Shown: in pieces, positions 1 through 64,000 of the stretch
Layout of the letters: each line of letters starts with the position of its first letter
Position numbering within the stretch: the stretch's first letter is position 1
Source: Candidatus Wolfebacteria bacterium
Lineage (GTDB): Bacteria > Patescibacteriota > Minisyncoccia > UBA6257 > UBA9933
Length of the DNA stretch: 64,000 nt
NCBI GenBank assembly: GCA_016188075.1
Contig: JACPIO010000017.1
Span: forward strand, 23,406-87,405
Direction of reading: 5' to 3'
Position numbers and translations under genes: made by a program
The notes under the pieces: generated by a model
Seen by the model: the letters and a program-made list of their open reading frames with translations, nothing else
Told to the model about the DNA's origin: nothing
The model's database searches: none

Positions 1-1367
1 TTCTCGAAGCTCAAGAAAAGGCCGCTGCCCTTCTTGAGGAAATAAAAAAGGAGGAGAAAGAAAGCAAGGTTCAGCTCGGCCGTCTCGAAGAAAGACTCAT
101 TAGAAAAGAAGAGTCGCTCGAAAAACAAGCGGCTGATTTGGTTGACCAAGAAAAGCGGCTGGGAGCGGAGATTGAAAAACTGAAAGGTTTGAAACAAGAG
201 GTTGACAGCTTGAAGCAAAATACAGTAAGAGAGCTTGAAAGAATTTCCGGCTTAAGCCGAGCCGAAGCCAAAGACCTGCTTGTTGCCAAGATTAAATCGG
301 ATTATAACGAAGAGCTGGCTCTTGCCATTCAAAAACTGGAAAGAGAAAAAAGAGACGAACTCGAGAAAAAATCTCTGGAGGTAATGACCGTGGCCATCCA
401 ACGCTACGCGCGTTCTCATGTTTCCGACATAACCACCACGGTCTTCAATCTTAAAGACGAGGATTTGAAAGGTAAGATCATCGGCCGCGAGGGAAGAAAC
501 ATCCGGGCGCTGGAGAGGGCAACCGGAGTGGAGTTTGTGATTGACGAAACGCCGGAGAGTATTCTTATTTCTTCTTTCGATCCGGCGCGCCGCGAGGTGG
601 CGAGGCTGGCTTTGGAAAAGCTGATTAAAGACGGCCGGATTCAGCCGGCTAAGATAGAAGAGAAGGTTGAAGAAGCCAAACAGGAATTAAACAAAAAAAT
701 AATGGAAATCGGGGAGGCCGCCGCTTACGAAGTGGGAATTTACGATCTGCCGAAAGAGATTATTCAGCTTTTGGGCCGGCTTCACTTCCGAACCAGCTAT
801 GGCCAGAACGTTCTTTTAAATTGCATTGAGACGGCGCATTTAGCCGCTATGATAGCCGCGGAGTTGGGTCTTGACCCGGAGGTGGCGAAAAAAGCCGGAC
901 TCCTGCATGATATCGGCAAAGCCATTGATCACGAAGTTCAAGGAAGCCACGTTGATCTCGGCAGAAAAATTCTCAAAAAGTACAACATTCAGAACGAAGT
1001 AATTGAGGCAATGGAAGCCCATCACGAAGAATATCCTTTTGCGTCGCCGGAAGCCTATATAGTGGCGGCAGCCGATGCCCTATCCGCCAGTCGTCCCGGA
1101 GCGCGGAGAGATACGATTGAAAATTATATCAAGCGTCTTGGGGAGTTGGAAAAAATCGCCGCTGGTTTTGACGGAGTAAAAAACGCTTACGCTGTTTCCG
1201 CCGGACGGGAAATAAGGATTTTCGTGGTGCCGGAAAAAATTGATGATTTCGGCGCTCTTCAGCTCGCCAAAAATATTGCCGGTAAAGTGCAGTCGGATTT
1301 AAAATACCCAGGAGAAATCAAGGTAAATGTCATTCGAGAAATAAGAGCGGTGGAATACGCCCGGTAA
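1..1367 (+). CDS. rny: ribonuclease Y (5' end cut by window edge)
   Basis: ORF 138..1367 stays open in the same frame back to nt 3 (LEAQEKAAALLEE... coiled coil). Has a KH-like GREGRNIRALE and an HD motif AGLLHDIGKA. Confidence 0.85.
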   Translation, partial: LEAQEKAAALLEEIKKEEKESKVQLGRLEERLIRKEESLEKQAADLVDQEKRLGAEIEKLKGLKQEVDSLKQNTVRELERISGLSRAEAKDLLVAKIKSDYNEELALAIQKLEREKRDELEKKSLEVMTVAIQRYARSHVSDITTTVFNLKDEDLKGKIIGREGRNIRALERATGVEFVIDETPESILISSFDPARREVARLALEKLIKDGRIQPAKIEEKVEEAKQELNKKIMEIGEAAAYEVGIYDLPKEIIQLLGRLHFRTSYGQNVLLNCIETAHLAAMIAAELGLDPEVAKKAGLLHDIGKAIDHEVQGSHVDLGRKILKKYNIQNEVIEAMEAHHEEYPFASPEAYIVAAADALSASRPGARRDTIENYIKRLGELEKIAAGFDGVKNAYAVSAGREIRIFVVPEKIDDFGALQLAKNIAGKVQSDLKYPGEIKVNVIREIRAVEYAR

Positions 1368-1395
1368 GCCATATTTGACTTTCCACAGGTTATCC

Positions 1396-1424
1396 TTGTT
1401 TTTACCAGATTTTTCCTATATAAT
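1396..1424 (+). promoter_or_regulatory. sigma70-like promoter candidate (TTGTTT-17nt-TATAAT)
   Basis: Perfect -10 hexamer TATAAT at 1419-1424 with TTGTTT 17 nt upstream; lies upstream of hup. No TSS data. Confidence 0.3.
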
Positions 1425-1451
1425 TTGGGGATAAAATAAATTGCCAAAGGT

Positions 1452-1531
1452 CGACGGGAATAGTAAATAGTAAATAGTAATTAGTAAATAGATAAGGAAT
1501 ATAAATTACTAATTACCAATTACTAATTACC
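1452..1531. repeat. inverted pair of TAATTAC-type short repeats (family member, see findings)
   Basis: agtaaatagtaaatagtaattagtaaatag ... attactaattaccaattactaattacc. The arms are reverse complements of each other. The same motif recurs at 5301, 10141, 27831, 41611, 52119 and 63068. Confidence 0.6.
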
Positions 1532-1538
1532 GATCACT

Positions 1539-1814
1539 ATGAATAAAGTTGGACTCGTTGAGGCAGTAATGAAAGCTGCTGGTTTAGAGGTAAAAAAACA
1601 AGCCACTGGCGCCGTTGATGCTGTTTTCGATACCATTACCCAAACAATGAGCCGGGGCGAAGAAGTGGCTATTGCCGGTTTCGGCACCTTTCGAGTGGCG
1701 AAGAGAGCGGCTCGAATGGGTATTAATCCCCGAACAGGCGAGAAGATTCAGATTGCCGCTTCGGTAAAACCAAAATTCCGAGCTGGGAAAGCCTTAAAAG
1801 AGGCCGTAAAATAG
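1539..1814 (+). CDS. hup: DNA-binding protein HU
   Basis: 91 aa; MNK..GLVEAV...FGTFRVAKRAARMGINPRTGEKIQIAASVKPKFRAGKALKEAV is the canonical HU/IHF fold signature. Confidence 0.9.
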   Translation: MNKVGLVEAVMKAAGLEVKKQATGAVDAVFDTITQTMSRGEEVAIAGFGTFRVAKRAARMGINPRTGEKIQIAASVKPKFRAGKALKEAVK

Positions 1815-1840
1815 AGGATTTTTAGCTCGCGAACCAAATT

Positions 1841-1870
1841 AAATAGTCCCGACCGCGGTCGGGACTATTT
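1841..1870 (+). terminator. hairpin terminator after hup (aaatagtcccgaccgcggtcgggactattt)
   Basis: Perfect 13-bp stem with 4-nt loop directly after the hup stop. A related hairpin gtcccgatcgcaatcgggac occurs at 32350. Confidence 0.5.
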
Positions 1871-2007
1871 AATTCAAGCGCCAGCAATTCCTCGCCGCTT
1901 GCGGCGAGGATGAATGGCGTAGATAGGAATTTCGGCGGAGCCGACCCTTATTGGATCGAACCCGCCCTGATGCCGCGTTCCGACTTGTCGGAACGCGGAC
2001 GGGTTCA
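1867..2007 (+). repeat. ~135-nt structured repeat element, copy 1 (long-loop variant)
   Basis: Shares TAATYCAAGCGCCAGCAATTCCTCGCCGCTTGCGGCGAGGATGAATGGCG...GGCGGAGCCGACCCTTATTGGATCGAACCCGCCCTGATGCCGCG-loop-CGCGGACGGGTTCA with copies at 7529, 16025 and 38525. Confidence 0.8.
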
Positions 2008-2493
2008 ATTTCTAATGGCTCTCTCTATTTTCGTAAGTATTTCGCGCGTTTCTTTAATTTTCTCTAATGATTCTTCGATATTGTTATTCTTTAAATTTTC
2101 CTCCGCGATTTTAAAATCATTGACTGCCTCCTGAAGCAGGATGTCGATTTTCGGACCAGGAGAAACGTTCTCCGAAGAAGGTTTATTTTGAAGAATATAT
2201 TTAATCTCGTTCAATTTAAGCTGAATCGAAGCATTAATTTCATCCGCCTGGACTACCAGAGCGTCTTTTCGGGCCTGGTGCGTAAAATAAAAAATCAGGA
2301 GAGTTGAAATAACGACTGCTCCGCCGATCTCGAGGCTGGTTTGTAAGCGAAAGGTTTTTAATACGTCAAAAAAGCGCGCTTTTTCCGCTTTGGGTCCGGA
2401 AGCCAGTATTAAAAATCGGGATCGGGCCGAATACGCCGAATCCGGCTCGATTTTCCTTAGTTCTTTTAAATAAGTTAATAAGTTTTTATTCAT
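2005..2493 (-). CDS. hypothetical membrane/coiled-coil protein, possible anti-sigma factor
   Basis: 162 aa; its start overlaps the stop of the upstream ECF sigma gene by 4 nt; one TM segment plus a coiled-coil C-terminus. Function assigned from position only. Confidence 0.45.
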   Translation of the reverse strand: MNKNLLTYLKELRKIEPDSAYSARSRFLILASGPKAEKARFFDVLKTFRLQTSLEIGGAVVISTLLIFYFTHQARKDALVVQADEINASIQLKLNEIKYILQNKPSSENVSPGPKIDILLQEAVNDFKIAEENLKNNNIEESLEKIKETREILTKIERAIRN

Positions 2494-3044
2494 GCTTCTG
2501 TTTTCACATTTAAGGTTTTTTTGAGCTTTTGGATGGCCCGGTGTTGAAGAAGTCTCACATTCTCGGGCTTTTTTTCTAAAATACGCGCGACTTCATCCGG
2601 CGAAAGCTCCTCCACGAATCTTAGAATAACAATGTCTTGTTCAATTTGATTAAGACATCTCAATGCTTCTTCTACGCGCGCAAGGTCAAGGTTTTGGTCT
2701 ATGATTTTCGAAAGATCATCGTCTCCGGTTTCTTCAAGCTCGTTATTTACCACCTCCTCGAGATCAATATGGATTTTTTTTGTTCGGTAGTAATCAATGA
2801 TTTCGTTGCGGGCAATGCGGTAAAGCCAGCTCGAGAAGGGAAAACCCTCGAACCGGTATTCGATGATTTTCTCGAATCCCTGAAGAAAAACCTGATGGGT
2901 GAGGTCCTCGGCTTCCTCACGAAGGCCTACTTTAAGATAGATAAACCGGTAAATTTGCGGTTGATAATGATCGTAAAGAAGGCCAAAAGCCTGGGCCTCA
3001 CCCTTAATGGCGTGTTTTATGAGATTTTTCTCGCCATCTAACAT
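2490..3044 (-). CDS. RNA polymerase sigma factor, sigma-70 ECF subfamily
   Basis: 184 aa; region 2 (YRFIYLKVG..EDLTHQVFL) and region 4 HTH (ELSPDEVARILEKKPENVRLLQHRAIQKLK). Confidence 0.85.
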   Translation of the reverse strand: MLDGEKNLIKHAIKGEAQAFGLLYDHYQPQIYRFIYLKVGLREEAEDLTHQVFLQGFEKIIEYRFEGFPFSSWLYRIARNEIIDYYRTKKIHIDLEEVVNNELEETGDDDLSKIIDQNLDLARVEEALRCLNQIEQDIVILRFVEELSPDEVARILEKKPENVRLLQHRAIQKLKKTLNVKTEA

Positions 3045-3157
3045 AGATAACGAAGCAGAAAGTGATTAGTTTCCGATTCGGGAAAATGTTGATTTTGGAG
3101 CGGGCCGCCCAAGTAGAACTTGGTCGAGCCTCGCTCAAAATTTTTGCAAAAATTTTG

Positions 3158-3228
3158 AGCGGGTGAAGGGAATCGAACCCTCGTACTCTGATTGGCAACC
3201 AGATGCACTGCCACTGTGCTACACCCGC
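3158..3228 (-). tRNA. tRNA-Gly (GCC)
   Basis: Reverse complement GCGGGTGTAGCACAGTGGCAGTGCATCTGGTTGCCAATCAGAG..GAGGGTTCGATTCCCTTCACCCGCT forms a cloverleaf; anticodon loop TTGCCAA. Confidence 0.85.
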
Positions 3229-3275
3229 ATTCAGTCTTCTTAATATAATCTTGTCCAACTGCTCCGTACAGGCTG

Positions 3276-3359
3276 TGGGCAGAGAGGGACTTGAACCCTC
3301 AAAGGATTACTCCCATAGCGTTCTGAACGCTACGTGTTTGCCAATTTCACCATCTGCCC
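3276..3359 (-). tRNA. tRNA-Leu (CAG)
   Basis: Reverse complement GGGCAGATGGTGAAATTGGCAAACACGTAGCGTTCAGAACGCTA + long variable arm + GAGGGTTCAAGTCCCTCTCTGCCCA; type II tRNA, anticodon loop TTCAGAA. Confidence 0.85.
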
Positions 3360-3369
3360 ATACATTTGG

Positions 3370-5070
3370 TTATTTAAACACCCTTTTCGTCTTCATATAC
3401 CACTTCTCTATAGCAGAGAATCGGTCCGAGGGCAAGGCAATAAAATTTTCTTCAAAACCTTGAAGTCCGCCGCGAATTACATAAAGGTAATTCGGCGAAA
3501 AAAGAAAGATGGCCGGAGCCTCGCCGGAAATAAGCGAGTTTAAACTGGCTAAATCTTTTCTCCGAGCCGTCTCGTCTTCGTCAGTCCGGATCGATTCCAA
3601 GAGCGCGTCGGCCAGCCGGCTTTCGTAAAGAGACAAATTCAGCCCGGGATAAAATCTTTCCGAAGAATGCCAAAAGGAAAAAGGATCGGGATTTTCGCCA
3701 AAAGTGTTTCCAAAAAGAATCATTTCATAGTCGCGAGCTTTGAGCACGCTGTTCGTAATTTCCTCGTGAGACTTCACCGAGACGTTAAGCTTCACGCCGA
3801 TTTTTAACCAGTCGGAAGCAATAAGATTCGCCGCCTCAACCAAAAAGGAATTGTCCGGCACAATTAGATTAAATTCCATTTTGGCAGTTTCTCCGGAACC
3901 GGCAATCAGCCGACCGCCCTTGTCAAGGAGCGGCCCGATTCTTTTTTCCATTATTCCCCCTTCACCCGGGCGCCAGCCGTTTTCCGTGAAAAGAGACAAC
4001 GCTTTGTCCGGCAAAATAAGAGCGGGCTCGCCGTAAGGCGCGGCCTTGTATCCCTCCATTCCGGGAAGAAGCGGCCCCTCTACTCGGAGGGCGTGATTCC
4101 CGAAAACTTTCTCAATAATTTTTTTGCGGTCAACGGCAAGCCCCAAGGCAATTCTTATATTTTTTTCTTGGAGAGCCGGAGCGGAGGCTAAATTAAAGAA
4201 AATGGCGTTGTAGCGGGGCATTCTCAAATCGTACGTCTGCTTCGCGACCGTGATTTTTTCCAAATCCGGCGCGTCGAGATTGCCCGCGCCGTCAACTATC
4301 CCCCTGTTTACCGCTTCAATCAATTCGTCCTTGCTGGGATAGAATTTGAAAATCAGATTATTCAAATACGGCCGCTCCCCTAAATAATTTTCGTTCCTTG
4401 TAAGCTGATATTGACTGATGAATCCGTCTCTTTTTTTCTCGATCGAAAGAAATTTAAACGGTCCGCTCGCGACCGGTTCCAGGTTAAAACTGGAAAGCCG
4501 GATATTGGCCGGCGGCAAAACCCCGAAGATATGCTTGGGAATCGGTCTCAAATCTTTCAAATTGTTTTTAAAGAAGGCGTAAGGAGAAGCTAATTTTAAT
4601 TTGAATTCCAATTCGCTTACTCGCTCGGTCTCCACCCCCTGCCAAGCGAGAAACAAGGGAGAACGAGTATCGGGATCCTGAATCAGATTGATCGTAAAAA
4701 TAACGTCATCGCTCGTAATCTCCACTCCATCATCCCAACGGGCATCGGGCTTAAGCCGGAGATTCCAAGATTTACCCTTGTCGTTCACCTTATAACTCTC
4801 CGCCAAATCCAAAACGTCGCTGAATAAAATTTCCGTCAAATCCCTATCCGGATCGTTCTCGCCCACCAAGACCGGATTCACAAAACTTAATTGCCCGACT
4901 ACGCCTTCGCGGTATTCGCCGCCCAAAGCCGGAATTTCTTTTGTTTTCTCGCCGATAAAATTCGCGCCAATAAAAATTCCGCTTACCGCGAAAACCAAAA
5001 GGCTGGAAGCAAAAATCAACCTCTCAAGGCGCGAAAAAATTTTCCAGATTTTAAGGATTCCCGAAAACAA
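3370..5070 (-). CDS. ABC transporter substrate-binding protein, family 5 (oligopeptide/dipeptide type)
   Basis: 566 aa; N-terminal signal/TM, SBP_bac_5-like body (…DVIFTINLIQDPDTRSPLFLAWQGVE…). Confidence 0.75.
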   Translation of the reverse strand: MFSGILKIWKIFSRLERLIFASSLLVFAVSGIFIGANFIGEKTKEIPALGGEYREGVVGQLSFVNPVLVGENDPDRDLTEILFSDVLDLAESYKVNDKGKSWNLRLKPDARWDDGVEITSDDVIFTINLIQDPDTRSPLFLAWQGVETERVSELEFKLKLASPYAFFKNNLKDLRPIPKHIFGVLPPANIRLSSFNLEPVASGPFKFLSIEKKRDGFISQYQLTRNENYLGERPYLNNLIFKFYPSKDELIEAVNRGIVDGAGNLDAPDLEKITVAKQTYDLRMPRYNAIFFNLASAPALQEKNIRIALGLAVDRKKIIEKVFGNHALRVEGPLLPGMEGYKAAPYGEPALILPDKALSLFTENGWRPGEGGIMEKRIGPLLDKGGRLIAGSGETAKMEFNLIVPDNSFLVEAANLIASDWLKIGVKLNVSVKSHEEITNSVLKARDYEMILFGNTFGENPDPFSFWHSSERFYPGLNLSLYESRLADALLESIRTDEDETARRKDLASLNSLISGEAPAIFLFSPNYLYVIRGGLQGFEENFIALPSDRFSAIEKWYMKTKRVFK

Positions 5071-5076
5071 AGTGGG

Positions 5077-5298
5077 TTAAAAAGATTGCCCGACTATATT
5101 AAAAAGCGAGAGGCCGACAAAAATCAAAGAGAGAACGACGGTGGCGAAAAAGATAACGCGCTCCAGCCCTCGGCGTTGATGATAGACCTCGCCCTCCACG
5201 CCTCCGAAAATAGAAGAGGCGCCGGAAGACCGCTCTTGAAGCAAGATCAAAGCGATCAAAAGAACGGAAACGATAATTTGAACAATAGAGATGAACAT
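5077..5298 (-). CDS. secG: preprotein translocase subunit SecG
   Basis: 73 aa, two TM helices, LLQERSSGASSIFGG...RRGLE signature. Confidence 0.8.
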   Translation of the reverse strand: MFISIVQIIVSVLLIALILLQERSSGASSIFGGVEGEVYHQRRGLERVIFFATVVLSLIFVGLSLFNIVGQSF

Positions 5299-5332
5299 AG
5301 ACGGTAATTGGTAATTAGTAATTAGAAATTTT

Positions 5333-5695
5333 TTACTTGTATACTCTTTTCACGGCAAAGTGGATTAAAAAATTCGTGAGTCCGATAATAAGCGTAGCAT
5401 AAAAAAGAGGCAAAAGTCCATTGATGGTCAAAGTGGCAGAGTAGAGGTCGAGAATGTAGAGTAATATCATATTCACCAAAATTATTCCTAGACCCAAGGT
5501 CAGAAAAATAATCGGGCCCAAAATCAGCTTGAAGACCGGACCCAGAAAGAAGTTAATAAAGGTAAAAATAGCGGCAACCTGGGTCGTTGACCAGAAGTCG
5601 GAGGGAATGCTCACGCCGGACACAAAATTGTTTACCACCCAAAAAGCGACCAGATTGGAAAAAAACGCGATAATGAACCGAGAGGCGATTTTCAT
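5333..5695 (-). CDS. membrane protein, DUF360 / phage-holin-4_2-like family
   Basis: 120 aa, 4 predicted TM helices, LGPIIFLTLGLGIILVN pattern. Confidence 0.55.
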   Translation of the reverse strand: MKIASRFIIAFFSNLVAFWVVNNFVSGVSIPSDFWSTTQVAAIFTFINFFLGPVFKLILGPIIFLTLGLGIILVNMILLYILDLYSATLTINGLLPLFYATLIIGLTNFLIHFAVKRVYK

Positions 5696-5956
5696 AGTTT
5701 TATGATTTTAGCACATCTACGTTATCCACAAAAGACGCTTTCTATATTAAGGTTTGAGATGTATAATATACAAAGGTAATCAAACCCCGTCACCTTTGGA
5801 AGATTGCGTTTCTTATAAACGCCGTGGTTTGACTATATCCGTTTTCCCAAAGACCAAATTTTGGGAATGCGGGGCTAATTAAACAAGAAACGACAATAGC
5901 GTTTACTATCTTCCAAAGGTACGGGGCAAAGGTCGAAAAAACTCGGAAACACAATT

Positions 5957-6646
5957 ATGATACTTCAAAGCTGGGCAGAAGTTACAAGCACTAACCTTCA
6001 GAGAGTCTGGGCAGGGGTTTTAGAAACACTGCCTTTAATTATCGGGGCCATTGTCGTAATTATCGTCGGACTGGTGGTTGCCTCTCTTATTAAATGGCTG
6101 GTCGAGAGCCTGATTAAAGGAATCAAGCTTGACGTTCTCCTTGAAAAATTGGGGCTCACAACCTATTTAAGCCGGGCAGGGCTAAACCTGGACTCGGGGC
6201 GATTTTTCGGCCTTTTGGTTTACTGGTTTTTAGTTATTGTTTTCGTATTGGCCGCGTCCGACATTCTGCATCTCTGGGGCTTATCAATCTTCTTGAGCAA
6301 TGTTTTGGCCTATGTCCCCAACGTAATCGCCGCCATGCTGATGATCCTCGCGGCGGTGGTGGCGGCCAAATTCCTGAAGTCGTTAGTCGGCGCTTCCATT
6401 ATGAGCGCCAAACTTCACGCTTCAAGATTCTTAGGCACTTTCACCTGGTGGGCGGTTGTCATTTTCGGATTACTCGCGGCGCTCTATCAGCTTTTGGGTA
6501 ATTCCGCCACTACCCTAATAAATACCCTGGTTACGGGCGTCATCGCGATGATTGCTCTGGCCGGCGGTATCGCCTTTGGTTTGGGCGGCAAAGAATACGC
6601 GGCGCATCTCTTGGAAAAGCTAAGGGAGCACACCGAAGAAGAATAA
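5957..6646 (+). CDS. hypothetical polytopic membrane protein (conserved TM-helix repeat)
   Basis: 229 aa, several TM helices, no catalytic motif recognised. Confidence 0.55.
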   Translation: MILQSWAEVTSTNLQRVWAGVLETLPLIIGAIVVIIVGLVVASLIKWLVESLIKGIKLDVLLEKLGLTTYLSRAGLNLDSGRFFGLLVYWFLVIVFVLAASDILHLWGLSIFLSNVLAYVPNVIAAMLMILAAVVAAKFLKSLVGASIMSAKLHASRFLGTFTWWAVVIFGLLAALYQLLGNSATTLINTLVTGVIAMIALAGGIAFGLGGKEYAAHLLEKLREHTEEE

Positions 6647-6694
6647 GCGGAGCTCCACGGGAAACGAAGGATCGCCTTTCTAGAAAGACGAAAC

Positions 6695-6726
6695 AAAAAT
6701 TCCCCGCCTTAGGCGGGGAATTTTTG
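6695..6726 (+). terminator. rho-independent terminator
   Basis: aaaaattccccgcc-tta-ggcggggaattttt followed by a T-run; lies 3' of the 5957..6646 gene. Confidence 0.7.
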
Positions 6727-6898
6727 TTGTTGACCCCAACACCAATAGTGGATAGGTTATCATAATAAAGAAAAATTTTGTATATATATTTATAATTTAA
6801 ACCAATTTGGCAGAAATATGGTTAGACGAGAATTTATCAATCCACTATTGGTGTGGGGTTGAAAAAACCCAATTTATATGCTAAGATGTTGAAAACCC

Positions 6899-7531
6899 AT
6901 GACTATTACCTGGTACGGCGAAGGCAGTTTTAAAATTCAGACCGGAGAAACCTCGCTTCTCACGGATCCGTTTGACCCTATAACAGGGCTTACTCCTCCC
7001 CGGTTTAAGCCTCAAATTATTCTCAAAACCCTGAATGCTATCGCTGATCTTTCGGCGAAGGACGCCAAAAATCGAGATGGGCTTTCCATAAACGGCGCGG
7101 GCGAATACAATCTAAGGGGCATAAATATCTTGGGCATTCCGCTCACAGAAGAATCAACCGGCAAATTTTTAAAAACCATCTATATTCTGGAAGCCGAGGA
7201 TATCCGGCTTTGTCTTCTCGGGCACCTGTCCGAAGCGCCGGAAACGGCCACTCTTCAGAAAATCGGGGAGATTGACATTCTTTTTATTCCGGCCGGCGGC
7301 AAACCGTTTCTCGATCAAAAATCAAGTTTTAAGCTCGTGAAGCAGATTGAACCCAAAATAGTCATTCCATCATTTTTTAAACTGCCGGGCCTGAAACGTC
7401 CGGCGGCCGACGTCCAAACCTTCCTCGATGAAGTGAATCACAAAAAAATAGATTCCCAAGAAAAATTATCCATAAAAAGCAAAGAGTTAAGAGAAAGCAA
7501 ATCAATGCAAATCGCGGTTTTAAAAATTTAA
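6899..7531 (+). CDS. MBL-fold metal-dependent hydrolase (UPF0173-like)
   Basis: 210 aa; LTDPFDP... and CLLGHLSE fit the beta-lactamase superfamily pattern. Confidence 0.5.
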   Translation: MTITWYGEGSFKIQTGETSLLTDPFDPITGLTPPRFKPQIILKTLNAIADLSAKDAKNRDGLSINGAGEYNLRGINILGIPLTEESTGKFLKTIYILEAEDIRLCLLGHLSEAPETATLQKIGEIDILFIPAGGKPFLDQKSSFKLVKQIEPKIVIPSFFKLPGLKRPAADVQTFLDEVNHKKIDSQEKLSIKSKELRESKSMQIAVLKI

Positions 7532-7660
7532 TCCAAGCGCCAGCAATTCCTCGCCGCTTGCGGCGAGGATGAATGGCGCGACTAGAAATCTCGGCGGAGC
7601 CGACCCTTATTGGATCGAACCCGCCCTGATGCCGCGCCGCTTGCGGCGCGGACGGGTTCA
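7529..7660 (+). repeat. ~135-nt structured repeat element, copy 2 (short-loop variant)
   Basis: See copy 1. Terminal hairpin is GCCGCGCCGC-ttg-CGGCGCGGAC here versus GCCGCGTTCCGAC-ttg-TCGGAACGCGGAC in copy 1, a compensatory change. Confidence 0.8.
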
Positions 7661-7662
7661 CA

Positions 7663-7953
7663 ATGCAAGCGATAAAAAAATTCCTCGAAAAAATTCAAAA
7701 TTCCGACGAGGCGGCGAAAAAACGCTGGGTGGCGGGCGCGAGCGCCCTTGCCATGATCATGATCATTTTTTTCTGGGCTTTCACAATGAATCCGTTAGCC
7801 GATTCGACCTCTCGTCTTCGCGGAGAGGCGGGGCCGGGTTTCTGGGAAATTTTTACAAGCGGTTTAAGAGAGGTAACGGCGTCGATCAAAAATGAATTGA
7901 AAAATCTGTCTTCAACATTAATCGAAGAGCGATCAATTACCATAGAGAAATAA
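7663..7953 (+). CDS. hypothetical small membrane protein
   Basis: 96 aa, one TM helix; its stop overlaps the gyrA start. Confidence 0.4.
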
Positions 7954-10460
7954 TGATTATGGAAAATCAAAAAAATCAGCGCGTCGAAAAACGCGAAATC
8001 ACGGAAGAATTGAAAGAATCCTATTTGAACTACGCGATGTCCGTTATCGTCTCGCGCGCTCTGCCGGACGTCCGGGACGGCTTAAAGCCGGTGCAGCGCC
8101 GAATTCTCTGGACAATGTGGGACGACGGCTTAACCCACAGCGCCAAATTTCGGAAATCAGCTAACGTAGTCGGGGCGGTTTTGGGCCGTTACCACCCGCA
8201 CGGCGATGCGGCAGTTTACGACGCTCTGGCCCGCATGGCCCAAGACTTTTCGCTGCGGTATCCTTTAGTTGACGGTCAGGGTAATTGGGGCAGCGTTGAC
8301 GGGGACAATCAGGCGGCCATGCGTTACACGGAGGCAAGACTTTCCAAGATTGCCGAGGAAACGCTTTTCGATATCGAAAAGGAAACTGTTGATTGGCAGC
8401 CGAATTATGACGCCACGCGCCAGGAACCAAAAGTTTTACCGGCCAAACTTCCCAGTCTTCTTTTAAACGGCACAATGGGCATTGCCGTGGGCATGGCCAC
8501 GAACATCCCTCCACATAACTTGGGAGAAGTCATTGATGCCGCCGACCACCTAATCGTGAATCCCAAAGCAACGACCGAGGATTTGATGAATCACATCCAA
8601 GGCCCGGATTTCCCGACCGGCGGGATTATTTACAATAAAAAAGCCATTGTCGAAGCTTATATTTCCGGCCGCGGCCCCATCACCTGCCGAGCCAAATCCG
8701 AAATCGAAGAGCGCAAAGCCGGACAATTCAATATCGTAGTTACGGAAATCCCCTATCAAATCAATAAATCCGAACTTTTAATCAAAATCGCCGAGCTCGT
8801 TAACGAGAAAAAAATTGAAGGCATCCGCGACCTTCGAGATGAAAGCGACAGAGACGGAATGAGGATTGTGATTGAACTCAAGACCGACGCGGTGCCGCAG
8901 AAAATTTTAAATCAGCTTTATAAACACACAGACCTCCAAAAAGATTTTCATTTGAATATGATTGCTTTGGTTCGGGGTATCGAACCCCAACTTTTATCCT
9001 TGAAAGAAATTTTGGCCGCCTACCTCGAACACCGAAGAGTGGTGGTGGAAAAACGAACCCGGTTCGAACTTCAGAAAGCCAAAGAAAGGGCTCATATTCT
9101 CGAAGGTTTGTCCCGTGCGCTTTCGGTCATTGATAAAATCATCGCCACCATCAAAAAATCAAAAGACCGGGACGAGGCGCGGGTCAATTTGGTAAAAAAT
9201 TTCAAACTGACGGAAATCCAGGCAACGGCGATTTTGGAGATGCGGCTTCAGACTTTAGCGGCTTTGGAACGCCAGAAAATCGAGGACGAACTCGAAGAAA
9301 AAAGAAAATTGATTATCGAGCTCGAAGCCATTCTCAAAAGCCCGGAGAAAATTCAAAAAATCATAAAAAACGAACTTCAGGAATTGAAAAAAAATTACGG
9401 CGACGAACGCCGAACCCAAGTGGTCGCAGGCGGCCTTCAAGAATTCAAACAGGAAGATTTAGTACCTCAAGAAGAAACCATTATTACTTTCTCGGAAGAC
9501 GGCTACGTGAAACGACTCCCGCCCTCAAGCTTTAAAACGCAGAAACGCGGCGGCAAGGGATTAATTGGTCAGGAAATGAACGAGGAAGACCTTTTGGCGC
9601 ATTTCATTTCCGCCGATACCCACGACAATATTTTATTTTTTACCACCCGGGGCCGGGCCTTTCAGACCAAAGTCTATGAAATACCGGTCGGCAGCCGCAC
9701 TGCCAAGGGAAAACTGATTCAGAATTTTTTGGAAATCCCCGCGGAGGAAACCGTGAGCGCCATTGTTACCTACGCGGCTCACAGACTACAGACTACCGAC
9801 TACAGTAAAAATCAGAAAGCCGTAGACCGTAGTCTGTCGACGCTAGACAATTACTTAGTAATGGCGACTAAAAATGGCTTGATAAAAAAGACTTCGCTCG
9901 CGGATTTTTCTAATGTTCGTCGGAGCGGCATTCTGGCTATGAAACTTCAAAACGACGACCAGCTTAAATGGGCAAAACTTTCTTCGGGCAAAGATGAAAT
10001 CATTTTGGCAACTGGCCGCGGACAAGCCATCAGATTCAAAGAAGCCGATCTCCGGGCCATGGGCAGGACTGCCTCCGGGGTCAAAGCCATAAGGCTAAAG
10101 AGTGGTGATTTTGTCGCTGGACTTGATATAATTAAGACAAGTTCCAAATTACCAATTACCAATTACAAATTACTTATTGTGACCGAAAATGGGTTTGCCA
10201 AACAGACTTCTTTGAAAGATTACAAAATTCAGAAACGCGGGGGCGGCGGCATAAAAACCGCTAAGGTTAATCAAAAAACCGGGCGCGTGATCGCGAGTCA
10301 AATTCTCGAAAATCAGGAAGACTTACTTGCGATCTCAACCAAAGGACAATTGATTCGAACGAAAATCGCGAGTATTCGCTTAGCGGGCCGCGCCACCTCC
10401 GGAGTGCGCATTATGAAATTAAAAGAAGGAGATAAAGTTGCCGGAATAGTATGTCTTTAA
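7953..10460 (+). CDS. gyrA: DNA gyrase subunit A
   Basis: 835 aa; [25 protein letters not shown], active-site region and C-terminal beta-pinwheel repeats. Carries in-frame low-complexity insertions at 9781-9850 and 10141-10175. Confidence 0.95.
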
Positions 10461-11725
10461 CCCGCAATCAAACAATCATCATCGGCGCCGGCGTGGTCGT
10501 TGTTATCGTCATTGTTTTGATTTTAGTCGGCGTTCTGCCCGGGCTTCAGAGCCCGACCGATAAGCCGCCGGCAGTCACGCTTACTGTCTGGGGCATTGAC
10601 GACCAGCCGGCTTTTAACGCTTTGATTGATGGTTATAAAAAAATCCGGCCCAATGCTTCAGTCCTCTACGCCCAAATCCCGGAAGCAAGCTACGAAGAAA
10701 ATCTTGTGAATTCTTTGGCGGCCGGAACCGGCCCGGATGTTTTTATGATCCCAAACGGCCTGATCCGAAAACATGGCGGAAAAATGTTGGCGGCGCCGGC
10801 AAATCAGCTTTCCTTAGGAATGCTTCGCCAGCTTTTCCCTCAAGTTGTCGAGCAAAATTTAGTGGTTCAAAATCAAATTTACAGCCTGCCGCTTTATTTG
10901 GATACCCTGGCGCTTTTTTACAACAAAGACATTTTTGACGCCAAGACCATTTCCCTGCCGCCCCAAACCTGGAAAGATTTTCAAAACATTATTCCTAAAA
11001 TTCGGGAAAATAATGAATCAAATCAGATTGTGAAAGCCGCGGCCGCGATCGGCGGATCAAAAATCAGCATTAAATCCGCCTCGGATATCTTAAATCTTTT
11101 AATGATGCAATTTGGTAATCCCAAAGTAACCACCGAGGAATCTATAAATTTTGACGATCAAGGCCTTCAAGCTTTAAATTTTTATCTCCAATTTGCGAAT
11201 CCCGTAAGTCCGTCCTATACCTGGAACGATAACTTGGGAAATTCGATTGACAATTTCAGTCAGGGAAAAACCGCGATGATTTTCGCCTACAACGGAGACG
11301 CGCCTCTAATTAAAGCTAAAAGTCCGTTTTTGAATTTCGGCATCGCGGCAATGCCCCAATTCAATTTATCCCAACCCGTAAACCAGCCGAATTACTGGGG
11401 ACTCGCTGTTTCCCGCCAAACCAAAAAAGCGGTCTGGGCATGGGATTTTATTATAAATACAACTACGAACCAATTGATTATCGAGAATTACATTCAAATC
11501 AAAGACCAGTCGCCGGGCCTCCGCACTTTAATCCAAAATTATGTTAATGATCCGAATCTCGGTGTTTTCGTAAAACAAGCCCTAACAGCCCGGGCTTGGC
11601 CCGAACCGGATCATAATTTAGTCGGGCAATCGTTTTCCAACGGCATTGCTTCGGTTTTAACCGGCCAAGTTTCGCCAAAACAAGCGCTGGATAGAATTAC
11701 CAATGAAATCAATGCGCTACAATGA
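10451..11725 (+). CDS. ABC transporter substrate-binding protein (family 1, sugar-type)
   Basis: 424 aa; N-terminal TM anchor, SBP_bac_1-like body. Confidence 0.65.
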
Positions 11726-12204
11726 AATATCAAAGATTAAAAATAAAAGATAAGATTTTTCCGTTTTTAATTTGTGTTTTTGCTTTTTGGTTTTTAATTT
11801 TTGATTTATTACCGGCGCATGCCGCCATCCTCCCTGCTCCGAGCGGTCCCGGCGGCCAATATAACTACTGCGACCTACTTCATTTAGGTCAAAACATTAT
11901 TAACTTTATCGTTTCCCTTATCTTCCCTATCGCCACGGTAATGGTTGTTGTCGGCGGAATTTTCATTATGACCGCCCGAGAAAAACCGGATCAAGCCAAG
12001 AAAGGCCGGGAAATCGCAACAGCTGCTGTGATCGGAATTCTTATTACCTTGCTCTCCTGGCTTATATTGGATACAATATTTAAAATAGTGGCTGGTAGGA
12101 GCCCGCAAGCAGGCGGCGGGCCAGCAGTAATTCAAGGGTTGGGCCGCCCATGGAACGAACTAAGATGTGGTAGCCTTCCTTATGGATCAAATCCGGGCTA
12201 CTAG
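11722..12204 (+). CDS. TrbC/VirB2-like pilin-family protein, paralog 1
   Basis: Signal peptide plus two hydrophobic helices separated by a short basic loop (…MTAREKPDQAKKGREIA…), matching VirB2/TrbC topology; first of five tandem paralogs. Confidence 0.45.
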   Translation: MKYQRLKIKDKIFPFLICVFAFWFLIFDLLPAHAAILPAPSGPGGQYNYCDLLHLGQNIINFIVSLIFPIATVMVVVGGIFIMTAREKPDQAKKGREIATAAVIGILITLLSWLILDTIFKIVAGRSPQAGGGPAVIQGLGRPWNELRCGSLPYGSNPGY

Positions 12205-12245
12205 AAATACGGATCAGGGACGTCGCAAGTCCTTAGGTTCAGAAA

Positions 12246-12650
12246 TTGGCGAAGAAAATGAACACCCAAAAATATCAAAAAATATCCATAAGTATCTATA
12301 AGTATCTTTTAATATCTGTAAGTATCTTTTTTTTGATTGCGAATGTTGTTTTGGCTCAAACCTATGACGCCGACCAAGCTGCCCGTGATCTCGCCAGAGG
12401 TTCACCAATTGACAGGCCGGAAAAAGTTTTTCTGGTTCTCAAAAAAATACTTCAGTGGACATACACCATTTTTTTTATAATGGCAGTCTATTTTCTTTTG
12501 CTGGCGGCCTTTACGTATTTGTCCGCCAGCGGTAATCCTGAAAAAATCAAAGCCGCTTCCAGCCAGCTTCTCTGGGGAATGGTCGCTATTGCCGTAGCCT
12601 TAATTTCTGTCGGGGCGGCAGCGATAATCAGGGGTTTTCTTACTCCTTAA
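12246..12650 (+). CDS. TrbC/VirB2-like pilin-family protein, paralog 2
   Basis: Signal peptide (…VVLAQT), helix - SASGNPEKIKAASS - helix. Confidence 0.5.
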   Translation: MAKKMNTQKYQKISISIYKYLLISVSIFFLIANVVLAQTYDADQAARDLARGSPIDRPEKVFLVLKKILQWTYTIFFIMAVYFLLLAAFTYLSASGNPEKIKAASSQLLWGMVAIAVALISVGAAAIIRGFLTP

Positions 12651-12694
12651 ATAAACTTCAGAGATTAAAATCGCTTGATCCTTCCAAATTTATA

Positions 12695-13120
12695 ATGAAT
12701 TTCCAAAAAATTATAAAAAATTCTAAAAAAATCTTGACTTTTTTCATCCTATTTTCCAACTTCTTGTTTCTCGTTCCGCATCCATTAGCTTTAGCGGCCA
12801 TCACTCCGGGCCAAGTTCCGACCGCGGGAGATTTAGACGTTACCCCCTCGCCGGTAAACAGCCCCCAAGACTTGGAACGGGTTACCAAGAACGCTACTAG
12901 CGGTTTTTATGTAAGTTTTTTTATTCTAGCTGTTCTGTTTATTTTAATTGCTGCTTATAAATATCTTTTTGCAATGGGAGACGTTGAAAAACTAAAAAGC
13001 GCTCGCCTTATGCTTATTTATGCGGCAATCGCTATTGCCGTGGCCTTAATGGCTGTTAGTTTCGAGCTGATTATTAAAAATTTTTTAGCTCTTCCCAATG
13101 CCGGGATCCCCAACCAATAA
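12695..13120 (+). CDS. TrbC/VirB2-like pilin-family protein, paralog 3
   Basis: Signal peptide, helix - AMGDVEKLKSARL - helix. Confidence 0.5.
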   Translation: MNFQKIIKNSKKILTFFILFSNFLFLVPHPLALAAITPGQVPTAGDLDVTPSPVNSPQDLERVTKNATSGFYVSFFILAVLFILIAAYKYLFAMGDVEKLKSARLMLIYAAIAIAVALMAVSFELIIKNFLALPNAGIPNQ

Positions 13121-13220
13121 ATAGGAAGTGTTTTATAAATACCTTGAAATTTTCTTCTTAATACCTTAAAATTAAACTATATAAAAGTAAAAAGGTCGAA
13201 ATAAACTTTATCAATCTAAA

Positions 13221-13619
13221 ATGAAATTAACAAACAACAAAAAAATCTTCATAGTCGGCGGAATAACAATTTTAACCTTATTACTAGCAACATCCGCCTT
13301 GGCCCAAAATCCTGATCCTACAACACGGACCGGCATAAGTCGTATAGCGGGAGTCCCAACAAACCCAAACGAACTCCTTACTAGGGTAGGCGACTTCGTA
13401 AGATGGGCATATATTCTCTTTTTTATTCTAGCTGTTCTGTTTGTTCTGATTGCAGCCTATACCTACCTTACAGCTGCTGGCAACCAGGAAAAAATCGATA
13501 AGGCTAAAACTATGCTGATTTACTCTGCCGTTGCGGTTGCTGTGGCCTTAATGGCAATAGTATTTAACACTATTATAGGAGGATTCGTCGGTGGTGGCGG
13601 CGCCATCCCCAATCCATAA
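13221..13619 (+). CDS. TrbC/VirB2-like pilin-family protein, paralog 4
   Basis: Signal peptide (SALAQN), helix - AAGNQEKIDKAKT - helix, Gly-rich C-terminus. Confidence 0.5.
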   Translation: MKLTNNKKIFIVGGITILTLLLATSALAQNPDPTTRTGISRIAGVPTNPNELLTRVGDFVRWAYILFFILAVLFVLIAAYTYLTAAGNQEKIDKAKTMLIYSAVAVAVALMAIVFNTIIGGFVGGGGAIPNP

Positions 13620-13776
13620 GTCATTAACTATCCCCCGCACTCTTGGTTATTTAATGGTTAGTGCGGGGCAGGGCCAAGAACGATATTTTTTATTGTTTTT
13701 CGCCCTGCCCGGTAGTAGACCCTGCCCAATTTTACGATTTAATCTTACGACTTACGATGTCGTAAATAATTAATAC

Positions 13777-14163
13777 TTGCTAATGTCTAAATTTTTTAGA
13801 AAAATTTTTTACGCAGCGGTGGTTTCCTTTTTACCGATCTTTTTTATAAGATTAAAGGTTTTCGCAACAGAGGTTGGTGGCACAAGCGGCCAAACCTATA
13901 CCCTTCAAGACCCTCTCGGCAACCAAAATATTCTTACCATCATAGGCCGGGTTATTGACTACCTAATTTACATTAGCGTTCCGCTCCTTGCCTTATTTAT
14001 TCTCTGGGGCGGTTTTCAGATTTTGGGCGCCAGAGGCGATGTGGAAAAAGTCAAAAACGGCCGGGCCACTATTCAATGGGCAGTCATCGGCTTTACGATT
14101 ATTTTAGTATCAAAAGGAGTAGCTCTTATTCTTTTAAGAATTTTGTACCCTTCTAGCCCCTAA
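13777..14163 (+). CDS. TrbC/VirB2-like pilin-family protein, paralog 5
   Basis: TM, helix - GARGDVEKVKNGRA - helix. Confidence 0.45.
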   Translation: MLMSKFFRKIFYAAVVSFLPIFFIRLKVFATEVGGTSGQTYTLQDPLGNQNILTIIGRVIDYLIYISVPLLALFILWGGFQILGARGDVEKVKNGRATIQWAVIGFTIILVSKGVALILLRILYPSSP

Positions 14164-14263
14164 TTTCTCAAAAAAGAAACCCGTCAGCCAGACAAGAGTC
14201 TCGTAGCGCGTTGCTACGGACCAAAGCCCAGCTGACGGGCAAGACCTAAAACCCGAAAGAGCA

Positions 14264-14719
14264 TTACTTCTTATCGATTGAAACCTCCGCGGCATCACCA
14301 TCGCCGCGGAGCCTGAAGTTCGTAAACTTCACAGCCCCTAACCACTGAGTGGTGTCCGCGCCAAACTCAAGCGCCGGACTCCCGTCCCATGGCAGGAGCC
14401 AAAGACGACCCTGATTCCGTGCCCGGAAGTTAGTCTGGCCAGGGAGCTTCACCCATCCCGACCAGCAATCCAATCTTAACGGGACGCGAATCTGAGGCTG
14501 CAGAAAGCTCAAATGGTAATCTTGAGCATCCCCGCAGGTTGGATATTCCGCCGCCGCCGCTACCTTGGCCGCCGCAGCCGCCTTATTTCGTTCTGCTTCG
14601 GCAGCCTTACCTCTTCCTTCCCAATAGTCGTAACCCTTGACCGCCATAACCAAAAGGGGGCCGGCGATCACAAGCGCCCAGCTAACACCCTTGATCGAAG
14701 AAGTCATCCCGATATGCAT
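14264..14719 (-). CDS. membrane-anchored protein, possible NfeD-like partner of the SPFH protein
   Basis: 151 aa, N-terminal TM segment, C-terminal beta-rich segment; 1-nt junction with the upstream SPFH gene; GC-rich. Confidence 0.4.
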   Translation of the reverse strand: MHIGMTSSIKGVSWALVIAGPLLVMAVKGYDYWEGRGKAAEAERNKAAAAAKVAAAAEYPTCGDAQDYHLSFLQPQIRVPLRLDCWSGWVKLPGQTNFRARNQGRLWLLPWDGSPALEFGADTTQWLGAVKFTNFRLRGDGDAAEVSIDKK

Positions 14720-15811
14720 TTACGGCCTCCTTCCGAGAAGAGCAGTGAGCGCAGCACTCACCACCCCTCGACTCTCGGACGAAATGGTCACTTTTTTCTC
14801 ATCGATCGTCTTCTTTACCTTATCGCGCTCGGTCTGGACGATTTCGAGCGCTTGTTCCGGCGTAAAGTTAAGGGGGGCGGCCATGAGCTCTCGAATCCTC
14901 TCGCGCACATGTTCGAGCTCAATCCGTTCAGCCTCCCTCTGCCGCTCTTCTCGTCGAGCCTTCTCGTAATCCTCCTGTACTTCTGGAGGTCGAGAGAGCT
15001 CACCAACGAGCACTTCGATAACATCAATACCCCATTCGATGGCTCGTTGGTCAGCCCGGCGTTGGATACCGTCGAGTATGAGATCCCTTGCAGCCACCGC
15101 GTCGTCATCGTTTAAAGTCCTGACGGTGGAACGCAGATTCTGTTGGACGAGCTCGACCAAACTTCTGTCGATTACCTCCTCGCCAACAGAGAGTACCTGC
15201 CCGGGGTTTTCAACCCGCCAGCGGATTGCCGACGGCTCCACGGTGATCCGAACGTTATTCGACGAAATCACGGTGAATTTATCGGCCCGAGAACTCCTTT
15301 CGCGTGCATCTACCGCCTCGGCAGCCATAATGGGCCGAGGCAATATCCAACTCCACCCCTCGGAAAGTTCGTAACGGGCGCGAACCAACCCCACTTCTTC
15401 CGGAGTTCCGTCGGGCAACGGACGTATTGCGGTAAACCGTTGCAGCAGACGTCCTCCAAAAATAGTCGGCACACCCCGGTGAGCAATGGGAATCGAGATT
15501 AATCCGGCCACTCCGAAGTAGCCGAAAACGACGAAAGCTACCCCTATATTGTAAGGCCAAGAGATAAGGGTGTATGCGACACCCGTTAATACTCCGACGA
15601 GGAGAATTCCGAGAAGAAACGACCGAACTCGGCTGAGTCTTCGGGGTTCTTCGTCACCGCCCCAAGGCGAGATCGAAGGGGCACTAGGAGGAGTAGGCGG
15701 GGTAGTTATAGCCGTTGTCGGTCGGCGCCCACGGCGCCCAAGAAGGTACCCCAACAAGGCCACGAGAAGCCCTACTACACCGACACCTATCCATGTCCAC
15801 ATCGCATCCAT
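14720..15811 (-). CDS. SPFH/band-7 (stomatin/prohibitin/HflK-C-like) domain protein
   Basis: 363 aa; two N-terminal TM helices, SPFH core and a long Glu/Arg coiled coil (EDYEKARREERQREAERIELEHVRERIREL). Markedly higher GC than the surroundings. Confidence 0.7.
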   Translation of the reverse strand: MDAMWTWIGVGVVGLLVALLGYLLGRRGRRPTTAITTPPTPPSAPSISPWGGDEEPRRLSRVRSFLLGILLVGVLTGVAYTLISWPYNIGVAFVVFGYFGVAGLISIPIAHRGVPTIFGGRLLQRFTAIRPLPDGTPEEVGLVRARYELSEGWSWILPRPIMAAEAVDARERSSRADKFTVISSNNVRITVEPSAIRWRVENPGQVLSVGEEVIDRSLVELVQQNLRSTVRTLNDDDAVAARDLILDGIQRRADQRAIEWGIDVIEVLVGELSRPPEVQEDYEKARREERQREAERIELEHVRERIRELMAAPLNFTPEQALEIVQTERDKVKKTIDEKKVTISSESRGVVSAALTALLGRRP

Positions 15812-16024
15812 CGTCCTTCTCCTTCCGACCCGTGTCGCTCTGGACGACTGGGTCTCATGCGGGTTATTAGGTTATCTTGCTCTCGCGTCCACTAAAGTGA
15901 ACGCGCACTAAGTCAAAGTACAACATCCCGAGTGTCAACTCGGAACTGCCTTAATATAAGCACAAATCGCTAAAAAAGTCAACATCTTGTTTTATTTTAC
16001 TTATTCCCCTTTTTCCCGTTTCTT

Positions 16025-16156
16025 TAATCCAAACGCCAGCAATTCCTCGCCGCTTGTATCGAGGATGAATGGCGCAACTAAGAATCTCGGCGGAGCCGAC
16101 CCTTATTGGATCGAACCCGCCCTGATGCCGCGCCGCTTGCGGCGCGGACGGGTTCA
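16025..16156 (+). repeat. ~135-nt structured repeat element, copy 3
   Basis: First hairpin variant CCTCGCCGCTTGTATCGAGG, short-loop terminal hairpin. An inverted fragment of the same element (catcctcgccgcaagcggcgagg) lies at 16564-16586. Confidence 0.8.
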
Positions 16157-16201
16157 CTCCTCCGCCAATCTTACATTAACCTTGTATTCCCCCAACTCGC
16201 T

Positions 16202-17658
16202 GCTACGTTTAAACGTAGCAGTGAGAACGTAGCAACGAGGGAGGAACGCCGACAGACGAAAAACCCAGGGGAGCAAAAACCATTAAAACTCTTTTCCTTA
16301 GGAGCCGGCTTGATGATAAATCAAACAATTCTGTCCGCTACGTTTAAACGTAGCGGCGAGGCATACATCAAAAATACAGAGAATGACCGACCGAAAGAAA
16401 TCAATCAGTTCCTCCCGTTCGTTCTCCTGCTCGAAATTAATACTCCGTAGTTAACGTTTCGCAAAATTTTAGAGTTGCGCTCGCGTCATTATCTTTCACG
16501 ACATTATCTTTTAAAACTGCCTGCTACGTTTAAACGTAGCAGGCAGGATAACCATAAAACATCCTCGCCGCAAGCGGCGAGGTATTCGGCGATTAGCGCC
16601 ATAAACAAACTTTTGAAAAGATATTCCAATCTAAAAAGATATTCCGGGCGAAAACTAAAGTTGATCAAGAAAATCCCAGCGACCCCTTCCCTTGTAGGCC
16701 GGAATTTTTCTTCTTTTGTACCGCGGTTCGCGGAATCTTAACGGAATATTTTTTAATTTCTTATCCGGGTTGATTTTTTCCCTCCTTTTTAATCCCCTTT
16801 TCACAAAACTAATGGTGTCGGGACTTACGTCAACAATTTCACCTATTTTCCGGTAAGTTAAACCGCGTTCCAAAAGCAAGAGAGTCGCCAATCTTCTTTC
16901 AAGAAGATTAATTTCGCTTCCCGAAAGAAATTTATTTAAACCGCAGAGCAAGTCTTTTTCGGAGGTTGCTCCCCTTATCTCCGTCAAGAACTTTTGCCAT
17001 GCCGCCCTCTTCAAAATCTCCCCTATGTATTTTTTATTAACATTGACCATCTTTTTATTCTTTTAACCATTACTCCGGCTCCATTCACCATTCTAACAGT
17101 CTTTTGCTAATCCTTAAATTATAAAACAAGTAATTATATATTGCTATGTTTAAACATAGCAGGTTAACTGAAAAAGAAGGGTAGAAGGGCTCCGGATTCT
17201 ATTATCTCTATATCAGCATGAGTGACGTCAGTATATCAATATAAACGATATCAGCAGAGATCATTTCGGCGCAGGACGATTCTCTTCGATCTGCTACGTT
17301 TAAACGTAGCAGACAGAGTAAGGATAATCGCAGCTTAGCCAAAAAAACCAGTCCAAATTGCAAAACTATTATTTTCTCTCCACTACGTTTAAACGTAGCG
17401 CGCAGGGTAGGAATAGACAGAAGATGGTCGAGTAACTGGCGCGAATAAACAGCGGCTCCGAATACACGACAGCCGAGAAAGCAAGAGGGGCAAATATTTT
17501 CAGAAAGCAATACTGCGAAAAATACCGCAATGCTACGTTTAAACATAGCAGCGAGACGTAAATCAACTACCTCGCGGTTAGCACTCGCAAAATTTTGAAT
17601 TTATGCTCGTAACGCTATCGTCTAACTTCTAAAATTGCACGCTACGTTTAAACGTAGC
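16202..17658. repeat. array of eight 18-bp perfect palindromes GCTACGTTTAAACGTAGC (irregular spacing)
   Basis: Cores at 16202, 16336, 16523, 17143, 17293, 17382, 17532 and 17641. Flanks extend the palindrome differently in each copy (a perfect 30-mer at 16517-16546). The copy at 17143 carries a compensatory C>T/G>A pair. Confidence 0.85.
16655..17050 (-). CDS. TrpR-like (YerC/YecD family) helix-turn-helix protein
   Basis: 131 aa; ...LTYRKIGEIVDVSPDTISFVKRGLKR matches the Trp-repressor/YerC HTH; basic C-terminal tail. Sits inside the palindrome array. Confidence 0.6.
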   Translation of the reverse strand: MVNVNKKYIGEILKRAAWQKFLTEIRGATSEKDLLCGLNKFLSGSEINLLERRLATLLLLERGLTYRKIGEIVDVSPDTISFVKRGLKRREKINPDKKLKNIPLRFREPRYKRRKIPAYKGRGRWDFLDQL

Positions 17659-17743
17659 ACGTCGCTCTAGGGCGACGAAATTTCAAAAGTGAAAGTAGGA
17701 ATAAAAATGAAAATGAGAAAGAAACGAGGAAGAAAAGATAGAA

Positions 17744-17772
17744 TTGACGACAGGCGACAATTAAATTAAATT
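17744..17772 (+). promoter_or_regulatory. promoter candidate for tRNA-Leu(UAG) (TTGACG-17-TAAATT)
   Basis: -35-like TTGACG at 17744 and -10-like TAAATT at 17767, about 8 nt before the tRNA 5' end. Confidence 0.3.
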
Positions 17773-17779
17773 AAATGGT

Positions 17780-17865
17780 GGGCGAGTGGCGGAACTGGAA
17801 TACGCGTACGCCTTAGAAGCGTATGGACTATGTCCTTGAGGGTTCGAATCCCTCCCCGCCCACCA
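17780..17865 (+). tRNA. tRNA-Leu (UAG), CCA encoded
   Basis: Type II cloverleaf: GGGCGAG/..CCCGCCC acceptor (one A-C mismatch), anticodon loop CTTAGAA, long variable arm, T-arm GAGGGTTCGAATCCCTC, then ACCA. A start at 17777 is an alternative parse. Confidence 0.75.
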
Positions 17866-17876
17866 CAGAATTATCA

Positions 17877-18161
17877 ATGTATTATGTTTACATTTTACAA
17901 AGCTTGAAAGATAATCGCACTTATGTTGGTTATACTCAAAATATCACCAACAGGTTGCATCAACACAATAATGGCGAGGTAAGGGCTACTGCAAACAGGC
18001 AACCATTCAAGTTGTTGTATCTAGAGGAGTGTCAAAACTTAATCGAAGCTAAAAGTAGGGAAAATTATTGGAAATCTGGTGGCGGCAGAAGAAAGCTTAA
18101 AAAATATTTTTTGGATGGGTTCCCGCCCCGATTATCATCGGGGCGAGGCTCGCCCAAATAG
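17877..18161 (+). CDS. GIY-YIG nuclease superfamily protein (YhbQ/UPF0213-like)
   Basis: MYYVYILQSLKDNRTYVGYTQNITNRLHQHNNG...: YVY...YVGYT...RL.QH is the GIY-YIG core. Lies immediately 3' of the tRNA-Leu gene. Confidence 0.65.
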   Translation: MYYVYILQSLKDNRTYVGYTQNITNRLHQHNNGEVRATANRQPFKLLYLEECQNLIEAKSRENYWKSGGGRRKLKKYFLDGFPPRLSSGRGSPK

Positions 18162-18165
18162 ATTT
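18128..18165. repeat. GC-rich multi-hairpin repeat (ccgccccgattatcatcggggcgaggctcgccc)
   Basis: Near-identical unit at 26919-26949, partial at 27012-27031; sits between convergent genes and probably acts as a bidirectional terminator. Confidence 0.55.
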
Positions 18166-18226
18166 GGGCGGCGAATCTCCCCCTCGGCACCTGGGTTAGA
18201 AGTTTGCGATTTAACGCGGGAAGGTT

Positions 18227-21200
18227 TTAGCGCGAGAAGAGTTTCAAAAGCTCCGCGATTTTTGTTTGAAGCAGAGAAACATTGGCTATAAGCTCCGCGG
18301 GATTGGCGTAGAGAGTGGTTGAGGTCGAAATCGGGGTTGAGGTCGCGTACGGCGGAGTCGAAGTAACGGAATAGCCTACTGCAGGAACAACCGTTATTGT
18401 ATTACCAGCTGCTGATTGAATTCCGGCCGGAATAGAGGCGTTGGAGTTTCGTCCGTAAGCCCGGATATCGGAGGCTGAACCAATGGCAAAAATGTATTGT
18501 CCGCCCGAAGAAGCTCCGCCGGAGATAAGTGGAGCGACGTCAGCTCGCAATTCCAACTCAATAGCGCTATTTTGCGGGACAATGGCCGGGATTGAAAGAT
18601 TAAAGACGTAAACCCAAGTGTCTCTATTAGTTGAACTGGCAATGATTGGTCCAGCCACCACCGTGCCGCTATTCAATAATCTGGCATTTTGGAAAGATGG
18701 CGTTGTCGCGTTGTTGGTCGAGACTGCGGTTATGGTTAAAGCGTCAACCCTAATTGGTTCGGCGGAGTTGTTGGCAAAACGAAAGGTGGCTAAACTGTTA
18801 TTGACTGATCCCATCACCACTTGCGTGGACGACGCGGTATTTGGGCTAATGGATACTCTAAGAAAGGCTGACGTATCCGGCGTGGGCGGAGGATTGCCAG
18901 TTGCTGGCGCCCCGGCAACACGGCGGCAAACATCAAATTGAAGCATTTTCTGGATTGTTAGATTCCCGACAATGCCTGTGCCATTCGGGTTAAGTCCTCT
19001 CGCGATTAGAGCATCGCGCAGGTAATCACGTTGAAATGCTTTTACGGCATCAAAGGTTGGATTAAGAATCAAGTCGAATGAGTAATGTCTATCCTCCAGA
19101 TGCCCGATAAATTGACGGATGGATGAATCCGGGTAAGCGCTTGGATTTATATATCCCAAACTCACCAAACACTCCTGGACCTGGGCTTTTTGAGTCGTGG
19201 TTAGATTTACCGCGGAAATATCCGGGTCAAGTGGGCCGCCGAATCTTCTCAATGGCAATCCAGCACCACCACTCCCTGGCCCTCCTATACCACCCATACC
19301 ACCAGCCGTACCTCCTATACCACCTGGTCCACCTCCAGATGCAGCAGCTTCTGCAGCGGCGGCCGTTGCTGCTGCCTCTGCTTGTTCCGCTAGTCCTTGC
19401 GCTCCCGCAGAAGGACCCGCGGTATCTGACGCTCCGCCGCCAGCTTGAGAAACCGTCCCTCCTGCGCCTGTCGAAGAAATAATCGGTCCTTGATTGGCGC
19501 ACAATTGATTTAATTTTCTTTTTGTATAAGTGCCGACAATGCCCGTGCCGTTTTCTCGGCCGCCAGAAGTGTAAATTTCCGAGGAAAATTGATTTTGAAT
19601 TAGTATAACCGATGACGAGGTTTGAGGCCCAAAGGTACCCAAGCCAAGAGCTTCGCTACTAGGCAAAGTAAATTGAGCAGACGGAATCGTTGCCAAACAT
19701 TGTTGTAATCGAACAACTTGGCTTCTATTGTTGTTGGGTGAATCTCGGCGCAACTCCGTTGAATCATTGTAAAGATCAAAAAGCGGTCCCCGAACTGCCG
19801 GCAAAATCTCAAAATTCAAAAGATTAGCTGTGTCAAAAACATTACTACCGGTAATCGCGGTGTGAACTCTTAAGACAAGACTGGAGAGTTCCGAAACGTC
19901 GCGGAAGGTCAAGCGAACCGAAGTACCGCGCGTCAAATCATACTGGGTTTCCGGGTTAAAACTTTCAATCCGGGCGTTTTGAGACACATAACTCCACTTA
20001 ACCCGATCACGGCAAATCTGTCCTTCTCGGCAGAAAGGGGCGGCCCAGGTAAAAGTGGCGGATTCTCCGGCGTTAAATCTGGTTTTTCCGTCCGGCAAAA
20101 GAGAGAAATTAGAGTTGCCTAAGTTGGGAACAAGGGCTTGGGCTGTGGCCGGCGAAGTTAAGGGACCAGAAGTCGGCGCGCCAGAACCAGGAGCAACTAC
20201 TCCGGGACCGCCAGTTCGCGGTCCGACTGTTACTGAAATACTTCTTCTGCCTATTTCGCCTTGGCCAAACGCGGTAGTCGAAAAAAGCGCTCTCAAAACA
20301 ATGTTGACGGTTCTCGAAGTGCTCGTGCTGTTAGTGATTAAAACTTGAGCCGGGAACAAAGTTTCGTGGAAATTATAAGGACCGTTACCTTGTCTTCCGC
20401 AGTATTCTCGGCCGGCATAACCAACGGTCACTGCGTTATCGTCATTTCCTTCACAGCCAAGAGTAATAATGGGAGAAAAACCAAGACCCGGCCGCTTGGA
20501 CGCATTCAGAGCTACCGTGGTTCCGGAATTAATTGTTATAGATGTAACTGGAGTCGGATTGCTTGCGGAGATGGCGGTAAAAGATGAAATAACCGGGCCA
20601 GAGTCAGCAACGCCCGAGTCAGGAGACGGCGCCGAAAGAGTTTGAACCACCCTAAAGATACCCGCGTTAGTGCTTGGGGCAGACCGCGCTCCGGGAATGG
20701 CAACTGGCCTCCCGCCTAACCAGTAGTAACCGTCGGGCACAATATAATACTGATCCGGCATAATCACCCCCAACGTATTTGAGCTTGCCGCTGGAGTGGG
20801 ATTAAGAGGATTACCGATAAAATACGGGTTATCGCCGTTATAATTTACAGCAATAGTGTCGCCGACTTGGGCCCCGGATCCGATATTAGCCTTGATAGTT
20901 AAAAGTCTGTAGCTGCCGCGAGGAATTCTAACCGGAGTTGTTAATTCAATAAAAGTGGCATTAAGAAATGCAGATGCTGAGAAATTTGCGCTGCCGACAT
21001 TGACTGCGCCGTTCCACAAGGTGAGTCCGTTTATAGCCCGCGGGTTGGTGCCACCGAATTTCAATCCAATCCGCCGGAGATCAATGTCATAGCTATCTGA
21101 AGCGAGACGCAAAATTGTTGTTGTAGTATTTTGGGAGTTGGCAAGAACTTCCAAGTTGCCACCGCGCGGCGAGGTATCGTCGAGAGTTATCGTAAAGGCG

Positions 21201-23047
21201 CCGGTCGTTGGAGCAGGAGTCTGGGTAGGCGAAGGAGTGGCGCCCACCGCAGAGCTTGACCCTACGGCAATGGACACGCTTTTTTGGTCGCTCAATACAT
21301 TGCTTGAGGGATTGGTATTGCTATAAACGCTGTAAGTTTTCAGAATCAGAGTAATTGTTTTTTGAGTATTGGCGCTGTTCGTTAAACGAACCAAAGCCGG
21401 AAAAGTGCTAATAATAACTCCATAAGGCCCGTTTATAACATGATTGTCCGCCGGATGATGACCGCAATAAACTTGGTTATTAGAAACCAAGACTAACGAA
21501 ACATCGCCGCTATCATTGCCCTGGCATTCAAGAGTAGCGGCGGCAACGTTTGCTTCGGAATTTAAACGGGCAGTTAAAGTATTAGATCCGCCGGAATTTA
21601 CATACGGAGAAAAGGCGCTGAAGCTTGAAAGGGCCGGCGCAGGCGTTGGAGTTGGAGTTGGTGTTGGTGTTGGTGTTGGTGTTGGTGTTGTGGCTGGCGC
21701 GCTAACCGTTATTGTGAACGGGCTAGTTTGAGCCGAACAATTGCTTTCGTCAGACGAAGCACAAGCCCAGCCGTAGAGATAATAATTGCCCGTCGCAAGG
21801 GTTGGTGAGATATTCAGGATATAAGGATTAGCTGCGCCGACGGAGGTCCGTGGAAAAGATGATACGCCATCATATCTCAAGCTAAAGTGATTGACCGTAC
21901 CACTTACGCCAAGAAAGCTAACCTGGATAGAGGTAGCGCCCTGGGTGACGGCGGAGGGGGCTGAAACCGAAGAAAGAGTTGGCGCCGGAGTCGGGGTTGA
22001 CGAGACCGGCGCGCTCACAGTCGCGGTTGTGGTTTTGTATGGAGAAGGGGTGCCGTCGTTTTTGAAAGCAGCTCCTTGGAGTTCATAAGCTCCGGCGGTA
22101 GTGGGTGTAAAAGAAATTCCGGTACAGAATCCGGTTACGGCAGTAGCAGGATTCCATACGGACGTTCCCTGAACTCTATACTGGAACCCGCAGAAATCAT
22201 TACTGGCGTACCCACTAAAGTTTACGGTCATCTGATTTCCAAGCGTCACCGAGTTCGCCGAGATACTGGTGAGGGTTGGAGTGGTTGGCGTCGGAGTGGG
22301 AGCCGGAGAAACCGTAACAGTAACCACGCTATTGCTGGATCTGCTGTTATCAGCGCCCAGGGCATAAAGAGTAAAAGTGACCAATCCGGGAGATATGCTG
22401 CTATTATTTACGGTAACGACATTACTGGAATTACTAACAACGTTGGCAGGAACATTAGGGGTAAATCCCGGAATAGAAATACTGGGGTTATCCGAAGAAA
22501 AAGAAAGCCAGCCGCTTACGGCATTTTGAGCCGAAGTGTTTAAGGTTACGTTCGATCCAGATGGAACCGTGGTTCCGTTCTGAGGCGAAGAAAGAGAGGC
22601 GGTTACCGGCGGAGCAGCGATGGTAAACGTGTCCGTGGTCGCACCAATTGGCATTGATTGGCCGTCTTTGGATCCATTCCAGTATACGTTAACGGTGTGA
22701 GTGCCGACATTATTGAAAGTGCAGGTGGCGCTATAAGATCCGCCGCAGTTATTAAGATAGGTTCCGTCGAGATTCACGGTCATTATGCCAGCAATCCCCC
22801 AATTGGAAGGCGGCTGACTCGGATAAGTTCCGGTTGAATCACTGCGATAAACCGAAGCATTGAGCGTGGCGGTACTTCCCGAGACGGTAACGGCTGTAAA
22901 GTTGCAAAAACCAAAAGTTGACAAAGTGTAGCCCGGCACCGCGGCGCATTTAGTATCGGCCTGGGCTTCTTTTGTCAAAATCCCCCCGAAAACTCCGAGG
23001 AAAACGACCGCTAATAATATAATGAAAAAATACTTAAAATTTTTCAT
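18227..23047 (-). CDS. giant secreted/cell-surface protein (1606 aa) with PG-binding-like domain
   Basis: Signal peptide MKNFKYFFIILLAVVFLGV; many Thr/Pro linkers (TPTPTPTPTPTPTPTPAP), Ser/Thr/Asn-rich beta-rich segments, a Gly-rich stretch. Near the C-terminus is a PG_binding_1-like segment (TQKAQVQECLVSLGYI...FDAVKAFQRDYL...GTGIVGNLT). Confidence 0.7.
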   Translation of the reverse strand: MKNFKYFFIILLAVVFLGVFGGILTKEAQADTKCAAVPGYTLSTFGFCNFTAVTVSGSTATLNASVYRSDSTGTYPSQPPSNWGIAGIMTVNLDGTYLNNCGGSYSATCTFNNVGTHTVNVYWNGSKDGQSMPIGATTDTFTIAAPPVTASLSSPQNGTTVPSGSNVTLNTSAQNAVSGWLSFSSDNPSISIPGFTPNVPANVVSNSSNVVTVNNSSISPGLVTFTLYALGADNSRSSNSVVTVTVSPAPTPTPTTPTLTSISANSVTLGNQMTVNFSGYASNDFCGFQYRVQGTSVWNPATAVTGFCTGISFTPTTAGAYELQGAAFKNDGTPSPYKTTTATVSAPVSSTPTPAPTLSSVSAPSAVTQGATSIQVSFLGVSGTVNHFSLRYDGVSSFPRTSVGAANPYILNISPTLATGNYYLYGWACASSDESNCSAQTSPFTITVSAPATTPTPTPTPTPTPTPTPAPALSSFSAFSPYVNSGGSNTLTARLNSEANVAAATLECQGNDSGDVSLVLVSNNQVYCGHHPADNHVINGPYGVIISTFPALVRLTNSANTQKTITLILKTYSVYSNTNPSSNVLSDQKSVSIAVGSSSAVGATPSPTQTPAPTTGAFTITLDDTSPRGGNLEVLANSQNTTTTILRLASDSYDIDLRRIGLKFGGTNPRAINGLTLWNGAVNVGSANFSASAFLNATFIELTTPVRIPRGSYRLLTIKANIGSGAQVGDTIAVNYNGDNPYFIGNPLNPTPAASSNTLGVIMPDQYYIVPDGYYWLGGRPVAIPGARSAPSTNAGIFRVVQTLSAPSPDSGVADSGPVISSFTAISASNPTPVTSITINSGTTVALNASKRPGLGFSPIITLGCEGNDDNAVTVGYAGREYCGRQGNGPYNFHETLFPAQVLITNSTSTSRTVNIVLRALFSTTAFGQGEIGRRSISVTVGPRTGGPGVVAPGSGAPTSGPLTSPATAQALVPNLGNSNFSLLPDGKTRFNAGESATFTWAAPFCREGQICRDRVKWSYVSQNARIESFNPETQYDLTRGTSVRLTFRDVSELSSLVLRVHTAITGSNVFDTANLLNFEILPAVRGPLFDLYNDSTELRRDSPNNNRSQVVRLQQCLATIPSAQFTLPSSEALGLGTFGPQTSSSVILIQNQFSSEIYTSGGRENGTGIVGTYTKRKLNQLCANQGPIISSTGAGGTVSQAGGGASDTAGPSAGAQGLAEQAEAAATAAAAEAAASGGGPGGIGGTAGGMGGIGGPGSGGAGLPLRRFGGPLDPDISAVNLTTTQKAQVQECLVSLGYINPSAYPDSSIRQFIGHLEDRHYSFDLILNPTFDAVKAFQRDYLRDALIARGLNPNGTGIVGNLTIQKMLQFDVCRRVAGAPATGNPPPTPDTSAFLRVSISPNTASSTQVVMGSVNNSLATFRFANNSAEPIRVDALTITAVSTNNATTPSFQNARLLNSGTVVAGPIIASSTNRDTWVYVFNLSIPAIVPQNSAIELELRADVAPLISGGASSGGQYIFAIGSASDIRAYGRNSNASIPAGIQSAAGNTITVVPAVGYSVTSTPPYATSTPISTSTTLYANPAELIANVSLLQTKIAELLKLFSR

Positions 23048-23090
23048 ATGTTTTTATTGTAGCAATAATAGCAAAAAATAGAAAAAATTC

Positions 23091-23378
23091 CTATCTTTTT
23101 AATTTTGCCCTAATCGCCGCTTCGATTCTATCGAGGGCATTCGGGGAGGTATTTGATGGCTTAACAGTGGTAGGTTTTGGTATTGGCGCTGGTGCTGGTT
23201 TTGGCGTTAGTATTGGGGTTGAAGTTGGAGTCGGTATAACTTGAACTAGAGGAGTCGGAGAAGCAGTTGCCGGAGCCGACCCCGGCTCTTCGGCTGAATT
23301 ATAAAAAAATCGAACAGCGAATATGCCAGCCACAATCACCGCGATCCCGATAGCAATAACAACAATTATTTTATCCAT
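23091..23378 (-). CDS. small membrane-anchored Pro/Thr-rich protein
   Basis: 95 aa, N-terminal TM helix, then a PTPT-rich linker. Confidence 0.4.
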   Translation of the reverse strand: MDKIIVVIAIGIAVIVAGIFAVRFFYNSAEEPGSAPATASPTPLVQVIPTPTSTPILTPKPAPAPIPKPTTVKPSNTSPNALDRIEAAIRAKLKR

Positions 23379-23384
23379 AAAATT

Positions 23385-23996
23385 TTATTGAGCGGCTGTT
23401 GCGGTTGGAACGCCAGACTGATTAATGGCGTTCGAATCCGCTCCATAGAGATTCTCCGTAGGCAAAGATGACCAAAATTCTGCTGCCGCCTGCTCGCCGT
23501 TACTCGAAAACGAAAGCTGAATAGAATTTATTTGCTGCGAGGCGCTGAAAGTCCGATGAAGGTTTATTGACTTAATCGGCGGAGTAAAATCTTTTACCAC
23601 GCTATTATCAACCAATTTTTTAGCAGACCAGAAAAAAGACTTAATATCTCTGTAATTGGTGGTTCCTTCGTAGTAATTATATACCGCGCTATTCAAGAGA
23701 AATCTTTCGGAGCCGCCCTGACCGCTAACTCTAATAAATTCTTCAACAAGCTGATTTTCGCCACCCCTCTTTAGATTGACAACGCCATAAAGAACCGTAA
23801 TGGGCTGGTCAACGCCACCGGCAATTTGAACTATCCAGTTCCCTGGATCAACGTTTGCTGATCTTGCGGTAAACTCGGCGGCGTATCTCACTTCAACTTC
23901 ATCAAAATCGTATCGGATGCTTTGAGCGACAGAAACGCCGCCAAAAGAAATCAGAGCAAATAAACTAAAAATAAGATATTTTGCGCTTTTGCCCAT
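23385..23996 (-). CDS. hypothetical secreted protein
   Basis: 203 aa with signal peptide (…VSVAQS). Confidence 0.45.
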   Translation of the reverse strand: MGKSAKYLIFSLFALISFGGVSVAQSIRYDFDEVEVRYAAEFTARSANVDPGNWIVQIAGGVDQPITVLYGVVNLKRGGENQLVEEFIRVSGQGGSERFLLNSAVYNYYEGTTNYRDIKSFFWSAKKLVDNSVVKDFTPPIKSINLHRTFSASQQINSIQLSFSSNGEQAAAEFWSSLPTENLYGADSNAINQSGVPTATAAQ

Positions 23997-24095
23997 AAAT
24001 TATTTAATTAAAAACCGTAGCCACTTTTCCTGACGTAATTTTAGCAGGATTCATAGCGGAAAAACAAGATGGGGCGGTTGATAACTAAGCACATG

Positions 24096-24179
24096 TGCCG
24101 GAGGAGGGAGTTGAACCCTCATGAGATTGCTCTCGCACGCTCTTGAGGCGTGTGCGTCTGCCAATTCCGCCACCCCGGC
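24096..24179 (-). tRNA. tRNA-Leu (CAA)
   Basis: Reverse complement GCCGGGGTGGCGGAATTGGCAGACGCACACGCCTCAAGAGCGTG + long variable arm + GAGGGTTCAACTCCCTCCTCCGGCA; anticodon loop CTCAAGA. Confidence 0.85.
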
Positions 24180-24256
24180 AAAATAAAAACACATATTGCT
24201 TGCGGGGTTATTTTACGCTAAAATAAAAAATTAGTAAATCGCGACTGCTTAAATTT

Positions 24257-25270
24257 ATGGAACCAGAAGAAAATTCAAACATTGCGCCTTCCTCATCCCT
24301 TATTCCCGAACCGCCGGAAAAGCCGGTATCCGCGGAAATTTCAGAGCTGGCCGCGCCAACCGAGCCGGTTTCCACTCCGGCTCCTTCTGATATTCCATTT
24401 TCTCCCCGGCCTCCGATAAATCCGCCCGCCCTAAAAAGGAAATTTCCCGAGGCGATTTTTCAGATTGAAACTGACAAAATCAAACCCAATCCGCATCAGC
24501 CGCGCCGCGACTTTGACGAAGACTCCCTAAAGGAACTGGCGGCTTCCATCCGGGAACTGGGCATTCTTCAGCCGCTCGTTGTCTCTAAAATCGAAAAAGA
24601 AACAGATCGCGGCACGGACGTGGAATACGAACTTATAGCCGGCGAACGGCGTTTGATGGCCGTGAAAATACTTGGCTGGGAAAGAGTGCCGGCAATCGTT
24701 CGAACCGTTGATTCCCAATCCGAAAAATTAGAAATGGCCGTGGTGGAAAATCTCCAGCGGTCGAATTTGAATCCGCTGGAAACCGCTCGAGCCTACGCCA
24801 AACTTCAGGACGAATTCCGGCTGACTCAAAGAGAAATCGGCGCCAAAATCGGCAAAAGCCGGGAGACGGTTTCCAACACCTTAAGACTTTTGAATCTGCC
24901 CACGGAAATCCAGGATGCCCTGGCAAAAAACCAAATAAACGAAAGCCAGGCGCGGCTCTTGCTTCAAATCGAAGACCCGAAAGAGCAGCAAATAATTTTC
25001 GAGGATTTATTAAGCCGTAATTTAAGCGTCCGAGAATTAAAATCAAGAATCCGGAAAACCAAACCCCAAAAAACTTCCGGCGAATCCGCTCCGACATTCA
25101 AAGCCACTGATCCGGAAATTCTGAATTTGGAGGAAAAATTAACGGAAATTTTAGGAGCCAAAGTGCAAATTCAAAAAACCGAAGCCGGCGGAAAAATCAT
25201 CATTGATTTTTATTCGGCGGAAGAAATCAAGGGCATTCTCCAGAAATTAAATCCTCATCCGCAAAACTAA
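24257..25270 (+). CDS. parB: chromosome partitioning protein ParB/Spo0J
   Basis: 337 aa; Pro-rich N-terminal extension, ParB box ELIAGERRLMAVKILGWERVPAIV, HTH LTQREIGAKIGKSRETVSNTLRLL. Confidence 0.85.
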   Translation: MEPEENSNIAPSSSLIPEPPEKPVSAEISELAAPTEPVSTPAPSDIPFSPRPPINPPALKRKFPEAIFQIETDKIKPNPHQPRRDFDEDSLKELAASIRELGILQPLVVSKIEKETDRGTDVEYELIAGERRLMAVKILGWERVPAIVRTVDSQSEKLEMAVVENLQRSNLNPLETARAYAKLQDEFRLTQREIGAKIGKSRETVSNTLRLLNLPTEIQDALAKNQINESQARLLLQIEDPKEQQIIFEDLLSRNLSVRELKSRIRKTKPQKTSGESAPTFKATDPEILNLEEKLTEILGAKVQIQKTEAGGKIIIDFYSAEEIKGILQKLNPHPQN

Positions 25271-25274
25271 ACCC

Positions 25275-26819
25275 CTACTTTTTTATTTTCCGCTTTTCCC
25301 GGACATTGGCCCTTATGTGCTTTTTGGCTAATTCGGTTTTGACCGACGCGAGCCACGATTCGGAGGGACGCTTGCCTTTTTGAATTAAAATCTCCACCAC
25401 GTCGCCGGACTGCAGTTTATAGTCCAAAGAAACGATTCGGCTGTTTACTCTCGCGCCGGAACATTGGTCGCCAATATCGCTATGAATATGGTAGGCGAAG
25501 TCAACGGGAGTGGCGCCGGACGGCAAGTCGATCACCGCGCCTTTGGGCGTAATCACAAAAATCCGATCGCGGAAAAAATCAATTTTTAGGGAATCCAAAA
25601 AATTTTCGGAATCCGAAAATTCTTTCTGCCATTCCCGAAGCTGTTCCACCCACGCCAATTCTTTTTTATCGGCGAACATCGGTTGGCGCGAACGATAATC
25701 GCCCGTTTCTTTTTCTTCTTCGTAAAGCCAGTGGGCGGCAATGCCGTTTTCCGCCTGTTCGTGCATTTTTTGCGTCCGAATCTGAAATTCGGTCGGGTGA
25801 TTGTCAACGCAAAAAACCGTCGTGTGAAGACTCTTGTAACCGTTGGGTTTGGGCAGGGCGATGTAGTCTTTGATGCGGCCCGGCAGAGGCGGCCAGAGTT
25901 GATGAATCACTCCCAGGGCGGCATAGCAATCCTCGACGGTCGGGACGATAATCCGCATCGCCACCAAATCGTAAATCTGATCCAAATTCATATCATAACG
26001 TTGAAGTTTTTTATAGAGACTGGCGTAGCGCTTAGCCCGAAAATCGATTTCCAAAACTTTTATTTTATTGTCAGCCAGCGTTTTTTCTATGACGGGCAAA
26101 ACCTTCTCGCGCAAGTATTTCTCCCGCTCTTCGTATTTTTCTTTAACATTTTGAATCAGCCAATCGTAATCTTCCGGATATAAAAACGGGAAGGCCAATT
26201 CTTCGAGTTCGCCGGCCAAGCTCTGCATTCCCAGACGATACGCCAAGGGCGCGTAAATTTCATAGGTTTCCAAAGCAATTCTTTTTTGTTTGGGCGGTGG
26301 GAGCGCGGCCAAAGTTTGCATGTTATGAAGTCGATCAGCCAGTTTGACTAAAACCACCCTTAAATCCCGACTCAAGGCCAAAACCATTTTTCGCAAATTC
26401 TCCGCCTGCGTTTTCGCTCCGCGATATTTGACATGGCCGATTTTCGTCACCCCTTCCACCAAAAAAGCGATTTCTTCGCCGAATTCTTTTTTTATCTCGC
26501 CCAGTCCATGGGGCGTATCTTCTATTACGTCGTGGAGCAGTCCGGCGGCGATGGTCGGCGGATCCAGCCGCCACTGAATCAACTTCATTGCGGTTTTTAC
26601 GACGTGCTTAAAATACGGTTCGCCGGTTTTTCTTTTTTGTCCCTCGTGCGCCTTCTCGGCAAAAAGAAAAGCGCGCCGCAGAAGGTCAGTAATTTGAGGA
26701 TCAATCTCTCCTCCTCTTCGCAGCGCTCTTCTTATAAAGCCGAACCCGCGAAAACCTTTTTCGCCATTGGGTTTTATCGCCGACTTTTTAAATTCTCCGA
26801 GAAAAACTTCGAGTTTCAT
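25275..26819 (-). CDS. RelA/SpoT-family (p)ppGpp synthetase/hydrolase
   Basis: 514 aa; HD domain (AAGLLHDVIEDT), synthetase domain, TGS domain. Confidence 0.85.
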   Translation of the reverse strand: MKLEVFLGEFKKSAIKPNGEKGFRGFGFIRRALRRGGEIDPQITDLLRRAFLFAEKAHEGQKRKTGEPYFKHVVKTAMKLIQWRLDPPTIAAGLLHDVIEDTPHGLGEIKKEFGEEIAFLVEGVTKIGHVKYRGAKTQAENLRKMVLALSRDLRVVLVKLADRLHNMQTLAALPPPKQKRIALETYEIYAPLAYRLGMQSLAGELEELAFPFLYPEDYDWLIQNVKEKYEEREKYLREKVLPVIEKTLADNKIKVLEIDFRAKRYASLYKKLQRYDMNLDQIYDLVAMRIIVPTVEDCYAALGVIHQLWPPLPGRIKDYIALPKPNGYKSLHTTVFCVDNHPTEFQIRTQKMHEQAENGIAAHWLYEEEKETGDYRSRQPMFADKKELAWVEQLREWQKEFSDSENFLDSLKIDFFRDRIFVITPKGAVIDLPSGATPVDFAYHIHSDIGDQCSGARVNSRIVSLDYKLQSGDVVEILIQKGKRPSESWLASVKTELAKKHIRANVREKRKIKK

Positions 26820-26892
26820 AAGGATTGTTTCTTCAATTTTTTATCCTTCTTTTTCTTTATCTTCCTTGTTTTCTCCGGCAGGGGGCGCGGAC

Positions 26893-27031
26893 GGATTTTG
26901 CCACGAGGCAAAATCGCAGCTTGGCCGCCCCGATTTTAATCGGGGCGAGCCTCGCCTGCGACTGGATTTATCCATGAAGCATAGTCGCAGGCGGGCCGCC
27001 CACTATAACGGGCGAGCCTCGCCTGCGGGCT
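26893..27031. repeat. GC-rich palindromic repeat units (…ccgccccgattttaatcggggcgagcctcgcc…)
   Basis: Units at 26893-26950 and 26975-27031 in the rel-topA intergenic region/topA tail; related to 18128-18165; a further partial unit at 27084-27110. Confidence 0.55.
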
Positions 27032-29102
27032 CATCGCTTTTTCTCTCTTTTGCATTAGAATTTTCGGTTACTTGAGGATTGACCCACGAGGCATAATCGC
27101 AGGCGGGATATTTTGAACAGCCGTAGAAAAAACGGCCGCGCTTGGTGCGTTTGCGAACCACTTCACCCTCTGCGCATTTCGGACATTTCATTTTAACGCC
27201 GTTCTCGTCCATCACCACATTTTTTATCGGCTTGGCGTTTTTGCAATCCGGAAAACCCGAGCAAGCCATGAATTTTCCGAAACGGCCGTATTTTATAATC
27301 ATCGGCTTGCCGCATTTTTCGCAATCCTCATCGGTCTTTTCTTCTATGGGTTTTTGCTTTTCCACTTCAAGATATTTTTTTTCCAAATTAACCGAAAACG
27401 GCTCATAAAATTTCCGGATGACATTTTGCCATTTTTCGGCGCCGATCGCGATTTCGTCCAATTCTTCTTCCATCCGGGCCGTAAACTGGATATCGACAAT
27501 TGTCGGGAAATGCTCGGTCAATATTTTATTTACGGCGCAGCCGATTTCGGTTGGCGCGAAACGCCGGTCTTCATTTTTAAGAACGTAATTTCTTTCCTGA
27601 ATCACCGAGATGGTCGGCGCGTAGGTGGAGGGCCGGCCGATGCCGTATTCTTCGAGCGTTTTAATAAGACTGGCTTCGTTGTAGCGCGGAGGCGGTTCGG
27701 TAAAATGCTGAGATGGCAAAACCTCAAGCAGTTTCAATTCTTCTTTTTCCGCGAGCGCCGGCAGTTCTTTTTCCTCGAATTGCGTGGGCCAAATTTTCAA
27801 AAACCCGTCAAATTTTAGAATACTGCCGGTGGTAATTAGTAAATAGTAATTAGCAATTAACGAGTTTTTGGCTTCTATCTCCACCCTTGTGGAGTCAAAA
27901 ATTGCTTGGGGCAGCTGCGAGGCGATAAAACGTCTCCAAATCAATTCGTAAAGTCTTTTTTCTTGATTATTTTCTCCCTGAAATTTTTCCGGAGCAAAGT
28001 CCGGCCGCGTGGGCCGAATAGCCTCATGCGCTTCTTGCGCCAAACGCGACTTTGTTTTAAAAAAGCGCGGGGCTTGACTCGCGTATTCTTTTCCCAATTT
28101 TTTTTCAATCCAGCTTTTAGCGGCCAGAACGGATTCGCGGGAAAGATTCACCGAGTCTGTCCGCATATAAGTGATTAAGCCGTTTTCGTAAAGACTCTGG
28201 GCGAACCGCATTGTTTGCTTAGCCGAACAGCGGAGGCGGCGAGACGCTTCCTGCTGAAGAGTCGATGTGGTAAAAGGCGGTAAGGGATTTCTTTTTAACT
28301 CTTTCTTTTCAATTTTGGAAACTCTAAAATCGCATTGCTTCAAATCAATGGCTATTTTATCCGCCTCCTCTTTTGTTTTAATTCCCAGCTTCGGAACAAC
28401 TTCGCCGTTTATTTTATGAAGCAGCGCAGTAAATTTATTTTCCGCGCCTGCCCCGAGTTTTACCGAGGGGTCGTTCCGCGCTGACTTCCGCGTTATTCCG
28501 CGCGATTGAAGCAGAGCTTCAATCGACCAGTATTCCTCCGGTTTGAAATTTTCAATCTCTTCTTCTCTTTCCGCAATCAAACGAAGCGCCACTGACTGCA
28601 CTCGGCCGGCCGAAAGCCGTCTCATCACCTTTTCCCACAAAAATGGCGAGAGTTTGTATCCCACCAAACGATCCAAAACGCGGCGCGCCTGTTGGGCGTC
28701 CACCAAACTCATATTAACTCCGCGAGGATTTTTTAAAGCTTCCTCAATGGCGGACTTGGTAATTTCGTGAAAAACGATTCTTTGGACCTTTGCCGTCCCC
28801 TCCTCATTTAATCCGAGCGCCTGGATTAAGTGATAGGCAATGGCTTCTCCTTCTCTGTCTTCGTCCGTTGCCATGATGACGGCATCGGCTTTTTCCGCTT
28901 CTTTTTTCAGCTGATTGACGCGCTTTTTGGACCTAATCGGAATGATATAGTGGGGTTCGAAATTTTTCTCAACATCAATTCCGATCTTGCTTTTCGGTAG
29001 ATCGCGAATATGACCCATGGTCGCAAGAACTTCATATTCTTTCCCAAGAAACCCTTTTAAGGTTTTTGATTTAGTTGGACTTTCCACTAAAATTAGTTTC
29101 AT
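27003..29102 (-). CDS. topA: DNA topoisomerase I
   Basis: 699 aa; TOPRIM N-terminus (MKLILVESPTKSKTLKGFLG...GHIRDLP) and C-terminal C4 zinc ribbons. In-frame insertion IANYYLLIT encoded by the TAATTAC repeat at 27831-27864. The 3' end runs into the GC-rich repeat, so the exact stop is uncertain. Confidence 0.9.
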   Translation of the reverse strand: MKLILVESPTKSKTLKGFLGKEYEVLATMGHIRDLPKSKIGIDVEKNFEPHYIIPIRSKKRVNQLKKEAEKADAVIMATDEDREGEAIAYHLIQALGLNEEGTAKVQRIVFHEITKSAIEEALKNPRGVNMSLVDAQQARRVLDRLVGYKLSPFLWEKVMRRLSAGRVQSVALRLIAEREEEIENFKPEEYWSIEALLQSRGITRKSARNDPSVKLGAGAENKFTALLHKINGEVVPKLGIKTKEEADKIAIDLKQCDFRVSKIEKKELKRNPLPPFTTSTLQQEASRRLRCSAKQTMRFAQSLYENGLITYMRTDSVNLSRESVLAAKSWIEKKLGKEYASQAPRFFKTKSRLAQEAHEAIRPTRPDFAPEKFQGENNQEKRLYELIWRRFIASQLPQAIFDSTRVEIEAKNSLIANYYLLITTGSILKFDGFLKIWPTQFEEKELPALAEKEELKLLEVLPSQHFTEPPPRYNEASLIKTLEEYGIGRPSTYAPTISVIQERNYVLKNEDRRFAPTEIGCAVNKILTEHFPTIVDIQFTARMEEELDEIAIGAEKWQNVIRKFYEPFSVNLEKKYLEVEKQKPIEEKTDEDCEKCGKPMIIKYGRFGKFMACSGFPDCKNAKPIKNVVMDENGVKMKCPKCAEGEVVRKRTKRGRFFYGCSKYPACDYASWVNPQVTENSNAKERKSDEPAGEARPL

Positions 29103-29114
29103 ATTCTATTTCTA

Positions 29115-30230
29115 TTATATAGAGATATTATATTTATAAATACCAGATTTCGAAGCTTGATGTTGAATGCTATTCCAATTTCGATTAGGCAACATTGACA
29201 AAATCTCGGTTTTGGATAAGAGGGGATAAAATTGTTTAATAACTTGTTTTTCCTTTTGCGAATAATTTTTTCTATATTTCATTTCAATTTTTATACACCG
29301 TTTTGCCGCCTGAAATTTTCTTTCTATATATAAATAAGCATTGGTATAGAGATAACCTAAGAGAGTTTTAGCAGAATTACACCGATAAGCAATGTGGCAT
29401 AAATTATACTTCCCGTCTTTAGATATAGATTTTGTAACAGTAGAGTAAATATTAAATTTTTTAAGAAAATAGTTTCGGATAAAAGTTACAGTATTTTCTC
29501 CGCCACAAATACTTAAGTTGGGATAGCCTAGTTTATCAATCGAAATGCCCCCATCTCCATCTACAATGCCGCGAATAAAATGTCTAACATATTTTCCGGG
29601 GATATCTGGAATTTTTTCGCGAAGGCTTTTTTGATAAGAAATTTTAAGAATTTTTAAATCATCAACAATTTTTTGGCTGGTAATACATAAATAGGCCGCA
29701 CTTTTAACTAAAGATATTTTATGTTGAGAAGAAAGTTCCCTTTTTATTTTTTCTAAAATATCGACATCTCGTTTTTGAACACCAAATTTCAAAGCATCGC
29801 TATATCCCTCATGCGTTCCTCTAGTAATACAGCCATCAGCCAAGGTAAAACCAAGAACATAAGCCATATTGGGCGACCACTTTTGGAAATAAGATTCATT
29901 GACGTTTATTTTTGGTTTATTAGTACTCCGTTTCAATCCCAATCTCTCTCCTTGAGCTAAGATAGCCGACCACGATCTTTTGGGTAAAAAATTTAACAAT
30001 TCGCCCTCGGTAGAATCTTTAAAATATTTTTTAAGTATTTCATTTTCTTCTCGCTGCCATAATTTTGCGGATGACAAACTAAGACTTAGGGCTTTTGCGA
30101 CTATCGTATCCCTGGTACGCCCAGGGAATTTTTCTGCTATATCTTTGACCCTGAATTTTGGATATAAGGCTATTAAGAGCTCGACTTCTTTATCAGACCA
30201 ATAATGATATTTAATACTTCTATTACCCAT
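29115..30230 (-). CDS. free-standing LAGLIDADG-family homing endonuclease
   Basis: 371 aa; two LAGLIDADG motifs (LGFTLADGC and IRGIVDGDGGIS) with flanking helical W..E..L..Y repeat modules. Very AT-rich gene between topA and dprA. Confidence 0.75.
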   Translation of the reverse strand: MGNRSIKYHYWSDKEVELLIALYPKFRVKDIAEKFPGRTRDTIVAKALSLSLSSAKLWQREENEILKKYFKDSTEGELLNFLPKRSWSAILAQGERLGLKRSTNKPKINVNESYFQKWSPNMAYVLGFTLADGCITRGTHEGYSDALKFGVQKRDVDILEKIKRELSSQHKISLVKSAAYLCITSQKIVDDLKILKISYQKSLREKIPDIPGKYVRHFIRGIVDGDGGISIDKLGYPNLSICGGENTVTFIRNYFLKKFNIYSTVTKSISKDGKYNLCHIAYRCNSAKTLLGYLYTNAYLYIERKFQAAKRCIKIEMKYRKNYSQKEKQVIKQFYPLLSKTEILSMLPNRNWNSIQHQASKSGIYKYNISI

Positions 30231-30329
30231 CTTTACATTTTAGTATATTTTGCGGGAAATTCAACGATAACGAGATTCATAAAACATAAAACATTTGCGC
30301 TTCATGCTTTATGCTTCATGATTTGTGAA

Positions 30330-31214
30330 TCATATCGTATATCCTCTTTCCGACTCCTTTATAAAATTATTGATTACCAGCATCGCGACTGTTTGACTTA
30401 CGACTTGCGGTTCCAGTTTAGTGAGCTCAATAATTTTGTCAATTCGAACCGGCTCCCCCGCCCCTTCAATAACTCTTAAAACCATTAATTGTTTCTCGTC
30501 TTTAATTTTTTGTGATTTCGTATTTTCGTATATTCGTACCTTTTCGTATTTCGTAGCCAGATTGAGGTCTTCCATTATATCTTCCGCCGAAGCAACCAAT
30601 CTCGCCCCGTCCCTGATTAAAGCGTGCGATCCCTTATAGTTGGGGTGCTCGACCGGTCCGGGAAAAACAAAAACTTCGCGACCCTGTTCAGCCGCGAGCC
30701 GCGCCGTAACCAAAGCGCCAGACTCCCTGGGAGCTTCGATTATAATGGCGGCCAAAGAAAGACCGCTTACGATTCTATTTCGTTCAAGAAATCGGTGCGG
30801 CAGGACCGGCGTCCCCGGAGAATATTCCGAGATAATCGCTCCGCCGGCTTGGAGAATCTGATTGGCTAAATTTTCATTCTGCTCAGGATAAATAGAATCG
30901 AGGCCGTTTCCAAGAACGGCAATGGTCGGCGATCCGCCGCGCAAACTGCCTTGGTGAGCCGCGGTGTCAATACCCATCGCCAAACCGCTTACGACAACGA
31001 GTCCCCGGCGCGACAAATCTTCGGCTAATCGTTTGGCCATATTTTTTCCGGCTTCGGTGGCTTTTCTCGTTCCCACAATGGCAACGCGCGGAATGTCGTA
31101 AGCGGGCAATTTCCCCAAAAAATAGAGCCCAGACGGCGCGCCTCGTATTTCCGAAAGCAAGGCCGGATAGCGGCTATCGCCCCTCTCTAAAAAATTTATT
31201 TCCGCTTTTGACAT
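30330..31214 (-). CDS. dprA: DNA processing protein DprA (Smf)
   Basis: 294 aa; ...VAIVGTRKATEAGKNMAKRLAEDLSRRGLVVVSGLAMGIDTAAHQGSL... Carries an in-frame (ttcgta)n insertion at 30521-30570. Confidence 0.85.
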   Translation of the reverse strand: MSKAEINFLERGDSRYPALLSEIRGAPSGLYFLGKLPAYDIPRVAIVGTRKATEAGKNMAKRLAEDLSRRGLVVVSGLAMGIDTAAHQGSLRGGSPTIAVLGNGLDSIYPEQNENLANQILQAGGAIISEYSPGTPVLPHRFLERNRIVSGLSLAAIIIEAPRESGALVTARLAAEQGREVFVFPGPVEHPNYKGSHALIRDGARLVASAEDIMEDLNLATKYEKVRIYENTKSQKIKDEKQLMVLRVIEGAGEPVRIDKIIELTKLEPQVVSQTVAMLVINNFIKESERGYTI

Positions 31215-31297
31215 AGACTAAAACATTGAATAATATTATAAATGAGTAAGCGCGAATTGGCGAATTCTCGCGAATATCGCAAATTAAATCTTTTGGC

Positions 31298-31825
31298 ATG
31301 CAATTCAAAAAATATTTTTTAACTCGAGTCGGAATTGATCTCGCGATCATTATTGCCGCTGCCATCCTCGCGGTCTTTATCGGCTCCGACATGCGAAACC
31401 GCGCCGCCAAAATTACTTCATTAAGAGACGACATTGATTTCTGGACTCAATCAACCGAATCCCTGGCCTTGCTCCGCGAGGACCGGGCTCGAGCCCAAAA
31501 CTATTCCGCCGAACTTCAGAATAGGTTGCCCAGCCGAGACGAGCTTTTAAATTTTTCACGGGATTTAAACATCATCGCCAATCAAAATAAGGTGGGTTTT
31601 AATTCTTCTTTGGGAAACGAAGAGAGGGGCGCCAACGATAAATTGGGCAGAGTGTCTTTTAATTTGACAGCCGAAGGCGCGCTTGATAACATTTTAAACC
31701 TTGCGAAGGGAATAAAAAACAGCCGATACTTTGTCAATACGACCAATTTCGATCTTGTGGCGAAACCCGGAGACGGTTTCCGGCTTTCTATGAACGGACA
31801 GGTATTTTCGTTTTATTCACGCTAA
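31298..31825 (+). CDS. hypothetical membrane-anchored protein (PilO-like topology, speculative)
   Basis: 175 aa; N-terminal TM helix, coiled coil, beta-rich C-terminus. Confidence 0.35.
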   Translation: MQFKKYFLTRVGIDLAIIIAAAILAVFIGSDMRNRAAKITSLRDDIDFWTQSTESLALLREDRARAQNYSAELQNRLPSRDELLNFSRDLNIIANQNKVGFNSSLGNEERGANDKLGRVSFNLTAEGALDNILNLAKGIKNSRYFVNTTNFDLVAKPGDGFRLSMNGQVFSFYSR

Positions 31826-32028
31826 TGACTAAACTATTAAAAAACAGAGAGGTAATTTTTATTGCCCTTAGCCTGCTTTTCCTTTTTCTCGTGGGACTCG
31901 CCGTCTTTTACTCCGTGAGTTTTCTTTTGGACAATTTCCAAAAAGCAATTTCGGAAAACGGGGCAACTGACCAGCAGATTTCCAAATTCAATTTAAAAGG
32001 ATTGGAAGAATTGGGAATTATAAAGTAA
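31825..32028 (+). CDS. hypothetical small membrane protein
   Basis: 67 aa, one TM helix; translationally coupled to the preceding ORF. Confidence 0.3.
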   Translation: MTKLLKNREVIFIALSLLFLFLVGLAVFYSVSFLLDNFQKAISENGATDQQISKFNLKGLEELGIIK

Positions 32029-32038
32029 GCCTTTTTTC

Positions 32039-32294
32039 GGGCGCGTAGTTCAGCTTGCCCCGCCACCTCTGGGCATGTAGCTCAGTGGTAGAGCACAGTC
32101 CTGATAAGACTGGGGTCGGAGGTTCGATCCCTCCCATGCCCACAGAGGTGGCGGGGTGAAGTAGAACGCGTCTCTGATAAAGACGAGGTCGGAGGTTTTC
32201 CCGCATTCATCCCGAACGCAGTGAGGTTAAGCAAGCGCAATCCCGCACAATCCGCCTCTGACAGATTTGTGCGGGACGATCCTTCCCGCGCCCA
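32039..32294 (+). pseudogene. tRNA-Ile(GAU)-like gene interrupted in the D-loop and T-loop (outer copy)
   Basis: 5' GGGCGCG-TA-GTTC (32039-32051) ... GAAC-G-CGTCT-CTGATAA-AGACG-AGGTC-GGAGG-TT (32164-32197) ... CGATC-CTTCC-CGCGCCC-A (32277-32294). Acceptor, D-stem, anticodon arm, V-loop and T-arm all pair. Insertion 1 (32058-32156) is the inner tRNA-Ile with 13-bp IR flanks; insertion 2 (32198-32276) has 7-bp terminal IRs tcccgca/tgcggga. Confidence 0.5.
32071..32142 (+). tRNA. tRNA-Ile (GAU)
   Basis: GGGCATGTAGCTCAGTGGTAGAGCACAGTCCTGATAAGACTGGGGTCGGAGGTTCGATCCCTCCCATGCCCA; flanked directly by perfect 13-bp inverted repeats ccccgccacctct / agaggtggcgggg. Confidence 0.85.
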
Positions 32295-32298
32295 CACG

Positions 32299-32375
32299 AA
32301 TTCCGCTAAAATTTTTAACAAAAATTTTATAGCGGAATTCAGTGTCCCGAGCGAGTCCCGATCGCAATCGGGACG
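32299..32375 (+). terminator. two consecutive hairpins after the tRNA-Ile locus
   Basis: gaattccgctaaaatttttaacaaaaattttatagcggaattc is an AT-core hairpin like the one after tRNA-Gly at 3133-3160. gtcccgatcgcaatcgggac is the same family as the hup terminator. Confidence 0.45.
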
Positions 32376-32466
32376 ACGAGGGGCTACATAAGCCACCCGG
32401 GTGGCGTATTGAATTGTATTACAAAACCCCTATCAAATTGAACCGATTTCTATTAGAATATTTAGA

Positions 32467-32838
32467 ATGGCTCTCATTCTTTACCTTGGCAATCGTTTTT
32501 TCTATCGGCTCGCCGAATTCTTCCGACATTGGTACAAAAACAGCTTCCGGATTTACGGCCACTTTGTAATTTCCACTCTTGAAAAACTCGACCAAAGTTT
32601 AGCTTGGAGAATCACTCTCAAGCACCTTTTTGAACCCCTTTATCAAGACCGCAGTTTTATCGGCTATATTTTGGGTTTCATTTTTCGAGTGGGGAGGCTC
32701 ATAATCGGCGGCGCAATCCATCTCTTCCTCATAACCATCGCCCTTCTACTCTATCTATCTTGGCTCGTCATTCCCGTTTTCATAATTTCTAAAATACTCA
32801 ATCTGCCGATCCCCATAAATATTCCAAACTTTTTCTAA
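32467..32838 (+). CDS. hypothetical membrane protein
   Basis: 123 aa; C-terminal TM helices; its stop abuts the start of the Clp ATPase. Confidence 0.35.
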   Translation: MALILYLGNRFFYRLAEFFRHWYKNSFRIYGHFVISTLEKLDQSLAWRITLKHLFEPLYQDRSFIGYILGFIFRVGRLIIGGAIHLFLITIALLLYLSWLVIPVFIISKILNLPIPINIPNFF

Positions 32839-35354
32839 TGCCAGAATTTAAGATGCAAAATTTATATCTCAAGGATGCGCGGATCGAGATGGCGACCGCC
32901 CTCCGTTTCGTCCTTCGCCTTATCACCTATTCTTTTTATACCTTATTTACGGCGGCTGTTTTATCCCTGCTCCTCACTGATATCCCCTCTCTGTTTTGGC
33001 TGGGAGTTTTGGGCGCTTTATTTTTAGCGGACAGAATGCTCCACGTTGGCGAAGCCGAGAGGACGCTCAACGACCCGGGGGCGAGCACCGACGAGACAAT
33101 CAATATTGCCAACCATCTCGCTCCAAAAACTTTATCGATTCTCGAAAGGGCGATCGAGCGGTCATCCATCACCGGAAGCAATCTCCATCTCTCGCTTCTC
33201 AAAATTTTAATCAAAGAAAAAGACGTCGCGGAGGCGCTCGCAAGATTGGAAATATCCAGCAAAGAATTTGAGACGAAGATTGACGACTTGCTGAAAAGCG
33301 AATTGACTCAAAAGATTTTTAGGGAGAAATTATTCGACGATGTCGCGGCCTTAACCAAAATTGCTTTTGTCCTCGGCCAGGCCTCGAAAGAAAAATTCAT
33401 TGAGCCCAGAGTTTTATTTGCCGCCGCCCCCCTGGCTCAAGACGCGAAACTAAACAGACTTTTCGGCGTTTTCGGAATAGATTCCCAAGATCTCCAAAAC
33501 GCGATGCTTTTCGGCCGGTTCAGCCGAGACTCTGGCTGGCTTAAAAACTTGCCGGCTTCTTTGGCTGGTTTCGCGAACAGTCCCTCGAGAATCCGCAAAC
33601 GCTTTATGAATCGCGCCTGGACAGCCCGACCCACGCCCACCCTTGACAAATACTCCATAGATTTCACCAATCTCGCGAGACGGGAAAAAATAGGATTTCT
33701 CATAGGCCACAAGGAAGAATACAATCGCCTGATTGACATTCTCTCTCGTCCGTCAAAGCCAAACGCGCTTTTAGTGGGCGACCCGGGCAGCGGCAAAGAA
33801 ACGATTATCGCTCATCTCGCTTTTAAAATCGCGAAAGACGAAGTCCCGGCGGCCCTTTTTGACAAAAGATTGATTTCTCTGCAGATCGGTAATTTGGTTT
33901 CCGGCGCCACCTCGGATGAAGTTTCGAAGCGCGTCAATGACGTCATCGGCGAAATTTTGGCGGCCGGAAACGTCATCCTGCACATTCCCGACATTCATAA
34001 TCTCACCAAAACTTCAGGGCCTCAATATCTAAGCGCGGCTGACATCTTAATCCCGGCAGTGACCACCGACGAATTTCCGCTCGTCGGCTCCACCTATCCC
34101 AGAGAATTTAAAGCAATGATAGAATCGCAAAGTGATTTTTCTTCGGCGTTTGAGATAATCCGCGTTAACGAAATAAGCGAAGAGGAAGCAACCCAAATTT
34201 TAACTTACGAGAGCTTGGTTTTGGAAAAACAATATCACCTGACAATAACCATCGGCGCCGTGAACCAAGCAGTCAATCTGGCGCATAAATATTTTCGGCA
34301 AAAATTTCTGCCGTCGAGCGCCGAAGAACTGCTGAAAGAAGCTCTGGCCTGGGCTAGCCAAAAAGGCGACCGAATCCTCCGGTCCGACGATTTGATTCAA
34401 ATCGCCGAGCGAAAAATCAACATTCCTCTTCATCGCACCAACAAAGAAGAAACGGAAAAACTGCTTAATCTGGAAAGCCTCATCCACGAAAGACTGGTTG
34501 ATCAGGAAGAAGCGGTCAAAGCCGTGAGCAGCGCTCTTCGAGAATACCGGAGCGGCCTGGCGCGCCAAGGCGGACCCATGGCGGCGTTTCTTTTTGTCGG
34601 ACCCACGGGCGTGGGCAAAACCGAACTCGCCAAAACCTTGGCGAAAATCCAATTTGGCTCGGAGAAAATGATGATCCGCTTTGACATGTCCGAATACCAG
34701 GATAAACAAAGCATCTACCGCTTTATCGGCTCTCCGGACGGCAGGATGGCCGGCAATTTGACCGAATCCGTTATTCAAAAACCCTACTCGTTAATTCTTT
34801 TGGATGAATTTGAAAAAGCCAATTCGGACATCTTAAATCTTTTTCTTCAAGTATTTGACGACGGCCGACTAACCGATAACCTGGGACGCACCATTGATTT
34901 CGTAAATACGATGATCATTGCCACTTCGAACGCGCATTCGGAATTCATAAAAACGCACATTGAAGCCCATACGCCGATGCCCGTGATCGCCGAAGAGCTC
35001 AAAAAGAAATTGACGGACTATTTCCGGCCGGAATTATTAAATCGCTTCTCCAATATAATTGTCTTTAAAACCTTAAGCCGTGAGGACATTGAGGCGATTG
35101 CGCGGATTCAGCTTAAAAACCTGGCCCAAGACGTACTCGAAACCAACGCCATCAATTTATTCTACGATGACGCCGTGGTAAAAAAAGTTGCCGAACTCGG
35201 TTTTGATCCGGTCTTCGGCGCCCGACCTTTGCGCGGCGTTATTTCCGACAAAATCCGGAGTGTTCTGGCGGAGAAAATCTTGAAAGGCGAAATCGTAAAA
35301 GGGAGCGAAATAAAAATATCCCTGGAAGCCGATGAGTTAAAATTCTCTTTTTGA
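32838..35354 (+). CDS. Clp/Hsp100-family AAA+ ATPase (ClpB/ClpC-like) with hydrophobic N-terminus
   Basis: 838 aa; Clp_N-like repeats. D1 has a degenerate Walker A (GDPGSGKE) and Walker B (VILHIPDIH, no DE). D2 is canonical (FLFVGPTGVGKTELAK; LILLDEFEKAN) and a C-terminal D2-small domain is present. Confidence 0.75.
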   Translation: MPEFKMQNLYLKDARIEMATALRFVLRLITYSFYTLFTAAVLSLLLTDIPSLFWLGVLGALFLADRMLHVGEAERTLNDPGASTDETINIANHLAPKTLSILERAIERSSITGSNLHLSLLKILIKEKDVAEALARLEISSKEFETKIDDLLKSELTQKIFREKLFDDVAALTKIAFVLGQASKEKFIEPRVLFAAAPLAQDAKLNRLFGVFGIDSQDLQNAMLFGRFSRDSGWLKNLPASLAGFANSPSRIRKRFMNRAWTARPTPTLDKYSIDFTNLARREKIGFLIGHKEEYNRLIDILSRPSKPNALLVGDPGSGKETIIAHLAFKIAKDEVPAALFDKRLISLQIGNLVSGATSDEVSKRVNDVIGEILAAGNVILHIPDIHNLTKTSGPQYLSAADILIPAVTTDEFPLVGSTYPREFKAMIESQSDFSSAFEIIRVNEISEEEATQILTYESLVLEKQYHLTITIGAVNQAVNLAHKYFRQKFLPSSAEELLKEALAWASQKGDRILRSDDLIQIAERKINIPLHRTNKEETEKLLNLESLIHERLVDQEEAVKAVSSALREYRSGLARQGGPMAAFLFVGPTGVGKTELAKTLAKIQFGSEKMMIRFDMSEYQDKQSIYRFIGSPDGRMAGNLTESVIQKPYSLILLDEFEKANSDILNLFLQVFDDGRLTDNLGRTIDFVNTMIIATSNAHSEFIKTHIEAHTPMPVIAEELKKKLTDYFRPELLNRFSNIIVFKTLSREDIEAIARIQLKNLAQDVLETNAINLFYDDAVVKKVAELGFDPVFGARPLRGVISDKIRSVLAEKILKGEIVKGSEIKISLEADELKFSF

Positions 35355-36040
35355 ATTCGCGACGAAACCCTACAATGAAAATAAAAATTGACATTAATTT
35401 AGAAAATTTCAAGATTAACCGGATTGCTAAATACCTGATACTGGCAGACTTGTTCTTCTTGGGCGGCTGGAGCTTGATTGATCCGATTTTCGCGATTTTC
35501 GTGATTCAAAAAATCGCCGGCGCCACGATTGTGACAGTGGGCATCGCCACAGCCATTACACTTTTAACCAAGTCAATTTTCCAGATACCCGTCGCGATTT
35601 ATTTGGATAAAAAAGCTGGCGAGAAAGACGATTTTTATGCTTTGGTTTTGGGTCTTATGCTTACCGGACTTACCGCGATTTTATTTGTGCTTACCAAAAA
35701 CATCGCTGTGCTTTATTTAATAGTTTTTTTGAAAGGTATGGCTTTTGGGTTATACGTGCCTTCGTGGTCAGCGATTTTTTCGCGCCATCTTGATCCGGAT
35801 CGCTATGCCTTTGATTGGTCCCTTGATAGCACCACGGCCGGACTCGCGGCCGGGGTGGCTTCGTTTACCGGAGGGATTTTGGCGAGCGTCTGGGGATTCG
35901 AAGCGGTGTTTATTTTGACGAGTGCTTTATCTTTCGCGAGCGCCTTTCTTTTATTTTTCGTGCCGAACTTAATTATTCCTCGCGCCTCATCCCAGACACC
36001 AATTATCAAAAACTACACGCCGCCAACTTTGAGCAAATGA
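35351..36040 (+). CDS. hypothetical polytopic membrane protein (MFS-half-like)
   Basis: 229 aa with about 6 TM helices. Confidence 0.4.
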   Translation: MNSRRNPTMKIKIDINLENFKINRIAKYLILADLFFLGGWSLIDPIFAIFVIQKIAGATIVTVGIATAITLLTKSIFQIPVAIYLDKKAGEKDDFYALVLGLMLTGLTAILFVLTKNIAVLYLIVFLKGMAFGLYVPSWSAIFSRHLDPDRYAFDWSLDSTTAGLAAGVASFTGGILASVWGFEAVFILTSALSFASAFLLFFVPNLIIPRASSQTPIIKNYTPPTLSK

Positions 36041-36047
36041 TCTATTA

Positions 36048-37862
36048 ATGCTCAATCAAGAACTCGCCAAAATTTTTTACGAGATCGCTCTCTACCTCCA
36101 AATGGATGAAGTGGCTTTCAAACCGCAGGCTTACGAGCGGGTCGGGGCGAGCTTAGAAAATTTATCCCAAAGCGTTGACTCTATTTATAAAAAAGAAGGT
36201 CTGATGGGACTCGAGAAAATTCCCGGCGTGGGCCGGGGCATCGCGGAAAAAATCATAGAGTACTTAGAAAACGGTCAAATTGACGAACACGAAAAATTAA
36301 AAAAGAAAATTCCGGTGAATCTGGAGGAGCTTTCAGCCATCGAAGGACTGGGGCCCAAAAGCATAAAAAAACTCTATCACAAACTCGGCGTTAAAAATCG
36401 TGAGGATTTAGAGAGTGCGGCTCGTAAACACAAAATCCGCGACCTCGAAGGTTTTGGCGAAAAAAGCGAAGAGAGAGTTTTAAAAAGCATTGAATTTTTG
36501 AAAAAATCCAAGGGCCGATTTATTTTGGGTTTTATTATGCCTGCGGTGCGCGAAATTGAAAATCAGCTTGGGCGACTTAAGGAGACTAAAAAAATCGTTG
36601 TTGCCGGCTCGGTTCGGCGCCGCAAAGAAACCATCGGCGACGTGGATATATTAATTGTCTCGGATACACCGCGACCTCTGATGGATTTTTTTATAAAAAT
36701 GCCTGAAGTGATTCAGGTTTGGGCTCATGGCGAAACCAAATCCAGCATTAAGCTTCAAAACGGCTTAGATATTGATTTAAGGGTGGTGCCGGAAAAATCC
36801 TACGGCGCGGCTCTAAATTATTTTACCGGCTCCAAAGAACACAATATAGCTTTACGGGAAATCGCTATTAAAAAAGGATATAAATTGAATGAATACGGAC
36901 TCTTTGGATACGGTAGGGGCCGAGCTTCCCGAGGTTCAACCTCCCAAATATTAAAGTCGATTCGCGAGGAGGTTGAACCTCGCAAAAATTGGCGTCAGAT
37001 CGCCGGCACGACCGAAGAGGAAATTTACAAATTACTGGGCCTTGATTATATTGAACCGGAACTGCGGGAAAACACCGGAGAAATCGAAGCGGCTAAAGCT
37101 GATAAACTACCCAAACTGATAAACTACTCTAATCTCCAAGGCGATCTTCAAATTCAAACCAACTGGACTGACGGAAAAAATTCCATCGAAGAAATGGCCC
37201 GGGCGGCAATGGAGGCTGGCCTTAATTACATCGCGATCACGGATCACAGCAAAAGATTAGCAATGACCGGCGGACTGGACGAGAAAAAAATCCAAAAGCA
37301 ATGGCAGGAAATCGACAGAGTTAATAAAAAGCTTCATGCTTCAGGCTTCAAGTTTCATGTTCTTAAAGGCAGTGAGTGCGATATTTTGAAAGACGGATCG
37401 CTTGATTTACCGGATGAAATTTTATCCAAGCTTGATGTCTGTGGAGCCGCGATTCATTCTTACTTTAACTTATCGCGCAAAGACCAGACCGAGCGATTAA
37501 AAAGAGCGATGCGAAATCCGAACGTGGATATTATTTTTCACCCGACCGGTCGAAAAATCCAATCCCGGGAGCCGTATGATTTAGATATTGACGAAATTAT
37601 CAAAACCGCCAAAGAAACCAACACGATTTTGGAAGTCGATTCTTACCCGGACCGACTGGACCTGAAAGACGAGCACATTCGAAAATGCGTGGAGGCCGGA
37701 GTCATGCTCGCGATTGATTCGGACGCGCATTCCGTAAGCCATCTCCCCTATCTTGAATACGGCATCGCGCAGGCGAGACGCGGGTGGTGTGAAAAAAAAG
37801 ATATTATAAATACAAGACCATTACCAGAGATGCTAAAATTGCTAAAAGACAAACAAGAATAA
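36048..37862 (+). CDS. polX: DNA polymerase X family protein with C-terminal PHP domain
   Basis: 604 aa; HhH motifs, Pol-beta nucleotidyltransferase core (GSVRRRKETIGDVDILIV), PHP domain (ITDHSK..., HPTGRKI...). In-frame insertion KLHASGFKFHVLKG at 37336-37370. Confidence 0.85.
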   Translation: MLNQELAKIFYEIALYLQMDEVAFKPQAYERVGASLENLSQSVDSIYKKEGLMGLEKIPGVGRGIAEKIIEYLENGQIDEHEKLKKKIPVNLEELSAIEGLGPKSIKKLYHKLGVKNREDLESAARKHKIRDLEGFGEKSEERVLKSIEFLKKSKGRFILGFIMPAVREIENQLGRLKETKKIVVAGSVRRRKETIGDVDILIVSDTPRPLMDFFIKMPEVIQVWAHGETKSSIKLQNGLDIDLRVVPEKSYGAALNYFTGSKEHNIALREIAIKKGYKLNEYGLFGYGRGRASRGSTSQILKSIREEVEPRKNWRQIAGTTEEEIYKLLGLDYIEPELRENTGEIEAAKADKLPKLINYSNLQGDLQIQTNWTDGKNSIEEMARAAMEAGLNYIAITDHSKRLAMTGGLDEKKIQKQWQEIDRVNKKLHASGFKFHVLKGSECDILKDGSLDLPDEILSKLDVCGAAIHSYFNLSRKDQTERLKRAMRNPNVDIIFHPTGRKIQSREPYDLDIDEIIKTAKETNTILEVDSYPDRLDLKDEHIRKCVEAGVMLAIDSDAHSVSHLPYLEYGIAQARRGWCEKKDIINTRPLPEMLKLLKDKQE

Positions 37863-37870
37863 AATTATCG

Positions 37871-37888
37871 GTGCAGTTAACTGCACCA
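37871..37888 (+). terminator. hairpin ggtgcagttaactgcacc after polX
   Basis: Perfect 7-bp stem directly after the polX stop; a second GC hairpin at 37920-37950 (gccccggctcgctgaatgacgaaaccggggc). Confidence 0.4.
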
Positions 37889-37975
37889 CTTTCGTTTATT
37901 GTCTTATTAAAAAAGAACGCCCCGGCTCGCTGAATGACGAAACCGGGGCTCACTGCAGGCGCGGTGCAATATCCG

Positions 37976-38317
37976 TCACGCCATTCGACGGACGCACATG
38001 ATGTTTAACTCATCCGACCAGTATCCCAAGATGAATGAGGCGTCACCGCGAGTGATGGTAACCTCCGTCGTCTCGCCTGCACGAATCTTCCCTTTCGCCT
38101 CGGCGATCTCGCTCCGAATTGCCACCTCGTCGCGTGCTTCGACGCCACCTGCTTCGAGTGACGCCGACAAGAGCAAGTGGACCAATTTCTCCAGCCGCTC
38201 TCTGACGAGTGGTGCAGGGAATTCGTCAATCCCACTCAACTTCCGCATCAAGCTACCACCGCATTCACTCACGACCGGCCTCCTTTCGGATTCTTGGCTA
38301 CAATCAATAGCCATAGG
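37976..38317 (-). CDS. hypothetical protein in a GC-rich islet
   Basis: About 113 aa from the internal Met (MAIDCSQESERRP...); the ORF-track N-terminal extension to 38485 is AT-rich and probably spurious. Local GC is clearly above the window average. Confidence 0.35.
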   Translation of the reverse strand, partial: PMAIDCSQESERRPVVSECGGSLMRKLSGIDEFPAPLVRERLEKLVHLLLSASLEAGGVEARDEVAIRSEIAEAKGKIRAGETTEVTITRGDASFILGYWSDELNIMCVRRMA

Positions 38318-38524
38318 AAAGAACTGCTTCTGGCACCATTGCCATTGCGGAAATCCTAACACGAACTTTCTATTTTTGTAAAGAAAAGTGGGAGAGATGA
38401 TAAAGGCGTAGATAATAAAAAATGAAAGAAAAAGAACAAGGAGAAAGAATAAGGAGGGGGTATGTCTGTATAGCGCACTATACACCTAAATTTGAGGTAA
38501 GATAATGACCGATATCAGAAATCT

Positions 38525-38663
38525 TTAATCCAAGCGCCAGCAATTCCTCGCCGCTTGTATCGAGAATGAATGGCGCAACTAGAAATCTCGGCGGAGCCGA
38601 CCCTTATTGGATCGAACCCGCCCTGATGCCGCGTTCCGACTTGTCGGAACGCGGACGGGTTCA
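38525..38663 (+). repeat. ~135-nt structured repeat element, copy 4 (long-loop variant)
   Basis: First hairpin is the copy-3 type (ttgtatcgag), terminal hairpin is the copy-1 type (ttccgacttgtcggaac); mosaic of the variants. Confidence 0.8.
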
Positions 38664-38990
38664 CTCTCTGAAATCTCTAAAAAATATCTAAAGCAGAAAT
38701 ATCACCCCGCCCCGCATCTCGCTGTATAGGACACTATACAGATAAAATCACCGCGAAAACTCGTCTCGTAAACCCCGTTAGAACGGGCGCTTCGCGGCCG
38801 GCTGATGGGAGCATTATACTCCCCATCAGCTATTTTATCTCTACCGCCGACAGAGTCGGCGGCGTTCTAACGGGGTAAATCTCTAAAATAAAAAATCTGT
38901 CGGTTCGCTATTCACTCTATTCCGCTGTATAGCACACTATACAGCTCAAATTGAGACGGGAAGTCATAAGCAAATCGCTTCATAAACGAA

Positions 38991-39386
38991 TTACCAATGG
39001 GGTCTGCGTCGTTCTTTTCTGATAAATCTGTATTTTCTAAATTTCAGCTTTAAGGGGTCGCGCCAGCCGGATCGGGCATTATTTTTAGTTTCAGAATATT
39101 TCCGTTTTTTCCAAACCGGTCTTTTGAAGTTGTTTTTAACAAAATTTACAGTTGCCCTTGTTACGTCCGCCCTCCTCGCAATCTCCGAATAGGAGATTTT
39201 TTCCTTCAATAGACTTTTGACCGCCAGTCGTTTTTCCATCAAGACAATTTCCTCATCGGTCAAGCCGCGCCTCAAGGCATTTTTGAGTTCGTTTTCATTC
39301 CTCGACGCCCGAAGGTTTACAAAAAATCCCTCCCAGATTTCTTTTTTAAATTTTTCATCAAAATACTTCCTACTCGTCCTGCTCAT
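38991..39386 (-). CDS. TrpR-like (YerC/YecD family) helix-turn-helix protein, paralog 2
   Basis: 131 aa; ...ISYSEIARRADVTRATVNFVKNNFKR is a Trp-repressor-like HTH; basic C-terminal tail as in 16655..17050. Confidence 0.6.
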   Translation of the reverse strand: MSRTSRKYFDEKFKKEIWEGFFVNLRASRNENELKNALRRGLTDEEIVLMEKRLAVKSLLKEKISYSEIARRADVTRATVNFVKNNFKRPVWKKRKYSETKNNARSGWRDPLKLKFRKYRFIRKERRRPHW

Positions 39387-39519
39387 CTGTATAGTATACT
39401 ATACGGTTAAAAGGAAAACAATGCCCGCAGGTCTTCCGTGGTCATACATTTTTGGCAAATTCCAAATCGCGTGATAAAATAGAAGAGGAATCCCGAGAAT
39501 TATGTTAAAATGAAAACTT

Positions 39520-40065
39520 ATGGAACAAACAAAAGGAGCAATCCGGCCGCAGCGCCGAATAAAAAAGCAGGTTGTGGCGGGTTTTGTAATTTATCGACGC
39601 ACCTCCGAGGGAATAAAATTTCTTTTATTGTATCGCCGGGGCAATTACTGGAATTTCCCCAAGGGACATTTTGACCGCGGAGAAAATAGCATAGCCACTG
39701 CGCTTCGCGAAACAGAAGAAGAAACCGGGATAAAGAAATCCGAGCTCCGAATCATTTCTGGTTTTCGAACCTACGAGCAATTTTATTTTCACCGAGGAGA
39801 CCAAAAAATTCATGATACCGTAATTCTCTATTTGGCCGAAACTCACAAAGCAGACATAAAAATCGCGGCCAGAGAACACAGCGGCTTTGCCTGGTTTCTC
39901 TACAAAGATGCTATTCGTGTTTTGGGCGATAAATATTCCGCCACGCAAGAAGTACTAAAACAAGCTCACGATTTTATTTACCGACGGCATAGCCGCCATC
40001 GCCTAAATAAGCAAAATCTAAGAATCACGACCAAAAAACACTTTCAAGAAAAAATTAGATTCTAA
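39520..40065 (+). CDS. NUDIX hydrolase
   Basis: 181 aa; Nudix box GHFDRGENSIATALRETEEETGI. Confidence 0.8.
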   Translation: MEQTKGAIRPQRRIKKQVVAGFVIYRRTSEGIKFLLLYRRGNYWNFPKGHFDRGENSIATALRETEEETGIKKSELRIISGFRTYEQFYFHRGDQKIHDTVILYLAETHKADIKIAAREHSGFAWFLYKDAIRVLGDKYSATQEVLKQAHDFIYRRHSRHRLNKQNLRITTKKHFQEKIRF

Positions 40066-40066
40066 G

Positions 40067-40460
40067 ATGGAAAAACAGGTTGAAATCGGCACATCTCCCA
40101 GCGCAGTAGCGGCTCTCGTAATATCTCCCAAGGGGATTCCTTTAATCCGCGATCCAAAAAAACCGGCGCCTCATTACTGGAAACTGCCGGGCGGGAGAAG
40201 CGGGGGAAGTAGAAGAAGAAATCGGTCTTATCTTAAAAAAAGACGAGCTCAAAATTGTCTACCGAGAAGAAAGAGAGAGCCACGCCTTTTATCTTTTCCG
40301 GGACGAGGTTTTTTCTCTGGAGGGTTTAAAATCCAAAGGCGACGAGGGCGAAGAGGTCAAATTGTTTTTACCGGAAGAATTAAAAAATCTCCCGGATCTT
40401 TTCCCGCCTCACCGAGAGATTTTAGAAGAAATCAAATTTATCCCCCACACCTATACATAG
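40067..40460 (+). pseudogene. second NUDIX paralog, frameshifted with truncated Nudix box
   Basis: Frame 2 gives ...VAALVISPKGIPLIRDPKKPAPHYWKLPGG. After about 40200 the Nudix-like sequence continues in another frame (GEAGEVEEEIGLILKKDELKIVYREE...FIPHTYT*). The box lacks the x7-RE segment. Confidence 0.5.
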
Positions 40461-40479
40461 GTGCGCGGATTTATTTAGT

Positions 40480-40824
40480 TCATTTCGCCATTTCCACGAT
40501 TTTTTCAAAAACTGCTGGCTCGTTTTTTGCCAAATCTGCCAAGATTTTGCGGTCAAGTAGAATATCGCGCTTTTTTAAGCCGGCGATGAAACGGCTGTAG
40601 CTTAGGCCGTGCAGCCGGACTCCGGGGTTAATTTGCGTTTGCCAAAGCGTCCGGAAATCCCTTTTCTTTTTTTTTCGGCCGTGGAAGGCGCGAGGCAACG
40701 CGTGAAGCAAGGCTTCCTTGGCCGCGCGTTCTTTGGATTTCCGGCCCCACCGAAAACCCTTAGTGTATTTGAGCAGACGTTCCCGCTTTTTATGGGCTAT
40801 TGTACCTCGTTTAACGCGTGTCAT
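40480..40824 (-). CDS. rplT: 50S ribosomal protein L20
   Basis: 114 aa; MTRVKRGTIAHKKRERLLKYTKGFRWGRK... Confidence 0.95.
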   Translation of the reverse strand: MTRVKRGTIAHKKRERLLKYTKGFRWGRKSKERAAKEALLHALPRAFHGRKKKKRDFRTLWQTQINPGVRLHGLSYSRFIAGLKKRDILLDRKILADLAKNEPAVFEKIVEMAK

Positions 40825-40932
40825 TTTAGCTTTTTAGCATATCGATACCAATATACAAATGTACGAATTATACTAATCACAAGCCATCGATTCATTCGTA
40901 TCATTAGTAAATTCGTATATTCGCATCGATAC

Positions 40933-41106
40933 TTACAAATACCTCTTTACTATCTTTTTTCCGATTACTTCCAATGTTCTTAATCCTTTTTTTCTTTTAA
41001 CCTGCTGCGTTCTTTTCTTAGCTAAAAAATGGCCTTGAGCCATGGCCCGCCTCAAAATTTTTCCGGTTCTGGTCACCTTGAAACGATCCGAGATAAATTT
41101 ACGCAT
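40933..41106 (-). CDS. rpmI: 50S ribosomal protein L35
   Basis: 57 aa, MRKFISDRFKVTRTGKILRRAMAQGHFLAKKRTQQVKRKK...; absent from the ORF track (below its size cut-off); completes the conserved infC-rpmI-rplT order. Confidence 0.8.
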   Translation of the reverse strand: MRKFISDRFKVTRTGKILRRAMAQGHFLAKKRTQQVKRKKGLRTLEVIGKKIVKRYL

Positions 41107-41110
41107 AAAA

Positions 41111-41597
41111 CTACTTTTTCATGATTTGCAGCATCAATCCTCTGCCTCCGAACTTCGGCTCAAAAGTTATTTGGTAGGGAACGCTAATCATTTTCATAAA
41201 TTCTTCTAACTTTTGCATAGCCCAATCCCTGTTGAATTTCTCTCTGCCCCGAAGCCGGAGCGTAATTCCCACCTTGTGCCCTTCGTCTAAAAACGACTCC
41301 GTCTTTCTCGCCTTAACCCGCAAGTCATTTTGCGCCTCTCGGACGCCTATCTGAACCTGTTTTAGTTCGCTCGCTCTCTGGCTGGCTTTTTGTTTTTGAA
41401 GTTCTTTCTCTTTCTGATAACGGAATTTATCGAAGCTGATGATCTTCGCGACCGGCGGTTTGGCGGCGGGAGCGATTTCGATTAAATCCAATCCCCGCTC
41501 TTTGGCGAGCCGGAGGGCGTCGTCTCTCTGCATTATGTCCAAATTTTTCCCGGCCTCGTCAAGCACGCGGAGTTCAGACGCGGTTATTTGATTGTTG
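41111..41597 (-). CDS. infC: translation initiation factor IF-3 (probable non-AUG, ATT start)
   Basis: IF-3 N- and C-domains. Homology extends upstream of the track's GTG start (INYRINNQITASELRVLDEAGK...) to an in-frame ATT at 41597 preceded by GGGAAAAGAG. Confidence 0.8.
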
Positions 41598-41641
41598 ATG
41601 CGGTAATTAATACTCTTTTCCCTAACTACTAATTACTAATT

Positions 41642-41990
41642 TGGTGGAGATGAGGGTATTGAAACCCTGTCCAAAAATTAACTTTAAAAATTTCTACAGG
41701 TTTAGTCCCGATGAATGAAGGATTAAGGAATGAAATCGGGACGAAAAATCCTTAATTCTTTGCCGATTTTTGTCCCCGCCAAAATTGGCAATTTAGGCGG
41801 GCTAGTCTAATTTATTACACCCGAACCTCTTGATTCAGACACCCAAGAGCGGATGCCGCTTAGGCAAAAGCGAAAGCGGGAGCTAATCTGTTATTGGCAG
41901 ATATAGTTTTGATTCGATGATTTTCAAGGTGACGAATCATCCTTGACCTGCGATTTTTAAAGATCATTTCTGTCGAGGCCTTGCATCCCC
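41642..41990 (-). ncRNA. ssrA: tmRNA (SsrA)
   Basis: 5' GGGGATGCAAGGCCTCGACAG... and 3' ...GGACAGGGTTTCAATACCCTCATCTCCACCA. G3-U70 wobble in the acceptor (Ala identity), T-arm-like hairpin. Candidate tag ORF GCC AAT AAC AGA TTA GCT CCC GCT TTC GCT TTT GCC TAA (ANNRLAPAFAFA*). Adjacent to smpB. Confidence 0.75.
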
Positions 41991-42074
41991 GCGAATTTTT
42001 CCTACGAACGAAGCGAGTAGCTGAAAAATTCAGCGCCTCGCCGAAGCAATACGTAGGCGGGCTACCGAATCTAA

Positions 42075-42512
42075 CTACAACCTTCTCCCGATTTCCCTTT
42101 CGACATCCCTTTTCTTGATCAATTCTCTCTTATCGCCCTTCTTTCGCGACTTACCCAATCCAATTTCTATCTTGATTCGGTGCGCTTTAGTATAAACTTT
42201 CAAGGGTACCAAAGTCAAGCCTTTTTCCTTTGTGCGGCCGATTAAACTTTTAATCTCGGATTTTCTAAGAAGCAGGCGCCGGGTTCTTTTGGAATCGTAA
42301 TCTGCCGGAGTATTCAAGGGTTGATAAGGCGGAATATCGGCGTTTAAAAGCCAGATTTGATTATCTTTTATGATCGCATAGGCGCCGGCCAAGTTAATCC
42401 GACCGGATTTTACGGCTTTCACTTCAAACCCGCGAAGCTCAATACCGGCTTCGTAGGCTTCGAGGATCTCGTAATCAAACCGGGCTCGTCTATTTTCGGA
42501 AAGCGTGGACAT
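42075..42512 (-). CDS. smpB: SsrA-binding protein SmpB
   Basis: 145 aa; ...RRARFDYEILEAYEAGIELRGFEVKAVKSGRINLAGAYA... Confidence 0.9.
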   Translation of the reverse strand: MSTLSENRRARFDYEILEAYEAGIELRGFEVKAVKSGRINLAGAYAIIKDNQIWLLNADIPPYQPLNTPADYDSKRTRRLLLRKSEIKSLIGRTKEKGLTLVPLKVYTKAHRIKIEIGLGKSRKKGDKRELIKKRDVEREIGRRL

Positions 42513-42608
42513 AGATTAAGTATCGAGAATTTTATGGATAGTAGCAAGCAGAAAATCGAATATAATCAAATTTTGCAATTTAGCAGCTCGTCGCTTAATA
42601 TAAATACA

Positions 42609-44327
42609 ATGCTCCAAACCAAAATCGCTGAACAATTAAAAAGAATTATAAAAGCAAAATCTGTGGAGATAGAAGTTTTCGCGCCGGAGAATCCGAAACA
42701 CGGGCATTATTCGACGAACGCGGCTTTGAAATTGGCGAAGGTTCTCAAAAAAAATCCGTTCGAGATCGGAGAAAAAATTAAGAAATTACTGGAAACTAAG
42801 AAATTTTTTGAACGGATCGAGGTGGTGCCGCCGGGATTTATCAACTTTTGGATTTCGGAGGAAATTTTAGAAACGGAGCTAAAAACAATAATAAAATCCG
42901 AGGATGACTACGGCCAATCAGAAAATCTCAAAGGCAAAAAGGTGATGCTTGAATTTACCGACCCGAATCCCTTTAAAGAATTTCATATTGGCCATTTATA
43001 CACGAATATCGTGGGCGAATCTTTGGCCAGAATTCTCGAAGCGAACGGGGCAAGGGTAAAAAGAGCCAATTATCAAGGGGACGTGGGCATGCACGCGGCC
43101 AAAGCCATTTGGGGAATAAAAAAGAAAATGGCAAGCGAGAAAATGAACTTAACTGAACTCGCCAAGCGAACGCTGGATTATCGAATTAAATTTATGGGCG
43201 TGGGATACGCGCTGGGAGACAAGGGGTTTACGGAAAACGAAGCGATCAAGCTAGAAATAGTAGACCTTAATAAAAAAATTTTCGCGCTTGATAAAGATAT
43301 TAAAGAAATTTATCAAAAGGGCCGGAAGTGGAGTCTGGACTATTTTGAAAAAATCTACAAGCGGCTGGGGACAAAATTTGATTTTTATTATTTCGAGCGG
43401 GAAGCAGGCGAGGTGGGATTCAAAATCGTAAAAGATGGCCTTAAAAGGGGGTTATTCGAAGAGAGCGATGGAGCAATTATTTTTCCGGGTGAAAAATACG
43501 GTTTGCACCGCCGGGTTTTCATAAATAGCCAAGGATTGCCGACGTATGAAGCGAAGGAATTGGGACTCGCGCCCACCAAATACAAAGATTTTAAATATGA
43601 TCTTTCTTTAATTATCACCGCCAATGAAATCATCGATTATTTTAAGGTTTTGATTATGGCTTTAAAGCAAATTTATCCGAAACTGGGGGCACGGACGCGG
43701 CATATCCCGCATGGGATGGTGCGGTTCGCTTCTGGAAAAATGTCCAGCCGAACCGGCAATGTTGTTAAAGGCGAGGATTTATTAGAAGAAGTTAAAAAGG
43801 GGGTTTTGAAAATTATCGAAAAGGGAGAACGAAAAATTTCCGCCAAAGAAAGAGGTGACGTCGCTGAAGCGGTGGCTTTGGCTGCGATAAAATACGCGTT
43901 TCTTAAAACCTCTATTGGCAGTGATATGGTTTTTGATTTTAAGAGAGCGTTGAGTTTGGAAGGCGATTCCGGGCCGTATATTCAATACACCTATGCCCGA
44001 CTAAAAAGCGTTTTACGGAAGGCGAGCGGCTGGCCGAAAAAAATTGACTTTATGCTTTTAGACACCGAACCAGAGAAGGCGGTCGTGCGGGAATTGATTT
44101 ATTTTCCGGACGCGGTCAGCCGAGCGGCCGAGAGATTGGAAACAAATATCATCACCGAATATCTTTATAAATTGGCTGGCGCCTTAAATGTTTTTTACGA
44201 AACCACGCCGATTTTGAAAGCCGACCGACCCTTGCGCGAAAACCGATTGAATTTAATCCGAGCCGCCACAATTGTCTTAAAAAACAGCCTGCGGCTTTTG
44301 GGTATCAAAGCGCCGGAGAGGATGTAG
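42609..44327 (+). CDS. argS: arginine--tRNA ligase
   Basis: Class I HIGH (EFHIGHLYTN) and ArgRS anticodon-binding C-terminus. Start placed at the Met of MLQTKIAEQLKR; the track ORF begins at 42357 and overlaps smpB. Confidence 0.85.
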   Translation: MLQTKIAEQLKRIIKAKSVEIEVFAPENPKHGHYSTNAALKLAKVLKKNPFEIGEKIKKLLETKKFFERIEVVPPGFINFWISEEILETELKTIIKSEDDYGQSENLKGKKVMLEFTDPNPFKEFHIGHLYTNIVGESLARILEANGARVKRANYQGDVGMHAAKAIWGIKKKMASEKMNLTELAKRTLDYRIKFMGVGYALGDKGFTENEAIKLEIVDLNKKIFALDKDIKEIYQKGRKWSLDYFEKIYKRLGTKFDFYYFEREAGEVGFKIVKDGLKRGLFEESDGAIIFPGEKYGLHRRVFINSQGLPTYEAKELGLAPTKYKDFKYDLSLIITANEIIDYFKVLIMALKQIYPKLGARTRHIPHGMVRFASGKMSSRTGNVVKGEDLLEEVKKGVLKIIEKGERKISAKERGDVAEAVALAAIKYAFLKTSIGSDMVFDFKRALSLEGDSGPYIQYTYARLKSVLRKASGWPKKIDFMLLDTEPEKAVVRELIYFPDAVSRAAERLETNIITEYLYKLAGALNVFYETTPILKADRPLRENRLNLIRAATIVLKNSLRLLGIKAPERM

Positions 44328-44471
44328 TTTATTTTCTAATTCGCGCGAATAGAGAATAAAAAATGCCGGCTTTTGACATAAGATAGTTTCTCAAGTAAGG
44401 TTTTTATATCCGCAAAAGGCGGATTGAATAGCAACTTGGCAACCACATAGAGGAAGAAGGGAGGAAAAGCC

Positions 44472-46079
44472 ATGCTCCAGACATTTCAGAAAGCGACCGA
44501 GCAGGCACTTGCGGCAATCCGCGAAGAGATGACCGTTCGAAAAACCACAGAGGTGTTTCTGCTTTTTACTATGGGCAGCCAGTTTGATCATCTGATCAAG
44601 ATGGCGCTCGAGAGGCTCGGAGTGTATTGTCTAGTGGCTGACCCAGCAAAGACGACCGTGGATGACGTTCGTATACTCTGGCCAACCGGGATTGTAATTT
44701 CCGGTGGTCCAGCCTCTGTCCACAGCGAACCACCACCGTTTGATTACCTCATTTTCGACCTTGGCATTCCAGTACTCGGAATCTGTCTTGGTTACCAGAT
44801 GTGGGCGAAACACATCGGCGTCGAGGTGAAGGCGGCGGACAAACGAGAATTTGGGCCGCACGATCTCGTCGTGACGAGCCCTGACTACACCCTATTCTAC
44901 GGATGTCCTCGTCGCATGAAAGTCCTCGAGAGTCACGGCGATCGGGTGGAGCCCTGTCCGCATTTCGAAATTACCGCTTCGACGGATAACGCGTTAGCGG
45001 CGGCCGCGCGGCATAACCATCTACACGGTCTGCAGTTTCACCCGGAATGCACGGAAACCGAGTACGGACCGCAGATCTTCGAGAATTTTTGTTTTCGAAT
45101 CTGCGGTGCTCGGGATCGTTACCCGGCCCAAGATGTCGCCCAGCAAAAGATAGCGCATCTCCGGGAGCAAACCCGAGACAAACGAGTGCTTTTGGCCCTC
45201 TCGGGCGGGTCGGATTCGTCGACCGTTGCCTATCTTTTGAAAGAGGCGATGCGGGACAATGGCGGAAAACTCCGCGGCGTCTATATCAAGGGTATTGACC
45301 GGCCAGATGACGAAGCTCACGCTAGGCAATACTTCGGCCACGAAGATTGGCTGGAGTTTCGAGTTGTAGACGAAACCGAAGCGTTCCTTGCGGCAGTCAA
45401 AGGCAAAACCTCGATGAGCGATAAGCGGTTAGCAATGAAGTTCGGGGTTTACCAAAGGGTTCTGGAGCGCGAAATCCAGGAGTACGCCGCCTCGCTCGTG
45501 GCGCAGGGCACGCTTTATACAGACAATAGCGAGAGCGGCCTTGGCTACACGGGTGGAGCCAGGAAGGCGGTGATCAAGCATCACCACAATACCGGCCTTC
45601 AATTCTCGGTGCCAGAACTCACGCCGCTTGACGACTGCGTGAAGGATAGCGGACGGAACATTGGCCGGTCGATCGGCGTGCCGGAAGCGTTACTCACCCG
45701 CCACCCGTTTCCGGGGCCAGGCCTCTTGCTCCGCGTTGAAGGAGAAGTAACCGCCGAGAAACTCGCGATGGCTCACTGGATCGACGACATCTACATTTCC
45801 GAACTCCGGAAGTGGAATCTCTACGATTCGGTTTGGCAAGCCGGAGCAGTGGTTACCGTCTCCACCCACACGGTCAGCATGGGAGATGATGCTGGCAGTC
45901 ACGCGGTCGTATGTCTTTGGGCAGTCTGGAGCGTAAACGGCTTTACTGCCCGATGGGCGGAACTGCCGGTTGATTTCCAACGGCATGTTTCCCGCCGAAT
46001 CACCAACGAAGTGAAAGGAGCGGGAGCGGTTACGTACCGCATCTCCGACAAGCCGCCGACCACGATTGAGTCGGGGTAA
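44472..46079 (+). CDS. guaA: GMP synthase (glutamine-hydrolysing), GATase + ATP-PPase + dimerisation domains
   Basis: 535 aa; GATase Cys (GICLGYQM) and HPE; PP-loop SGGSDSS; GMP-synthase C-terminal ...TRHPFPGPGLLLRV.../...RISDKPPTTIE. GC content and third-position GC clearly above neighbouring genes. Confidence 0.85.
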   Translation: MLQTFQKATEQALAAIREEMTVRKTTEVFLLFTMGSQFDHLIKMALERLGVYCLVADPAKTTVDDVRILWPTGIVISGGPASVHSEPPPFDYLIFDLGIPVLGICLGYQMWAKHIGVEVKAADKREFGPHDLVVTSPDYTLFYGCPRRMKVLESHGDRVEPCPHFEITASTDNALAAAARHNHLHGLQFHPECTETEYGPQIFENFCFRICGARDRYPAQDVAQQKIAHLREQTRDKRVLLALSGGSDSSTVAYLLKEAMRDNGGKLRGVYIKGIDRPDDEAHARQYFGHEDWLEFRVVDETEAFLAAVKGKTSMSDKRLAMKFGVYQRVLEREIQEYAASLVAQGTLYTDNSESGLGYTGGARKAVIKHHHNTGLQFSVPELTPLDDCVKDSGRNIGRSIGVPEALLTRHPFPGPGLLLRVEGEVTAEKLAMAHWIDDIYISELRKWNLYDSVWQAGAVVTVSTHTVSMGDDAGSHAVVCLWAVWSVNGFTARWAELPVDFQRHVSRRITNEVKGAGAVTYRISDKPPTTIESG

Positions 46080-46108
46080 GAACGGCGCTCGAGTAGCAGA
46101 ACGCATCA

Positions 46109-46143
46109 GGGCTCGACTAAGACTCTATATCTCGGTCGAGCCC
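46109..46143 (+). terminator. hairpin terminator after guaA
   Basis: gggctcgactaagactctatatctcggtcgagccc followed by ttccattttta. Confidence 0.5.
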
Positions 46144-46202
46144 TTCCATTTTTATTTAATAGAATAACGGCCTTCCTCTCAAAGTTTATCTTAAGATAAA
46201 CT

Positions 46203-46826
46203 TTATTGTCCAAAAAATTGACTAACTTTTTCAATCAATTCTTCGGGTTTATTAGCCAACGCTATTGGGTTGCCGCGGCTTAAGGTTTCTTTATCGTGAA
46301 AACCCCAGGCAACGGCAATACTTTCTACTCCGGCTTTTTCGGCTTCGCGGAGATCACCCAAGGTATCGGTTATAGAAAGGCAGTCCTCCGGCCCGACGCC
46401 GTATTTTTCGAAAATCATTTTTATTTTTTCGACCTTGCTTCGATGGATATCATTGCCCATAATTTCCGTAAAATATTGAGCGGCGTTGCGATTCTCTAAA
46501 TACTTCCGAATCGGGCTGGAGATACTTGAAGAAACAACCATTAGGATATAATTCTCGGCTAAATTTTTTATACATTCCAATATCCCTCTGAATATCGGAC
46601 TTTTCATAAGCGCGGGAACGTATCTATCGAAAAAATATTTCTCATCTTCGTCGGTCAAAGGCCGACCATTCGCTTCAGCCCAACTCTCATTAATATTGCC
46701 CTCAAAACGCCTTTTCATTTCCTCGCGAGTAAGCGATGGCTCAAACGATCTATTTACCTCATAGGCGCCCTCAAAAGAATCCACAATGACGCCGTCGAAA
46801 TCGAATAAGATAATTTGGCGATTCAT
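46203..46826 (-). CDS. HAD-superfamily hydrolase (beta-phosphoglucomutase-like phosphatase)
   Basis: 207 aa; motif I ILFDFDGVIVDS. Confidence 0.7.
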   Translation of the reverse strand: MNRQIILFDFDGVIVDSFEGAYEVNRSFEPSLTREEMKRRFEGNINESWAEANGRPLTDEDEKYFFDRYVPALMKSPIFRGILECIKNLAENYILMVVSSSISSPIRKYLENRNAAQYFTEIMGNDIHRSKVEKIKMIFEKYGVGPEDCLSITDTLGDLREAEKAGVESIAVAWGFHDKETLSRGNPIALANKPEELIEKVSQFFGQ

Positions 46827-46830
46827 AGCT

Positions 46831-47382
46831 TTACGACGTGCTTTCTTTAGAATTATTTAGGAGATTGTAAAATTTTTCTTTGAGTTTGTCGAGCTTGGGA
46901 CTAATGACAACTTGGCAATAAGGAGCGTTAGAATTTTTTTGATAATAATTCCGATGATAATTTTCCGCTTCGTAAAATTTTTCCAAAGGCTTTAATTCGG
47001 TTACCACGCGCTTGCCTGGTTGACTTAATTCTTCGATGAATTGTTTTGCTTCTTTTTCTTGCTCGGGAGTTGTATAAAAAATGATAGAACGATATTGCGT
47101 GCCCACATCGTTGCCTTGACGATTTAAAGTGGTCGGATCATGCGTGGCGAAAAAAACCGTTAAAAGATCCTGATAAAAAATTTGAATAGGATCGTATTCG
47201 AGTTTAATTACTTCGGCATGGCCAGTCTTACCACTCAATACTTCTTCATAGATGGGGTTAGTTTTTCCGCCGCCGGCATATCCGGGCACAACCGAAACCA
47301 CGCCCTTCAAGCCTTTGAAAACCGCTTCGGTGCACCAAAAGCAGCCGCCGCCAAAAACCGCGATTTCATTTTTTTCTGCCAT
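46831..47382 (-). CDS. msrA: peptide methionine sulfoxide reductase MsrA
   Basis: 183 aa; active-site GGGCFWCTE. Confidence 0.9.
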   Translation of the reverse strand: MAEKNEIAVFGGGCFWCTEAVFKGLKGVVSVVPGYAGGGKTNPIYEEVLSGKTGHAEVIKLEYDPIQIFYQDLLTVFFATHDPTTLNRQGNDVGTQYRSIIFYTTPEQEKEAKQFIEELSQPGKRVVTELKPLEKFYEAENYHRNYYQKNSNAPYCQVVISPKLDKLKEKFYNLLNNSKESTS

Positions 47383-47386
47383 AAGA

Positions 47387-49913
47387 TTATTTTCGGCGGT
47401 TCATCAACTTCTCCAGCTCGTAAACCATCTCGGTGGTTTTTATAATCGCGTCCGGGTTCAAAGACATTGATTCGATTCCTTCTTCAATCAAAAACTTGGC
47501 GAATTCCGGAAAAGTCGAGGGCGCGTCGCCGCAGATACCGACATACTTTTTGGCTTTACGGCATTTACGGATTACTTCGGCAATAAGTTTTTTTACTGAT
47601 TCGTCGCGTTCGTCGGCAATTCCTTTAATTTGGCCGCCGGCGTCGCGGTCAATGCCAACCGCAAGTTGGGTTAAATCATTCGAACCAATACTCATTCCGT
47701 CAAAAATTTTCAAAAACTCGTCGGCTAAAATGACGTTCGAGGGAATCTCGGCCATCACGTAGACTTTCAACGCAGACTCACGCTGACTTTTTTCCGCGTA
47801 GTTCCGCGTTAGTTTCCGCGTAGTTCCGCGAAAAAGTCCTTGCTTTGCCATAATGGCAAGGACTTTTTGTCCTTCCTCGGCTGTTCGGCAAAAGGGAATC
47901 ATCACCGCGATATTATCCAATCCCATTTCCTCGCGGACTTTTTTAATAGCCTTAATCTCTAAAATAAAGGCCGGCGCGAAATCCGGATGGTAATAGCGGG
48001 AGGCGCCGCGCCAGCCAATCATCGGATTCTCTTCTTGCGGTTCGTAGAGCTCGCCGCCGATTAAAGTGCGATATTCGTTAGTTTTAAAATCGGAGAATCG
48101 GACAATCACCTCTTTGGGATAAAAAGCCGCCCCGATTTTTGCGATACCATAAGCGAGTTTGTCAATATAAAATTGGGTTTTATCATTGTAGCCGATAGTC
48201 CGCTTTTCAATCTCTTTTATGATTTGTTTTAGATATTTAGTATTTTTGAATTTAGAATTTATTTGAAACTTGGAAATTGGAAATTGGAAATTCCTCTTCT
48301 TGATTTTTTCAAAATCAAGAATGAGGTTCGGATGTATTCCGATTTCCGAAGCGATAATAAACTCTTCCCGAGCCAATCCCACTCCATCGTTTGGCAAAAA
48401 CGATTTTTCAAAGGCTGTGTCCGGGGTCGCGATATTCATCGTGATTTTTGTTTTGGGCCGAGGGATTTTTTTGATATTGTGCTCGACTATTTTGAATTTC
48501 AGTACGCCGGAATAAACCAGGCCATCGCTCCCGGAACAGTCCACTGTAATCATCTCGCCGGTTTTAATTTTCCGCGTGGCGTTTTCCGTCCCCACAACAC
48601 AGGGAATTCCCAGATTGATGAATATTTTTCGTGTCTAAGATCACGCGGGCAAGGCCTGTCGCGATTTTACTCCCAACCGACGCGCCTTTGACGAGTAATT
48701 TCGGATTTCGGATTGCGGATTGCGGATTTTCTAACTTATATTCTTTTACTTTTGAATAATCGCGTTCCGCGTGAATTGTTTCCGGTCGGGCTTGGACAAT
48801 AAAAAGCTTCCCGGTTTTTCCGTCTTTGGCCCATTCCAAATCCATGGGCGTCCATTTTTTATGCCTTTTAGTATAATGTTCTTCAATTAAAACCGCCCAG
48901 CGAGCCAATTTTAGAATTTCTCCATCGTTTAAAATAAAATTTTCTTTTTCTTTTTGGGAGGTTGATACGATTTTTGTGTTTTTGATGGTTCGACGCGGCT
49001 CACCACTGGTGGTTCGACGCCGCCGACCACCAGTGCCGCTGGCTTCTCCATAAATCATCTTTCGATTTTTTACCCCCAATCTTTTATCGATAATCGGCAC
49101 AAGCGCGGACTGACGCTGACTTGACGCGGACTGACGCGAAATATCTCTGCGTAGGTCTGCGTGTAGTCCGCGTTGTTCTGCGAGTTTTGGTTTAAAAACT
49201 AAAAATTCGTCCGGCGTTACTTCGCCCTGAACAATCATTTCGCCCAAGCCCCACGAACCGTTAATGATAATTAAATCTTTGAACCCGGACTCGGTGTCAA
49301 GAGTGAATATCACGCCGGATGAACCTAAATCCGAACGCACCATTTTTTGAACGCCAACAGATAGAGCAACCTTAAAATGATCGAATCCTTTGTCGACGCG
49401 GTAAGAGATCGCCCGATCGGTAAAAAGCGAAGCCATGGCGGAGCGAACCGCGAGCAAAATTTCTTGCGAGCCCCGAATGTTTAAATACGTTTCGTGCTCC
49501 CCGGCAAAAGAAGCTCCGGGCAAATCCTCGGCCGTAGCAGAAGAGCGGACAGCCGTATCGGTATTTTTGCCGTACTTTTTTTCCATTTCGGCGCAGGCTT
49601 GCGCGATGTCTTTCTCGAGATCTTTGGGAAAATTTTTGGAACGAATTTCCTCGCGGATGAGCTTGGCGCGTTTTTCCAAATCATGAAGATTTTTTGTGTC
49701 CAATCCCTTTAAGGCAGTTTTAATAAATTTTTTTAGGCCGGTTTTGTCAAGAAAATAGCGGTAAGCAGTCGCGGTTACGACAAATCCGCCGGGGATATTA
49801 ATGCCCTTTAATTCCAGCTTTTGAATCATCTCGCCCAAAGAGGCATTTTTTCCGCCGACTTCCGGAACGTCTTTAATGGAGACCGCAGAAAGATTTTTAA
49901 TAAAAGGCTTCAT
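47387..49913 (-). pseudogene. ppsA: phosphoenolpyruvate synthase-like gene, disrupted (two ORF fragments 48564..49913 and 47387..48595)
   Basis: N-fragment has the PEP/pyruvate-binding domain and ends ...IATGLARVILDTKNIHQ. C-fragment begins at the ...ELGIPCVVGTENATRKIKTGEMITVDC motif of the phospho-His domain and continues into the TIM-barrel PEP-utilising domain. The frame changes at about 48610 and the ~55 codons that normally carry the catalytic His are absent. Several in-frame low-complexity insertions. Confidence 0.65.
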
Positions 49914-50003
49914 GGAGGCGTAATACCAATCTACGAATGCGCACGAATGATACGAATAGCTGCGAATTGATTCGTGACATTCGTATTAATTCGTAGATTC
50001 GTA

Positions 50004-51323
50004 TTATATCTTTAATACTACCATCAAATCCGCCACGTTGAAACTTTTCGGTTCGACAAAAAGCAAATCTCCGGTTTTTTCGAAAAAATGGAATGAATCG
50101 TGGTTATCCAGAAATTCTCCCTTGTCGAGATTTAAATTTCGCGCGGCCTCGATTGTTTTCGCGTCCGCGATGGCGCCGGCGGCCTCCGTCGCGTCGTGGC
50201 CATCGCTCGCGAAGGACATCATCACCGCGCCATCTTTTATGCCGGATTCGAAACTGCAGATTGCCCCTAAAACCGCCTCCATATTTCTTCCGCCTTTACC
50301 TAATTTGTGATTTTTGATAGTTACCGTTGTTTCTCCGGCAGCCAAAAAAACTTGATTCGATTTTATATTCCGCAGCATAGGCTCGAATATATCTTTTGCT
50401 TCGCCCTCTAGGGCCAGCGAGTAAATCTTACTTAAAAAGCCCAGTTTCTCCGCTTCCGCAAGCATGGCCATGACCGCGTCCTGGTTACAGACAAAAAGCA
50501 TGTTGGTTGTTTTTTTAAAAAGCGCTTTTTCTTTGGGCGTTTCAATCAAATGAAAATCCGCCGGATTCAAATTGTATTTTTTCAAAATTGTTTCCGCGTC
50601 AGCTTTTGTGGTTTCGTCAAAAACAGTGGGGCCGGACGCGATTATTCCCAAGTGATTGCCGCAGACGTCGGAAACAATCAGAGAAACGATTGTTGCTCTC
50701 GAAGCCATCTTTACTAACCCGCCGCCCTTCAAGATAGAAAGGTGTTTCCGTACCGTATTTAATTCTTCGATATTAGCTCCGGCTTTTGTCAGTTCTTTGG
50801 TAATTAAACTGGAATCTTTCAACTCTTCTTCGGAAACGCAGGTTAAGGAAGATCCGCCGCCTCCCACAAAAACAAGCAATAAATCTTCCTTAGTTAAAGA
50901 CTGGGCCAGCTTGATAATTTCTTTGGTCGCGACGATATTAGGCTCCGAAGGCAAGGGATGGGTACCTTTTAAAATTTCTAATTTCAAATTTCTGATTTCA
51001 AATTGCGGATTGCCAATATCAAGAGCGATGCCTTTTTCCAGTCGCTCGCCTAAAATATTAGCAATGGCATTGGAAGCCAAAGACGATCCCTTACCGATGC
51101 CGACCAGAAAGACCTTTTGAAATTTTGCCAAATCGATTTTAAATCCGCGATCAAAAAATAATCCCCTTGAACCAAAGTGTTTTATGACAAGCCGGTCTTT
51201 TTTCAAACTGACTTTTCGTAAAATTGCCGACTCAATCTCAATGGCCCGATAACCGGCTTCGGCGATTTTCAGGGCTTTTTCCCGTAAAGGCGTTTTCGCT
51301 AAATCTTTAAAATTGGTAATCAT
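50004..51323 (-). CDS. glycerate 2-kinase (MOFRL family)
   Basis: DUF4147 + MOFRL domains (…LLLVFVGGGGSSL…, …GGRNMEAVLGA…); start placed at internal Met (MITNFKDLAK), which avoids overlap with the ROK gene. Confidence 0.7.
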   Translation of the reverse strand: MITNFKDLAKTPLREKALKIAEAGYRAIEIESAILRKVSLKKDRLVIKHFGSRGLFFDRGFKIDLAKFQKVFLVGIGKGSSLASNAIANILGERLEKGIALDIGNPQFEIRNLKLEILKGTHPLPSEPNIVATKEIIKLAQSLTKEDLLLVFVGGGGSSLTCVSEEELKDSSLITKELTKAGANIEELNTVRKHLSILKGGGLVKMASRATIVSLIVSDVCGNHLGIIASGPTVFDETTKADAETILKKYNLNPADFHLIETPKEKALFKKTTNMLFVCNQDAVMAMLAEAEKLGFLSKIYSLALEGEAKDIFEPMLRNIKSNQVFLAAGETTVTIKNHKLGKGGRNMEAVLGAICSFESGIKDGAVMMSFASDGHDATEAAGAIADAKTIEAARNLNLDKGEFLDNHDSFHFFEKTGDLLFVEPKSFNVADLMVVLKI

Positions 51324-51333
51324 CCCCAAAAAT

Positions 51334-52101
51334 TTATTTTTTAAATAAAAGCGCTGCGCCGATAGCCGAAGAAGCTTCACCCAAGCGGCCCTCAAGGATG
51401 GGTATCCGCTTTAGGGGCGGGAGAACGCGTCTTGCCGCAGCCTGCCGAACCATGTTGATTTTAACGCCCTTGCTTGCGACTCCGCCGCCGCCCAAAACCA
51501 CCGCCTCCGGATCAAAAGCGTTTATTAAATTAGCCGCGGCAATCCCGATTATTTTACTCCGATCGCCTATTTTCAAAAAAGTCGATTTGGCGCCCAGGTC
51601 CTCCAATGTTTTACCCCCGTCAATTATCATATTGCCGAATTCTCCGGCGGTATTGTTTTCTCCGGAATAAATTTTTCCATCAATCATTATTCCTCCGCCG
51701 ATTCCGGTTCCAATAGTCAAGCTGACCGCGTTTTTATATTTCCGCGCGGCGCCCCACGCCGCCTCTCCCCGAAGAAAACAGCGGCTGTCGTTATCCACCA
51801 AAACCGACTGACAAAATTTCTCAAAAAAATTTTTAATGTTCCAGCCTTTTAAAAACGGCAAAATTTTATCGTAAAGTAAAACGCCGCGTTTTGAATCCAC
51901 TGCGCCTCTTATTCCCACTCCGATGCCTTTAATTTTTTTGCCAGCCGTAACCGAGGCAACGAATTTCTCAAGAGTTTTTAAAAAGTCTTTTTTATTTTTC
52001 GGCGTCGGTAAGACGAAATACGCCGGCTTATGCCGCTTAAAATTACTCATTAAAACCGCTCCGATTTTTGTCCCTCCGATATCGATTCCGAGATAATACA
52101 T
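51334..52101 (-). CDS. ROK-family sugar kinase (glucokinase-like)
   Basis: 255 aa; MYYLGIDIGGTKIGAVL ATP-binding N-terminus. Confidence 0.75.
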   Translation of the reverse strand: MYYLGIDIGGTKIGAVLMSNFKRHKPAYFVLPTPKNKKDFLKTLEKFVASVTAGKKIKGIGVGIRGAVDSKRGVLLYDKILPFLKGWNIKNFFEKFCQSVLVDNDSRCFLRGEAAWGAARKYKNAVSLTIGTGIGGGIMIDGKIYSGENNTAGEFGNMIIDGGKTLEDLGAKSTFLKIGDRSKIIGIAAANLINAFDPEAVVLGGGGVASKGVKINMVRQAAARRVLPPLKRIPILEGRLGEASSAIGAALLFKK

Positions 52102-52118
52102 ACCAAAATTTTTAATTT

Positions 52119-53945
52119 TTAATTATTACTAATTACTTTTTTTGCCTCTTCCCAAATAAGCGGATCGTTGTGCTTTTCTTTCAAAAGATACCACCATTCG
52201 GCGCCCCAGAGATAGTAATCTTCAAAACCAGTCTGTTTGGCATATTCTATTGTATCCCGAAAATAATCCGGACTAAAGAGGGCAATTTGTTCCTCGTAAG
52301 TTAATTCCGGAATTTCCTTCGCGCCCCACGGCTCGGCCTGAAGCTCAATCACAATAAACTTCTTTTCGTCATCGCGAGTAAGCCATCGAACCGCTCTTTC
52401 TTTTAACGGAAAATATTTTGGATCGATATGGTAATCAATTGGTCCAAGAATCGGACCGATAAAGCGCGGGTAAGCTTTCCGGTACATTGTTGTTCCAAAA
52501 ACATCGCCGGCGGCCGCCGCCTTGTGCCACAATCCAAACTCGCCGCCGTCGGTTATAAGCACCGGCCGCGATCCATCGAGATTTTTTACTATTTTAACTT
52601 CTTCTTCCAAAAATTTTTCGCCGCGGGAAGGACACTTGCCAAACATTAAAAAGGGTTCGTTTTCCACTTGCCACATTTCTATTGCCGAATCGTTCTTGTA
52701 TTTATTAACAAGTATTTCTATGTAATCCCGCAGAGCGATTTCCCGATCTCCGGTTTTTAAATTTTTTGCCCATTCCGGGATATGACATTCCGGCCAGCGC
52801 GGCGCCTTCATGCCTAAAGTTAAAATAATCTTAATTCCTTTTCCCCGGGCTTGATTAAGCTGCCAATCTAAATCGGAAAAATCATAGCTGGTTCTGTTTT
52901 TTTCAATTTTATCCCAATAAGCGACCAATCGAATTTTTTTCGGCCTTAAGTCGTCGACGATGGCCGTAAAATTTTCCCGCCAATTCAAATTCAGCTGTTC
53001 GGAAAATTTTTGAGAAAAAGTAACGCCCCATCTTAAGGGTCGGTTGGGATCAATGGCAATGCCCCGACCGTATTCCACGGAACCGAGCATTATCAATCCC
53101 GCGGCAATAAAAATAAGAGCGACAATCTTGCCCAAAAGCGCCCGGCCTCGAAATCGCTCGCGGAGCAATAACCAGCCGGCGAAAAAAACCACAATGTATT
53201 TAAAACTTTGCGTGGCGTCAACCAGGGCCGGCTGGCTTAGAAACAAAGCGTAGGAAAAAAGCAAAGAACCTAATCCGGCGTAGGCGCGGTTCATAAAATA
53301 AAGAGAATTATTGGAGATTTCGGCTTTTCCGGTTTCGGCAAAAAATCTCTTTCGCAAACGAGGAATCAAAAGAAGAATTAACACAAAGGCGATGGCGCCA
53401 AGCTTCAACCAAATAAAACCATTGATAAAGGCCGTGTTCTCAAAAACAATCTTGGCTAAAACCAAATAAAAGCCAAGGCCAAGAGCGCTGCCGACCGCGT
53501 AGATTAAAAGCGATAAGCGCTTAACCTTCCGCTCGGCAAAAAAAAGAATCAAAGTGGCAATACCCAAAAAGACAAACCCGATTATCTGCCCTAAATCCAA
53601 GGAATATTCCAAGAATATCGAACTAAGCACCAAAGTAAAAATGGGAGATAACCCGCCGATGAACGGTATGGTTTCCGACGCCTCGGTCACGACTAATCCC
53701 GAATAAAGAAGAAAAATCGAAAGCATTAAAGCCGCCCCGGCCGCAAAACAGAGCAAAATTATTTTTAAAGGCAAAAGAGCAAAGCCAAAAGGGACAAGAA
53801 CCAAGGCAAACCCGCCCACGAGCCCGAGCCAGAAAGTATAAACCCAGGGATCAAAAAACTTTCGCCTTAAAAGAATTCTGTCAAAAACCGAAGAAGTGCC
53901 GGCGATAAACTGCGAACCAACGGCAAAGGTAAGCCAGTCAAACAT
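52119..53945 (-). CDS. fusion protein: polytopic membrane domain + glycoside hydrolase (GH5-like) domain
   Basis: 608 aa; N-terminal ~290 aa with about 10 TM helices; C-terminal domain has the WQVENEP acid/base motif and a later ELQAEPW motif typical of clan GH-A. Last codons (KKVISNN*) are encoded by a TAATTAC-type repeat. Confidence 0.5.
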   Translation of the reverse strand: MFDWLTFAVGSQFIAGTSSVFDRILLRRKFFDPWVYTFWLGLVGGFALVLVPFGFALLPLKIILLCFAAGAALMLSIFLLYSGLVVTEASETIPFIGGLSPIFTLVLSSIFLEYSLDLGQIIGFVFLGIATLILFFAERKVKRLSLLIYAVGSALGLGFYLVLAKIVFENTAFINGFIWLKLGAIAFVLILLLIPRLRKRFFAETGKAEISNNSLYFMNRAYAGLGSLLFSYALFLSQPALVDATQSFKYIVVFFAGWLLLRERFRGRALLGKIVALIFIAAGLIMLGSVEYGRGIAIDPNRPLRWGVTFSQKFSEQLNLNWRENFTAIVDDLRPKKIRLVAYWDKIEKNRTSYDFSDLDWQLNQARGKGIKIILTLGMKAPRWPECHIPEWAKNLKTGDREIALRDYIEILVNKYKNDSAIEMWQVENEPFLMFGKCPSRGEKFLEEEVKIVKNLDGSRPVLITDGGEFGLWHKAAAAGDVFGTTMYRKAYPRFIGPILGPIDYHIDPKYFPLKERAVRWLTRDDEKKFIVIELQAEPWGAKEIPELTYEEQIALFSPDYFRDTIEYAKQTGFEDYYLWGAEWWYLLKEKHNDPLIWEEAKKVISNN

Positions 53946-55203
53946 TAAAATGATTTTCGATTATTTTTTTATATTCCCAGGCGCTCGGCCGGATTTTGCG
54001 CTCGAGAGTTCGATAATCAATTTCCACCAAGCCAAAGCGAGGCCAGAAACCATTGTCCCACTCGAAATTATCCGAAAGCGACCAGTGAAAATAGCCGCGG
54101 ACGGGAACGCCGCGCGCTAAAGCTCTCCCCGCGGCCTCAATGGTTTCCTTAATAAACCAAGCGCGATTTTTATCGCGCGCATCGGCCAAGCCGCTTTCCG
54201 TTATATAAATCGGCCTCTCGTAAACTTGGAGGTCCCGCAAAATGGATTCTATCCCTTCGGGATGAAGATCCCAGCCGACATCGGAGATAACTTCATTGGC
54301 GCTTCTCAATCCGTAACGGATGCGATGATGAAAGTAAAAGTTGAGTCCAATGGCGTCAATTTCGTTTTTTATTTTTTGGAGAAAACGATGATTCCAGAAA
54401 CGCTCAAATAATACTTTAAGAAAAGCGTTAACGGGGCCGCCGGACGATTTGAAATCCGAAAGGTTGCAAACGATGCCAATGGTAAACCTTGAACTGATTT
54501 TTTTCATCGCGCGGTAAGCCAACCGATGAGCCAAAATCAGAGAATTGAATCCGCGATAAAAATAAAAGAATCCATTTTTTTGAGGCGGCCGCCTCCCTCT
54601 ATAGTAAGCGTTTAAACAATAAATTTCCGGTTCGTTGATGGTAAACCAAAATTGAACATCGTTTTTAAAGGCGACGGCTAACCTTTCGGCGTAACGGACG
54701 AAATATCTTTGAAAATCTTCAGTCAATATTCCGCCCTTGTTTTCGAGCCACCGAGGCAAGGTCCAATGCCATAAAGTTACAAACGGCTCCATGTCCCGCT
54801 CGCGGAGCGCCCTAATTACTTCGCGATAATGCTCAATTTCTTTGCCGTTGAATTTTCCCTCTTCGGGCTCTATCCGCGACCACTCGATGGAAAAGCGATG
54901 GGCGTTGTGGCCCAATGATTGGGCAATATCAAAATCTTCTTTAAAGCGGTTGTAGTGGTCGCATGCTTGTCCGGAAATATAATTTTCAACTTGGAACGGA
55001 TTAGGGTGATTATTTAAAATATAATCCGGCCAGTGCTTTTTTTGCGCGCTTTGCGATAGGCGCTTTGCGTTTTGCCTTTCGAATAAAGTCCAATCATTTT
55101 GGTTGCCGCCCTCTACCTGGTGGGCTGACGTCGCCGCTCCCCAAAAAAATCCCGCCGGAAAAACAGATTTCCGGGCGCTTTTAGTGTTATCTTTAAATTC
55201 CAT
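53938..55203 (-). CDS. glycoside hydrolase family 1 (beta-glucosidase-like)
   Basis: FPAGFFWGAATSAHQVEGG, TLWHWTLPRWL, acid/base TINEPE and nucleophile region ITESGLAD (ESG in place of the usual ENG). Start placed at internal Met MEFKDN...; the track extends to 55356. Confidence 0.75.
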   Translation of the reverse strand: MEFKDNTKSARKSVFPAGFFWGAATSAHQVEGGNQNDWTLFERQNAKRLSQSAQKKHWPDYILNNHPNPFQVENYISGQACDHYNRFKEDFDIAQSLGHNAHRFSIEWSRIEPEEGKFNGKEIEHYREVIRALRERDMEPFVTLWHWTLPRWLENKGGILTEDFQRYFVRYAERLAVAFKNDVQFWFTINEPEIYCLNAYYRGRRPPQKNGFFYFYRGFNSLILAHRLAYRAMKKISSRFTIGIVCNLSDFKSSGGPVNAFLKVLFERFWNHRFLQKIKNEIDAIGLNFYFHHRIRYGLRSANEVISDVGWDLHPEGIESILRDLQVYERPIYITESGLADARDKNRAWFIKETIEAAGRALARGVPVRGYFHWSLSDNFEWDNGFWPRFGLVEIDYRTLERKIRPSAWEYKKIIENHFNV

Positions 55204-55204
55204 T

Positions 55205-56140
55205 TTAGTAGCAAATTTCACGGCCGGAAAATTTCGACTGGATTTTAATGACGCCGGCGCCGGGGACGACCTCGCCGATGATTTCGGCATCCAAAGAATG
55301 AAGCATCGGGAGGTATTGAATAGCGTCATATTTAGACATCCCCAAAATAAAACCAATGCCGCAGTTGAACGTTTGGTACATTTCCTCGTCGGTTATTCCG
55401 TGTCCGTAAATTTCATAAAATATCCGATGGGGCCGAAGGTTGTAATTAGAGCCGATGTTGATGTCGGCATCCGGCGGAAGAATATCTTTCAATTTCGTAA
55501 AAGCGCCGCCGGTTATATGCATCATTCCGTGGATATTGATTTTATCGAGGAGCGACCAAACATTTTTAAAATAGATTTTGGTCGGGAAAATAAATTCGGG
55601 CCGAGGCTCTTCGCCGAACAATTCCCGAACCTTGGTAAAACCATTCGAATGAAGACCATTGCTCGTGAACCCCACCAGAAGATCGCCGACTTGAAGCTCA
55701 TTCGCTTTTATTTCTTTCACGAAGCCAAGCATCGCGATACCGATCTCCAACCCTTCCTGGGTATCGTGAATAGCGGTTTCGCCGCGCGGAATCACAATTT
55801 GCCGCTCCCGACACTCCAAGACCAAACTGCTTAAAATTCCCAAAATGGCGTCCTTGTCGTCTCTGGGCAAAAAAACATGATCAATCAAGGCGTAAGGCAT
55901 CGCCCGCGCCATCAACATATCGTTTAAATTCATCGCCATGGCGTCAAGGACGGCGTTCTTAAAAGTTCGCCTCTTCCAGTGATAGATCCCCTTGGTGCCG
56001 ACGCCGTCCGCGTGGTGAAATTCCGGATAGAAAAATTTTTTGTAAAGCACGCCGTCTTTGACCAAGGCGTAGGGCGTTTCCCATGTTTGCCTCACCAAAG
56101 AGACAATCTCGTCTTTATAAGGCTTGGTCGGATTGTACAT
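55205..56140 (-). CDS. AIR-synthase-related (PurM-like) protein
   Basis: 311 aa; ADGVGTK motif and PurM-like N/C domains; cannot distinguish PurM from ThiL/HypE-like from sequence alone. Confidence 0.55.
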   Translation of the reverse strand: MYNPTKPYKDEIVSLVRQTWETPYALVKDGVLYKKFFYPEFHHADGVGTKGIYHWKRRTFKNAVLDAMAMNLNDMLMARAMPYALIDHVFLPRDDKDAILGILSSLVLECRERQIVIPRGETAIHDTQEGLEIGIAMLGFVKEIKANELQVGDLLVGFTSNGLHSNGFTKVRELFGEEPRPEFIFPTKIYFKNVWSLLDKINIHGMMHITGGAFTKLKDILPPDADINIGSNYNLRPHRIFYEIYGHGITDEEMYQTFNCGIGFILGMSKYDAIQYLPMLHSLDAEIIGEVVPGAGVIKIQSKFSGREICY

Positions 56141-59100
56141 TAAGAAATTTTTTTCAAGCCCATCCAGATTGGTTGATTTTCGAATTGAGTTTCGAGTTCC
56201 GCGTCAAATTTTTCTGATTTCCTAAACTCCACATTTTTCGCTCCGATTTTCAACTTAAATTGATTGACCTGCTTCCCGAGTGCTTCCCGGACCCACGGCG
56301 GCGCCTCGAGCCATAAATAAATTTTGTCTTTGGGCAAATAACCGGCCTTCTGCCGCAAATCCTGAACAATTCGAACAAAATCTCTTAAAATTCCTTCTTC
56401 GCGCAAGGCCGGAGTGATTTTCGTGTCCAGCTCGACCTCATTTTTAATTTTCGCATCGAAAATAATTTTTTTGACGTTAATTTCGTCGGCAAGAATTTTT
56501 AATAGTTCCTGATTTTTTCTAATTTCTAACTTCTCATTTTTAATTTCTAATTTCTGTAGCGGCTGCCTGATTTTGACCCTGGCTTGGGCCCGCGCTTCAA
56601 GCGCCAAAGAAGCAAGGCGCCGAATTTCTTTCATCTGATAAATCAGTTTTTTTTCGGATGGGCTTAATTTTTCTACCTTAGGCCAACCCGCCAAATGGAC
56701 CGATTCGTGATGCGCGCCCTCTGAATCCTTGTTTAATTTTAAATGCAAAAGGTCGGCCAAAAATGGCACAAAGGGCGCCGTGACTTTGGAAAGTTCGCTT
56801 AGAATAAATTGGGTCGTCGCGATTGCTTCTTTTTTATTTTTCGCGCCCCTTGAGCCATTGTCCGATTTAAATCTTTCGCGGGAGCGGCGGATGTACCACG
56901 TTGACAGGTCGTCGATAAAATCAGCGATGGGGCGAACCGCTTGGTCGAGTTCGTAACCATCCATAGCTTTTGAGACGGAACCAACCAACTCTTTAAGCCG
57001 CCCTAAAATCCATAAGTCTAAAAGATTTTTAGTCGTTTGTCGTTTGTCGTTAGTCGTTAGTATTTTCCGACCTGCGTAGATTTCGTAAAAACTAAAAACA
57101 TTTAAAAGCCGCAAAATTACTTTTTTATAAATTTCGTCCACTCCTTTTTCGGAAAAATTGAGATCTTCGGCGCGGACGGCCGGCGAAGATAAAAGATAGA
57201 AACGAAGAGTGTCAACGCCGTATTTAGCCACAATATCCATCGGGTCGGGGTAATTTTTAAGCCGTTTGCTCATTTTCTGGCCGTCTTCGGCGAGGACGAT
57301 ACCGTTTACAATCACATTTTTAAAAGCTGGCTTGCCAAAAAGAGACGTTCCTAAAACATGGAGCGTGTAGAACCAACCGCGAGTCATGTCAACTCCTTCG
57401 GCGATAAATTTCGCCGGAAAGTTCTTTTCGAATTTGGCTTTGTTTTCAAAAGGATAATGCGATTGGCCGTAGGGCATGGCGCCGGACTCAAACCAACAAT
57501 CAAAAACATACTCCACGCGCTTCATCTTGCTACCGCAGGAGCAATTAATCTCAAATTCATCAATATAAGGACGATGGAGGTCAAGCTCAAAATTATCGTT
57601 ATGCGGCAATGGAGAAAAATCCAGCCTCATCATTGCTCCGGTTTTTATAAAATCGTCTTCTTGCGCTTTTTTGATCACGACTGATTTTTTGTCGTCAGCG
57701 CCAATGGCGCCGGCCGCCATTAGCCAAATCGGATACTCGTGGCTCACAATTAAAATCTTTTTATTTTTATAACGGGAATTAATCTCATAAAGAAATTCTG
57801 TTACGCGGTTTTTCAGTTCGGTTAAATTTTCGCCTTGAGGAGGATTTTTCACGAATCTTTCTAAAAGAGGGGCGTAGGCGCGGTAATTCCGGATTGATTC
57901 GCCGTCAAACGCGCCCGTATTTACCTCGCGCAATCGCTTATCAAAAATAATTTTTTCTCTTGGCAGATTAAGCGCTTCTTTTAAGATAAAAGTTGTTTCT
58001 TTGGATCGGAAAAAGTCCGAAGAAAAAATTAAATCAATTTTTTCTTTTCGGAGTTTTTTGGCCGTCTCCCTAACCTCTTCGCGGCCGCGCGGAGTTAAAG
58101 GATACTTAGTGCTTTTTTTAACATCAGAACTTAAAACATTTAATACGTTGTGCCGAGCTTCGCCGTGCCGCATCAAAAAATATTGATTGTCGGATTTGGG
58201 AAGGGCATCCTTTAATTCCTGAAGCGAACCAATTATTTTAATTCCATTGCAGGATTTAGGATTTAGGATTTCGGATTTCCCTGCTTGGCAGCGCCAAACA
58301 GGGATGGGCGCTCCCCAATAGCGCGAACGGGAAATAGCCCAATCCGGCGCGTCCTCGAGCCCTCTGCCAAAACGACCATCTTTCAAGTGTTTCGGAACCC
58401 AATTTATTTTTTGATTATTGGAGAGCAAGTCATTTTTTATTGCCGTCACCTTCACAAACCAGGACGAGGCGGCATAATTCAAAAGAGGCGTTTCGCACCG
58501 CCAGCAATGCGGATAAGAATGAGTGATTCTTTCAGATTTAAAAAGCTTGTCTTTTTTTTCTAAAAGCTCAATGATTTTGTTGTCAGTGGACTCGTGCTCG
58601 CCCTTGGGTTTTACGGGCAAGCCGGAAAAATCTTTGACTTCCGGTTTGAACCTGCCGTCCATTCCCACGTGCTGAATAAAAGGCAGATCATATTTTTGGC
58701 CGAGGGCCATATCATCTGCTCCGAAAGCCGGTGCAATATGAACAATGCCCGTGCCTTCATCGGTTTTTACAAAATCCGCCGGATAAATCCTCCAACCATT
58801 TCTGCGTTGTTCTGCGTTTATTTCCGCGTCGTTCTGCGGTTTAGCATAATAGTCAAAAAGCGGTTTGTATTTTTTACCGATAAGATCGCGGGCGTCTACG
58901 CTTCGGACAATTTTATATTCTTTGCCAAAAACAGATTCTACGCGAGACTCGGCAAGAATATACGCGTTGCCGGGAATTTGCCCTTCGACTTTTACATATT
59001 TAACCTTTGGATTTACCGCGAGCGCCGCGTTGCCCGGCAGGGTCCAAGGAGTAGTGGTCCAAGCGAGTAAATAGTTTTTAGTTTTCGGTTTTTGGTTTTT

Positions 59101-59763
59101 GGTTTCTTCCAATTCAAATTCAACAATCACTGACGAATCCTCAATATCCTTATATCCCTGGGCCACCTCGAAATTGGAAAGGGTGGTTTCGCAGCGCGGA
59201 CAAATGTGCATTGACTTGTAGCCCTCGTAAATCAGTTTTTTGTCGTAAAGGGTCTTGAAAACCCACCAGACCGATTCGGTGTATTCCGAATCCATTGTCC
59301 GATAGTCATTTTCCATATCTACCCAACGGCCGATCCGCGGGATAATTTTTTTCCAGTCACTTACGTAGCGGAGCACTTCGTTCCGCGCCGCTTCGTTAAA
59401 TTTTCCGACGCCGAATTTTTCAATGTCTTTTTTAGTTTCGAGACTTAAATTCTGCTCGATGATATTTTCAATAGGCAAACCATGGCAATCCCAACCCCAT
59501 TTACGCTCCACGCGATAGCCTTTCATCGTTTGATAACGGGGGATAACGTCCTTAATCACGCTCGCCAAAATATGGCCGTAGTGCGGCAGGCCGGTCGCAA
59601 AAGGCGGGCCATCGTAGAAAACGTAGTCTTTCCGCGTTAATCCGCGTCCAGTCCGCGTAGTTCTGCTCTTGAAAGATTTCTCGAAAATCCGATGCTCCTG
59701 CCAGTATTTCAGGATTTTTTCCTCAAGTTCGAAGGGTTTAAGATTTTTAAGATCGCCAAACAT
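56140..59763 (-). CDS. ileS: isoleucine--tRNA ligase with an inserted histidine-phosphatase (PGAM-like) domain
   Basis: 1207 aa; HIGH (PHYGH), CP1 editing (TTTPWTLPGNAALAV), WRCETPLL..., KMSKR. An RHG phosphatase domain (LMRHGEARHN...ILIVSHEYP; about aa 527-718, nt ~57610-58185) lies between WGAPIPVWRC and DLHRPYIDEF. Several low-complexity in-frame insertions. Confidence 0.85.
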   Translation of the reverse strand: MFGDLKNLKPFELEEKILKYWQEHRIFEKSFKSRTTRTGRGLTRKDYVFYDGPPFATGLPHYGHILASVIKDVIPRYQTMKGYRVERKWGWDCHGLPIENIIEQNLSLETKKDIEKFGVGKFNEAARNEVLRYVSDWKKIIPRIGRWVDMENDYRTMDSEYTESVWWVFKTLYDKKLIYEGYKSMHICPRCETTLSNFEVAQGYKDIEDSSVIVEFELEETKNQKPKTKNYLLAWTTTPWTLPGNAALAVNPKVKYVKVEGQIPGNAYILAESRVESVFGKEYKIVRSVDARDLIGKKYKPLFDYYAKPQNDAEINAEQRRNGWRIYPADFVKTDEGTGIVHIAPAFGADDMALGQKYDLPFIQHVGMDGRFKPEVKDFSGLPVKPKGEHESTDNKIIELLEKKDKLFKSERITHSYPHCWRCETPLLNYAASSWFVKVTAIKNDLLSNNQKINWVPKHLKDGRFGRGLEDAPDWAISRSRYWGAPIPVWRCQAGKSEILNPKSCNGIKIIGSLQELKDALPKSDNQYFLMRHGEARHNVLNVLSSDVKKSTKYPLTPRGREEVRETAKKLRKEKIDLIFSSDFFRSKETTFILKEALNLPREKIIFDKRLREVNTGAFDGESIRNYRAYAPLLERFVKNPPQGENLTELKNRVTEFLYEINSRYKNKKILIVSHEYPIWLMAAGAIGADDKKSVVIKKAQEDDFIKTGAMMRLDFSPLPHNDNFELDLHRPYIDEFEINCSCGSKMKRVEYVFDCWFESGAMPYGQSHYPFENKAKFEKNFPAKFIAEGVDMTRGWFYTLHVLGTSLFGKPAFKNVIVNGIVLAEDGQKMSKRLKNYPDPMDIVAKYGVDTLRFYLLSSPAVRAEDLNFSEKGVDEIYKKVILRLLNVFSFYEIYAGRKILTTNDKRQTTKNLLDLWILGRLKELVGSVSKAMDGYELDQAVRPIADFIDDLSTWYIRRSRERFKSDNGSRGAKNKKEAIATTQFILSELSKVTAPFVPFLADLLHLKLNKDSEGAHHESVHLAGWPKVEKLSPSEKKLIYQMKEIRRLASLALEARAQARVKIRQPLQKLEIKNEKLEIRKNQELLKILADEINVKKIIFDAKIKNEVELDTKITPALREEGILRDFVRIVQDLRQKAGYLPKDKIYLWLEAPPWVREALGKQVNQFKLKIGAKNVEFRKSEKFDAELETQFENQPIWMGLKKIS

Positions 59764-60003
59764 AGCACACGAATAGCACTCGCTCGCACTTCATACTCGC
59801 GAAACACGAACGTGCCCACTCGAATAAGATTCTATAAAAATAGCGGAAAAATGAGAATTTGTCTAATTGAACTTTATTGGATTTTATGGAAAACAAAAGA
59901 GGGGTGAAAGGCAATAAGACAACGACACGCCCACAAGGGTCCCAAAATGTTTACCTCTTAAAAGATTAATCTTTTATAATATACAAACTTTTGGGGACAT
60001 TCT

Positions 60004-60912
60004 TTATTTTCTTCGCCTCCCGTGAAACGCTCGGTGAACTTCTTTCAACTCTTTATTAGTAATGTGAGTGTAAATTTGAGTGGTGGAAATGTTGGAGTGA
60101 CCCAAGAGTTCTTGAACTGAACGCAGATCCGCGCCGCCGATTAATAAATCCGTTGCGAATTGGTGGCGAAGCTGGTGCGGGGTAACGTGATCCGGAATAC
60201 CGGCTTTCCTTGTGTAAAAATTTACCAATCTCTGCACTGCCCGCGGAATAATCCGGCCTATCACCCTTGGTTGTTTGTTGTTAGTTGTTCGTTGTGAGTT
60301 TTTGCTCAAACTCACAAACATCGCTTCTTCGGCGTCACCTCTTTTATCCAAATAATTTTTGATGGCTTTTTTGGCCCGGTCGGAGAAAAAAACCACCCGC
60401 AATTTATCGCCTTTGCCCCGCACGCTGATTTCGCCTCTTTCCAAATCAAGATAGCGATTCAAACCGCAAAGTTCGGAAATCCGGAGGCCGGTGGAAAATA
60501 GAGTTTCCAAAATGGCTTTGTCCCGAAGCGAGCGCAAATCATTGCCCTTGGGTGCGTCCAGCAATCTTTCCAAATCTTTATATTCCAGGATTTCAATCTG
60601 GCGCTCCGGAATTTTCGGCAGTTCGATTTTATCAGGAGATAAAACCGGAATATCGCGCTTGATTAAATATTTTAAAAAACTCCGCAAAGCAATAATATAA
60701 TAGCTTTGGGTATTTTTTTTGATATTTCTTCGCGCTAAGTCGAGTCGAAAGTCGCGCACCGCCTCCGCCGTAACGTCTTTTTCATTTTTTATTTTCGCAA
60801 AATTTAAAAACGCCGCAAGATACCTTTCATAATTTTCCCGCGTTTTAATCGAACGATTTTTCTCGATTTCGAGGTAATTAAGGTAATCAATGAGAAGTTT
60901 ATTTATATCCAT
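60004..60912 (-). CDS. tyrosine recombinase XerC/XerD family
   Basis: 302 aa; ...LRISELCGL..., HQLRHQFATDLL, LGHSNISTTQIYTHI catalytic Tyr region. In-frame insertion at 60261-60310. Confidence 0.85.
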   Translation of the reverse strand: MDINKLLIDYLNYLEIEKNRSIKTRENYERYLAAFLNFAKIKNEKDVTAEAVRDFRLDLARRNIKKNTQSYYIIALRSFLKYLIKRDIPVLSPDKIELPKIPERQIEILEYKDLERLLDAPKGNDLRSLRDKAILETLFSTGLRISELCGLNRYLDLERGEISVRGKGDKLRVVFFSDRAKKAIKNYLDKRGDAEEAMFVSLSKNSQRTTNNKQPRVIGRIIPRAVQRLVNFYTRKAGIPDHVTPHQLRHQFATDLLIGGADLRSVQELLGHSNISTTQIYTHITNKELKEVHRAFHGRRRK

Positions 60913-61023
60913 AAGTCATGATTCAAGATTTATGATTTAGGATTTATGAAGAGATGTCGCACATTAATTTTAGCACATGCGAGTTTACTTATCTATCGAT
61001 TTGGTATTATTATGGAAATAACT

Positions 61024-62307
61024 ATGCGAGACAAAATTTTGAAAAAATTAGTGAGGGAAGAAGCAAGGCGGCAGGCGGAGACGCTTGACCTTATTCCCTC
61101 GGAAAACATTGTTTCCAAGGAAATTTTGCGGATTCTGGGGTCGCCCTTAACAAATAAATATTCCGAAGGGTACCCGGGAAAGCGCTATTATGCTGGCAAC
61201 AAAATCGTTGACGAGATCGAACTTCTGGCGCAGGAGCGGGCACGAAAGGTTTTTCGATTAGGGAAAAACTGGCATGTGAATGTTCAGCCGTATTCAGGAT
61301 CGCCGGCTAACGCCGCCGTGTATCTGGCGCTCCTCAAACCGAAAGACAAAATTATGGGAATGAATCTCTCCTCGGGCGGCCACCTTACCCATGGATCGCG
61401 CGTGAGCTTTTCCGGAAAATTTTTCACCTCTGTTCCATTTGACGTCGAGCGAGACGGATTTCTAAATTACAGCAATCTCCGAAAACTTGCCCGAAAAGAA
61501 AAACCAAAAATCATCGTGGCCGGATTTACCGCTTATCCACGCATTGTTGATTTCAAAAAATTTAGCGCGATCGCGAAGGAAATCGGTGCTTATTTAATGG
61601 TTGATATGGCGCATATTGCCGGGCTCGTAGCTTCAGGAGCGCATCCCTCGCCATTCCCTTACGCAGATGTAGTAACAACGACCACCCACAAAACTTTGCG
61701 CGGACCCAGAGGAGCAATCATATTTGTAAACAAAAATTCAAAATTCATTTTTGCGAAACAAATCCCCGGAGGGTCAAATCAAAAATCAAAATTATCAATC
61801 GCCGATGCGATTGATCGGGCGGTTTTCCCGGGTCTTCAGGGCGGCCCGCACGATAATCAGACTGCGGCTATTGCCCAATGTCTTTACGAAGCAATGCAAC
61901 CATCATTTAAAAAATACGGCTGGCAGATTGTCAAAAACGCCAAGGCGCTGGCTCGGGAATTAATAAAATTGGGTTTCAATTTGGTTTCCGGCGGCACGGA
62001 TAATCATTTAATGTTAATTGATTTAACCAATATGGGAATTTCCGGACGCGAGGCACAGGACGCACTCGAAGAAGTCGGGATTATTGTAAACAGGAATACT
62101 ATCCCTTATGACACCCGCTCGCCATTTGATCCATCCGGAATCAGAATCGGCACGCCGAGTTTAACCACGCGCGGAATGAAAGAAAGAGAAATGAAAAGAA
62201 TCGCGGAGCTAATTTATTTAACCCTGACCAAAAAAGAAAAACCGGCTCTAATCAAAAAAGAGATTCAAAAACTCTGCCAAAAATTTCCAATCGAGCGGCA
62301 GCTTTAA
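61024..62307 (+). CDS. glyA: serine hydroxymethyltransferase
   Basis: SHMT motifs (YSEGYPGKRYYAG, TTHKTLRGPRG). Start placed at MRDKILKK; in-frame A/T-rich insertion at about 61721-61800. Confidence 0.9.
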   Translation: MRDKILKKLVREEARRQAETLDLIPSENIVSKEILRILGSPLTNKYSEGYPGKRYYAGNKIVDEIELLAQERARKVFRLGKNWHVNVQPYSGSPANAAVYLALLKPKDKIMGMNLSSGGHLTHGSRVSFSGKFFTSVPFDVERDGFLNYSNLRKLARKEKPKIIVAGFTAYPRIVDFKKFSAIAKEIGAYLMVDMAHIAGLVASGAHPSPFPYADVVTTTTHKTLRGPRGAIIFVNKNSKFIFAKQIPGGSNQKSKLSIADAIDRAVFPGLQGGPHDNQTAAIAQCLYEAMQPSFKKYGWQIVKNAKALARELIKLGFNLVSGGTDNHLMLIDLTNMGISGREAQDALEEVGIIVNRNTIPYDTRSPFDPSGIRIGTPSLTTRGMKEREMKRIAELIYLTLTKKEKPALIKKEIQKLCQKFPIERQL

Positions 62308-62324
62308 AGCTACCGCTTTAAAAA

Positions 62325-63190
62325 ATGATTATTGACGGGAAAGCGATAGCGGAAAAAATTATCGCCGATTTAAAAAAACAACCAATTCCCAAAAAGATTC
62401 TGGCGGCGGTTTTGGTGGGCGAAAATGCGGCTTCGGTTTCATTTTTAAAACAAAAAGAAAAAATTGCCAAGGAATTAGGGGTAGATTTTAGAATTTATAA
62501 ACTTAGCGAAGGCCTGAAAAGCGACGGTCTGCGAAAGGAAGTTGGAAGAATCGCGAGGCAAAGTAGGGTGGGCGGGATTATCGTCCAATTACCTCTGCCT
62601 CAAGGCATAAACCGGCGATATGTTTTAAACGCCATTCCCTTGGAAAAAGACGTTGATGTTTTGAGCGAAAAAGCGCAGGAAGCGTTTCGGCTGGGAAAAA
62701 GCAAAATTTTGCCGCCGAAGCGTTTCGGCTGGGAAAAAGCAAAATTTTGCCGCCGGCAGTTGGCGTCGTTGAAGAAATTATTCATGCTTCAGGCTTCACG
62801 CTTCATGATTCACGAGTTGCCGTCGTGGGCCTTGGCTTTTTAGTTGGAAAGCCGATTTCCGAATGGCTTAGGGACAAAACCAAAGAATTGTATTTATTAG
62901 ATAAAGGCGATGATTTTTCTGTTTTGAAAAACGCTGACTTAGTGATTACTGGTGTTGGCCAAGCCGGAATTATAAAGCCCGAGATGTTAAAAGACGGCGC
63001 CGGCGTAGTTGATTTCGGGTACTCCATTGATACGGCCGGCAAAATCCACGGCGACTTCGACACTCAATTACCAGTTACTAATTACCAATTACTGCGTTTT
63101 TATACAAAAACTCCGGGCGGCACCGGCCCGATACTGGTCGCGAAACTTTTTGAGAATTTTTATAGTTTGTGCTTACATCAAAAATCTTAA
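62325..63190 (+). pseudogene. folD: methylenetetrahydrofolate dehydrogenase/cyclohydrolase FolD, frameshifted by a 38-bp tandem duplication
   Basis: Two track ORFs (62325..62843, 62747..63190) are both FolD-like. The unit gaagcgtttcggctgggaaaaagcaaaattttgccgcc is duplicated head-to-tail at 62669-62706 and 62707-62744. Removing one copy restores ...GKSKILPPAVGVVEEII.... Confidence 0.7.
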
Positions 63191-63259
63191 TTAATGAAGC
63201 ACAAAATATATCGCTGGCTACCTTAATTAAAACACTGAAAGCCAGCGATATAGGTTGAA

Positions 63260-64000
63260 TCAGGAAACGGTTTGAGTTTTCATCGCCGCCAGCGTTTTCT
63301 TTTTTATTTCCTCCAGAAGTTTTTTGTCTCCTTTTAATTTTTCGCGGCTGGCCTCCGCTCCAACTCCTAATTTTTCATTCTCGAAACTTAAAGTGTTGCC
63401 GGTTTTTTTAACAACCCCGGCCCTCAAAGCCACGTTCAAAACATCGCCTTCATAAGAAATCCCTTCGCCGTACATAATATCAAACTCGGCGATCTTGAAG
63501 GGCGGGGCCACCTTGTTCTTCGCCACTTTGGCGCGGGTGCGATTGCCAATGACGTCTTCGCCTTTTTTTATCTGGGCAATGCGTCTTAAATCAATTCTCA
63601 CTGACGCGTAAAATTTTAAGGCCCGGCCGCCCGGAGTGGTCGTCGGATCGCCATAACCCATCATTCCGATTTTATCCCGAAGCTGGTTTATAAAAATAAT
63701 CAAGGTGTTGGCGCGGTCGGCGATGGCCGTGATTTTGCGAAGACATTGACTCATCATCCGCGCCTGAAGTCCGATAAACTGGGCGCCCATTTCGCCTTCA
63801 ATTTCGGCCTTGGGAGTCAAAGCCGCGACCGAGTCAACAACCACAATGTCAATCATTTGCGACCGGACCAAACTTTCCAAGATATTTAAAGCGTCTTCCC
63901 CGGAATCCGGCTGGGAAATGATAAGATCACTAAGCTTCACTCCTAATTTTTGGGCGTACTCGGGATCCAAGGCGTGCTCCGCGTCAATGTAAGCGGCTTT
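63260..64000 (-). CDS. recA: recombinase RecA (N-terminus beyond window end)
   Basis: C-terminal two-thirds of RecA (…[11 protein letters not shown]…[20 protein letters not shown]…); homology continues to the last nt (…[10 protein letters not shown]). Confidence 0.9.

Follow-up and report, generated by a model that had tools for sequence, protein, structure and literature searches.

A dispersed 130-136-nt repeat in an uncultivated Wolfebacteria-like bacterium looks like a gene-less IS200/IS605-type element

What kind of sequence is the near-identical, hairpin-bearing repeat that recurs along this contig of a Wolfebacteria-like bacterium, and does it act as an RNA or spread as DNA? A first-pass annotation of the stretch analyzed here (64 kb in full, and called the window below) had read it as a candidate structured RNA with compensatory changes in two hairpins, or else as a miniature mobile element.

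Results

Four near-identical copies with sharp boundaries

As the first-pass annotation had reported, the window holds four co-oriented copies on the + strand, each 130-136 nt long, which score 166-175 bits against a covariance model built from these same four sequences (CM R1). Mean column identity over the four-copy alignment is 92%, in keeping with the more than 90% noted earlier, and a 44-nt core is identical in 4/4 copies, with 0 matches expected by chance in shuffles. Counted from TTTAAT through GGGTTCA, that is with the left motif included, the copies span 1868-2007, 7527-7660, 16023-16156 and 38524-38663; the boundaries used below are as follows.

Copy 1 left motif, 1868-1872, + strand: TTTAA, putative target
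Copy 1, 1873-2008 (136 nt), + strand: left hairpin intact, right tip long, terminal TCAA; 169.7 bits
Copy 2 left motif, 7527-7531, + strand: TTTAA, putative target; includes the TAA stop of ORF 6899-7531
Copy 2, 7532-7661 (130 nt), + strand: left hairpin intact, right tip short, terminal TCAC; 168.6 bits
Copy 3 left motif, 16023-16027, + strand: TTTAA, putative target
Copy 3, 16028-16157 (130 nt), + strand: left hairpin upper stem broken (TAT), right tip short, terminal TCAC; 166.5 bits
Copy 4 left motif, 38524-38528, + strand: TTTAA, putative target
Copy 4, 38529-38664 (136 nt), + strand: left hairpin upper stem broken, right tip long, terminal TCAC; 174.9 bits
Solo left-end fragment, 16560-16586, - strand: degenerate; hairpin CCTCGCCGC-TT-GCGGCGAGG plus a few flanking bases

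The copies have sharp edges and flanks that are unrelated from one copy to the next, and they are GC-rich (56-63% vs. roughly 45% for the genome). Copy 4 had been described as a mosaic of two hairpin variants, which our alignment bears out and extends, as all four combinations of the two left-end (LE) and two right-end (RE) hairpin variants are present. The inverted fragment of the first hairpin reported earlier is also real: it is complementary at 26/27 positions, scores 15.7 bits (E 0.41) against the covariance model, is followed on the minus strand by ATGTTTTATG, and lies 70 nt downstream of a TrpR-like gene (16655-17050). Its presence on the minus strand means that the orientation of the repeat is not absolute. 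A fifth copy, on another contig of the same metagenome-assembled genome (MAG), is known from a protein translation, in which ...WIK corresponds to TTTAATCCA and agrees with TTTAA at the left.

The source is a MAG, and metagenome assemblies can collapse or misplace repeats. In independent Logan assemblies from four SRA runs, contigs with the unique flanks seen in the window run into copies 1, 2 and 3 and stop exactly where the copies turn identical (window 1978, 7555 and 16050/16051), with contig L001 ending at 7555 within copy 2 and contigs of all four runs ending at 16050/16051 in copy 3. Because the flanks and break points are shared, the repeat cannot be put down to faulty assembly of this contig, and with a chance expectation of zero for the 44-mer, neither an artefact of assembly or binning nor a fortuitous similarity is credible to any real degree.

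Gene context and confinement to one genome

The copies had been described as all intergenic, which needs qualification at two of them: the TAA in the left motif of copy 2 is the stop codon of ORF 6899-7531 (+), and the last TCA of copy 1 is, in reverse complement, the stop codon of ORF 2005-2493 (-). We found no consistent relation between the copies and neighboring genes, the right flanks differing among a gyrA operon, a sigma/anti-sigma operon and TrpR-like loci. Two of the four copies sit at TrpR-like/palindrome loci, for which we estimate a chance probability of about 0.35, these loci making up ~30% of the window's non-coding DNA; we rejected a functional link and treat these positions as insertion tolerance.

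Among the databases searched, the family is confined to the one genome. The covariance model, applied as had been proposed to look for further copies, matched only the window copies and a Logan stub when run on 80 gyrA loci of related Paceibacteria (1.27 Mb). An exact 24-mer of the core had 0 matches in GTDB representative genomes, two patterns had 0 matches in viral contigs, blastn gave 0 matches in plasmids and phages, and the 13 matches of a degenerate 26-mer in JGI metagenomes all fell by chance inside GC-rich coding sequences. A six-frame translation of the repeat, meant to catch copies mis-called as ORFs, was compared with 5.8 billion proteins, and the sole match came from the same MAG. 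The MBL-fold hydrolase beside copy 2 has a closest homologue only 60% identical, and there is no close relative for synteny or empty-site comparison; exact-protein look-ups and the short Logan contigs, which break at the repeats, revealed neither an empty site nor an excision junction nor a polymorphic insertion.

Anatomy of the two ends

The internal organization is described here for copy 2.

Copy 2 left end, 7545-7568, + strand: putative guide GL AATT (7545-7548), then hairpin CCTCGCCGC-TT-GCGGCGAGG (7549-7568)
Central block, 7591-7636, + strand: invariant in 4/4 copies; small hairpin TCGGC-GGA-GCCGA, TTGGAT and arm GAACCCG
Copy 2 right end, 7628-7661, + strand: putative guide GR GATG (7628-7631), hairpin CCGCGCCGC-TT-GCGGCGCGG (7632-7651)
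Copy 2 right spacer and end, up to 7661, + strand: 6-nt ACGGGT, then putative cleavage motif CR TCAC (7658-7661)

Both subterminal hairpins point the same way and, apart from one base pair, share their sequence, CC(T/G)CGCCGC-TT-GCGGCG(A/C)GG; their spacing is asymmetric, with the left foot 17 nt from the junction after TTTAA and the right foot exactly 10 nt from the right end. Within the central block, TTGGAT is complementary to ATCCAA at the left end, and GAACCCG is the 5' arm of the outer right helix. TTTAA stands directly 5' of 4/4 copies, and similarity ends just upstream of it; TTTAA could be part of the element rather than its target. Comparison of the four copies revealed no terminal inverted repeats (TIRs), since TCCAAGCG... 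at one end is not the inverted form of ...GGGTTCAC at the other. Target-site duplications (TSDs), which the first-pass annotation had suggested looking for at the copy boundaries, are absent as well: the left flanks all end in TTTAA, while the right flanks read TTTC, AATG, TCCT and TCTC.

The IS608-type pairing rule fits both ends, with AATT pairing to TTAA and GATG to TCAC (G1:C2, G2:C1, G4:C4), except in copy 1, where the terminal TCAA breaks the G4:C4 pair. The shuffle probability of this guide/cleavage match is 0.0002 if the positions are fixed and rises to about 0.01 once other feet and cuts are admitted, and it is the latter figure (about 1% by chance) that applies to a match found post hoc, after a search for such a match.

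Removing the copies in silico leaves clean sites (a slash marks the junction): GGGACTATTTAA/TTTCTAATGG for copy 1, where the minus-strand ORF 2005-2493 stays 162 aa long, keeps its C-terminus (...AIRN) and ends in TAA, and AAAAATTTAA/AATGCAAGCG for copy 2, where ...TTTAA/AATG joins the MBL-fold hydrolase gene to ORF 7663-7953 by a compact TAA-A-ATG.

Resemblance to IS608 and to PATEs

This end anatomy is matched by IS608 of Helicobacter pylori, in which the left junction and the right end lie 19 and 10 nt from the hairpin feet (PMC3201880); the right distance is thus the same in both, and the left is 19 nt there and 17 nt here. The flanking target tetranucleotide is on the left only, TTAC in IS608 and the putative target T-TTAA here, and the right end includes the cleavage motif, which is TCAA in IS608 and putatively TCAC/TCAA here. 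The guide pairing pattern, for which the IS608 pairs A+16:T-3 and A+17:T-4 have been stated (PMC5934647) and the third pair was derived here from published GL/CL and GR/CR sequences, reads AAAG/TTAC and GAAT/TCAA in IS608 and AATT/TTAA and GATG/TCAC here. The two differ, however, in that there is no sequence similarity and no tnpA/tnpB here, guide position 3 is T here and A in IS608, and the hairpins here are perfect whereas those of IS608 are imperfect with an extrahelical T.

Gene-less elements of the PATE (palindrome-associated transposable element) kind have been documented for the IS200/IS605 family (PMC10055086, PMC7290912), with PATEs or PATE-like elements in Haloquadratum walsbyi (PMC3119063), Geobacillus stearothermophilus (PMC10055086) and Halanaerobium hydrogeniformans (PMC7290912). 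Like the present repeat, PATEs are short (roughly 100-300 nt), have left and right ends with subterminal palindromes and no ORF, are without TIRs or TSDs, are multicopy in one genome and are presumed to be mobilized in trans. In contrast to them, our family, for which no parental IS or TnpA with matching ends was seen, has perfect 9-bp GC-rich stems each nested in a second, outer helix, and is hosted by a Patescibacteria (CPR) MAG.

The search for a mobilizing enzyme covered the 64-kb window, where Pfam scans and inspection of unassigned ORFs gave no Y1 transposase, TnpB or IscB, and the window plus the related loci fetched (1.46 Mb in all), where a YHIVW..KYR motif regex matched nothing. With regard to strand, IS200/IS605 elements are biased in orientation relative to replication, with the top strand on the lagging-strand template. 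Here all 4 full copies are on the + strand; cumulative GC skew in the window has no turning point, and skew at 4-fold sites (GC4) has an overall replication component of about 0 and may change sign between copies 1-3 and copy 4.

Discussion

A non-autonomous IS200/IS605-type element

The copies are near-identical, sharply bounded and set in unrelated flanks, they are mosaic and restricted to one lineage, and their end anatomy is IS200/IS605-like, all of which supports a mobile element; we put the probability at about 0.5 that the repeat is a family of gene-less, non-autonomous IS200/IS605 'peel-and-paste' elements of the PATE-like kind. It would then add a modest new case, from an uncultivated Wolfebacteria-like bacterium, to a known class of elements. 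The earlier suggestion of a miniature mobile element is therefore retained as far as mobility goes, but not in the form of a TIR/TSD-type MITE. The mosaic copies and the decayed solo left end are as expected of a decaying IS family.

The transposase, strand specificity and actual mobility are what we infer, by analogy with IS608. In the proposed mechanism, a Y1 HUH transposase, encoded elsewhere or since lost, would bind both subterminal hairpins on the single-stranded + ('top') strand and would cut 3' of the flanking TTTAA at the left and 3' of TCAC at the right. Each cut site would be recognized because it pairs with the four bases that adjoin the hairpin foot on its 5' side (AATT-TTAA and GATG-TCAC). 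The element would be excised as a single-stranded circle, with the putative circle junction ACGGGTTCAC/TCCAAGCGCC, and would reinsert 3' of another TTTAA without target duplication. A full-length parental IS would, in the model, have TTTAA/TCCAAGCG...CCTCGCCGC-TT-GCGGCGAGG as its left end and ...CCGCGCCGC-TT-GCGGCGCGGACGGGTTCAC/ as its right end.

Several details run against a PATE-like model. Neither a Y1 transposase or TnpB in the window nor an empty site was found, both hairpins are perfect, unlike those of IS608, the guide/cleavage match was found post hoc, and the skew data give no clear strand bias. In copies 3 and 4 a CGG>TAT change on one side damages the left hairpin, with the loss of 2-3 pairs; the proposed right cleavage motif is buried in the predicted 7-bp outer helix GAACCCG/CGGGTTC; and copy 1 ends in TCAA.

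Other readings of the repeat

A reading in which the repeat is a multicopy structured ncRNA family acting as RNA, either as a trans-acting sRNA or as an omega-RNA-like guide carried by an element, can draw on the high GC content, on predicted folds significantly more stable than those of shuffles on both strands, and on the report that PATEs of IS200/IS605 'often encode omega-RNAs' (PMC10055086). The stem changes themselves were the first-pass argument for such an RNA, and here the evidence is divided. The variant tip of the terminal hairpin does preserve pairing, with 3 pairs changed two-sidedly, but this is the only two-sided change, and its three adjacent pairs plus a 6-nt length change amount to one block event; such a swap of a palindromic tip is explained equally well by a DNA hairpin. 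Of all stem pairs, 36/45 are invariant, the first-hairpin variant breaks its stem instead of conserving it, and the outer helix GCGCCA/TGGCGC, described as conserved, varies, copy 3 having ACGCCA and copy 1 TGGCGT. Copy 1 has three C>T changes that retain G-U pairs on the + strand, but stem transitions keep G-U in 3 cases on the + strand and 2 on the - strand, and the central hairpin keeps G-U only on the - strand, so that no consistent RNA strand emerges. With only four near-identical copies a covariation test has little power, and the structured RNA with compensatory changes is not supported as it was originally argued. An omega-RNA-like transcript or other RNA may still arise as a by-product.

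Searches for known RNAs point the same way. As the first-pass annotation had surmised, no Rfam 15 family matches at the gathering threshold (a search with 221 nt gave best sub-threshold matches of E = 0.05-0.3). ARAGORN called nothing tRNA-like at the repeats, and the minus-strand GGGTTCGATCC resembles a T-loop only superficially. No conserved promoter lies in or beside the repeat, the upstream flanks being unrelated; neighboring genes bear no consistent relation to it, related genomes searched hold no homologue, and TnpB/IscB are absent from the window. Taken together, we judge that a family acting as RNA is improbable.

A dispersed selfish or structural repeat of some other kind, for example a REP/ERIC/MIRU-like intergenic repeat or a derivative of a Y2-HUH rolling-circle element of the IS91/Helitron type, would have spread by a route other than Y1 single-strand transposition and might affect mRNA stability or termination when transcribed. 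The same evidence of recent spread and lineage restriction applies to it, as does the failure to find a cognate Y1 transposase in the window or related loci fetched, and it would suit the strong folding into two hairpin domains predicted for both strands (z about -4.4 to -6.0 vs. shuffles). IS91/Helitron-type Y2 HUH elements have a single 3' hairpin, Helitron termini run 5' TC ... CTRR 3', and the IS91 target, GTTC/CTTG, is outside the end. The present repeat resembles them in lacking TIRs and TSDs, in having a 3' hairpin placed subterminally, about 10 nt from the end, and in a putative target specified by a tetranucleotide, with a Helitron-like 5' TC start in 3/4 copies and insertion between A and T in 3/4; it differs in its TCAC 3' end, which is not CTRR, in having two matching hairpins, and in guide/cleavage pairing at both ends. 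REP/BIME units with their RAYT (TnpA-REP) are likewise GC-rich extragenic palindromes, HUH Y1-related and genome-confined, but REPs are 20-40 nt single palindromes with a 5' GTAG/GTGG head, usually in inverted pairs (PMC2817692), whereas our unit is 130-136 nt long, has two differentiated ends in direct orientation with the 5' tetranucleotides AATT and GATG, and is without the GTAG head or inverted BIME-like pairing, which led us to reject REP/BIME as such. A role in termination is suggested by the solo hairpin at 16563-16582 (-), which is placed as a terminator would be, but neither hairpin in the full copies is followed by a T-tract, so these are not intrinsic terminators. Any repeat of this other kind would also leave unexplained the two same-sequence, same-orientation hairpins and the two-end guide/cleavage complementarity, features specific to IS200/IS605, and we regard it as rather unlikely.

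Three further candidates were rejected. TIR-type MITEs such as Correia elements are defined by TIRs and TSDs (PMC10969869), both of which are absent here, although similar size, intergenic and multicopy distribution and possible gene-end overlap are shared. The defining features of integron attC sites are absent. For a protein-coding repeat, one open frame per strand does run through the repeat, but such frames are expected at about 60% GC, the linker differences between copies are non-synonymous, and copy 1 begins with a minus-strand stop.

Implications

If the IS200/IS605-type reading is true, an ultra-small Patescibacteria genome recently hosted an active single-strand (HUH) transposon family, with insertions at TTTAA motifs overlapping stop codons of housekeeping operons, and the repeat would be a clean natural example of the IS608 guide/cleavage rule with other tetranucleotides (TTAA/AATT, TCAC/GATG). 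The finding opens no new biological question. That the element is more than inert debris, whether as a PATE with an omega-RNA-like guide or as a single-strand transposition system whose enzyme is no recognizable Y1, seems to us highly unlikely. In the omega-RNA version, the right-hand two-thirds would be transcribed, with a guide that reads into each different right flank and would serve, in trans, a TnpB/IscB-type nuclease encoded at another place in the reduced CPR genome.

The repeat also has consequences for sequence data and annotation. Short-read assemblies of the organism are fragmented by it, Logan contigs breaking at every copy, and it has caused at least one mis-annotated fusion ORF (MBI2514954.1). 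Lastly, while no full copy is terminator-like via its main hairpins, the hairpin of the solo fragment is the only terminator-like site among the repeat-derived hairpins, and this fragment may now be the terminator of the TrpR-like gene.

Copies, boundaries and distribution of the repeat

We delineated four copies of a 130-136-nt repeat in the window, together with a solo hairpin fragment:

1873-2008 (+): copy 1, between convergent HU and anti-sigma-like genes
7532-7661 (+): copy 2, between a co-directional hydrolase and ORF96-gyrA
16028-16157 (+): copy 3, upstream of the promoter of a Band 7 gene
38529-38664 (+): copy 4, inside a 1.1-kb non-coding stretch
16560-16586 (inverted): 27-nt copy of hairpin 1, the left subterminal hairpin, 26/27 complementary

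Alignment of the four copies with their flanks revealed sharp edges, with similarity beginning at an invariant TTTAAT and stopping at GGGTTCA (the next base is C in three copies, A in copy 1), beyond which the flanks are unrelated. The mean column identity of the trimmed copies is 92% (n = 4), and a 44-nt core, GGCGGAGCCGACCCTTATTGGATCGAACCCGCCCTGATGCCGCG, is identical in 4/4 copies (0 matches expected from shuffles), confirming the four co-oriented ~135-nt copies of >90% identity described in the first-pass annotation; the inverted fragment it placed at 16564-16586 is likewise real. Copy 4 had also been called a mosaic, and we indeed found all four combinations of left and right variants among the four copies, suggesting recombination or gene conversion among them together with partial decay. 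The left hairpins are damaged in copies 3 and 4, and GC content is 56-63% in the repeat vs. ~45% in the window.

The window carries housekeeping genes (gyrA, topA, relA/spoT, clpB, tRNA synthetases, tmRNA/smpB and recA), and its GyrA shares no more than 74% identity with that of any GTDB species representative, with the best matches in Candidatus Wolfebacteria and other Paceibacteria/Patescibacteria MAGs. The MBL-fold hydrolase beside copy 2 is identical to NCBI MBI2515035.1 (Candidatus Wolfebacteria bacterium, 87.5-kb contig), and the second-best homologue in a database of 5.8 billion proteins shares only 60% identity with it, leaving no close relative for comparison. The exact core 24-mer occurred in 0 of 185,579 GTDB genomes, a degenerate core pattern gave only chance matches inside GC-rich coding sequences in JGI metagenomes, and the repeat had 0 matches in viral contigs, plasmids and phages. 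A covariance model constructed from the four window copies had no match in 80 gyrA loci of related Paceibacteria, which together span 1.27 Mb.

Querying the protein database with the six-frame translation of the repeat yielded a single match among 5.8 billion proteins, MBI2514954.1 (HYV91_02080), whose N-terminus as annotated (...VNPSAPQAARHQGGFDPIRVGSAEISSCAIHPRRKRRGIAGVWIK...) corresponds to a fifth copy translated in the minus frame. Judged from neighbouring accession numbers, this copy is on a 28.5-kb contig of the same MAG, and it is also bounded by TTTAAT... and ...TCAC, as deduced from WIK and V in the translation. The protein, which lies outside the window, is annotated as a 400-aa 'hypothetical protein' whose first ~55 residues are repeat-copy translation; its start is mis-annotated because an open frame runs through the GC-rich repeat. 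Finally, contigs assembled by Logan from four independent SRA runs follow the window colinearly and end exactly where the copies turn non-unique (window 7555, 16050/16051 and 1978). These breaks, along with the searches above, indicate a real repeat that is present in several copies and confined, so far, to this organism; it has almost certainly spread recently within this genome, rather than being a conserved RNA gene.

Terminal organization and comparison with IS608

Neither terminal inverted repeats nor a target duplication, the marks of a MITE origin suggested for the repeat, were found at the copy boundaries. The two main hairpins, CCTCGCCGC-TT-GCGGCGAGG and CCGCGCCGC-TT-GCGGCGCGG, have the same orientation and differ in one base pair, an arrangement that, with no inverted repeats or target duplication, recalls IS200/IS605 elements. 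IS608 of that family inserts 3' of a TTAC that remains in the left flank, outside the element. It is cleaved on the left 19 nt 5' of the foot (base) of the left hairpin, and the motif cleaved on the right, TCAA, lies within the element, 10 nt 3' of the right foot (PMC3201880, PMC5934647). Guide tetranucleotides directly 5' of each foot (left, GL, AAAG; right, GR, GAAT) read the left and right cleavage tetranucleotides (CL and CR), with A+16 pairing with T-3 and A+17 with T-4 (PMC3201880, PMC5934647). From the published GL/CL and GR/CR sequences we infer the pairs G1:C2, G2:C1 and G4:C4, no other mapping yielding Watson-Crick pairs at both ends of IS608.

Assuming that the left junction of the repeat follows TTTAA and the right follows TCAC, the distance to the left foot is 17 nt, compared with 19 nt in IS608, while the right distance is exactly 10 nt in both. 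A putative GL, AATT, pairs with CL TTAA (A:T, A:T, T:A), and a putative GR, GATG, pairs with CR TCAC (G:C, A:T, G:C); the third base is T in each guide and A in each cleavage motif. Only 0.02% of shuffled segments satisfied this rule at both ends at fixed positions, rising to 1% when each end was allowed two positions for the foot and three or four for the cut. In copy 1, which ends in TCAA, the G4:C4 pair is lost. A predicted outer helix (GAACCCG/CGGGTTC) would sequester TCAC.

We also reconstructed empty sites in silico. Removing copy 2 (7532-7661) joins ...AAAAATTTAA to AATGCAAGCG..., such that the hydrolase stop TAA is followed by one A and then the ATG of ORF 7663-7953, a compact junction of a typical kind. 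Without copy 1 (1873-2008), ...GGGACTATTTAA adjoins TTTCTAATGG..., and the minus-strand ORF 2005-2493, which currently ends ...AIRN-TGA using the last bases of the copy, instead ends ...AIRN-TAA with its 162-aa protein unchanged. Insertion of copies 1 and 2 into a TTAA overlapping a TAA stop codon would explain why ends of the repeat overlap stop codons, which is otherwise odd.

Weighing of alternative readings

The first-pass annotation had offered a structured RNA as one of two candidate readings, and the repeat does fold strongly, with z-scores vs. shuffles of -4.9 (+ strand) and -5.4 (- strand) as RNA and -4.4 to -6.0 as DNA. Such folding is expected of any palindrome-rich sequence and discriminates neither strands nor molecules. 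Counting pairs on a two-domain structure (ATCCAA/TTGGAT; GCGCCA/TGGCGC round hairpin 1; TCGGC/GCCGA; GAACCCG/CGGGTTC round hairpin 2, the right subterminal hairpin), we found 36/45 stem pairs to be invariant. The claim that differences preserve structure holds at the tip of hairpin 2, where three adjacent pairs are altered on both sides with a 6-nt length change (CCGC-TT-GCGG to TTCCGAC-TT-GTCGGAA), and these two-sided changes are one block event; it fails for hairpin 1, where CGG>TAT in copies 3 and 4 is one-sided and disrupts pairs. Single-side transitions give no consistent RNA strand: three changes of copy 1 (C7T, C53T and C64T) retain G-U pairing on the + strand, those of copy 3 (G11A) and copy 4 (G42A) retain it only on the - strand, and the central hairpin UCGAUCC/GGGUCGG is fully paired on the - strand only. 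No promoter-like site lies within the repeat, the upstream flanks of the four copies are unrelated, no T-tracts follow the main hairpins, and an Rfam search returned no family. Given the invariant pairs, the single block event, the differing gene contexts and the lack of a strand, promoter, T-tract or Rfam match, the case for a conserved structured RNA, as first put forward, is weak, and we consider a functional RNA family unlikely.

An artefact is highly improbable, given the independent Logan contigs. Spread through some other mechanism is a possible, if less favoured, explanation. By Pfam, 55 window ORFs and the off-window protein MBI2514954.1 contain no Y1_Tnp, OrfB_IS605 or other transposase, the sole recombinase-type match being a Xer-like tyrosine recombinase at 60004-60912; unassigned small window ORFs show no HUH-like sequence, and a transposase motif scan of the window and the retrieved related loci was negative. 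The most specific explanation fitting every tested feature, to which we assign a probability of about 0.5, is a non-autonomous single-strand transposon of IS200/IS605 type targeting TTTAA, resembling the gene-less palindrome-associated transposable elements (PATEs). Elements resembling PATEs have been described for this family (PMC10055086, PMC7290912), and they "often encode omega-RNAs" (PMC10055086). The host, a reduced CPR genome, is an unusual one; the significance is modest, and demonstration of an omega-RNA-like function or of a non-canonical enzyme would raise it.

Cumulative skew declines monotonically across the window, and the replication component at 4-fold sites is about -0.09 at 1-16 kb and about +0.06 to +0.10 at 32-64 kb. 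Its sign switches at ~24000-32000, near parB, relA, topA and dprA, which weakly hints at a replication origin or terminus within the window. If real, this switch would place copies 1-3 and copy 4, which share one orientation, on opposite replichores and would thereby speak against strict lagging-strand targeting.

Other features of the window

The window encodes two distant HTH paralogues resembling TrpR (PF01371, E about 1e-8), each within 1-2 kb that is devoid of credible ORFs and studded with its own perfect palindrome; copy 3, copy 4 and the solo hairpin fragment all fall in these regions. We additionally observed the following:

15812-17779: region of TrpR-like gene 16655-17050 (-), with palindrome TGCTACGTTTAAACGTAGCA x7 at 16201-17660
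37863-39519: region of TrpR-like gene 38991-39386 (-), with palindrome CTGTATAG-nnnn-CTATACAG x4 at 38464-39413
11722-14163 (+): row of five adjacent small paralogues with T4SS_pilin-like domains, sharing a 137-nt DNA repeat family (D2)
18227-23047 (-): 1606-aa ORF with no Pfam domain at E <= 0.001, containing a (GTTGGT)x7.7 array at 21645-21690
29115-30230 (-): 371-aa ORF between topA and dprA, matching LAGLIDADG_3 weakly; a possible free-standing homing endonuclease
40066-41110: ~1 kb downstream of a NUDIX gene, without Pfam or Rfam matches and with no ORFs except Arg-rich ones that look like junk; a possible pseudogene or undescribed non-coding region
47387-49913 (-): pyruvate phosphate dikinase split into overlapping ORFs (PPDK_N 48564-49913; PEP-utilizers_C 47387-48595), which could reflect a frameshift, sequencing error or genuinely split gene
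56140-59763 (-): 1207-aa isoleucyl-tRNA-synthetase-like ORF with an inserted histidine-phosphatase (His_Phos_1) domain at residues 529-691

Many short period-7 tandem arrays of 4-5 copies (units including AATTACT, GTAATTA, ATTTCGG and TTTCTAA) are scattered in both orientations, several at gene boundaries (1459-1539, 5304-5330, 10147-10173, 27832-27859, 48698-48729, 50968-51011, 56516-56555, 63065-63093 and others). A perfect 38-nt x 2 tandem duplication at 62679-62755 (+) lies within the folD-like ORF 62325-62843; its unit length is not divisible by 3, so the gene may be truncated or frameshifted.

Follow-up and report, generated by a model that had tools for sequence, protein, structure and literature searches.

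The AATTACY runs of a 64-kb stretch of a Candidatus Wolfebacteria MAG (the window) are probably STRR- or heptanucleotide-SSR-like arrays that would have arisen through out-of-register copying and been filtered by selection. They are not mobile elements; they are one of dozens of heptamer runs in this genome, which is small (reduced) and ~92% coding. A preliminary description of the same DNA had likened them to Rickettsia palindromic elements (RPEs). We replace the mobile-element account with a simpler rule, i.e., a 7-nt repeat is frame-blind and strand-selective.

Period-7 arrays in the window

A repeat unit of ~30 nt had been placed at a series of intergenic and coding sites. AATTAC[C/T] heptamer runs were located at all of these sites, and the peptides given for them are encoded there. 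However, the true unit is 7 nt in ~4 copies; the runs are simple tandem arrays of 27–33 nt (range 20–33 nt, ~3–5 units) and not a discrete element. In the window, CCAATTACCAATTAC matched 11 times with at most two mismatches compared with 0.14 times in shuffles, and AATTACNAATTAC matched 20 times with at most one mismatch compared with 0.75 expected. Taken singly, the hexamer AATTAC is not a common one (it ranks 273 of 4096), indicating that the recurrence of its arrays is not a composition effect. An Rfam search of the window returned tRNAs and tmRNA only.

The array between the holin-like gene and secG occupies most of their 34-nt spacer. The tmRNA is encoded on the minus strand at 41642–41990, and the short array adjoining it touches its 3' end. 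The statement that the repeat forms the last codons of the gene at 52119–53945 was confirmed by direct reading of the sequence; the array is antisense there, the protein ends in ...KVISNN*, and the TAA stop is supplied by the antisense array reading GTAATTA. The AATTACY sites had been listed correctly, but ~20 period-7 arrays of other units in the window had been overlooked (Table 1).

Table 1. Heptamer arrays of the window, with positions counted from its first nucleotide.
Unit and copies	Positions	Strand	Location and product
Plus-strand AATAGTA x 4.7, minus-strand ATTTACT/AATTACT	1459–1491	-	Left arm of inverted pair
AATTACY x 3.9	1504–1531	+	Intergenic, downstream of RNase Y gene; right arm of inverted pair
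AATTWCY x 3.9	5304–5330	-	Intergenic, spacer of holin-like gene (5333–5695) and secG (5077–5298)
ACAGACT x 3.6 (9781–9805) with inverted partner GTAGACC/GTAGTCT (~9821–9847)	9781–9847	+	gyrA, second site
(C/A)AATTAC x ~3.9	10146–10173	+	gyrA (7953–10460), beta-pinwheel blade loop
AATTRCT/ATTTACT x 4.0	27832–27859	-	topA (27003–29102)
GCTTCAN x 4.1	37331–37359	+	PolX gene (36048–37862); KLHASGFKFHV
AAYTACT, 2.9 units (short)	41622–41641	+	Directly adjoins tmRNA 3' end
Sense TTCCAAT x 4.4 and TTCTAAA x 4.6, adjacent, ~9 units	48228–48292	-	C-terminal ppsA ORF
Sense CCGAAAT x 4.6	48698–48729	-	N-terminal ppsA ORF; NPQSAIRNPK
TTTGAAA x 5.3	50968–51004	-	Glycerate-kinase-like gene (DUF4147/MOFRL); NPQFEIRNLKLEILK
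TATTACT-AATTAC, ~2.5 units	52119–52136	+	Antisense within last codons of gene 52119–53945
Four period-7 arrays	56516–59105	-	ileS (56140–59763)
TTAGAAA x 5.7	56516–56555	-	ileS
CGACTAA x 4.7	57029–57061	-	ileS
AAATCCT x 4.0	58251–58278	-	ileS
CAAAAAC x 4.6	59074–59105	-	ileS
TAACAAC x 4.4	60270–60300	-	XerC/D-like integrase gene; NSQRTTNNKQP
GCTTCAN x 4.9	62781–62814	+	folD, true frame; IHASGFTLHDSR
AATTACC/AGTTACT x 4.0	63065–63092	+	C-terminal folD ORF (62747–63190)

Period-7 arrays numbered 27 in the window compared with 1.7 in dinucleotide shuffles, and period-14 arrays numbered 8 compared with 0.17; other periods showed little or no excess, save period 10 (14 compared with 2.9). AATTACY accounted for ~7 of the 27 arrays and GCTTCAN for 3, with ~15 other units, and both strands were used. 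The GCTTCAN sites (PolX gene, 37331; folD, 62781; intergenic, 30299–30320) have an 18-nt stretch in common. Period 7 was also dominant in related and metagenome loci. Searches with GyrA and TopA assigned the window to a Candidatus Wolfebacteria MAG. Across 80 gyrA loci, close relatives carried 1.9 arrays per 10 kb, whereas distant Paceibacteria carried 0.57.

Array density was ~9-fold higher in intergenic than in coding DNA (10.1 and 1.1 per 10 kb, respectively); nevertheless, genes contain roughly half of the arrays because so much of the genome is coding. Many intergenic arrays immediately follow a stop codon or precede a start codon. The copy number had its mode at 4–4.5 units in coding and intergenic DNA alike, whereas periods 6, 8, 9 and 10 decayed monotonically. 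Array units were 76% A+T, with AAAT in 55% and AATT in 37% of them (~3–4 times the expectation), and most arrays were imperfect, with 75–95% unit identity. That is, the marks of a heptanucleotide SSR or STRR were found: a period-7 excess, many dispersed unit families, an intergenic preference and a preference for about four units.

Reading frame and strand

Because 7 equals 1 modulo 3, the three frames of a heptamer array all yield one cyclic heptapeptide, which is ITNYQLP for AATTACC. The similar peptides of GyrA, TopA and FolD are explained by this property, as ITNYQLP is obtained in any frame. The reverse strand of AATTACY carries TAA and has stops in every frame, which leaves a single orientation viable within a gene. 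The earlier argument from a shared frame and similar peptides is uninformative for a 7-nt repeat, since both follow from the arithmetic of the unit and from the reverse-strand stops. In a metagenome-wide sample, (AATTACC)n in long ORFs was sense-oriented in 31 of 31 cases, encoding LPITNYQ. No sense-strand stop was present in 42 of 61 coding arrays, whereas 57 of 61 intergenic arrays had a stop on one or both strands. In all likelihood, the peptides translated from the arrays are passengers without a function of their own.

Arrays in GyrA, TopA and FolD

The GyrA, TopA and FolD peptides lie in variable loops, and alignment with orthologs, which the preliminary description had suggested, showed that they are lineage-specific. 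The reported gyrA array reads CCAAATTACCAATTACCAATTACAAATTAC and encodes KLPITNYKL. Its final unit (CAAATTA-C) overlaps conserved native Lys-Leu-Leu codons; this merger of the last unit with native Lys-Leu codons was seen in the window and in the orthologs L080, L001 and L005, and it points to a local origin. An AlphaFold model of GyrA supports a loop position for the array, as residues 731–739 connect strands 721–727 and 739–744 and the array block has a pLDDT of 68 compared with 84 and 91 in the flanks. The unit at this loop differed among orthologs, with CCAATTA x4 in the window, AGTCAAA x4 in L015, AGATTCA in L080, CCAGCAA in L003 and AGAGACA in L001. Short-form GyrA orthologs have exactly 7 aa less and are without the array. 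In many species, period-7 arrays also stand directly after the gyrA stop codon.

The second gyrA site, which was absent from the earlier list, is an RPE-resembling feature. Its inverted pair lies in frame and encodes a 24-aa loop (pLDDT < 50 for residues 611–631 in the same model) that is partly common to the orthologs P0013 and P0010. The RNA fold of the pair had z = -1.7.

The topA array reads LIANYYLLITTG, encodes LIANYYLLIT and takes in the native strand YxLxxxG of a beta-hairpin. In different lineages, this hairpin holds SLITNYYLLITNG, KLQTTNYKLQTTG (a perfect CAAACTA x 5.1), PLNSKFYILNSNG or SLLKTHYSLLVNG. We also considered conservation of the TopA array at the DNA level. Of nine synonymous codons compared between the window and a species at 73% protein identity, 7 were identical; against a background of 47%, this was not significant (P = 0.065), and the idea was dropped.

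In FolD, the AATTACY array encodes LPVTNYQLLRF (LPVTNYQLL from the array itself), and some repeat-free orthologs have a loop of equal length. The GCTTCAN segment of folD likewise showed zero length change relative to orthologs; six species (the window and five others) hold six different array units there, all of equal length. Between L012 and L014, a C/T difference occurs at one unit position of this segment across four consecutive units. The folD gene is split at 62679–62754 by a perfect 38-bp tandem duplication and not by a heptamer slip. The earlier claim that the in-frame repeats leave ORFs intact holds for the gyrA, topA and folD arrays themselves, but folD is not one ORF.

Arrays in other genes

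In-frame arrays that leave the ORF undisrupted were found within the conserved genes of GyrA, TopA, FolD, PpsA, IleRS, the XerC-like protein and PolX. Relative to Neisseria PpsA, the double array in the C-terminal ppsA ORF corresponds to a net gain of ~21–23 aa and the N-terminal array to a gain of exactly 7 aa. The ppsA gene is frameshifted, and its lesion is a deletion, not a heptamer slip. The XerC-like array corresponds to a 7-aa gain over 10 orthologs, and in another species the site holds an array of a different unit. In GyrA, TopA, FolD, the XerC-like protein and the SHMT-sized proteins, one loop carries different array units in different species, often at unchanged length.

The claim that the repeats are insertions was upheld in part. 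Some arrays are length gains (7 aa in GyrA, PpsA and the XerC-like protein), but both FolD arrays equal the length of non-repeat orthologs. The comparison of insertion states across relatives did not favor insertion either, as orthologous sites hold arrays of other units or non-repeat sequence of the same length, and no polymorphism was found among strains. A constant net insertion of 21 nt was considered and rejected, given that the FolD arrays change no length and the TopA region is +6 against PDB homologues.

Folding and inverted pairs

Single arrays were unstructured overall (z ~0 to +0.7). Those of gyrA, topA and folD, which are 27–28 nt long, showed no self-complementarity, with fold z values of 0.06, 0.36 and 0.48 relative to shuffles, indicating that they are not palindromic. 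Meanwhile, the inverted pair downstream of the RNase Y gene is 88% complementary over 25 nt, with an RNA fold of -19.9 kcal/mol (z = -3.7), and the inverted pair at 49921–50006 had z = -6.1. An inverted partner within 80 nt was found for 10 of 38 intergenic arrays compared with 1–4 in controls. Paired-array hairpins may act like terminator or REP-type structures. An 80-nt hairpin of inverted TACGAAT-type arrays was present or absent among strains ~99% identical.

Comparison of strains

The strain comparison drew on read-based contigs from runs SRR121133xx and SRR121134xx of the same study, together with three ENA strains; the other-strain contigs covered arrays other than the AATTACY arrays of gyrA, topA and folD. 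Approximately 12 arrays, perfect ones included, were identical across the three ENA strains, which are 98.7–99.5% identical. Contigs 99.9–100% identical to the window showed zero array change, and array-length differences were absent among contigs 98.7–100% identical in two species. The array in the holin–secG spacer was unaltered in strain-level contigs of three other samples, and that adjoining the tmRNA was identical in two independent read-based contigs. Look-ups of three further window proteins for this comparison returned no match.

Origin of the arrays

We propose that the arrays would arise and be re-homogenized by out-of-register copying with a 7-nt offset, possibly through replication or repair slippage or by means of a short template switch after which copying resumes in register. 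The products would then be filtered by selection, and survivors in coding DNA would be those in the stop-free orientation, in tolerant surface loops and with a net length that is unchanged or altered by 3 units (21 nt, 7 aa). Comparison of orthologous sequences revealed unit-wide parallel substitutions, with two related species differing by one and the same change in each unit of an array, and these substitutions point to concerted evolution.

Several points count against this proposal. Classical slippage predicts copy-number polymorphism, and none was seen among the strains compared. In an essential gene, slippage by one unit shifts the frame; for an array to be born there, either the length would have to change by 3 units in a single step or existing sequence would have to be overwritten at constant length, and both events are hypothetical. 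The peak at ~4 units extends to intergenic arrays, which the reading frame cannot explain. Purely local seeding fails to explain the presence of AATTACY at ~7 of 27 arrays and of GCTTCAN at 3. In addition, selection for direct repeats is a possible alternative reason why periodicity persists at a protein site in different species.

It is possible, albeit with a lower probability, that heptamer periodicity itself is written and renewed in this lineage by a specific copying process in 7-nt register. A repair or replicative polymerase would re-prime 7 nt out of register and return, overwriting weakly constrained DNA while keeping its length. Such a process would explain why the same loops hold different units across species, and it would also explain the unit-wide parallel substitutions, the fixed size of ~4 units even in intergenic DNA and the lack of polymorphism by plus or minus one unit. 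If so, the four-unit rule would reflect enzymology shared with Xanthomonas and Nostoc, and not selection for G-quadruplexes.

It is unlikely that the arrays are functional cis-elements, in which direct repeats of ~4 units are selected as binding sites or as leader or terminator signals, and coding copies are used alike or tolerated. A candidate partner in this reading would be a single-strand nucleic-acid-binding protein, e.g., a cold-shock-domain protein, with one bound per heptamer. The common ~4-unit mode of genes and spacers, the persistence of periodicity at given sites in different species despite sequence change and the invariance between strains are consistent with such a role. Moreover, many intergenic arrays adjoin stop or start codons, a quarter form hairpins, and regulatory roles have been proposed for other heptamer repeats (PMC4679880, PMC4692102). 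However, the high diversity of units makes a sequence-specific partner unlikely, and no regulatory logic is obvious inside housekeeping enzymes such as FolD, GyrA and IleRS. Some orthologs, e.g., the short forms of GyrA, are array-free, and the TopA synonymous-site comparison was not significant.

RPEs are palindromic elements of ~100–150 bp with family consensus sequences. The Wolfebacteria arrays are like them in that repeated DNA occurs both between genes and in frame in conserved genes, where it is translated and surface-exposed and function is kept. This part of the RPE analogy, i.e., in-frame presence in surface loops of essential genes, was retained; the mechanism was not. That a discrete, selfish ~30-nt element copies itself and inserts in frame into genes is very improbable. 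Recurrence of AATTACY at ~7 intergenic and coding sites and of GCTTCAN at 3 with its common 18-nt stretch, the TACGAAT-type hairpin that varies among strains and the inverted pair in frame within gyrA would fit such an element. On the other hand, the reported arrays are non-palindromic tandem heptamers of 20–33 nt, mostly 27–33 nt, that fall short of the RPE length and follow no family consensus; no conserved ends, flanks or target-site duplication were found, and nothing was common to them beyond the unit. Stable hairpins were formed only by the separate inverted pairs and not by the gyrA, topA or folD arrays. Nor were terminal inverted repeats, target-site duplications or a REP consensus, as in MITEs and REPs, found flanking single arrays, or a transposase within the window. 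Most arrays have unrelated units, several show no length change, and units at orthologous sites are species-specific, which insertion of one family does not predict, with parallel substitutions across units. The fusion of the last GyrA unit with native codons again suggests local origin.

Contingency loci, i.e., hypermutable heptamer switches that turn genes on and off by frameshift, are extremely improbable: heptanucleotide SSRs are described as drivers of phase variation in some pathogens and two window genes (folD and ppsA) are frameshifted, but the arrays lie in essential housekeeping genes and always in frame, most are imperfect, strain comparisons gave zero copy-number differences, and neither lesion is a heptamer slip.

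Relation to known repeats

The unit of STRR2 is TTGGTCA; GGTAATT rotated to TTGGTAA differs from it by one base. Heptanucleotide STRRs of cyanobacteria were reportedly described by Mazel et al. in 1990 and long SSRs of bacteria by Mrazek et al. in 2007. As in STRRs and long SSRs, the Wolfebacteria arrays have a 7-nt unit in few tandem copies, dispersed loci, several unit families, both orientations and intergenic enrichment. They differ from STRRs in their host, a reduced CPR/Patescibacteria genome, in the much greater diversity and AT-richness of their units, in that about half lie in genes (essential ones included) and in that orthologous loops hold lineage-specific units. STRR and heptanucleotide long-SSR work is summarized in PMC4679880 and PMC4692102; according to work cited in the former, heptamers outnumber all other classes of long SSR in many bacteria, and polymerase slippage has been proposed as the explanation. 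A search for literature on heptamer repeats in CPR/Patescibacteria found nothing specific.

In Xanthomonas and Nostoc, heptamer repeats (GGGAATC/GGGGAYT) lie mostly between genes and occur preferentially as four units (Rehm et al. 2015, PMC4692102). They resemble the present arrays in the strong four-unit preference and the intergenic location near ORF ends, with coding copies scarce. Their preference has been attributed to G-quadruplexes (PMC4692102), whereas the Wolfebacteria arrays are AT-rich and cannot form G4 but show the same ~4-unit mode, which makes the G-quadruplex explanation testable. The TAACTGA repeats of marine Beggiatoaceae, cyanobacteria and Bacteroidetes are also direct heptamers, there in 2–6 copies and often just upstream of start codons; one orientation holds stops and the other translates to the repeating heptapeptide LSVISYQ (MacGregor 2015, PMC4679880). 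The same logic explains ITNYQLP in Wolfebacteria. Unlike TAACTGA, which is one dominant unit and almost wholly intergenic, Wolfebacteria has many units and frequent in-frame coding copies.

In Borgs, tandem repeats within genes are essentially perfect, and their unit length is divisible by 3 nt. In Wolfebacteria, by contrast, the unit is 7 nt, so that the frame is preserved only by steps of 3 units; the arrays are also imperfect and do not vary between strains. The two are alike in being pervasive, both intergenic and genic, with low-complexity peptides, rapid evolution and independent origins, as far as Borg repeats are described in PMC9879509, where they are reported to create disordered protein regions. 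In Wolfebacteria, repeats of a non-triplet unit are tolerated in essential enzymes of a reduced CPR genome and are continually renewed there; the arrays are natural markers of permissive loops and a clean system in which to follow how micro-arrays evolve in concert while bound by the reading frame.

Recurrence in metagenomes

At least 120 metagenome contigs carry AATTACC arrays. Since such repeats are frame-blind and strand-selective, look-alike peptides (ITNYQLP) appear in unrelated proteins of many metagenomes, which calls for caution in protein-family and domain annotation. Comparison of window proteins with the metagenome hits by tblastn, for taxonomy, revealed few shared genes. We found no evidence that AATTACC is a universally favored unit, with 3 hits in viral contigs compared with 10 for AGTCAAA and 23 for TTGGTCA, and none for GCTTCAT. 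Metagenome contigs with (AATTACC)n also hold TTGGTCA- and CCCCAAT-type arrays.

The AATTACY arrays belong to a larger class of heptamer arrays

All of the AATTACY sites listed in the preliminary description were found in the window, including the copy placed in the last codons of the 52119-53945 gene, which lies antisense and provides its stop codon. The motif occurs far above chance: CCAATTACCAATTAC with at most two mismatches gave 11 matches versus 0.14 in shuffles, and AATTACNAATTAC with at most one mismatch gave 20 versus 0.75. AATTAC as a single hexamer is unremarkable (rank 273); therefore, the recurrence of the arrays is not a composition effect. The gyrA array consists of 3.9 tandem copies of a 7-nt unit, [C/A]AATTAC, with 95% unit identity, and encodes 14 residues in the C-terminal beta-pinwheel domain of GyrA.

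Arrays were counted over the 64 kb using Tandem Repeats Finder, with the expectation taken from dinucleotide shuffles. There were 27 period-7 arrays versus 1.7 expected and 8 period-14 arrays versus 0.17; period 10 was the sole other period to stand out (14 versus 2.9). Period-7 units were diverse (AATTACY, GCTTCAN, ATTTCGG, TTTCTAA, TTAGTCG, AGGATTT, GTTTTTG, GTTGTTA, ACAGACT and more), and the reported AATTACY family is part of this larger class. The majority lie within genes, namely gyrA (2), topA, folD (2), PolX, ppsA (3), ileS (4), glyA, and the glycerate-kinase-like, xerC/D-like and pilin-like genes. Relative to Neisseria PpsA, the ATTTCGG array of ppsA accounts for exactly 7 extra aa, and a pair of neighbouring arrays in this gene (9 units together) for about 21-23. 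The XerC-like array adds 7 aa relative to ten orthologs, and another species carries a different-unit array at the same site; in an SHMT-sized gene, one site is likewise common to a pair of arrays with different units.

In-frame coding repeats of a second class have period 10-11, and GTTRKLTRNYAEKSQRESA is an example of the peptides they specify. They account for about +15 and +36 aa in ppsA versus Neisseria PpsA, and inserts resembling them, of INADQNADKR...NLRESA type, are found in the GyrA orthologs of further species. The ppsA-like gene, the densest in repeats in the window, is split into two frame-shifted ORFs that together lack about 40-50 residues between ...DTKNIHQ and LGIPCVVGTENAT, among them the phosphohistidine (catalytic His) segment; either a pseudogene or an assembly error is the probable explanation. 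The histidine-phosphatase domain within the isoleucyl-tRNA synthetase core is an unusual domain insertion.

Repeat features and genes in the window
Feature	Position	Remarks
AATTACY inverted pair	1459-1491 and 1504-1531	
Perfect hairpin	1837-1874	19-nt arms AATTAAATAGTCCCGACCG/CGGTCGGGACTATTTAATT
AATTACY array	5304-5330	
Perfect hairpin	6692-6728	18-nt arms AACAAAAATTCCCCGCCT/AGGCGGGGAATTTTTGTT
gyrA ORF	7953-10460	Pfam DNA_topoisoIV and six DNA_gyraseA_C repeats
gyrA site 2	9781-9847	ACAGACT x 3.6, then inverted partner
gyrA site 1	10146-10173	CCAAATTACCAATTACCAATTACAAATTAC
Near-perfect palindrome, three copies	16196-16225, 16517-16546, 17290-17313	core GCTACGTTTAAACGTAGC; in or beside small ORFs
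Hexamer array	21645-21690	GTTGGT x 7.7, near-perfect; inside ORF 18227-23047 (1606 aa, no Pfam match)
topA array	27832-27859	LIANYYLLITTG
Period 10-11 coding repeats	28474-28507, 47770-47830, 49075-49138, 58798-58843	CGCGGAA/ACGCAGA core
TACGAAT-type inverted-repeat arrays	30515-30555, ~40905-40935	also at 5930-6010 of related strain locus L086
PolX-family DNA polymerase gene	36048-37862	pol beta-like HhH, palm and thumb domains plus PHP; carries GCTTCAN array
Array adjoining tmRNA 3' end	41622-41641	tmRNA at 41642-41990, minus strand
ppsA-like gene	47387-49913	ORFs overlap at 48564-48595
TACGAAT-type arrays (period ~8)	49921-50006	between ppsA and glycerate-kinase-like gene
Array in last codons of gene 52119-53945	52119-52136	antisense; source of the TAA stop
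Isoleucyl-tRNA synthetase gene	56140-59763	1207 aa; His_Phos_1 at residues 529-691, mid class-I core
folD	62325-63190	
Tandem duplication in folD	62679-62754	perfect, 38 bp, GAAGCGTTTCGGCTGGGAAAAAGCAAAATTTTGCCGCC x2
folD array	63065-63092	encodes LPVTNYQLLRF

Reading frame and encoded peptide

The occurrence of similar peptides, read in the same frame in unrelated enzymes, had been given weight as a sign of specific in-frame insertion; for 7-nt repeats, it is automatic. Each step of one unit moves the reading frame by one base, and because 7 = 1 mod 3, all three frames yield the same cyclic heptapeptide (NYQLPIT, ITNYQLP and LPITNYQ for (AATTACC)n). The reverse strand, GGTAATT, has a stop in each frame, so only the AATTACC-sense orientation is able to persist in genes, where it must encode ITNY[Q/K/Y]L[P/L]. 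With pure AATTACT, TAA arises in the sense orientation as well, and this accounts for the mix of C, A and T variants in coding copies. In a metagenome scan, (AATTACC)3-4 occurred in at least 120 contigs of 33-64% G+C, and all 31 copies in long ORFs were sense-oriented, encoding LPITNYQ. The selective filter is also seen across units: the sense unit is stop-free in 42 of 61 coding arrays, and 57 of 61 intergenic arrays have a stop on at least one strand. MacGregor (PMC4679880) argued likewise on orientation, stops and repeated peptide for TAACTGA repeats.

Distribution among relatives

At 100% identity, the window GyrA and TopA correspond to proteins annotated as Candidatus Wolfebacteria bacterium; the nearest relatives beyond these reach no more than 78%. 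We sampled 80 gyrA loci from species-representative genomes. Period-7 density was 1.9 arrays per 10 kb in the closer relatives (loci L001-L031 plus the window; 3.6 in the window by itself) versus 0.57 in distant Paceibacteria (Harrison-, Lipton-, Colwellbacteria and others). In the close set, there were 10.1 arrays per 10 kb of non-coding versus 1.1 per 10 kb of coding DNA; since coding sequence makes up about 92% of the DNA, about half of the arrays nevertheless lie in genes. Copy number peaked at 4-4.5 units (28-32 nt) in coding and non-coding DNA alike, whereas for periods 6, 8, 9 and 10 it fell monotonically. The units are 76% A+T; AAAT (in 55% of units) and AATT (in 37%) are three to four times as frequent as expected.

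Orthologous loops carry arrays of different units

GyrA site 1 is a hypervariable loop at the same place in wolfebacterial orthologs, many of them periodic at 7 aa (NPKSQIPNPK, DSRFKIHDSR, SGIRNQESGIR, DKRQATSDK, SKFKVQNSK). The loop DNA consists of heptamer arrays whose unit differs by lineage: AGTCAAA x4 in L015, AGATTCA in L080, CCAGCAA in L003, AGAGACA in L001 and CCAATTA in the window. The long forms exceed short-form orthologs (KKEGKLLV, KAGGKLLI) by exactly 7 aa (21 nt). The last unit runs into conserved native Lys/Arg-Leu codons in the window, L080, L001 and L005 (CAAATTA-C in the window, reading ...AAA TTA C..), and this merging suggests local seeding rather than import. In the AlphaFold model (mean pLDDT 70.5; C-terminal domain mostly 80-90), residues 731-739 (block pLDDT 68) join strands 721-727 and 739-744. 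At gyrA site 2, absent from the preliminary description, the arrays jointly make up a loop of 24 aa whose pLDDT is below 50 and which two other species share in part; as RNA, the site folds at -20.4 kcal/mol (z = -1.7).

The TopA array spans a beta-hairpin, including the native strand YxLxxxG, with a net +6 aa versus solved TopA structures. Other lineages carry SLITNYYLLITNG (L086, with the AATTACT unit in DNA as in the window), KLQTTNYKLQTTG (L089, perfect CAAACTA x 5.1), PLNSKFYILNSNG, SLLKTHYSLLVNG or short forms such as AAGNYLLIANG.

Both FolD arrays occupy variable segments that are as long as in non-repeat orthologs (IIHASGFTLHDSR is aligned to ILKAKNLKLKDSR and DTQLPVTNYQLLRF to DTQSLTTNNEPLDF), so they are not net insertions. 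In the first segment, six species carry six array units at equal length throughout (GCTTCAN, AAATTGN, GGATTNC, TAAATTC, AAAACCT, GAAACTT). The closest pair, L012 and L014 (72% FolD identity), shows a C/T difference at one unit position, repeated in four units in a row; such a parallel change is the signature of concerted evolution or of renewal. The expectation of lineage-specific insertions in surface loops held as regards variable loops and lineage-specific peptides; length was added in GyrA and TopA, but not in FolD.

The duplication in folD shifts the frame, giving two ORFs; with either copy deleted, FolD is intact again at 276 aa. In SRR12113422, a read-based contig stops exactly at 62717, the branch point of the duplicated and downstream paths; the duplication, or an allele mixture, thus appears to be present in the reads and not to be a MAG artefact.

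Origin and stability of the arrays

On the best-supported reading, the arrays are heptanucleotide simple sequence repeats or arrays of the STRR type (cyanobacterial short tandemly repeated repetitive sequences). They are probably produced and re-homogenised through out-of-register copying with a 7-nt offset; selection afterwards filters them for stop-free orientation, a net change of 0 or 3 units and a position in tolerant loops. The data show this filter, the distribution, the diversity of units and the parallel changes across whole units, whereas the copying mechanism is an inference from them. The PolX polymerase, whose gene also lies near topA in related strain loci L086-L088, is a candidate agent of such copying.

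Among long SSRs, heptamers are reported to be the most abundant class in many bacteria, and slippage involving a 7-nt footprint of the polymerase has been put forward for them (Mrazek et al. 2007, as summarised in PMC4679880). Simple slippage meets difficulties here: there is no polymorphism of +/-1 unit, the mode of about four units holds in spacers too, a small number of units reappear at different loci (AATTACY about seven times, GCTTCAN three times), and for an array to arise in an essential gene, either a gain of 3 units in a single step or a length-neutral change is required. The chief alternative, that the arrays are functional direct repeats retained as binding or structural signals, we consider unlikely.

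Arrays 5304, 41622, 60270 and 60918 showed no length change in read-based contigs that match the window at 99.9-100% identity and come from four runs of a single study. Three strains of a different Wolfebacteria species were compared over 16.7 kb, where they are 98.7-99.5% identical; of their roughly one dozen period-7 arrays, perfect ones included, none differed in shared regions, and the sole indels were a 119-bp block and an 80-nt hairpin element. Array identity in both comparisons excludes hypermutable contingency loci. Array turnover is seen only between species; comparison of related genomes, proposed as a source of differing insertion states, instead yielded orthologous loops with different units and no array change between close strains.

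Rehm et al. (PMC4692102) described GGGAATC and GGGGAYT repeats in Xanthomonas and Nostoc, mostly intergenic and with a marked four-unit preference ascribed to G-quadruplex formation. The arrays described here have an equal unit mode but are AT-rich and without G4 potential. Several (AATTACC)n metagenome contigs also hold TTGGTCA-, CCCCAAT- and TAACTGA-type arrays. TTGGTAA, a rotation of GGTAATT, is one base from the STRR2 unit. Our literature search found no report of such heptamer arrays in CPR/Patescibacteria. The lineage, the unit diversity, the large proportion of copies that lie in frame within essential genes and the occupation of orthologous sites by arrays with unit turnover appear to be new.

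Palindromes and hairpins

The arrays had been likened to Rickettsia palindromic elements (RPEs). This likeness is partly supported for behaviour, as translated repeats in loops, but not for kind or mechanism, the arrays being non-palindromic and without shared termini. A mobile palindromic element is very unlikely: secondary structure of the gyrA, topA, folD and 5304 arrays did not exceed that of shuffles (z = 0.06 to 0.66), and no common termini or flanks and no target duplications were found for single arrays.

Hairpins formed by array pairs are the sole RPE- or REP-like aspect. The AATTACY inverted pair folds with z = -3.7, the TACGAAT-type arrays beside ppsA form a hairpin of -35 kcal/mol (z = -6.1), and in other species inverted array pairs are numerous directly downstream of gyrA. 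Of 38 intergenic arrays, 10 (about a quarter) had an inverted partner no more than 80 nt away, versus 1-4 in controls; of 49 coding arrays, 3 did. The 80-nt hairpin, of TACGAAT type, lies upstream of dprA, and three strains of about 99% identity differ in whether they carry it; it thus behaves like a small insertion/deletion element.

The two perfect hairpins look like conventional terminators, unlike the heptamer-array hairpins, and the three-copy palindrome may represent an operator or REP-like family, or else belong to small genes that are themselves repeated. Inteins (PF14890/PF14528) are present in several related GyrA proteins, and in some relatives in-frame GC-rich palindromes, e.g. CTGCCTTGCCGGCAGGCAGGC (LPCRQAG), sit within a heptamer array (the intein and palindrome cases being orthologs P0030, P0039, P0062, P0082, P0091, P0113 and others, the L010 gyrA loop and L024 downstream of gyrA). 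These GC-rich palindromic inserts are nearer to RPE/REP behaviour than the reported heptamer arrays.

Follow-up and report, generated by a model that had tools for sequence, protein, structure and literature searches.

A tandem array of three classes of VirB2-like pilin genes led by a solute-binding protein gene in Candidatus Wolfebacteria

A 64-kb stretch of chromosomal DNA from a Candidatus Wolfebacteria bacterium (Patescibacteria, ultra-small), hereafter the window, contains five consecutive + strand ORFs (11722-14163, Table 1), each of which was shown to encode a pre-protein of Pfam family PF18895 (T4SS_pilin). Their coordinates agree exactly with the row of same-strand genes reported in a first-pass annotation of this DNA. 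PF18895 two-helix proteins are thought to build the pilus of a T4SS that serves the life of Patescibacteria on host cells. The array is of conserved composition rather than freely diversified, and a solute-binding protein (SBP) gene is the conserved leader of the module. On balance, it is rather probable that the array represents a three-class T4SS pilin set, whose T4SS core is encoded elsewhere and which is assembled into a pilus-like or conduit structure at host contact.

Table 1. Features of the pilin locus (window coordinates)
Feature	Length	Position	Strand	Remarks
gyrA		7953-10460		
Family-1 (carbohydrate-type) SBP, membrane-anchored	424 aa	10451-11725	+	Pfam SBP_bac_1 1.3e-25, SBP_bac_8
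Pilin 1, class A	160 aa	11722-12204	+	PF18895 33.6 bits, above 26.6 cut-off
Pilin 2, class B	130 aa	12258-12650	+	PF18895 25.4 bits, E 1.5e-5; loop GNPEKIK
Pilin 3, class B	141 aa	12695-13120	+	PF18895 23.5 bits, E 6e-5; loop GDVEKLK
Promoter-like site		13144-13172		TTGAAA-17-TAAAAT, before pilin 4
Pilin 4, class B	132 aa	13221-13619	+	PF18895 26.1 bits, E 8.9e-6; loop GNQEKID
Two adjacent stable RNA hairpins		13636-13710	+	In 163-nt gap between pilins 4 and 5
Pilin 5, class C	126 aa	13783-14163	+	PF18895 37.6 bits, above cut-off; loop GDVEKVK
Long hairpin		14180-14239		Between convergent pilin 5 and SPFH-partner gene
Terminator-like site		14196-14180	-	
SPFH partner	151 aa	14264-14719	-	Adjoins array in part of clade
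SPFH/Band_7 protein	363 aa	14720-15811	-	Band_7 2.8e-18

PF18895 was the top Pfam match of all five proteins (E 2.4e-9 to 6e-5); two of them score above its curated cut-off and three fall 0.5-3 bits below. The same family is carried by 55 of the 58 database homologues found with a profile of the five paralogues, and more than 44,000 representative clusters of this type were counted at E <= 1e-10. Two of the starts are alternative. Pilin 2 would have 134 aa from a TTG at 12246 or 130 aa from the ATG at 12258, which is used by the NCBI and Logan gene calls, while pilin 5, which closes the array, is open from a TTG at 13777 (128 aa) or an ATG at 13783.

As judged by hydropathy, each pilin has three hydrophobic segments, namely an N-terminal signal-like segment ending in an AxA-type site and two transmembrane-length helices. 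The AlphaFold2 model of pilin 4 (pLDDT 72.8) has helices at 7-25, 49-84 and 89-124, and the signal peptide and two-helix topology proposed earlier is thus common to the five proteins. In pilin 1, cleavage is predicted after AHA34, and the hairpin is followed by a long C-terminal tail. The loop motif claimed for the whole array, in the form G(D/N)xEK(I/V/L)(K/D), is true for pilins 2-5 only, since pilin 1 has REKPDQAKK in its place. These features suggest Sec-dependent export of the pilins and processing by signal peptidase I. The mature protein, about 97-126 residues long, would then sit as a hairpin in the cytoplasmic membrane, with both ends outward and the short lysine-rich loop toward the cytoplasm.

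Like VirB2 of the Agrobacterium Ti plasmid and TrbC of RP4, the window pilins combine a long signal peptide, a two-helix hairpin and a short basic loop, and the mature size is about 100 residues in both groups. PF18895 genes, where linked, adjoin VirB3-, VirB4- and VirB6-type genes, as classical pilin genes do. Scores against PF04956 (TrbC/VirB2) were 14-17.8 bits for a cut-off of 27.9, the highest being the sub-threshold match of pilin 5 (E 0.004). None of the five matched DUF4134. Alignment of the pilin classes with an Agrobacterium-type VirB2 alignment by hhalign gave a probability of at most 10%, which is not significant, and tblastn against 72,556 plasmids returned no match. A fold search gave no significant link either, with E 1.9 for the top PDB match, 4.5 for the Aeropyrum conjugative pilus and 9.4 for the T-pilus; no solved structure was found for any pilin relative. 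The TrbC/VirB2 identity first assigned to the array therefore holds for PF18895 membership, architecture and gene context, but not for PF04956 or DUF4134, and 'VirB2-like' here means architecture and gene context, not demonstrable homology. In classical T- and P-pilins a dedicated peptidase joins the two ends of the chain into a ring. In the window-type system, by contrast, the ends of class A appear to be joined by a predicted disulfide and no TraF-type peptidase was seen; moreover, classical systems have one major pilin and this one has three classes.

The three classes (A, B and C) are mutually homologous (profile-profile probability 97.5-99.1%, E 8e-12 to 2e-18) and are ordered A-B-B-B-C in the window. 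Relatives have one class-A pilin, with cysteines and in first position, one class-C pilin and one to five class-B pilins, and positional orthologues were found in at least 65 species. The patterns were ACB (28 loci), ACBB (13), ABBBC (5), ACBBBB (4) and ABBBBC (2); class A stands first in 63 of 65 arrays, and class C is a single gene in nearly all related loci. For each window pilin, the positional orthologue in related genomes outscores every in-genome paralogue. Thus, pilin 1 scores 76-108 bits with its orthologues (L008_p1, L009_p1, L013_p1) and at most 39 with its own paralogues. The corresponding orthologue scores are 109 and 100 bits for pilin 2 (L008_p2, L009_p2), 98 for pilin 3 (L008_p3), 102 for pilin 4 (L008_p5), and 112 and 114 for pilin 5 (L008_p6, L009_p6). 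The paralogues are indeed strongly diverged in their exposed regions, as first noted: the N-terminal segment is the most divergent part (5-33% identity), against 43-56% in the helix-loop-helix core of pilins 2-4. With three classes in conserved order, sequence comparison indicates that this is an old sub-functionalisation and no recent diversification. The 'diversified attachment toolkit' of the first-pass annotation is not supported by these ordered classes of old paralogues with orthologues in so many species. The array would be a fixed set, not an interchangeable pool, with one A, one C and a variable number of B pilins (three in the window). The classes may assemble together, B supplying most of the subunits and A and C, both single-copy, having specialised roles.

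Class A carries four cysteines in 41 of 62 proteins. Eight two-cysteine variants keep C1 and C2 and lack both C3 and C4, whereas only C3 and C4 are kept in pilin 1 of the window. The only cysteines of mature pilin 1 are C50, immediately ahead of helix 1, and C149, in a PWNELRC tail. In class A, a disulfide probably holds the N-terminal segment and the C-terminal tail together.

Natural single-chain fusions also occur. P0060 and P0061 have, from their sequences, 6-7 pilin units behind one signal peptide, and P0065 (1775 aa) has 17 matched pilin stretches, a domain count taken from the match table only. The fusions speak for a placement of neighbouring units within a single assembly. Covalent chains of this length, which as membrane proteins would have 12 to 34 helices, are no less compatible with a complex embedded in the membrane than with an extracted fibre. 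It is accordingly possible, although unlikely, that no fibre is made and that the hairpins never leave the cytoplasmic membrane, where they would form a hetero-oligomeric ring or platform of the T4SS channel, a short stalk instead of a long pilus. The small pilin-like proteins of conjugation systems in wall-less and Gram-positive bacteria may act likewise. A protein of this kind from Mycoplasma integrative conjugative elements (ICEs) is the Mbov_0395-family 'pilin-like conjugal transfer protein' (NCBIfam NF045849), which shares with the window pilins its small size, its two helices and a monoderm (MPF-FATA-type) T4SS context. Pilins 2-5 match it below threshold (18-27 bits, cut-off 40) over 59-73 residues, with E from 2.5e-6 (pilin 2) to 1.3e-3, and the TrsD beside the array of relative L011 matches the Mycoplasma ICE VirB4 model NF045975. 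The Mycoplasma protein, however, is single-copy and on a mobile element, while the window array is chromosomal and multi-copy. Pili are generally missing from Gram-positive-type T4SSs (PMC10633639), and no Patescibacterium has been seen to bear a pilus of these proteins (PMC12857230). On the other hand, the extracytoplasmic N-terminal stretch and the C-terminal tails are the most variable parts, which fits surface exposure better than a buried platform, and the expansion of class B to 1-5 copies resembles that of major-subunit genes.

The SBP gene overlaps the end of gyrA at its start, and its TGA stop and the start codon of pilin 1 share the sequence ATGA (11722-11725); the module is probably co-transcribed and translationally coupled with it. 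The closest solved structures are sugar/maltose-type SBPs (4qrz, E 4.6e-27; GacH; MalE). In 72 of 79 related species the SBP gene is followed by a pilin ORF that starts less than 400 nt from its stop codon, and five of the other seven cases are contig ends. The Pfam scan of the window ORFs gave no match to an ABC permease or ATPase family. The protein may be a receptor, or a substrate or host-glycan binder. PrgZ/TraC of Enterococcus conjugative plasmids are pheromone-binding lipoproteins of the OppA/family-5 peptide binders that feed the host Opp permease. As extracellular receptors they are the nearest known precedent of an SBP homologue tied to a Gram-positive-type T4SS; unlike them, the window SBP belongs to family 1 (sugar type), has an uncleaved helix as its membrane anchor and is encoded immediately before the pilins.

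As the first-pass annotation had stated for VirB4 and VirD4, neither these nor VirB6 were found in the window in a Pfam scan of 53 ORFs, which covered all non-nested ORFs longer than about 170 aa. In 14 related long contigs, likewise, no T4SS core gene lies closer than 10 kb to the array, and the surroundings are housekeeping genes (gyrA, PNPase, FtsH, RNase J). In two other lineages the same module is joined to the core. The order in L011/L012 is SBP, four PF18895 pilins, a 750-aa gene, two TrbL_3, PrgI and TraC-like/TrsD; in L099 it is SBP, four pilins, a 450-aa gene, two TrbL_3, PrgI, TrsD, VirB4, SLT_2 and dnaA, VirB4 being seen in L099 as opposed to L011/L012. The array can thus be regarded, in agreement with its first description, as one of T4SS-type pilins, as PF18895 is the top match of all five and arrays of relatives adjoin TrbL/VirB6, PrgI/VirB3 and TrsD genes. 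Published tables list VirB4 for Wolfebacteria GW2011_GWA1_44_24, and VirB4 with TrsD for two further Wolfebacteria; the contig of the former (L016) has the same gyrA-SBP-array locus as the window. Relatives' context and the literature suggest that a core of VirB4, TrsD, PrgI/VirB3 and two TrbL/VirB6 lies elsewhere in the Wolfebacteria lineage. This core would pull out the hairpins and build them into a pilus-like or conduit structure where the cell touches its host.

The frequent pairing with an SBP, overlapping in the window, the housekeeping location away from T4SS genes, the missing cognate permease and the undetected hhalign link to classical VirB2 could also be read as a T4SS-independent module, in which the SBP, the two-helix proteins and, in some lineages, SPFH make up a membrane complex that takes up or senses a carbohydrate derived from the host. 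If so, 'pilin' would be a misnomer for the family in this clade. This is improbable: the SBP heads the module both behind gyrA and where it opens a contiguous T4SS cluster (L011/L012, L099), the PF18895 array of the one organism tested is part of a T4SS cluster and essential, and linkage to SPFH is partial (15 of 51 loci). The reading is further disfavoured because no class of transporter is known to consist of two-helix hairpins with a cleaved signal.

That organism is Ca. Southlakia epibionticum ML1, whose array SEML1_0014-0019 is essential by Tn-seq (Wang et al. 2023, PMC10633639); this is the sole experimental evidence for the PF18895 family. Its six sequence-divergent genes lie in a row, 0014-0016 being annotated as PF18895 and 0019 named pilin, and the system is a monoderm-type T4SS whose cluster is without a recognisable relaxase or coupling protein (PMC10633639). 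The ML1 array lies inside the T4SS cluster near dnaA and adjoins Hsp20 but no family-1 SBP gene, while the window array is SBP-led with its proposed core elsewhere.

Such arrays in Patescibacteria were described in 2023-2025 (PMC12102498, PMC10633639, PMC12857230), so the finding of the array is correct but not new. Quinonero-Coronel et al. (2025, PMC12102498) reported 441 tandem arrays of divergent VirB2-like pilins (2-11 genes, 383 assemblies), most abundant in Microgenomatia and Saccharimonadia and read as variation; a pilin gene was near virB4 in 1135 of 1948 genomes and thus not near it in a large share. The window array resembles these in phylum, in detection by PF18895, in its tandem same-strand arrangement and in divergence (18-28% identity to pilin 1, against a within-array mean of 25% in the published arrays). 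It differs in that it belongs to Paceibacteria (Wolfebacteria), lies behind gyrA and at least 10 kb from any T4SS core gene, and is SBP-led with a fixed three-class make-up; terms for these features are missing from the text of that paper. The three-class composition, the SBP leader and the 6-7-unit fusions are unmentioned in the text of the published array accounts.

Variation was proposed for the VirB2 paralogues of Bartonella and Anaplasma, diderm pathogens in which it is read as antigenic (cited in PMC12102498), and was suggested for Patescibacteria in that paper. Their clusters also hold several tandem pilin copies with divergent exposed parts. The paralogues in the window could accordingly be alternative major pilins, expressed singly or in shifting proportions, that vary the exposed surface for host-range adaptation or evasion, as the poorly conserved N-terminal segments, the 1 to 5 class-B copies between species, and the promoter-like site before pilin 4 with strong hairpins after it (differential expression being possible) would allow. 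We regard this as quite improbable, because positional orthologues are closer than in-genome paralogues, A and C are single-copy and nearly universal, and order is conserved; the Bartonella and Anaplasma genes are recent classical-VirB2 paralogues, unlike the old ones of the window with class-specific motifs and orthologues in many species. The idea could apply to the B copies alone. That the five are unrelated small hydrophobic ORFs, alike only in transmembrane composition, as three scores below the Pfam cut-off and many weak matches to unrelated membrane families might imply, is hardly credible, being refuted by the profile-profile E-values between classes, the conserved loop and helix motifs, the ordered orthologues and the size of the family.

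The promoter-like site was the best of the region, in a scan whose total count was not above the shuffled expectation. The paired hairpins between pilins 4 and 5 have a minimum free energy of -45.3 kcal/mol (shuffles -27.2, z = -4.95; 0 of 200 shuffles equally stable) and are possibly a partial terminator or an mRNA-stabilising element. The hairpin after pilin 5 (-31.7 kcal/mol, shuffles -18.4, z = -4.2) is likely a bidirectional terminator. The next two genes, the SPFH pair, had been taken as the start of an accessory island, but they are conserved neighbours in part of the clade, and the real difference from relative L009 starts only after about 15.9 kb. The pair has the same neighbourhood in L008 and L009, lies inside the array in L013 and L070, and is downstream of it in 15 of the 51 loci with more than 6 kb of sequence; its functional link to the array is uncertain. 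The G+C content of the SPFH/Band_7 gene is 56%, compared with 45.5% in its surroundings.

As listed in the table below, the window contains five consecutive ORFs, here called pilins 1 to 5, which lie directly behind a gene for a membrane-anchored solute-binding protein (SBP). Their products are identical to those of the public gene calls HYV91_02550 to HYV91_02570 (MBI2515039-43), which lie on an 87.5-kb contig of a Candidatus Wolfebacteria bacterium, and the locus was found again in Logan assemblies of runs SRR121134xx. When counted from the ATG of the public calls, pilin 2 has 130 and pilin 5 has 126 residues, and the gaps between the ORFs are 44-163 nt rather than 41-157 nt. Hydropathy analysis gave three hydrophobic segments in each protein. 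The N-termini carry a basic stretch, then a hydrophobic segment closing in an AxA-like site (AHA, VLA, ALA, ALA and VFA in pilins 1 to 5, respectively), where the precursors are predicted to be cleaved. Beyond this site lies a variable stretch of 17-24 residues, and then a pair of transmembrane-length helices with a short charged loop between them. For pilin 4, an AlphaFold2 model based on 43 homologues placed helices at residues 7-25, 49-84 and 89-124 with moderate confidence (pLDDT 72.8). The first-pass annotation was thus correct as to the place, number, strand and topology of the array, while the loop motif that it had ascribed to all five proteins, G-D/N-x-E-K-I/V/L-K/D, is present in pilins 2 to 5 and missing from pilin 1.

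Coordinates of the pilin array and of other features in the window
Feature	Position	Strand	Remark
Family-5 SBP (SBP_bac_5), peptide type	3370-5695	-	Second orphan SBP, upstream of the array region
Family-1 SBP, sugar type	10451-11725	+	N-terminal membrane anchor
Pilins 1 to 5	11722-14163	+	160, 134, 141, 132 and 128 residues
SPFH/Band_7 gene and 151-aa partner	14264-15811	-	G+C 56% vs 45.5% in surrounding DNA
Palindrome copies	16202-17658		Eight copies (<= 2 mismatches)
TrpR-family HTH gene	16655-17050	-	
tRNA-Leu(tag)	within 17780-24000		3' end overlapped by GIY-YIG ORF
GIY-YIG ORF	17823-18161		
1606-aa ORF	18227-23047	-	No Pfam match at E <= 1e-3
203-aa ORF	within 17780-24000		
371-aa ORF	29115-30230	-	Free-standing between topA and dprA
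PilO-like gene	31298-31825		Type IV pilus assembly; 17 kb from array
PPDK	47387-49913	-	Two overlapping ORFs: PPDK_N 48564-49913, PEP-utilizers_C 47387-48595
IleRS-like gene	56140-59763	-	1207 aa

Members of Pfam family PF18895 (T4SS_pilin) have a signal peptide and, behind it, a membrane hairpin of two helices with a short polar loop. The five proteins share this architecture, and the family was the top Pfam match of all five proteins, with 33.6, 25.4, 23.5, 26.1 and 37.6 bits for pilins 1 to 5. Pilins 1 and 5 pass the curated gathering cut-off of 26.6 bits, while pilins 2, 3 and 4 fall short of it by 0.5-3 bits (E = 1.5e-5, 6e-5 and 8.9e-6, respectively). These three, which form class B, are nevertheless tied to the family, since they are homologous in profile-profile comparison to class A (pilin 1) and class C (pilin 5), with E-values of 8e-12 and 1.6e-13, and since their homologues carry PF18895. 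All three classes are mutually homologous (hhalign E 8e-12 to 2e-18), and 55 of the 58 database proteins found with a profile of the five paralogues bear the domain. Sub-threshold matches to NCBIfam NF045849, a "pilin-like conjugal transfer protein" of Mycoplasma ICEs, were also obtained for pilins 2 to 5. When a profile of 43 sequences was searched exhaustively, it recovered 101,291 representative clusters at E <= 1e-3, of which 44,735 remained at E <= 1e-10; PF18895-type pilins are a very large family.

The proposal of a type IV secretion system (T4SS) pilin is therefore supported by PF18895, but not by the classical TrbC/VirB2 family PF04956 to which the proteins had been likened. Against the latter, pilins 1, 4 and 5 scored 14.0, 14.0 and 17.8 bits (gathering cut-off 27.9 bits) and pilins 2 and 3 gave no match. 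An hhalign comparison with four authentic VirB2/TrbC sequences taken from plasmid records, a narrow, exclusively alphaproteobacterial alignment that remote homology could escape, reached a probability of at most 10.3% and E-values of at least 0.003, near those of the reversed-sequence control. Foldseek returned no significant fold match (Aeropyrum conjugative pilus, E 4.5; T-pilus, E 9.4), the pilin profile, searched against PDB sequences, matched only designed or unrelated helical proteins, and pilin 5 had no tblastn match in 72,556 plasmids. DUF4134, the family of Bacteroidetes TraE-like pilins that had also been put forward for these proteins, did not appear among the Pfam matches of any pilin at E-values up to 1. 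Since the comparisons with classical pilins gave negative or uninformative results, the proteins are filed in PF18895 and not in PF04956, and the label "VirB2-like" rests on their architecture and gene context. Type IV (T4P, PilA-like) pilins were considered and rejected, as the proteins have no N_methyl match and no class III signal peptide but Sec-type signal peptides and two further helices. No TraF-type peptidase was seen in scans of the window, and PADLOC defence models did not match the five pilins, the SBP, or the neighbouring SPFH protein and its partner.

In BLASTP comparisons, each pilin is nearer to the gene at the same position in three related loci (L008, L009 and L013) than to the paralogues in its own genome: pilin 1 scores 94-108 bits against its orthologues and at most 39 against its paralogues, and pilin 5 scores 112-114 and at most 42. 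Class A comprises the cysteine-bearing first gene of the array, class B has the motif FFIxAVxFIxxAAFxYLTAxGDxEKxK and class C the motif NPLG...GAFQILTAGGxPEK. HMMs of the three classes, built from four loci, were run on 80 independent species-representative loci, of which 65 had arrays of at least two genes. The patterns were ACB (28 arrays), ACBB (13), ABBBC (5, the pattern of the window), ACBBBB (4), ABBBBC (2) and rarer others, and class A came first in 63 of the 65. Together with the orthology, these patterns define the array as one A, one C and one to five B genes. This is an old sub-functionalisation, in which the copy number changes in class B only. The array had also been read as a diversified surface toolkit; a conserved three-class set was found instead of free diversification, even if conservation is indeed lowest in the exposed N-terminal stretch of the pilins.

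Four cysteines in the pattern C-x5-14-C-x2-C ... PW-x3-C are found in 41 of the 62 class-A proteins. Eight variants keep only the first two, the third and the C-terminal one being lost together, and pilin 1 retains just C50 and C149, which correspond to the third and the C-terminal cysteine. This co-loss suggests that the disulfide pairs would be C1-C2 and C3-C4. The latter would connect the tail that follows helix 2 with the segment just ahead of helix 1, both presumably outside the membrane. Classical T- and P-pilins are cyclised head to tail, which the predicted class-A disulfide may loosely recall, with a different chemistry. The "LVPCG" motif of class A was also considered as a lipoprotein signal; this was discarded, since a lipobox does not accept proline at position -1.

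The SBP gene is tightly packed between its neighbours: its start overlaps the end of gyrA and its stop overlaps the start of pilin 1 (ATGA). Scans of the window revealed no ABC permease. A scan with an SBP alignment, using one genome per species, gave 396 relatives, the best 80 of which were analysed and belong to Wolfe-, Harrison-, Lipton-, Jorgensen- and other Paceibacteria. Among these, a pilin ORF starts less than 400 nt past the SBP stop in 72 of 79 loci (five of the other seven stop at a contig edge and two have pilin ORFs farther downstream), and the gene immediately upstream is gyrA in 61 of 69. A metagenome scan with the SBP of L011, a related contig, found three short, distant loci. 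We treat the SBP as part of the pilin module. In L009 (GCA_026394835.1, a Wolfebacteria MAG), the SBP lies in two overlapping ORFs without a gene call (L009:8434-9548); a sequencing or assembly frameshift is likelier than a pseudogene, since the copy in the near-identical Logan contig L010 is intact. With regard to the family-5 SBP of the window, its counterparts in L008 and L009 have genes for SecG and a Phage_holin_4_2 protein behind them; the window scan covered the SBP_bac_5 gene alone of these three. A trio annotated in this way is present in Ca. Southlakia epibionticum ML1 as SEML1_0634-0636, scored GD/ES/ES (growth-defective to essential).

The first-pass annotation had noted that VirB4 and VirD4 are missing from the window. 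In agreement with this, a Pfam scan of 53 ORFs, covering all non-nested ones longer than about 170 aa, found neither of the two, nor VirB6, PrgI or a relaxase. The link of the array to a T4SS comes from gene context in relatives. In the related contigs L011/L012, a four-gene PF18895 array is immediately followed by a 750-aa gene, two TrbL_3 genes (VirB6-like), PrgI (VirB3-like) and TraC-like/TrsD, within which the L011 contig stops. In the related contig L099, SBP_bac_1 precedes four pilins, which are followed by a 450-aa gene, two TrbL_3 genes, PrgI, TrsD and VirB4 (AAA_10/P-loop_TraG), then four small genes, SLT_2 and recF-dnaN-dnaA. Homologous pilin genes of this family are thus physically linked to T4SS core genes, and both of these intact clusters are headed by the same order of SBP and pilins. 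Published tables list VirB4 in Wolfebacteria GW2011_GWA1_44_24, whose contig has the same gyrA-SBP-array arrangement, and VirB4 and TrsD plus one nearby PF18895 gene in two further Wolfebacteria.

TrbL, PrgI and TrsD HMMs found no match in the 80 gyrA-type loci, a weak test with HMMs each made from a single L011 sequence. For this reason, a Pfam scan was added that covered 14 related long contigs and, in them, 45 large ORFs lying no more than 10 kb from the array. No T4SS family was among the 25 families listed of 40, all 25 being housekeeping (PNPase, FtsH, RNase J and others), so that the array appears unlinked from the T4SS core in the clade of the window. A search with the TrsD-like fragment of L011 returned no Wolfebacteria among the best 120 of 461 matches, which is uninformative on the window genome.

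Arrays of this type are already in the literature. VirB2-like pilins of Patescibacteria form 441 arrays of 2-11 genes with a mean identity of about 25%, an array being defined by at least two pilin-HMM matches (i-Evalue < 0.001, > 50% profile coverage) in tandem or one gene apart (PMC12102498). The window has five adjacent matches covering 58-71 of the 71 profile positions, in the genome of a member of the Patescibacteria named Candidatus Wolfebacteria bacterium at NCBI. It is a further example of this published phenomenon, and no new kind of system. In S. epibionticum ML1, a six-gene array lies within the T4SS cluster and is essential (PMC10633639); Table S2 of that study annotates SEML1_0014-0016 as PF18895. 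Unlike in the window, L011/L012 and L099, no SBP stands beside the ML1 pilins, and the terms "solute-binding" and "substrate-binding" are absent from the text of PMC12102498 and PMC10633639. In the one Patescibacterium that is amenable to genetics, both the T4SS and the pilin array are essential; what they do has been called completely unknown (PMC11665869). Gram-positive-type T4SS with pilins are unusual, and a pilus in a monoderm T4SS has been reviewed as an intriguing, unproven possibility (PMC12857230). The present comparison sharpens this open question by structured classes, an SBP leader and a class-A cysteine pattern.

The top of the exhaustive family search was dominated by single chains of 2-17 pilin units. 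Database proteins P0060 (606 aa) and P0061 (552 aa) contain seven and six PF18895 helix-loop-helix units, respectively, and are true fusions, as each has a single signal peptide, at the N-terminus, and none within the chain. P0065 (1775 aa) has 17 matched stretches according to the hit table, and L011 itself bears a two-unit fusion (L011:10001-10660). By the gene-fusion argument, the units of an array would stand side by side in one assembly, and the fusions support such co-assembly of pilin units. The hairpins might instead form a membrane-embedded complex rather than an extracted fibre. Since multi-unit fusions suit such a complex at least as well as a fibre, we keep this alternative, which nonetheless seems rather unlikely. 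Antigenic variation, in which the paralogues would be surface variants, could draw on the poorly conserved N-terminal stretch, but it is weakened by the composition of one A, one C and one to five B genes of old classes; their fixed order and their fusion in single chains argue for co-assembly instead.

Beyond co-assembly, a far-reaching model may be put forward, which we regard as improbable. The SBP together with one A, one C and n B hairpins would be a distinct device, namely a T4SS pilus or conduit that is obligately heteromeric and in which the SBP captures a glycan or signal from the host, so that the T4SS would be a receptor-guided import or docking organelle and not an exporter. It would be encoded as a stand-alone chromosomal operon behind gyrA in Wolfebacteria and relatives, and its class A, stapled by a disulfide, would correspond to pilin cyclisation without the need for an enzyme. 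An orphan sugar-type SBP leads the arrays in a large Paceibacteria clade and two intact-cluster lineages and offers a handle on the ligand of the machine. What deserves to be passed on is the three-class architecture led by the SBP, together with the poly-pilin fusions.

With respect to expression, the best sigma-70-like site of the region precedes pilin 4; the total number of sites was not above shuffled expectation. The gap between pilins 4 and 5 is filled by two strong hairpins (z = -4.95), and another hairpin lies past pilin 5 between convergent genes (z = -4.2). This site and these hairpins hint weakly at expression signals.

Elsewhere, the window has the content of an ordinary chromosome, with RNase Y, sigma factor, gyrA, topA, dprA, relA, parB, clpB, PolX, ArgRS, guaA, PPDK, IleRS, xerC-like, glyA, recA, tmRNA and five tRNA genes. 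The G+C content of the array region (12001-14000) is 40.7%. A reading of the SPFH gene and its partner as a horizontally acquired accessory island was rejected, as their synteny is conserved in several relatives despite the high G+C. The SPFH gene also exceeds the G+C of its locus in most relatives (mean +4 points), and it lies beside the array in several lineages and inside it in two loci (L013 and L070). In L009, the order is array, SPFH, M48 peptidase, TrpR, HD, ParA, ParB and RelA. Compared with it, the window has extra material between TrpR and ParB (17780-24000), which may be a real accessory island.

Around the TrpR-family gene, on both sides, lie the copies of the 18-nt perfect palindrome GCTACGTTTAAACGTAGC (0 expected by chance), in an otherwise non-coding 1.9-kb stretch ending at tRNA-Leu(tag). 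It occurs nowhere else in the 64 kb or in 99 related loci, and could represent operator sites or a REP-like element. The 371-aa ORF has a weak Pfam match to LAGLIDADG homing endonucleases (23.5 bits, cut-off 22.5), with no single stretch passing. The split of PPDK may be genuine, or it may come from a frameshift or an assembly error. In view of the PilO-like gene, the organism probably also has type IV pili, separate from the PF18895 proteins. Finally, the IleRS-like protein has a histidine-phosphatase domain (His_Phos_1) inserted at residues 529-691, between the halves of its catalytic domain.
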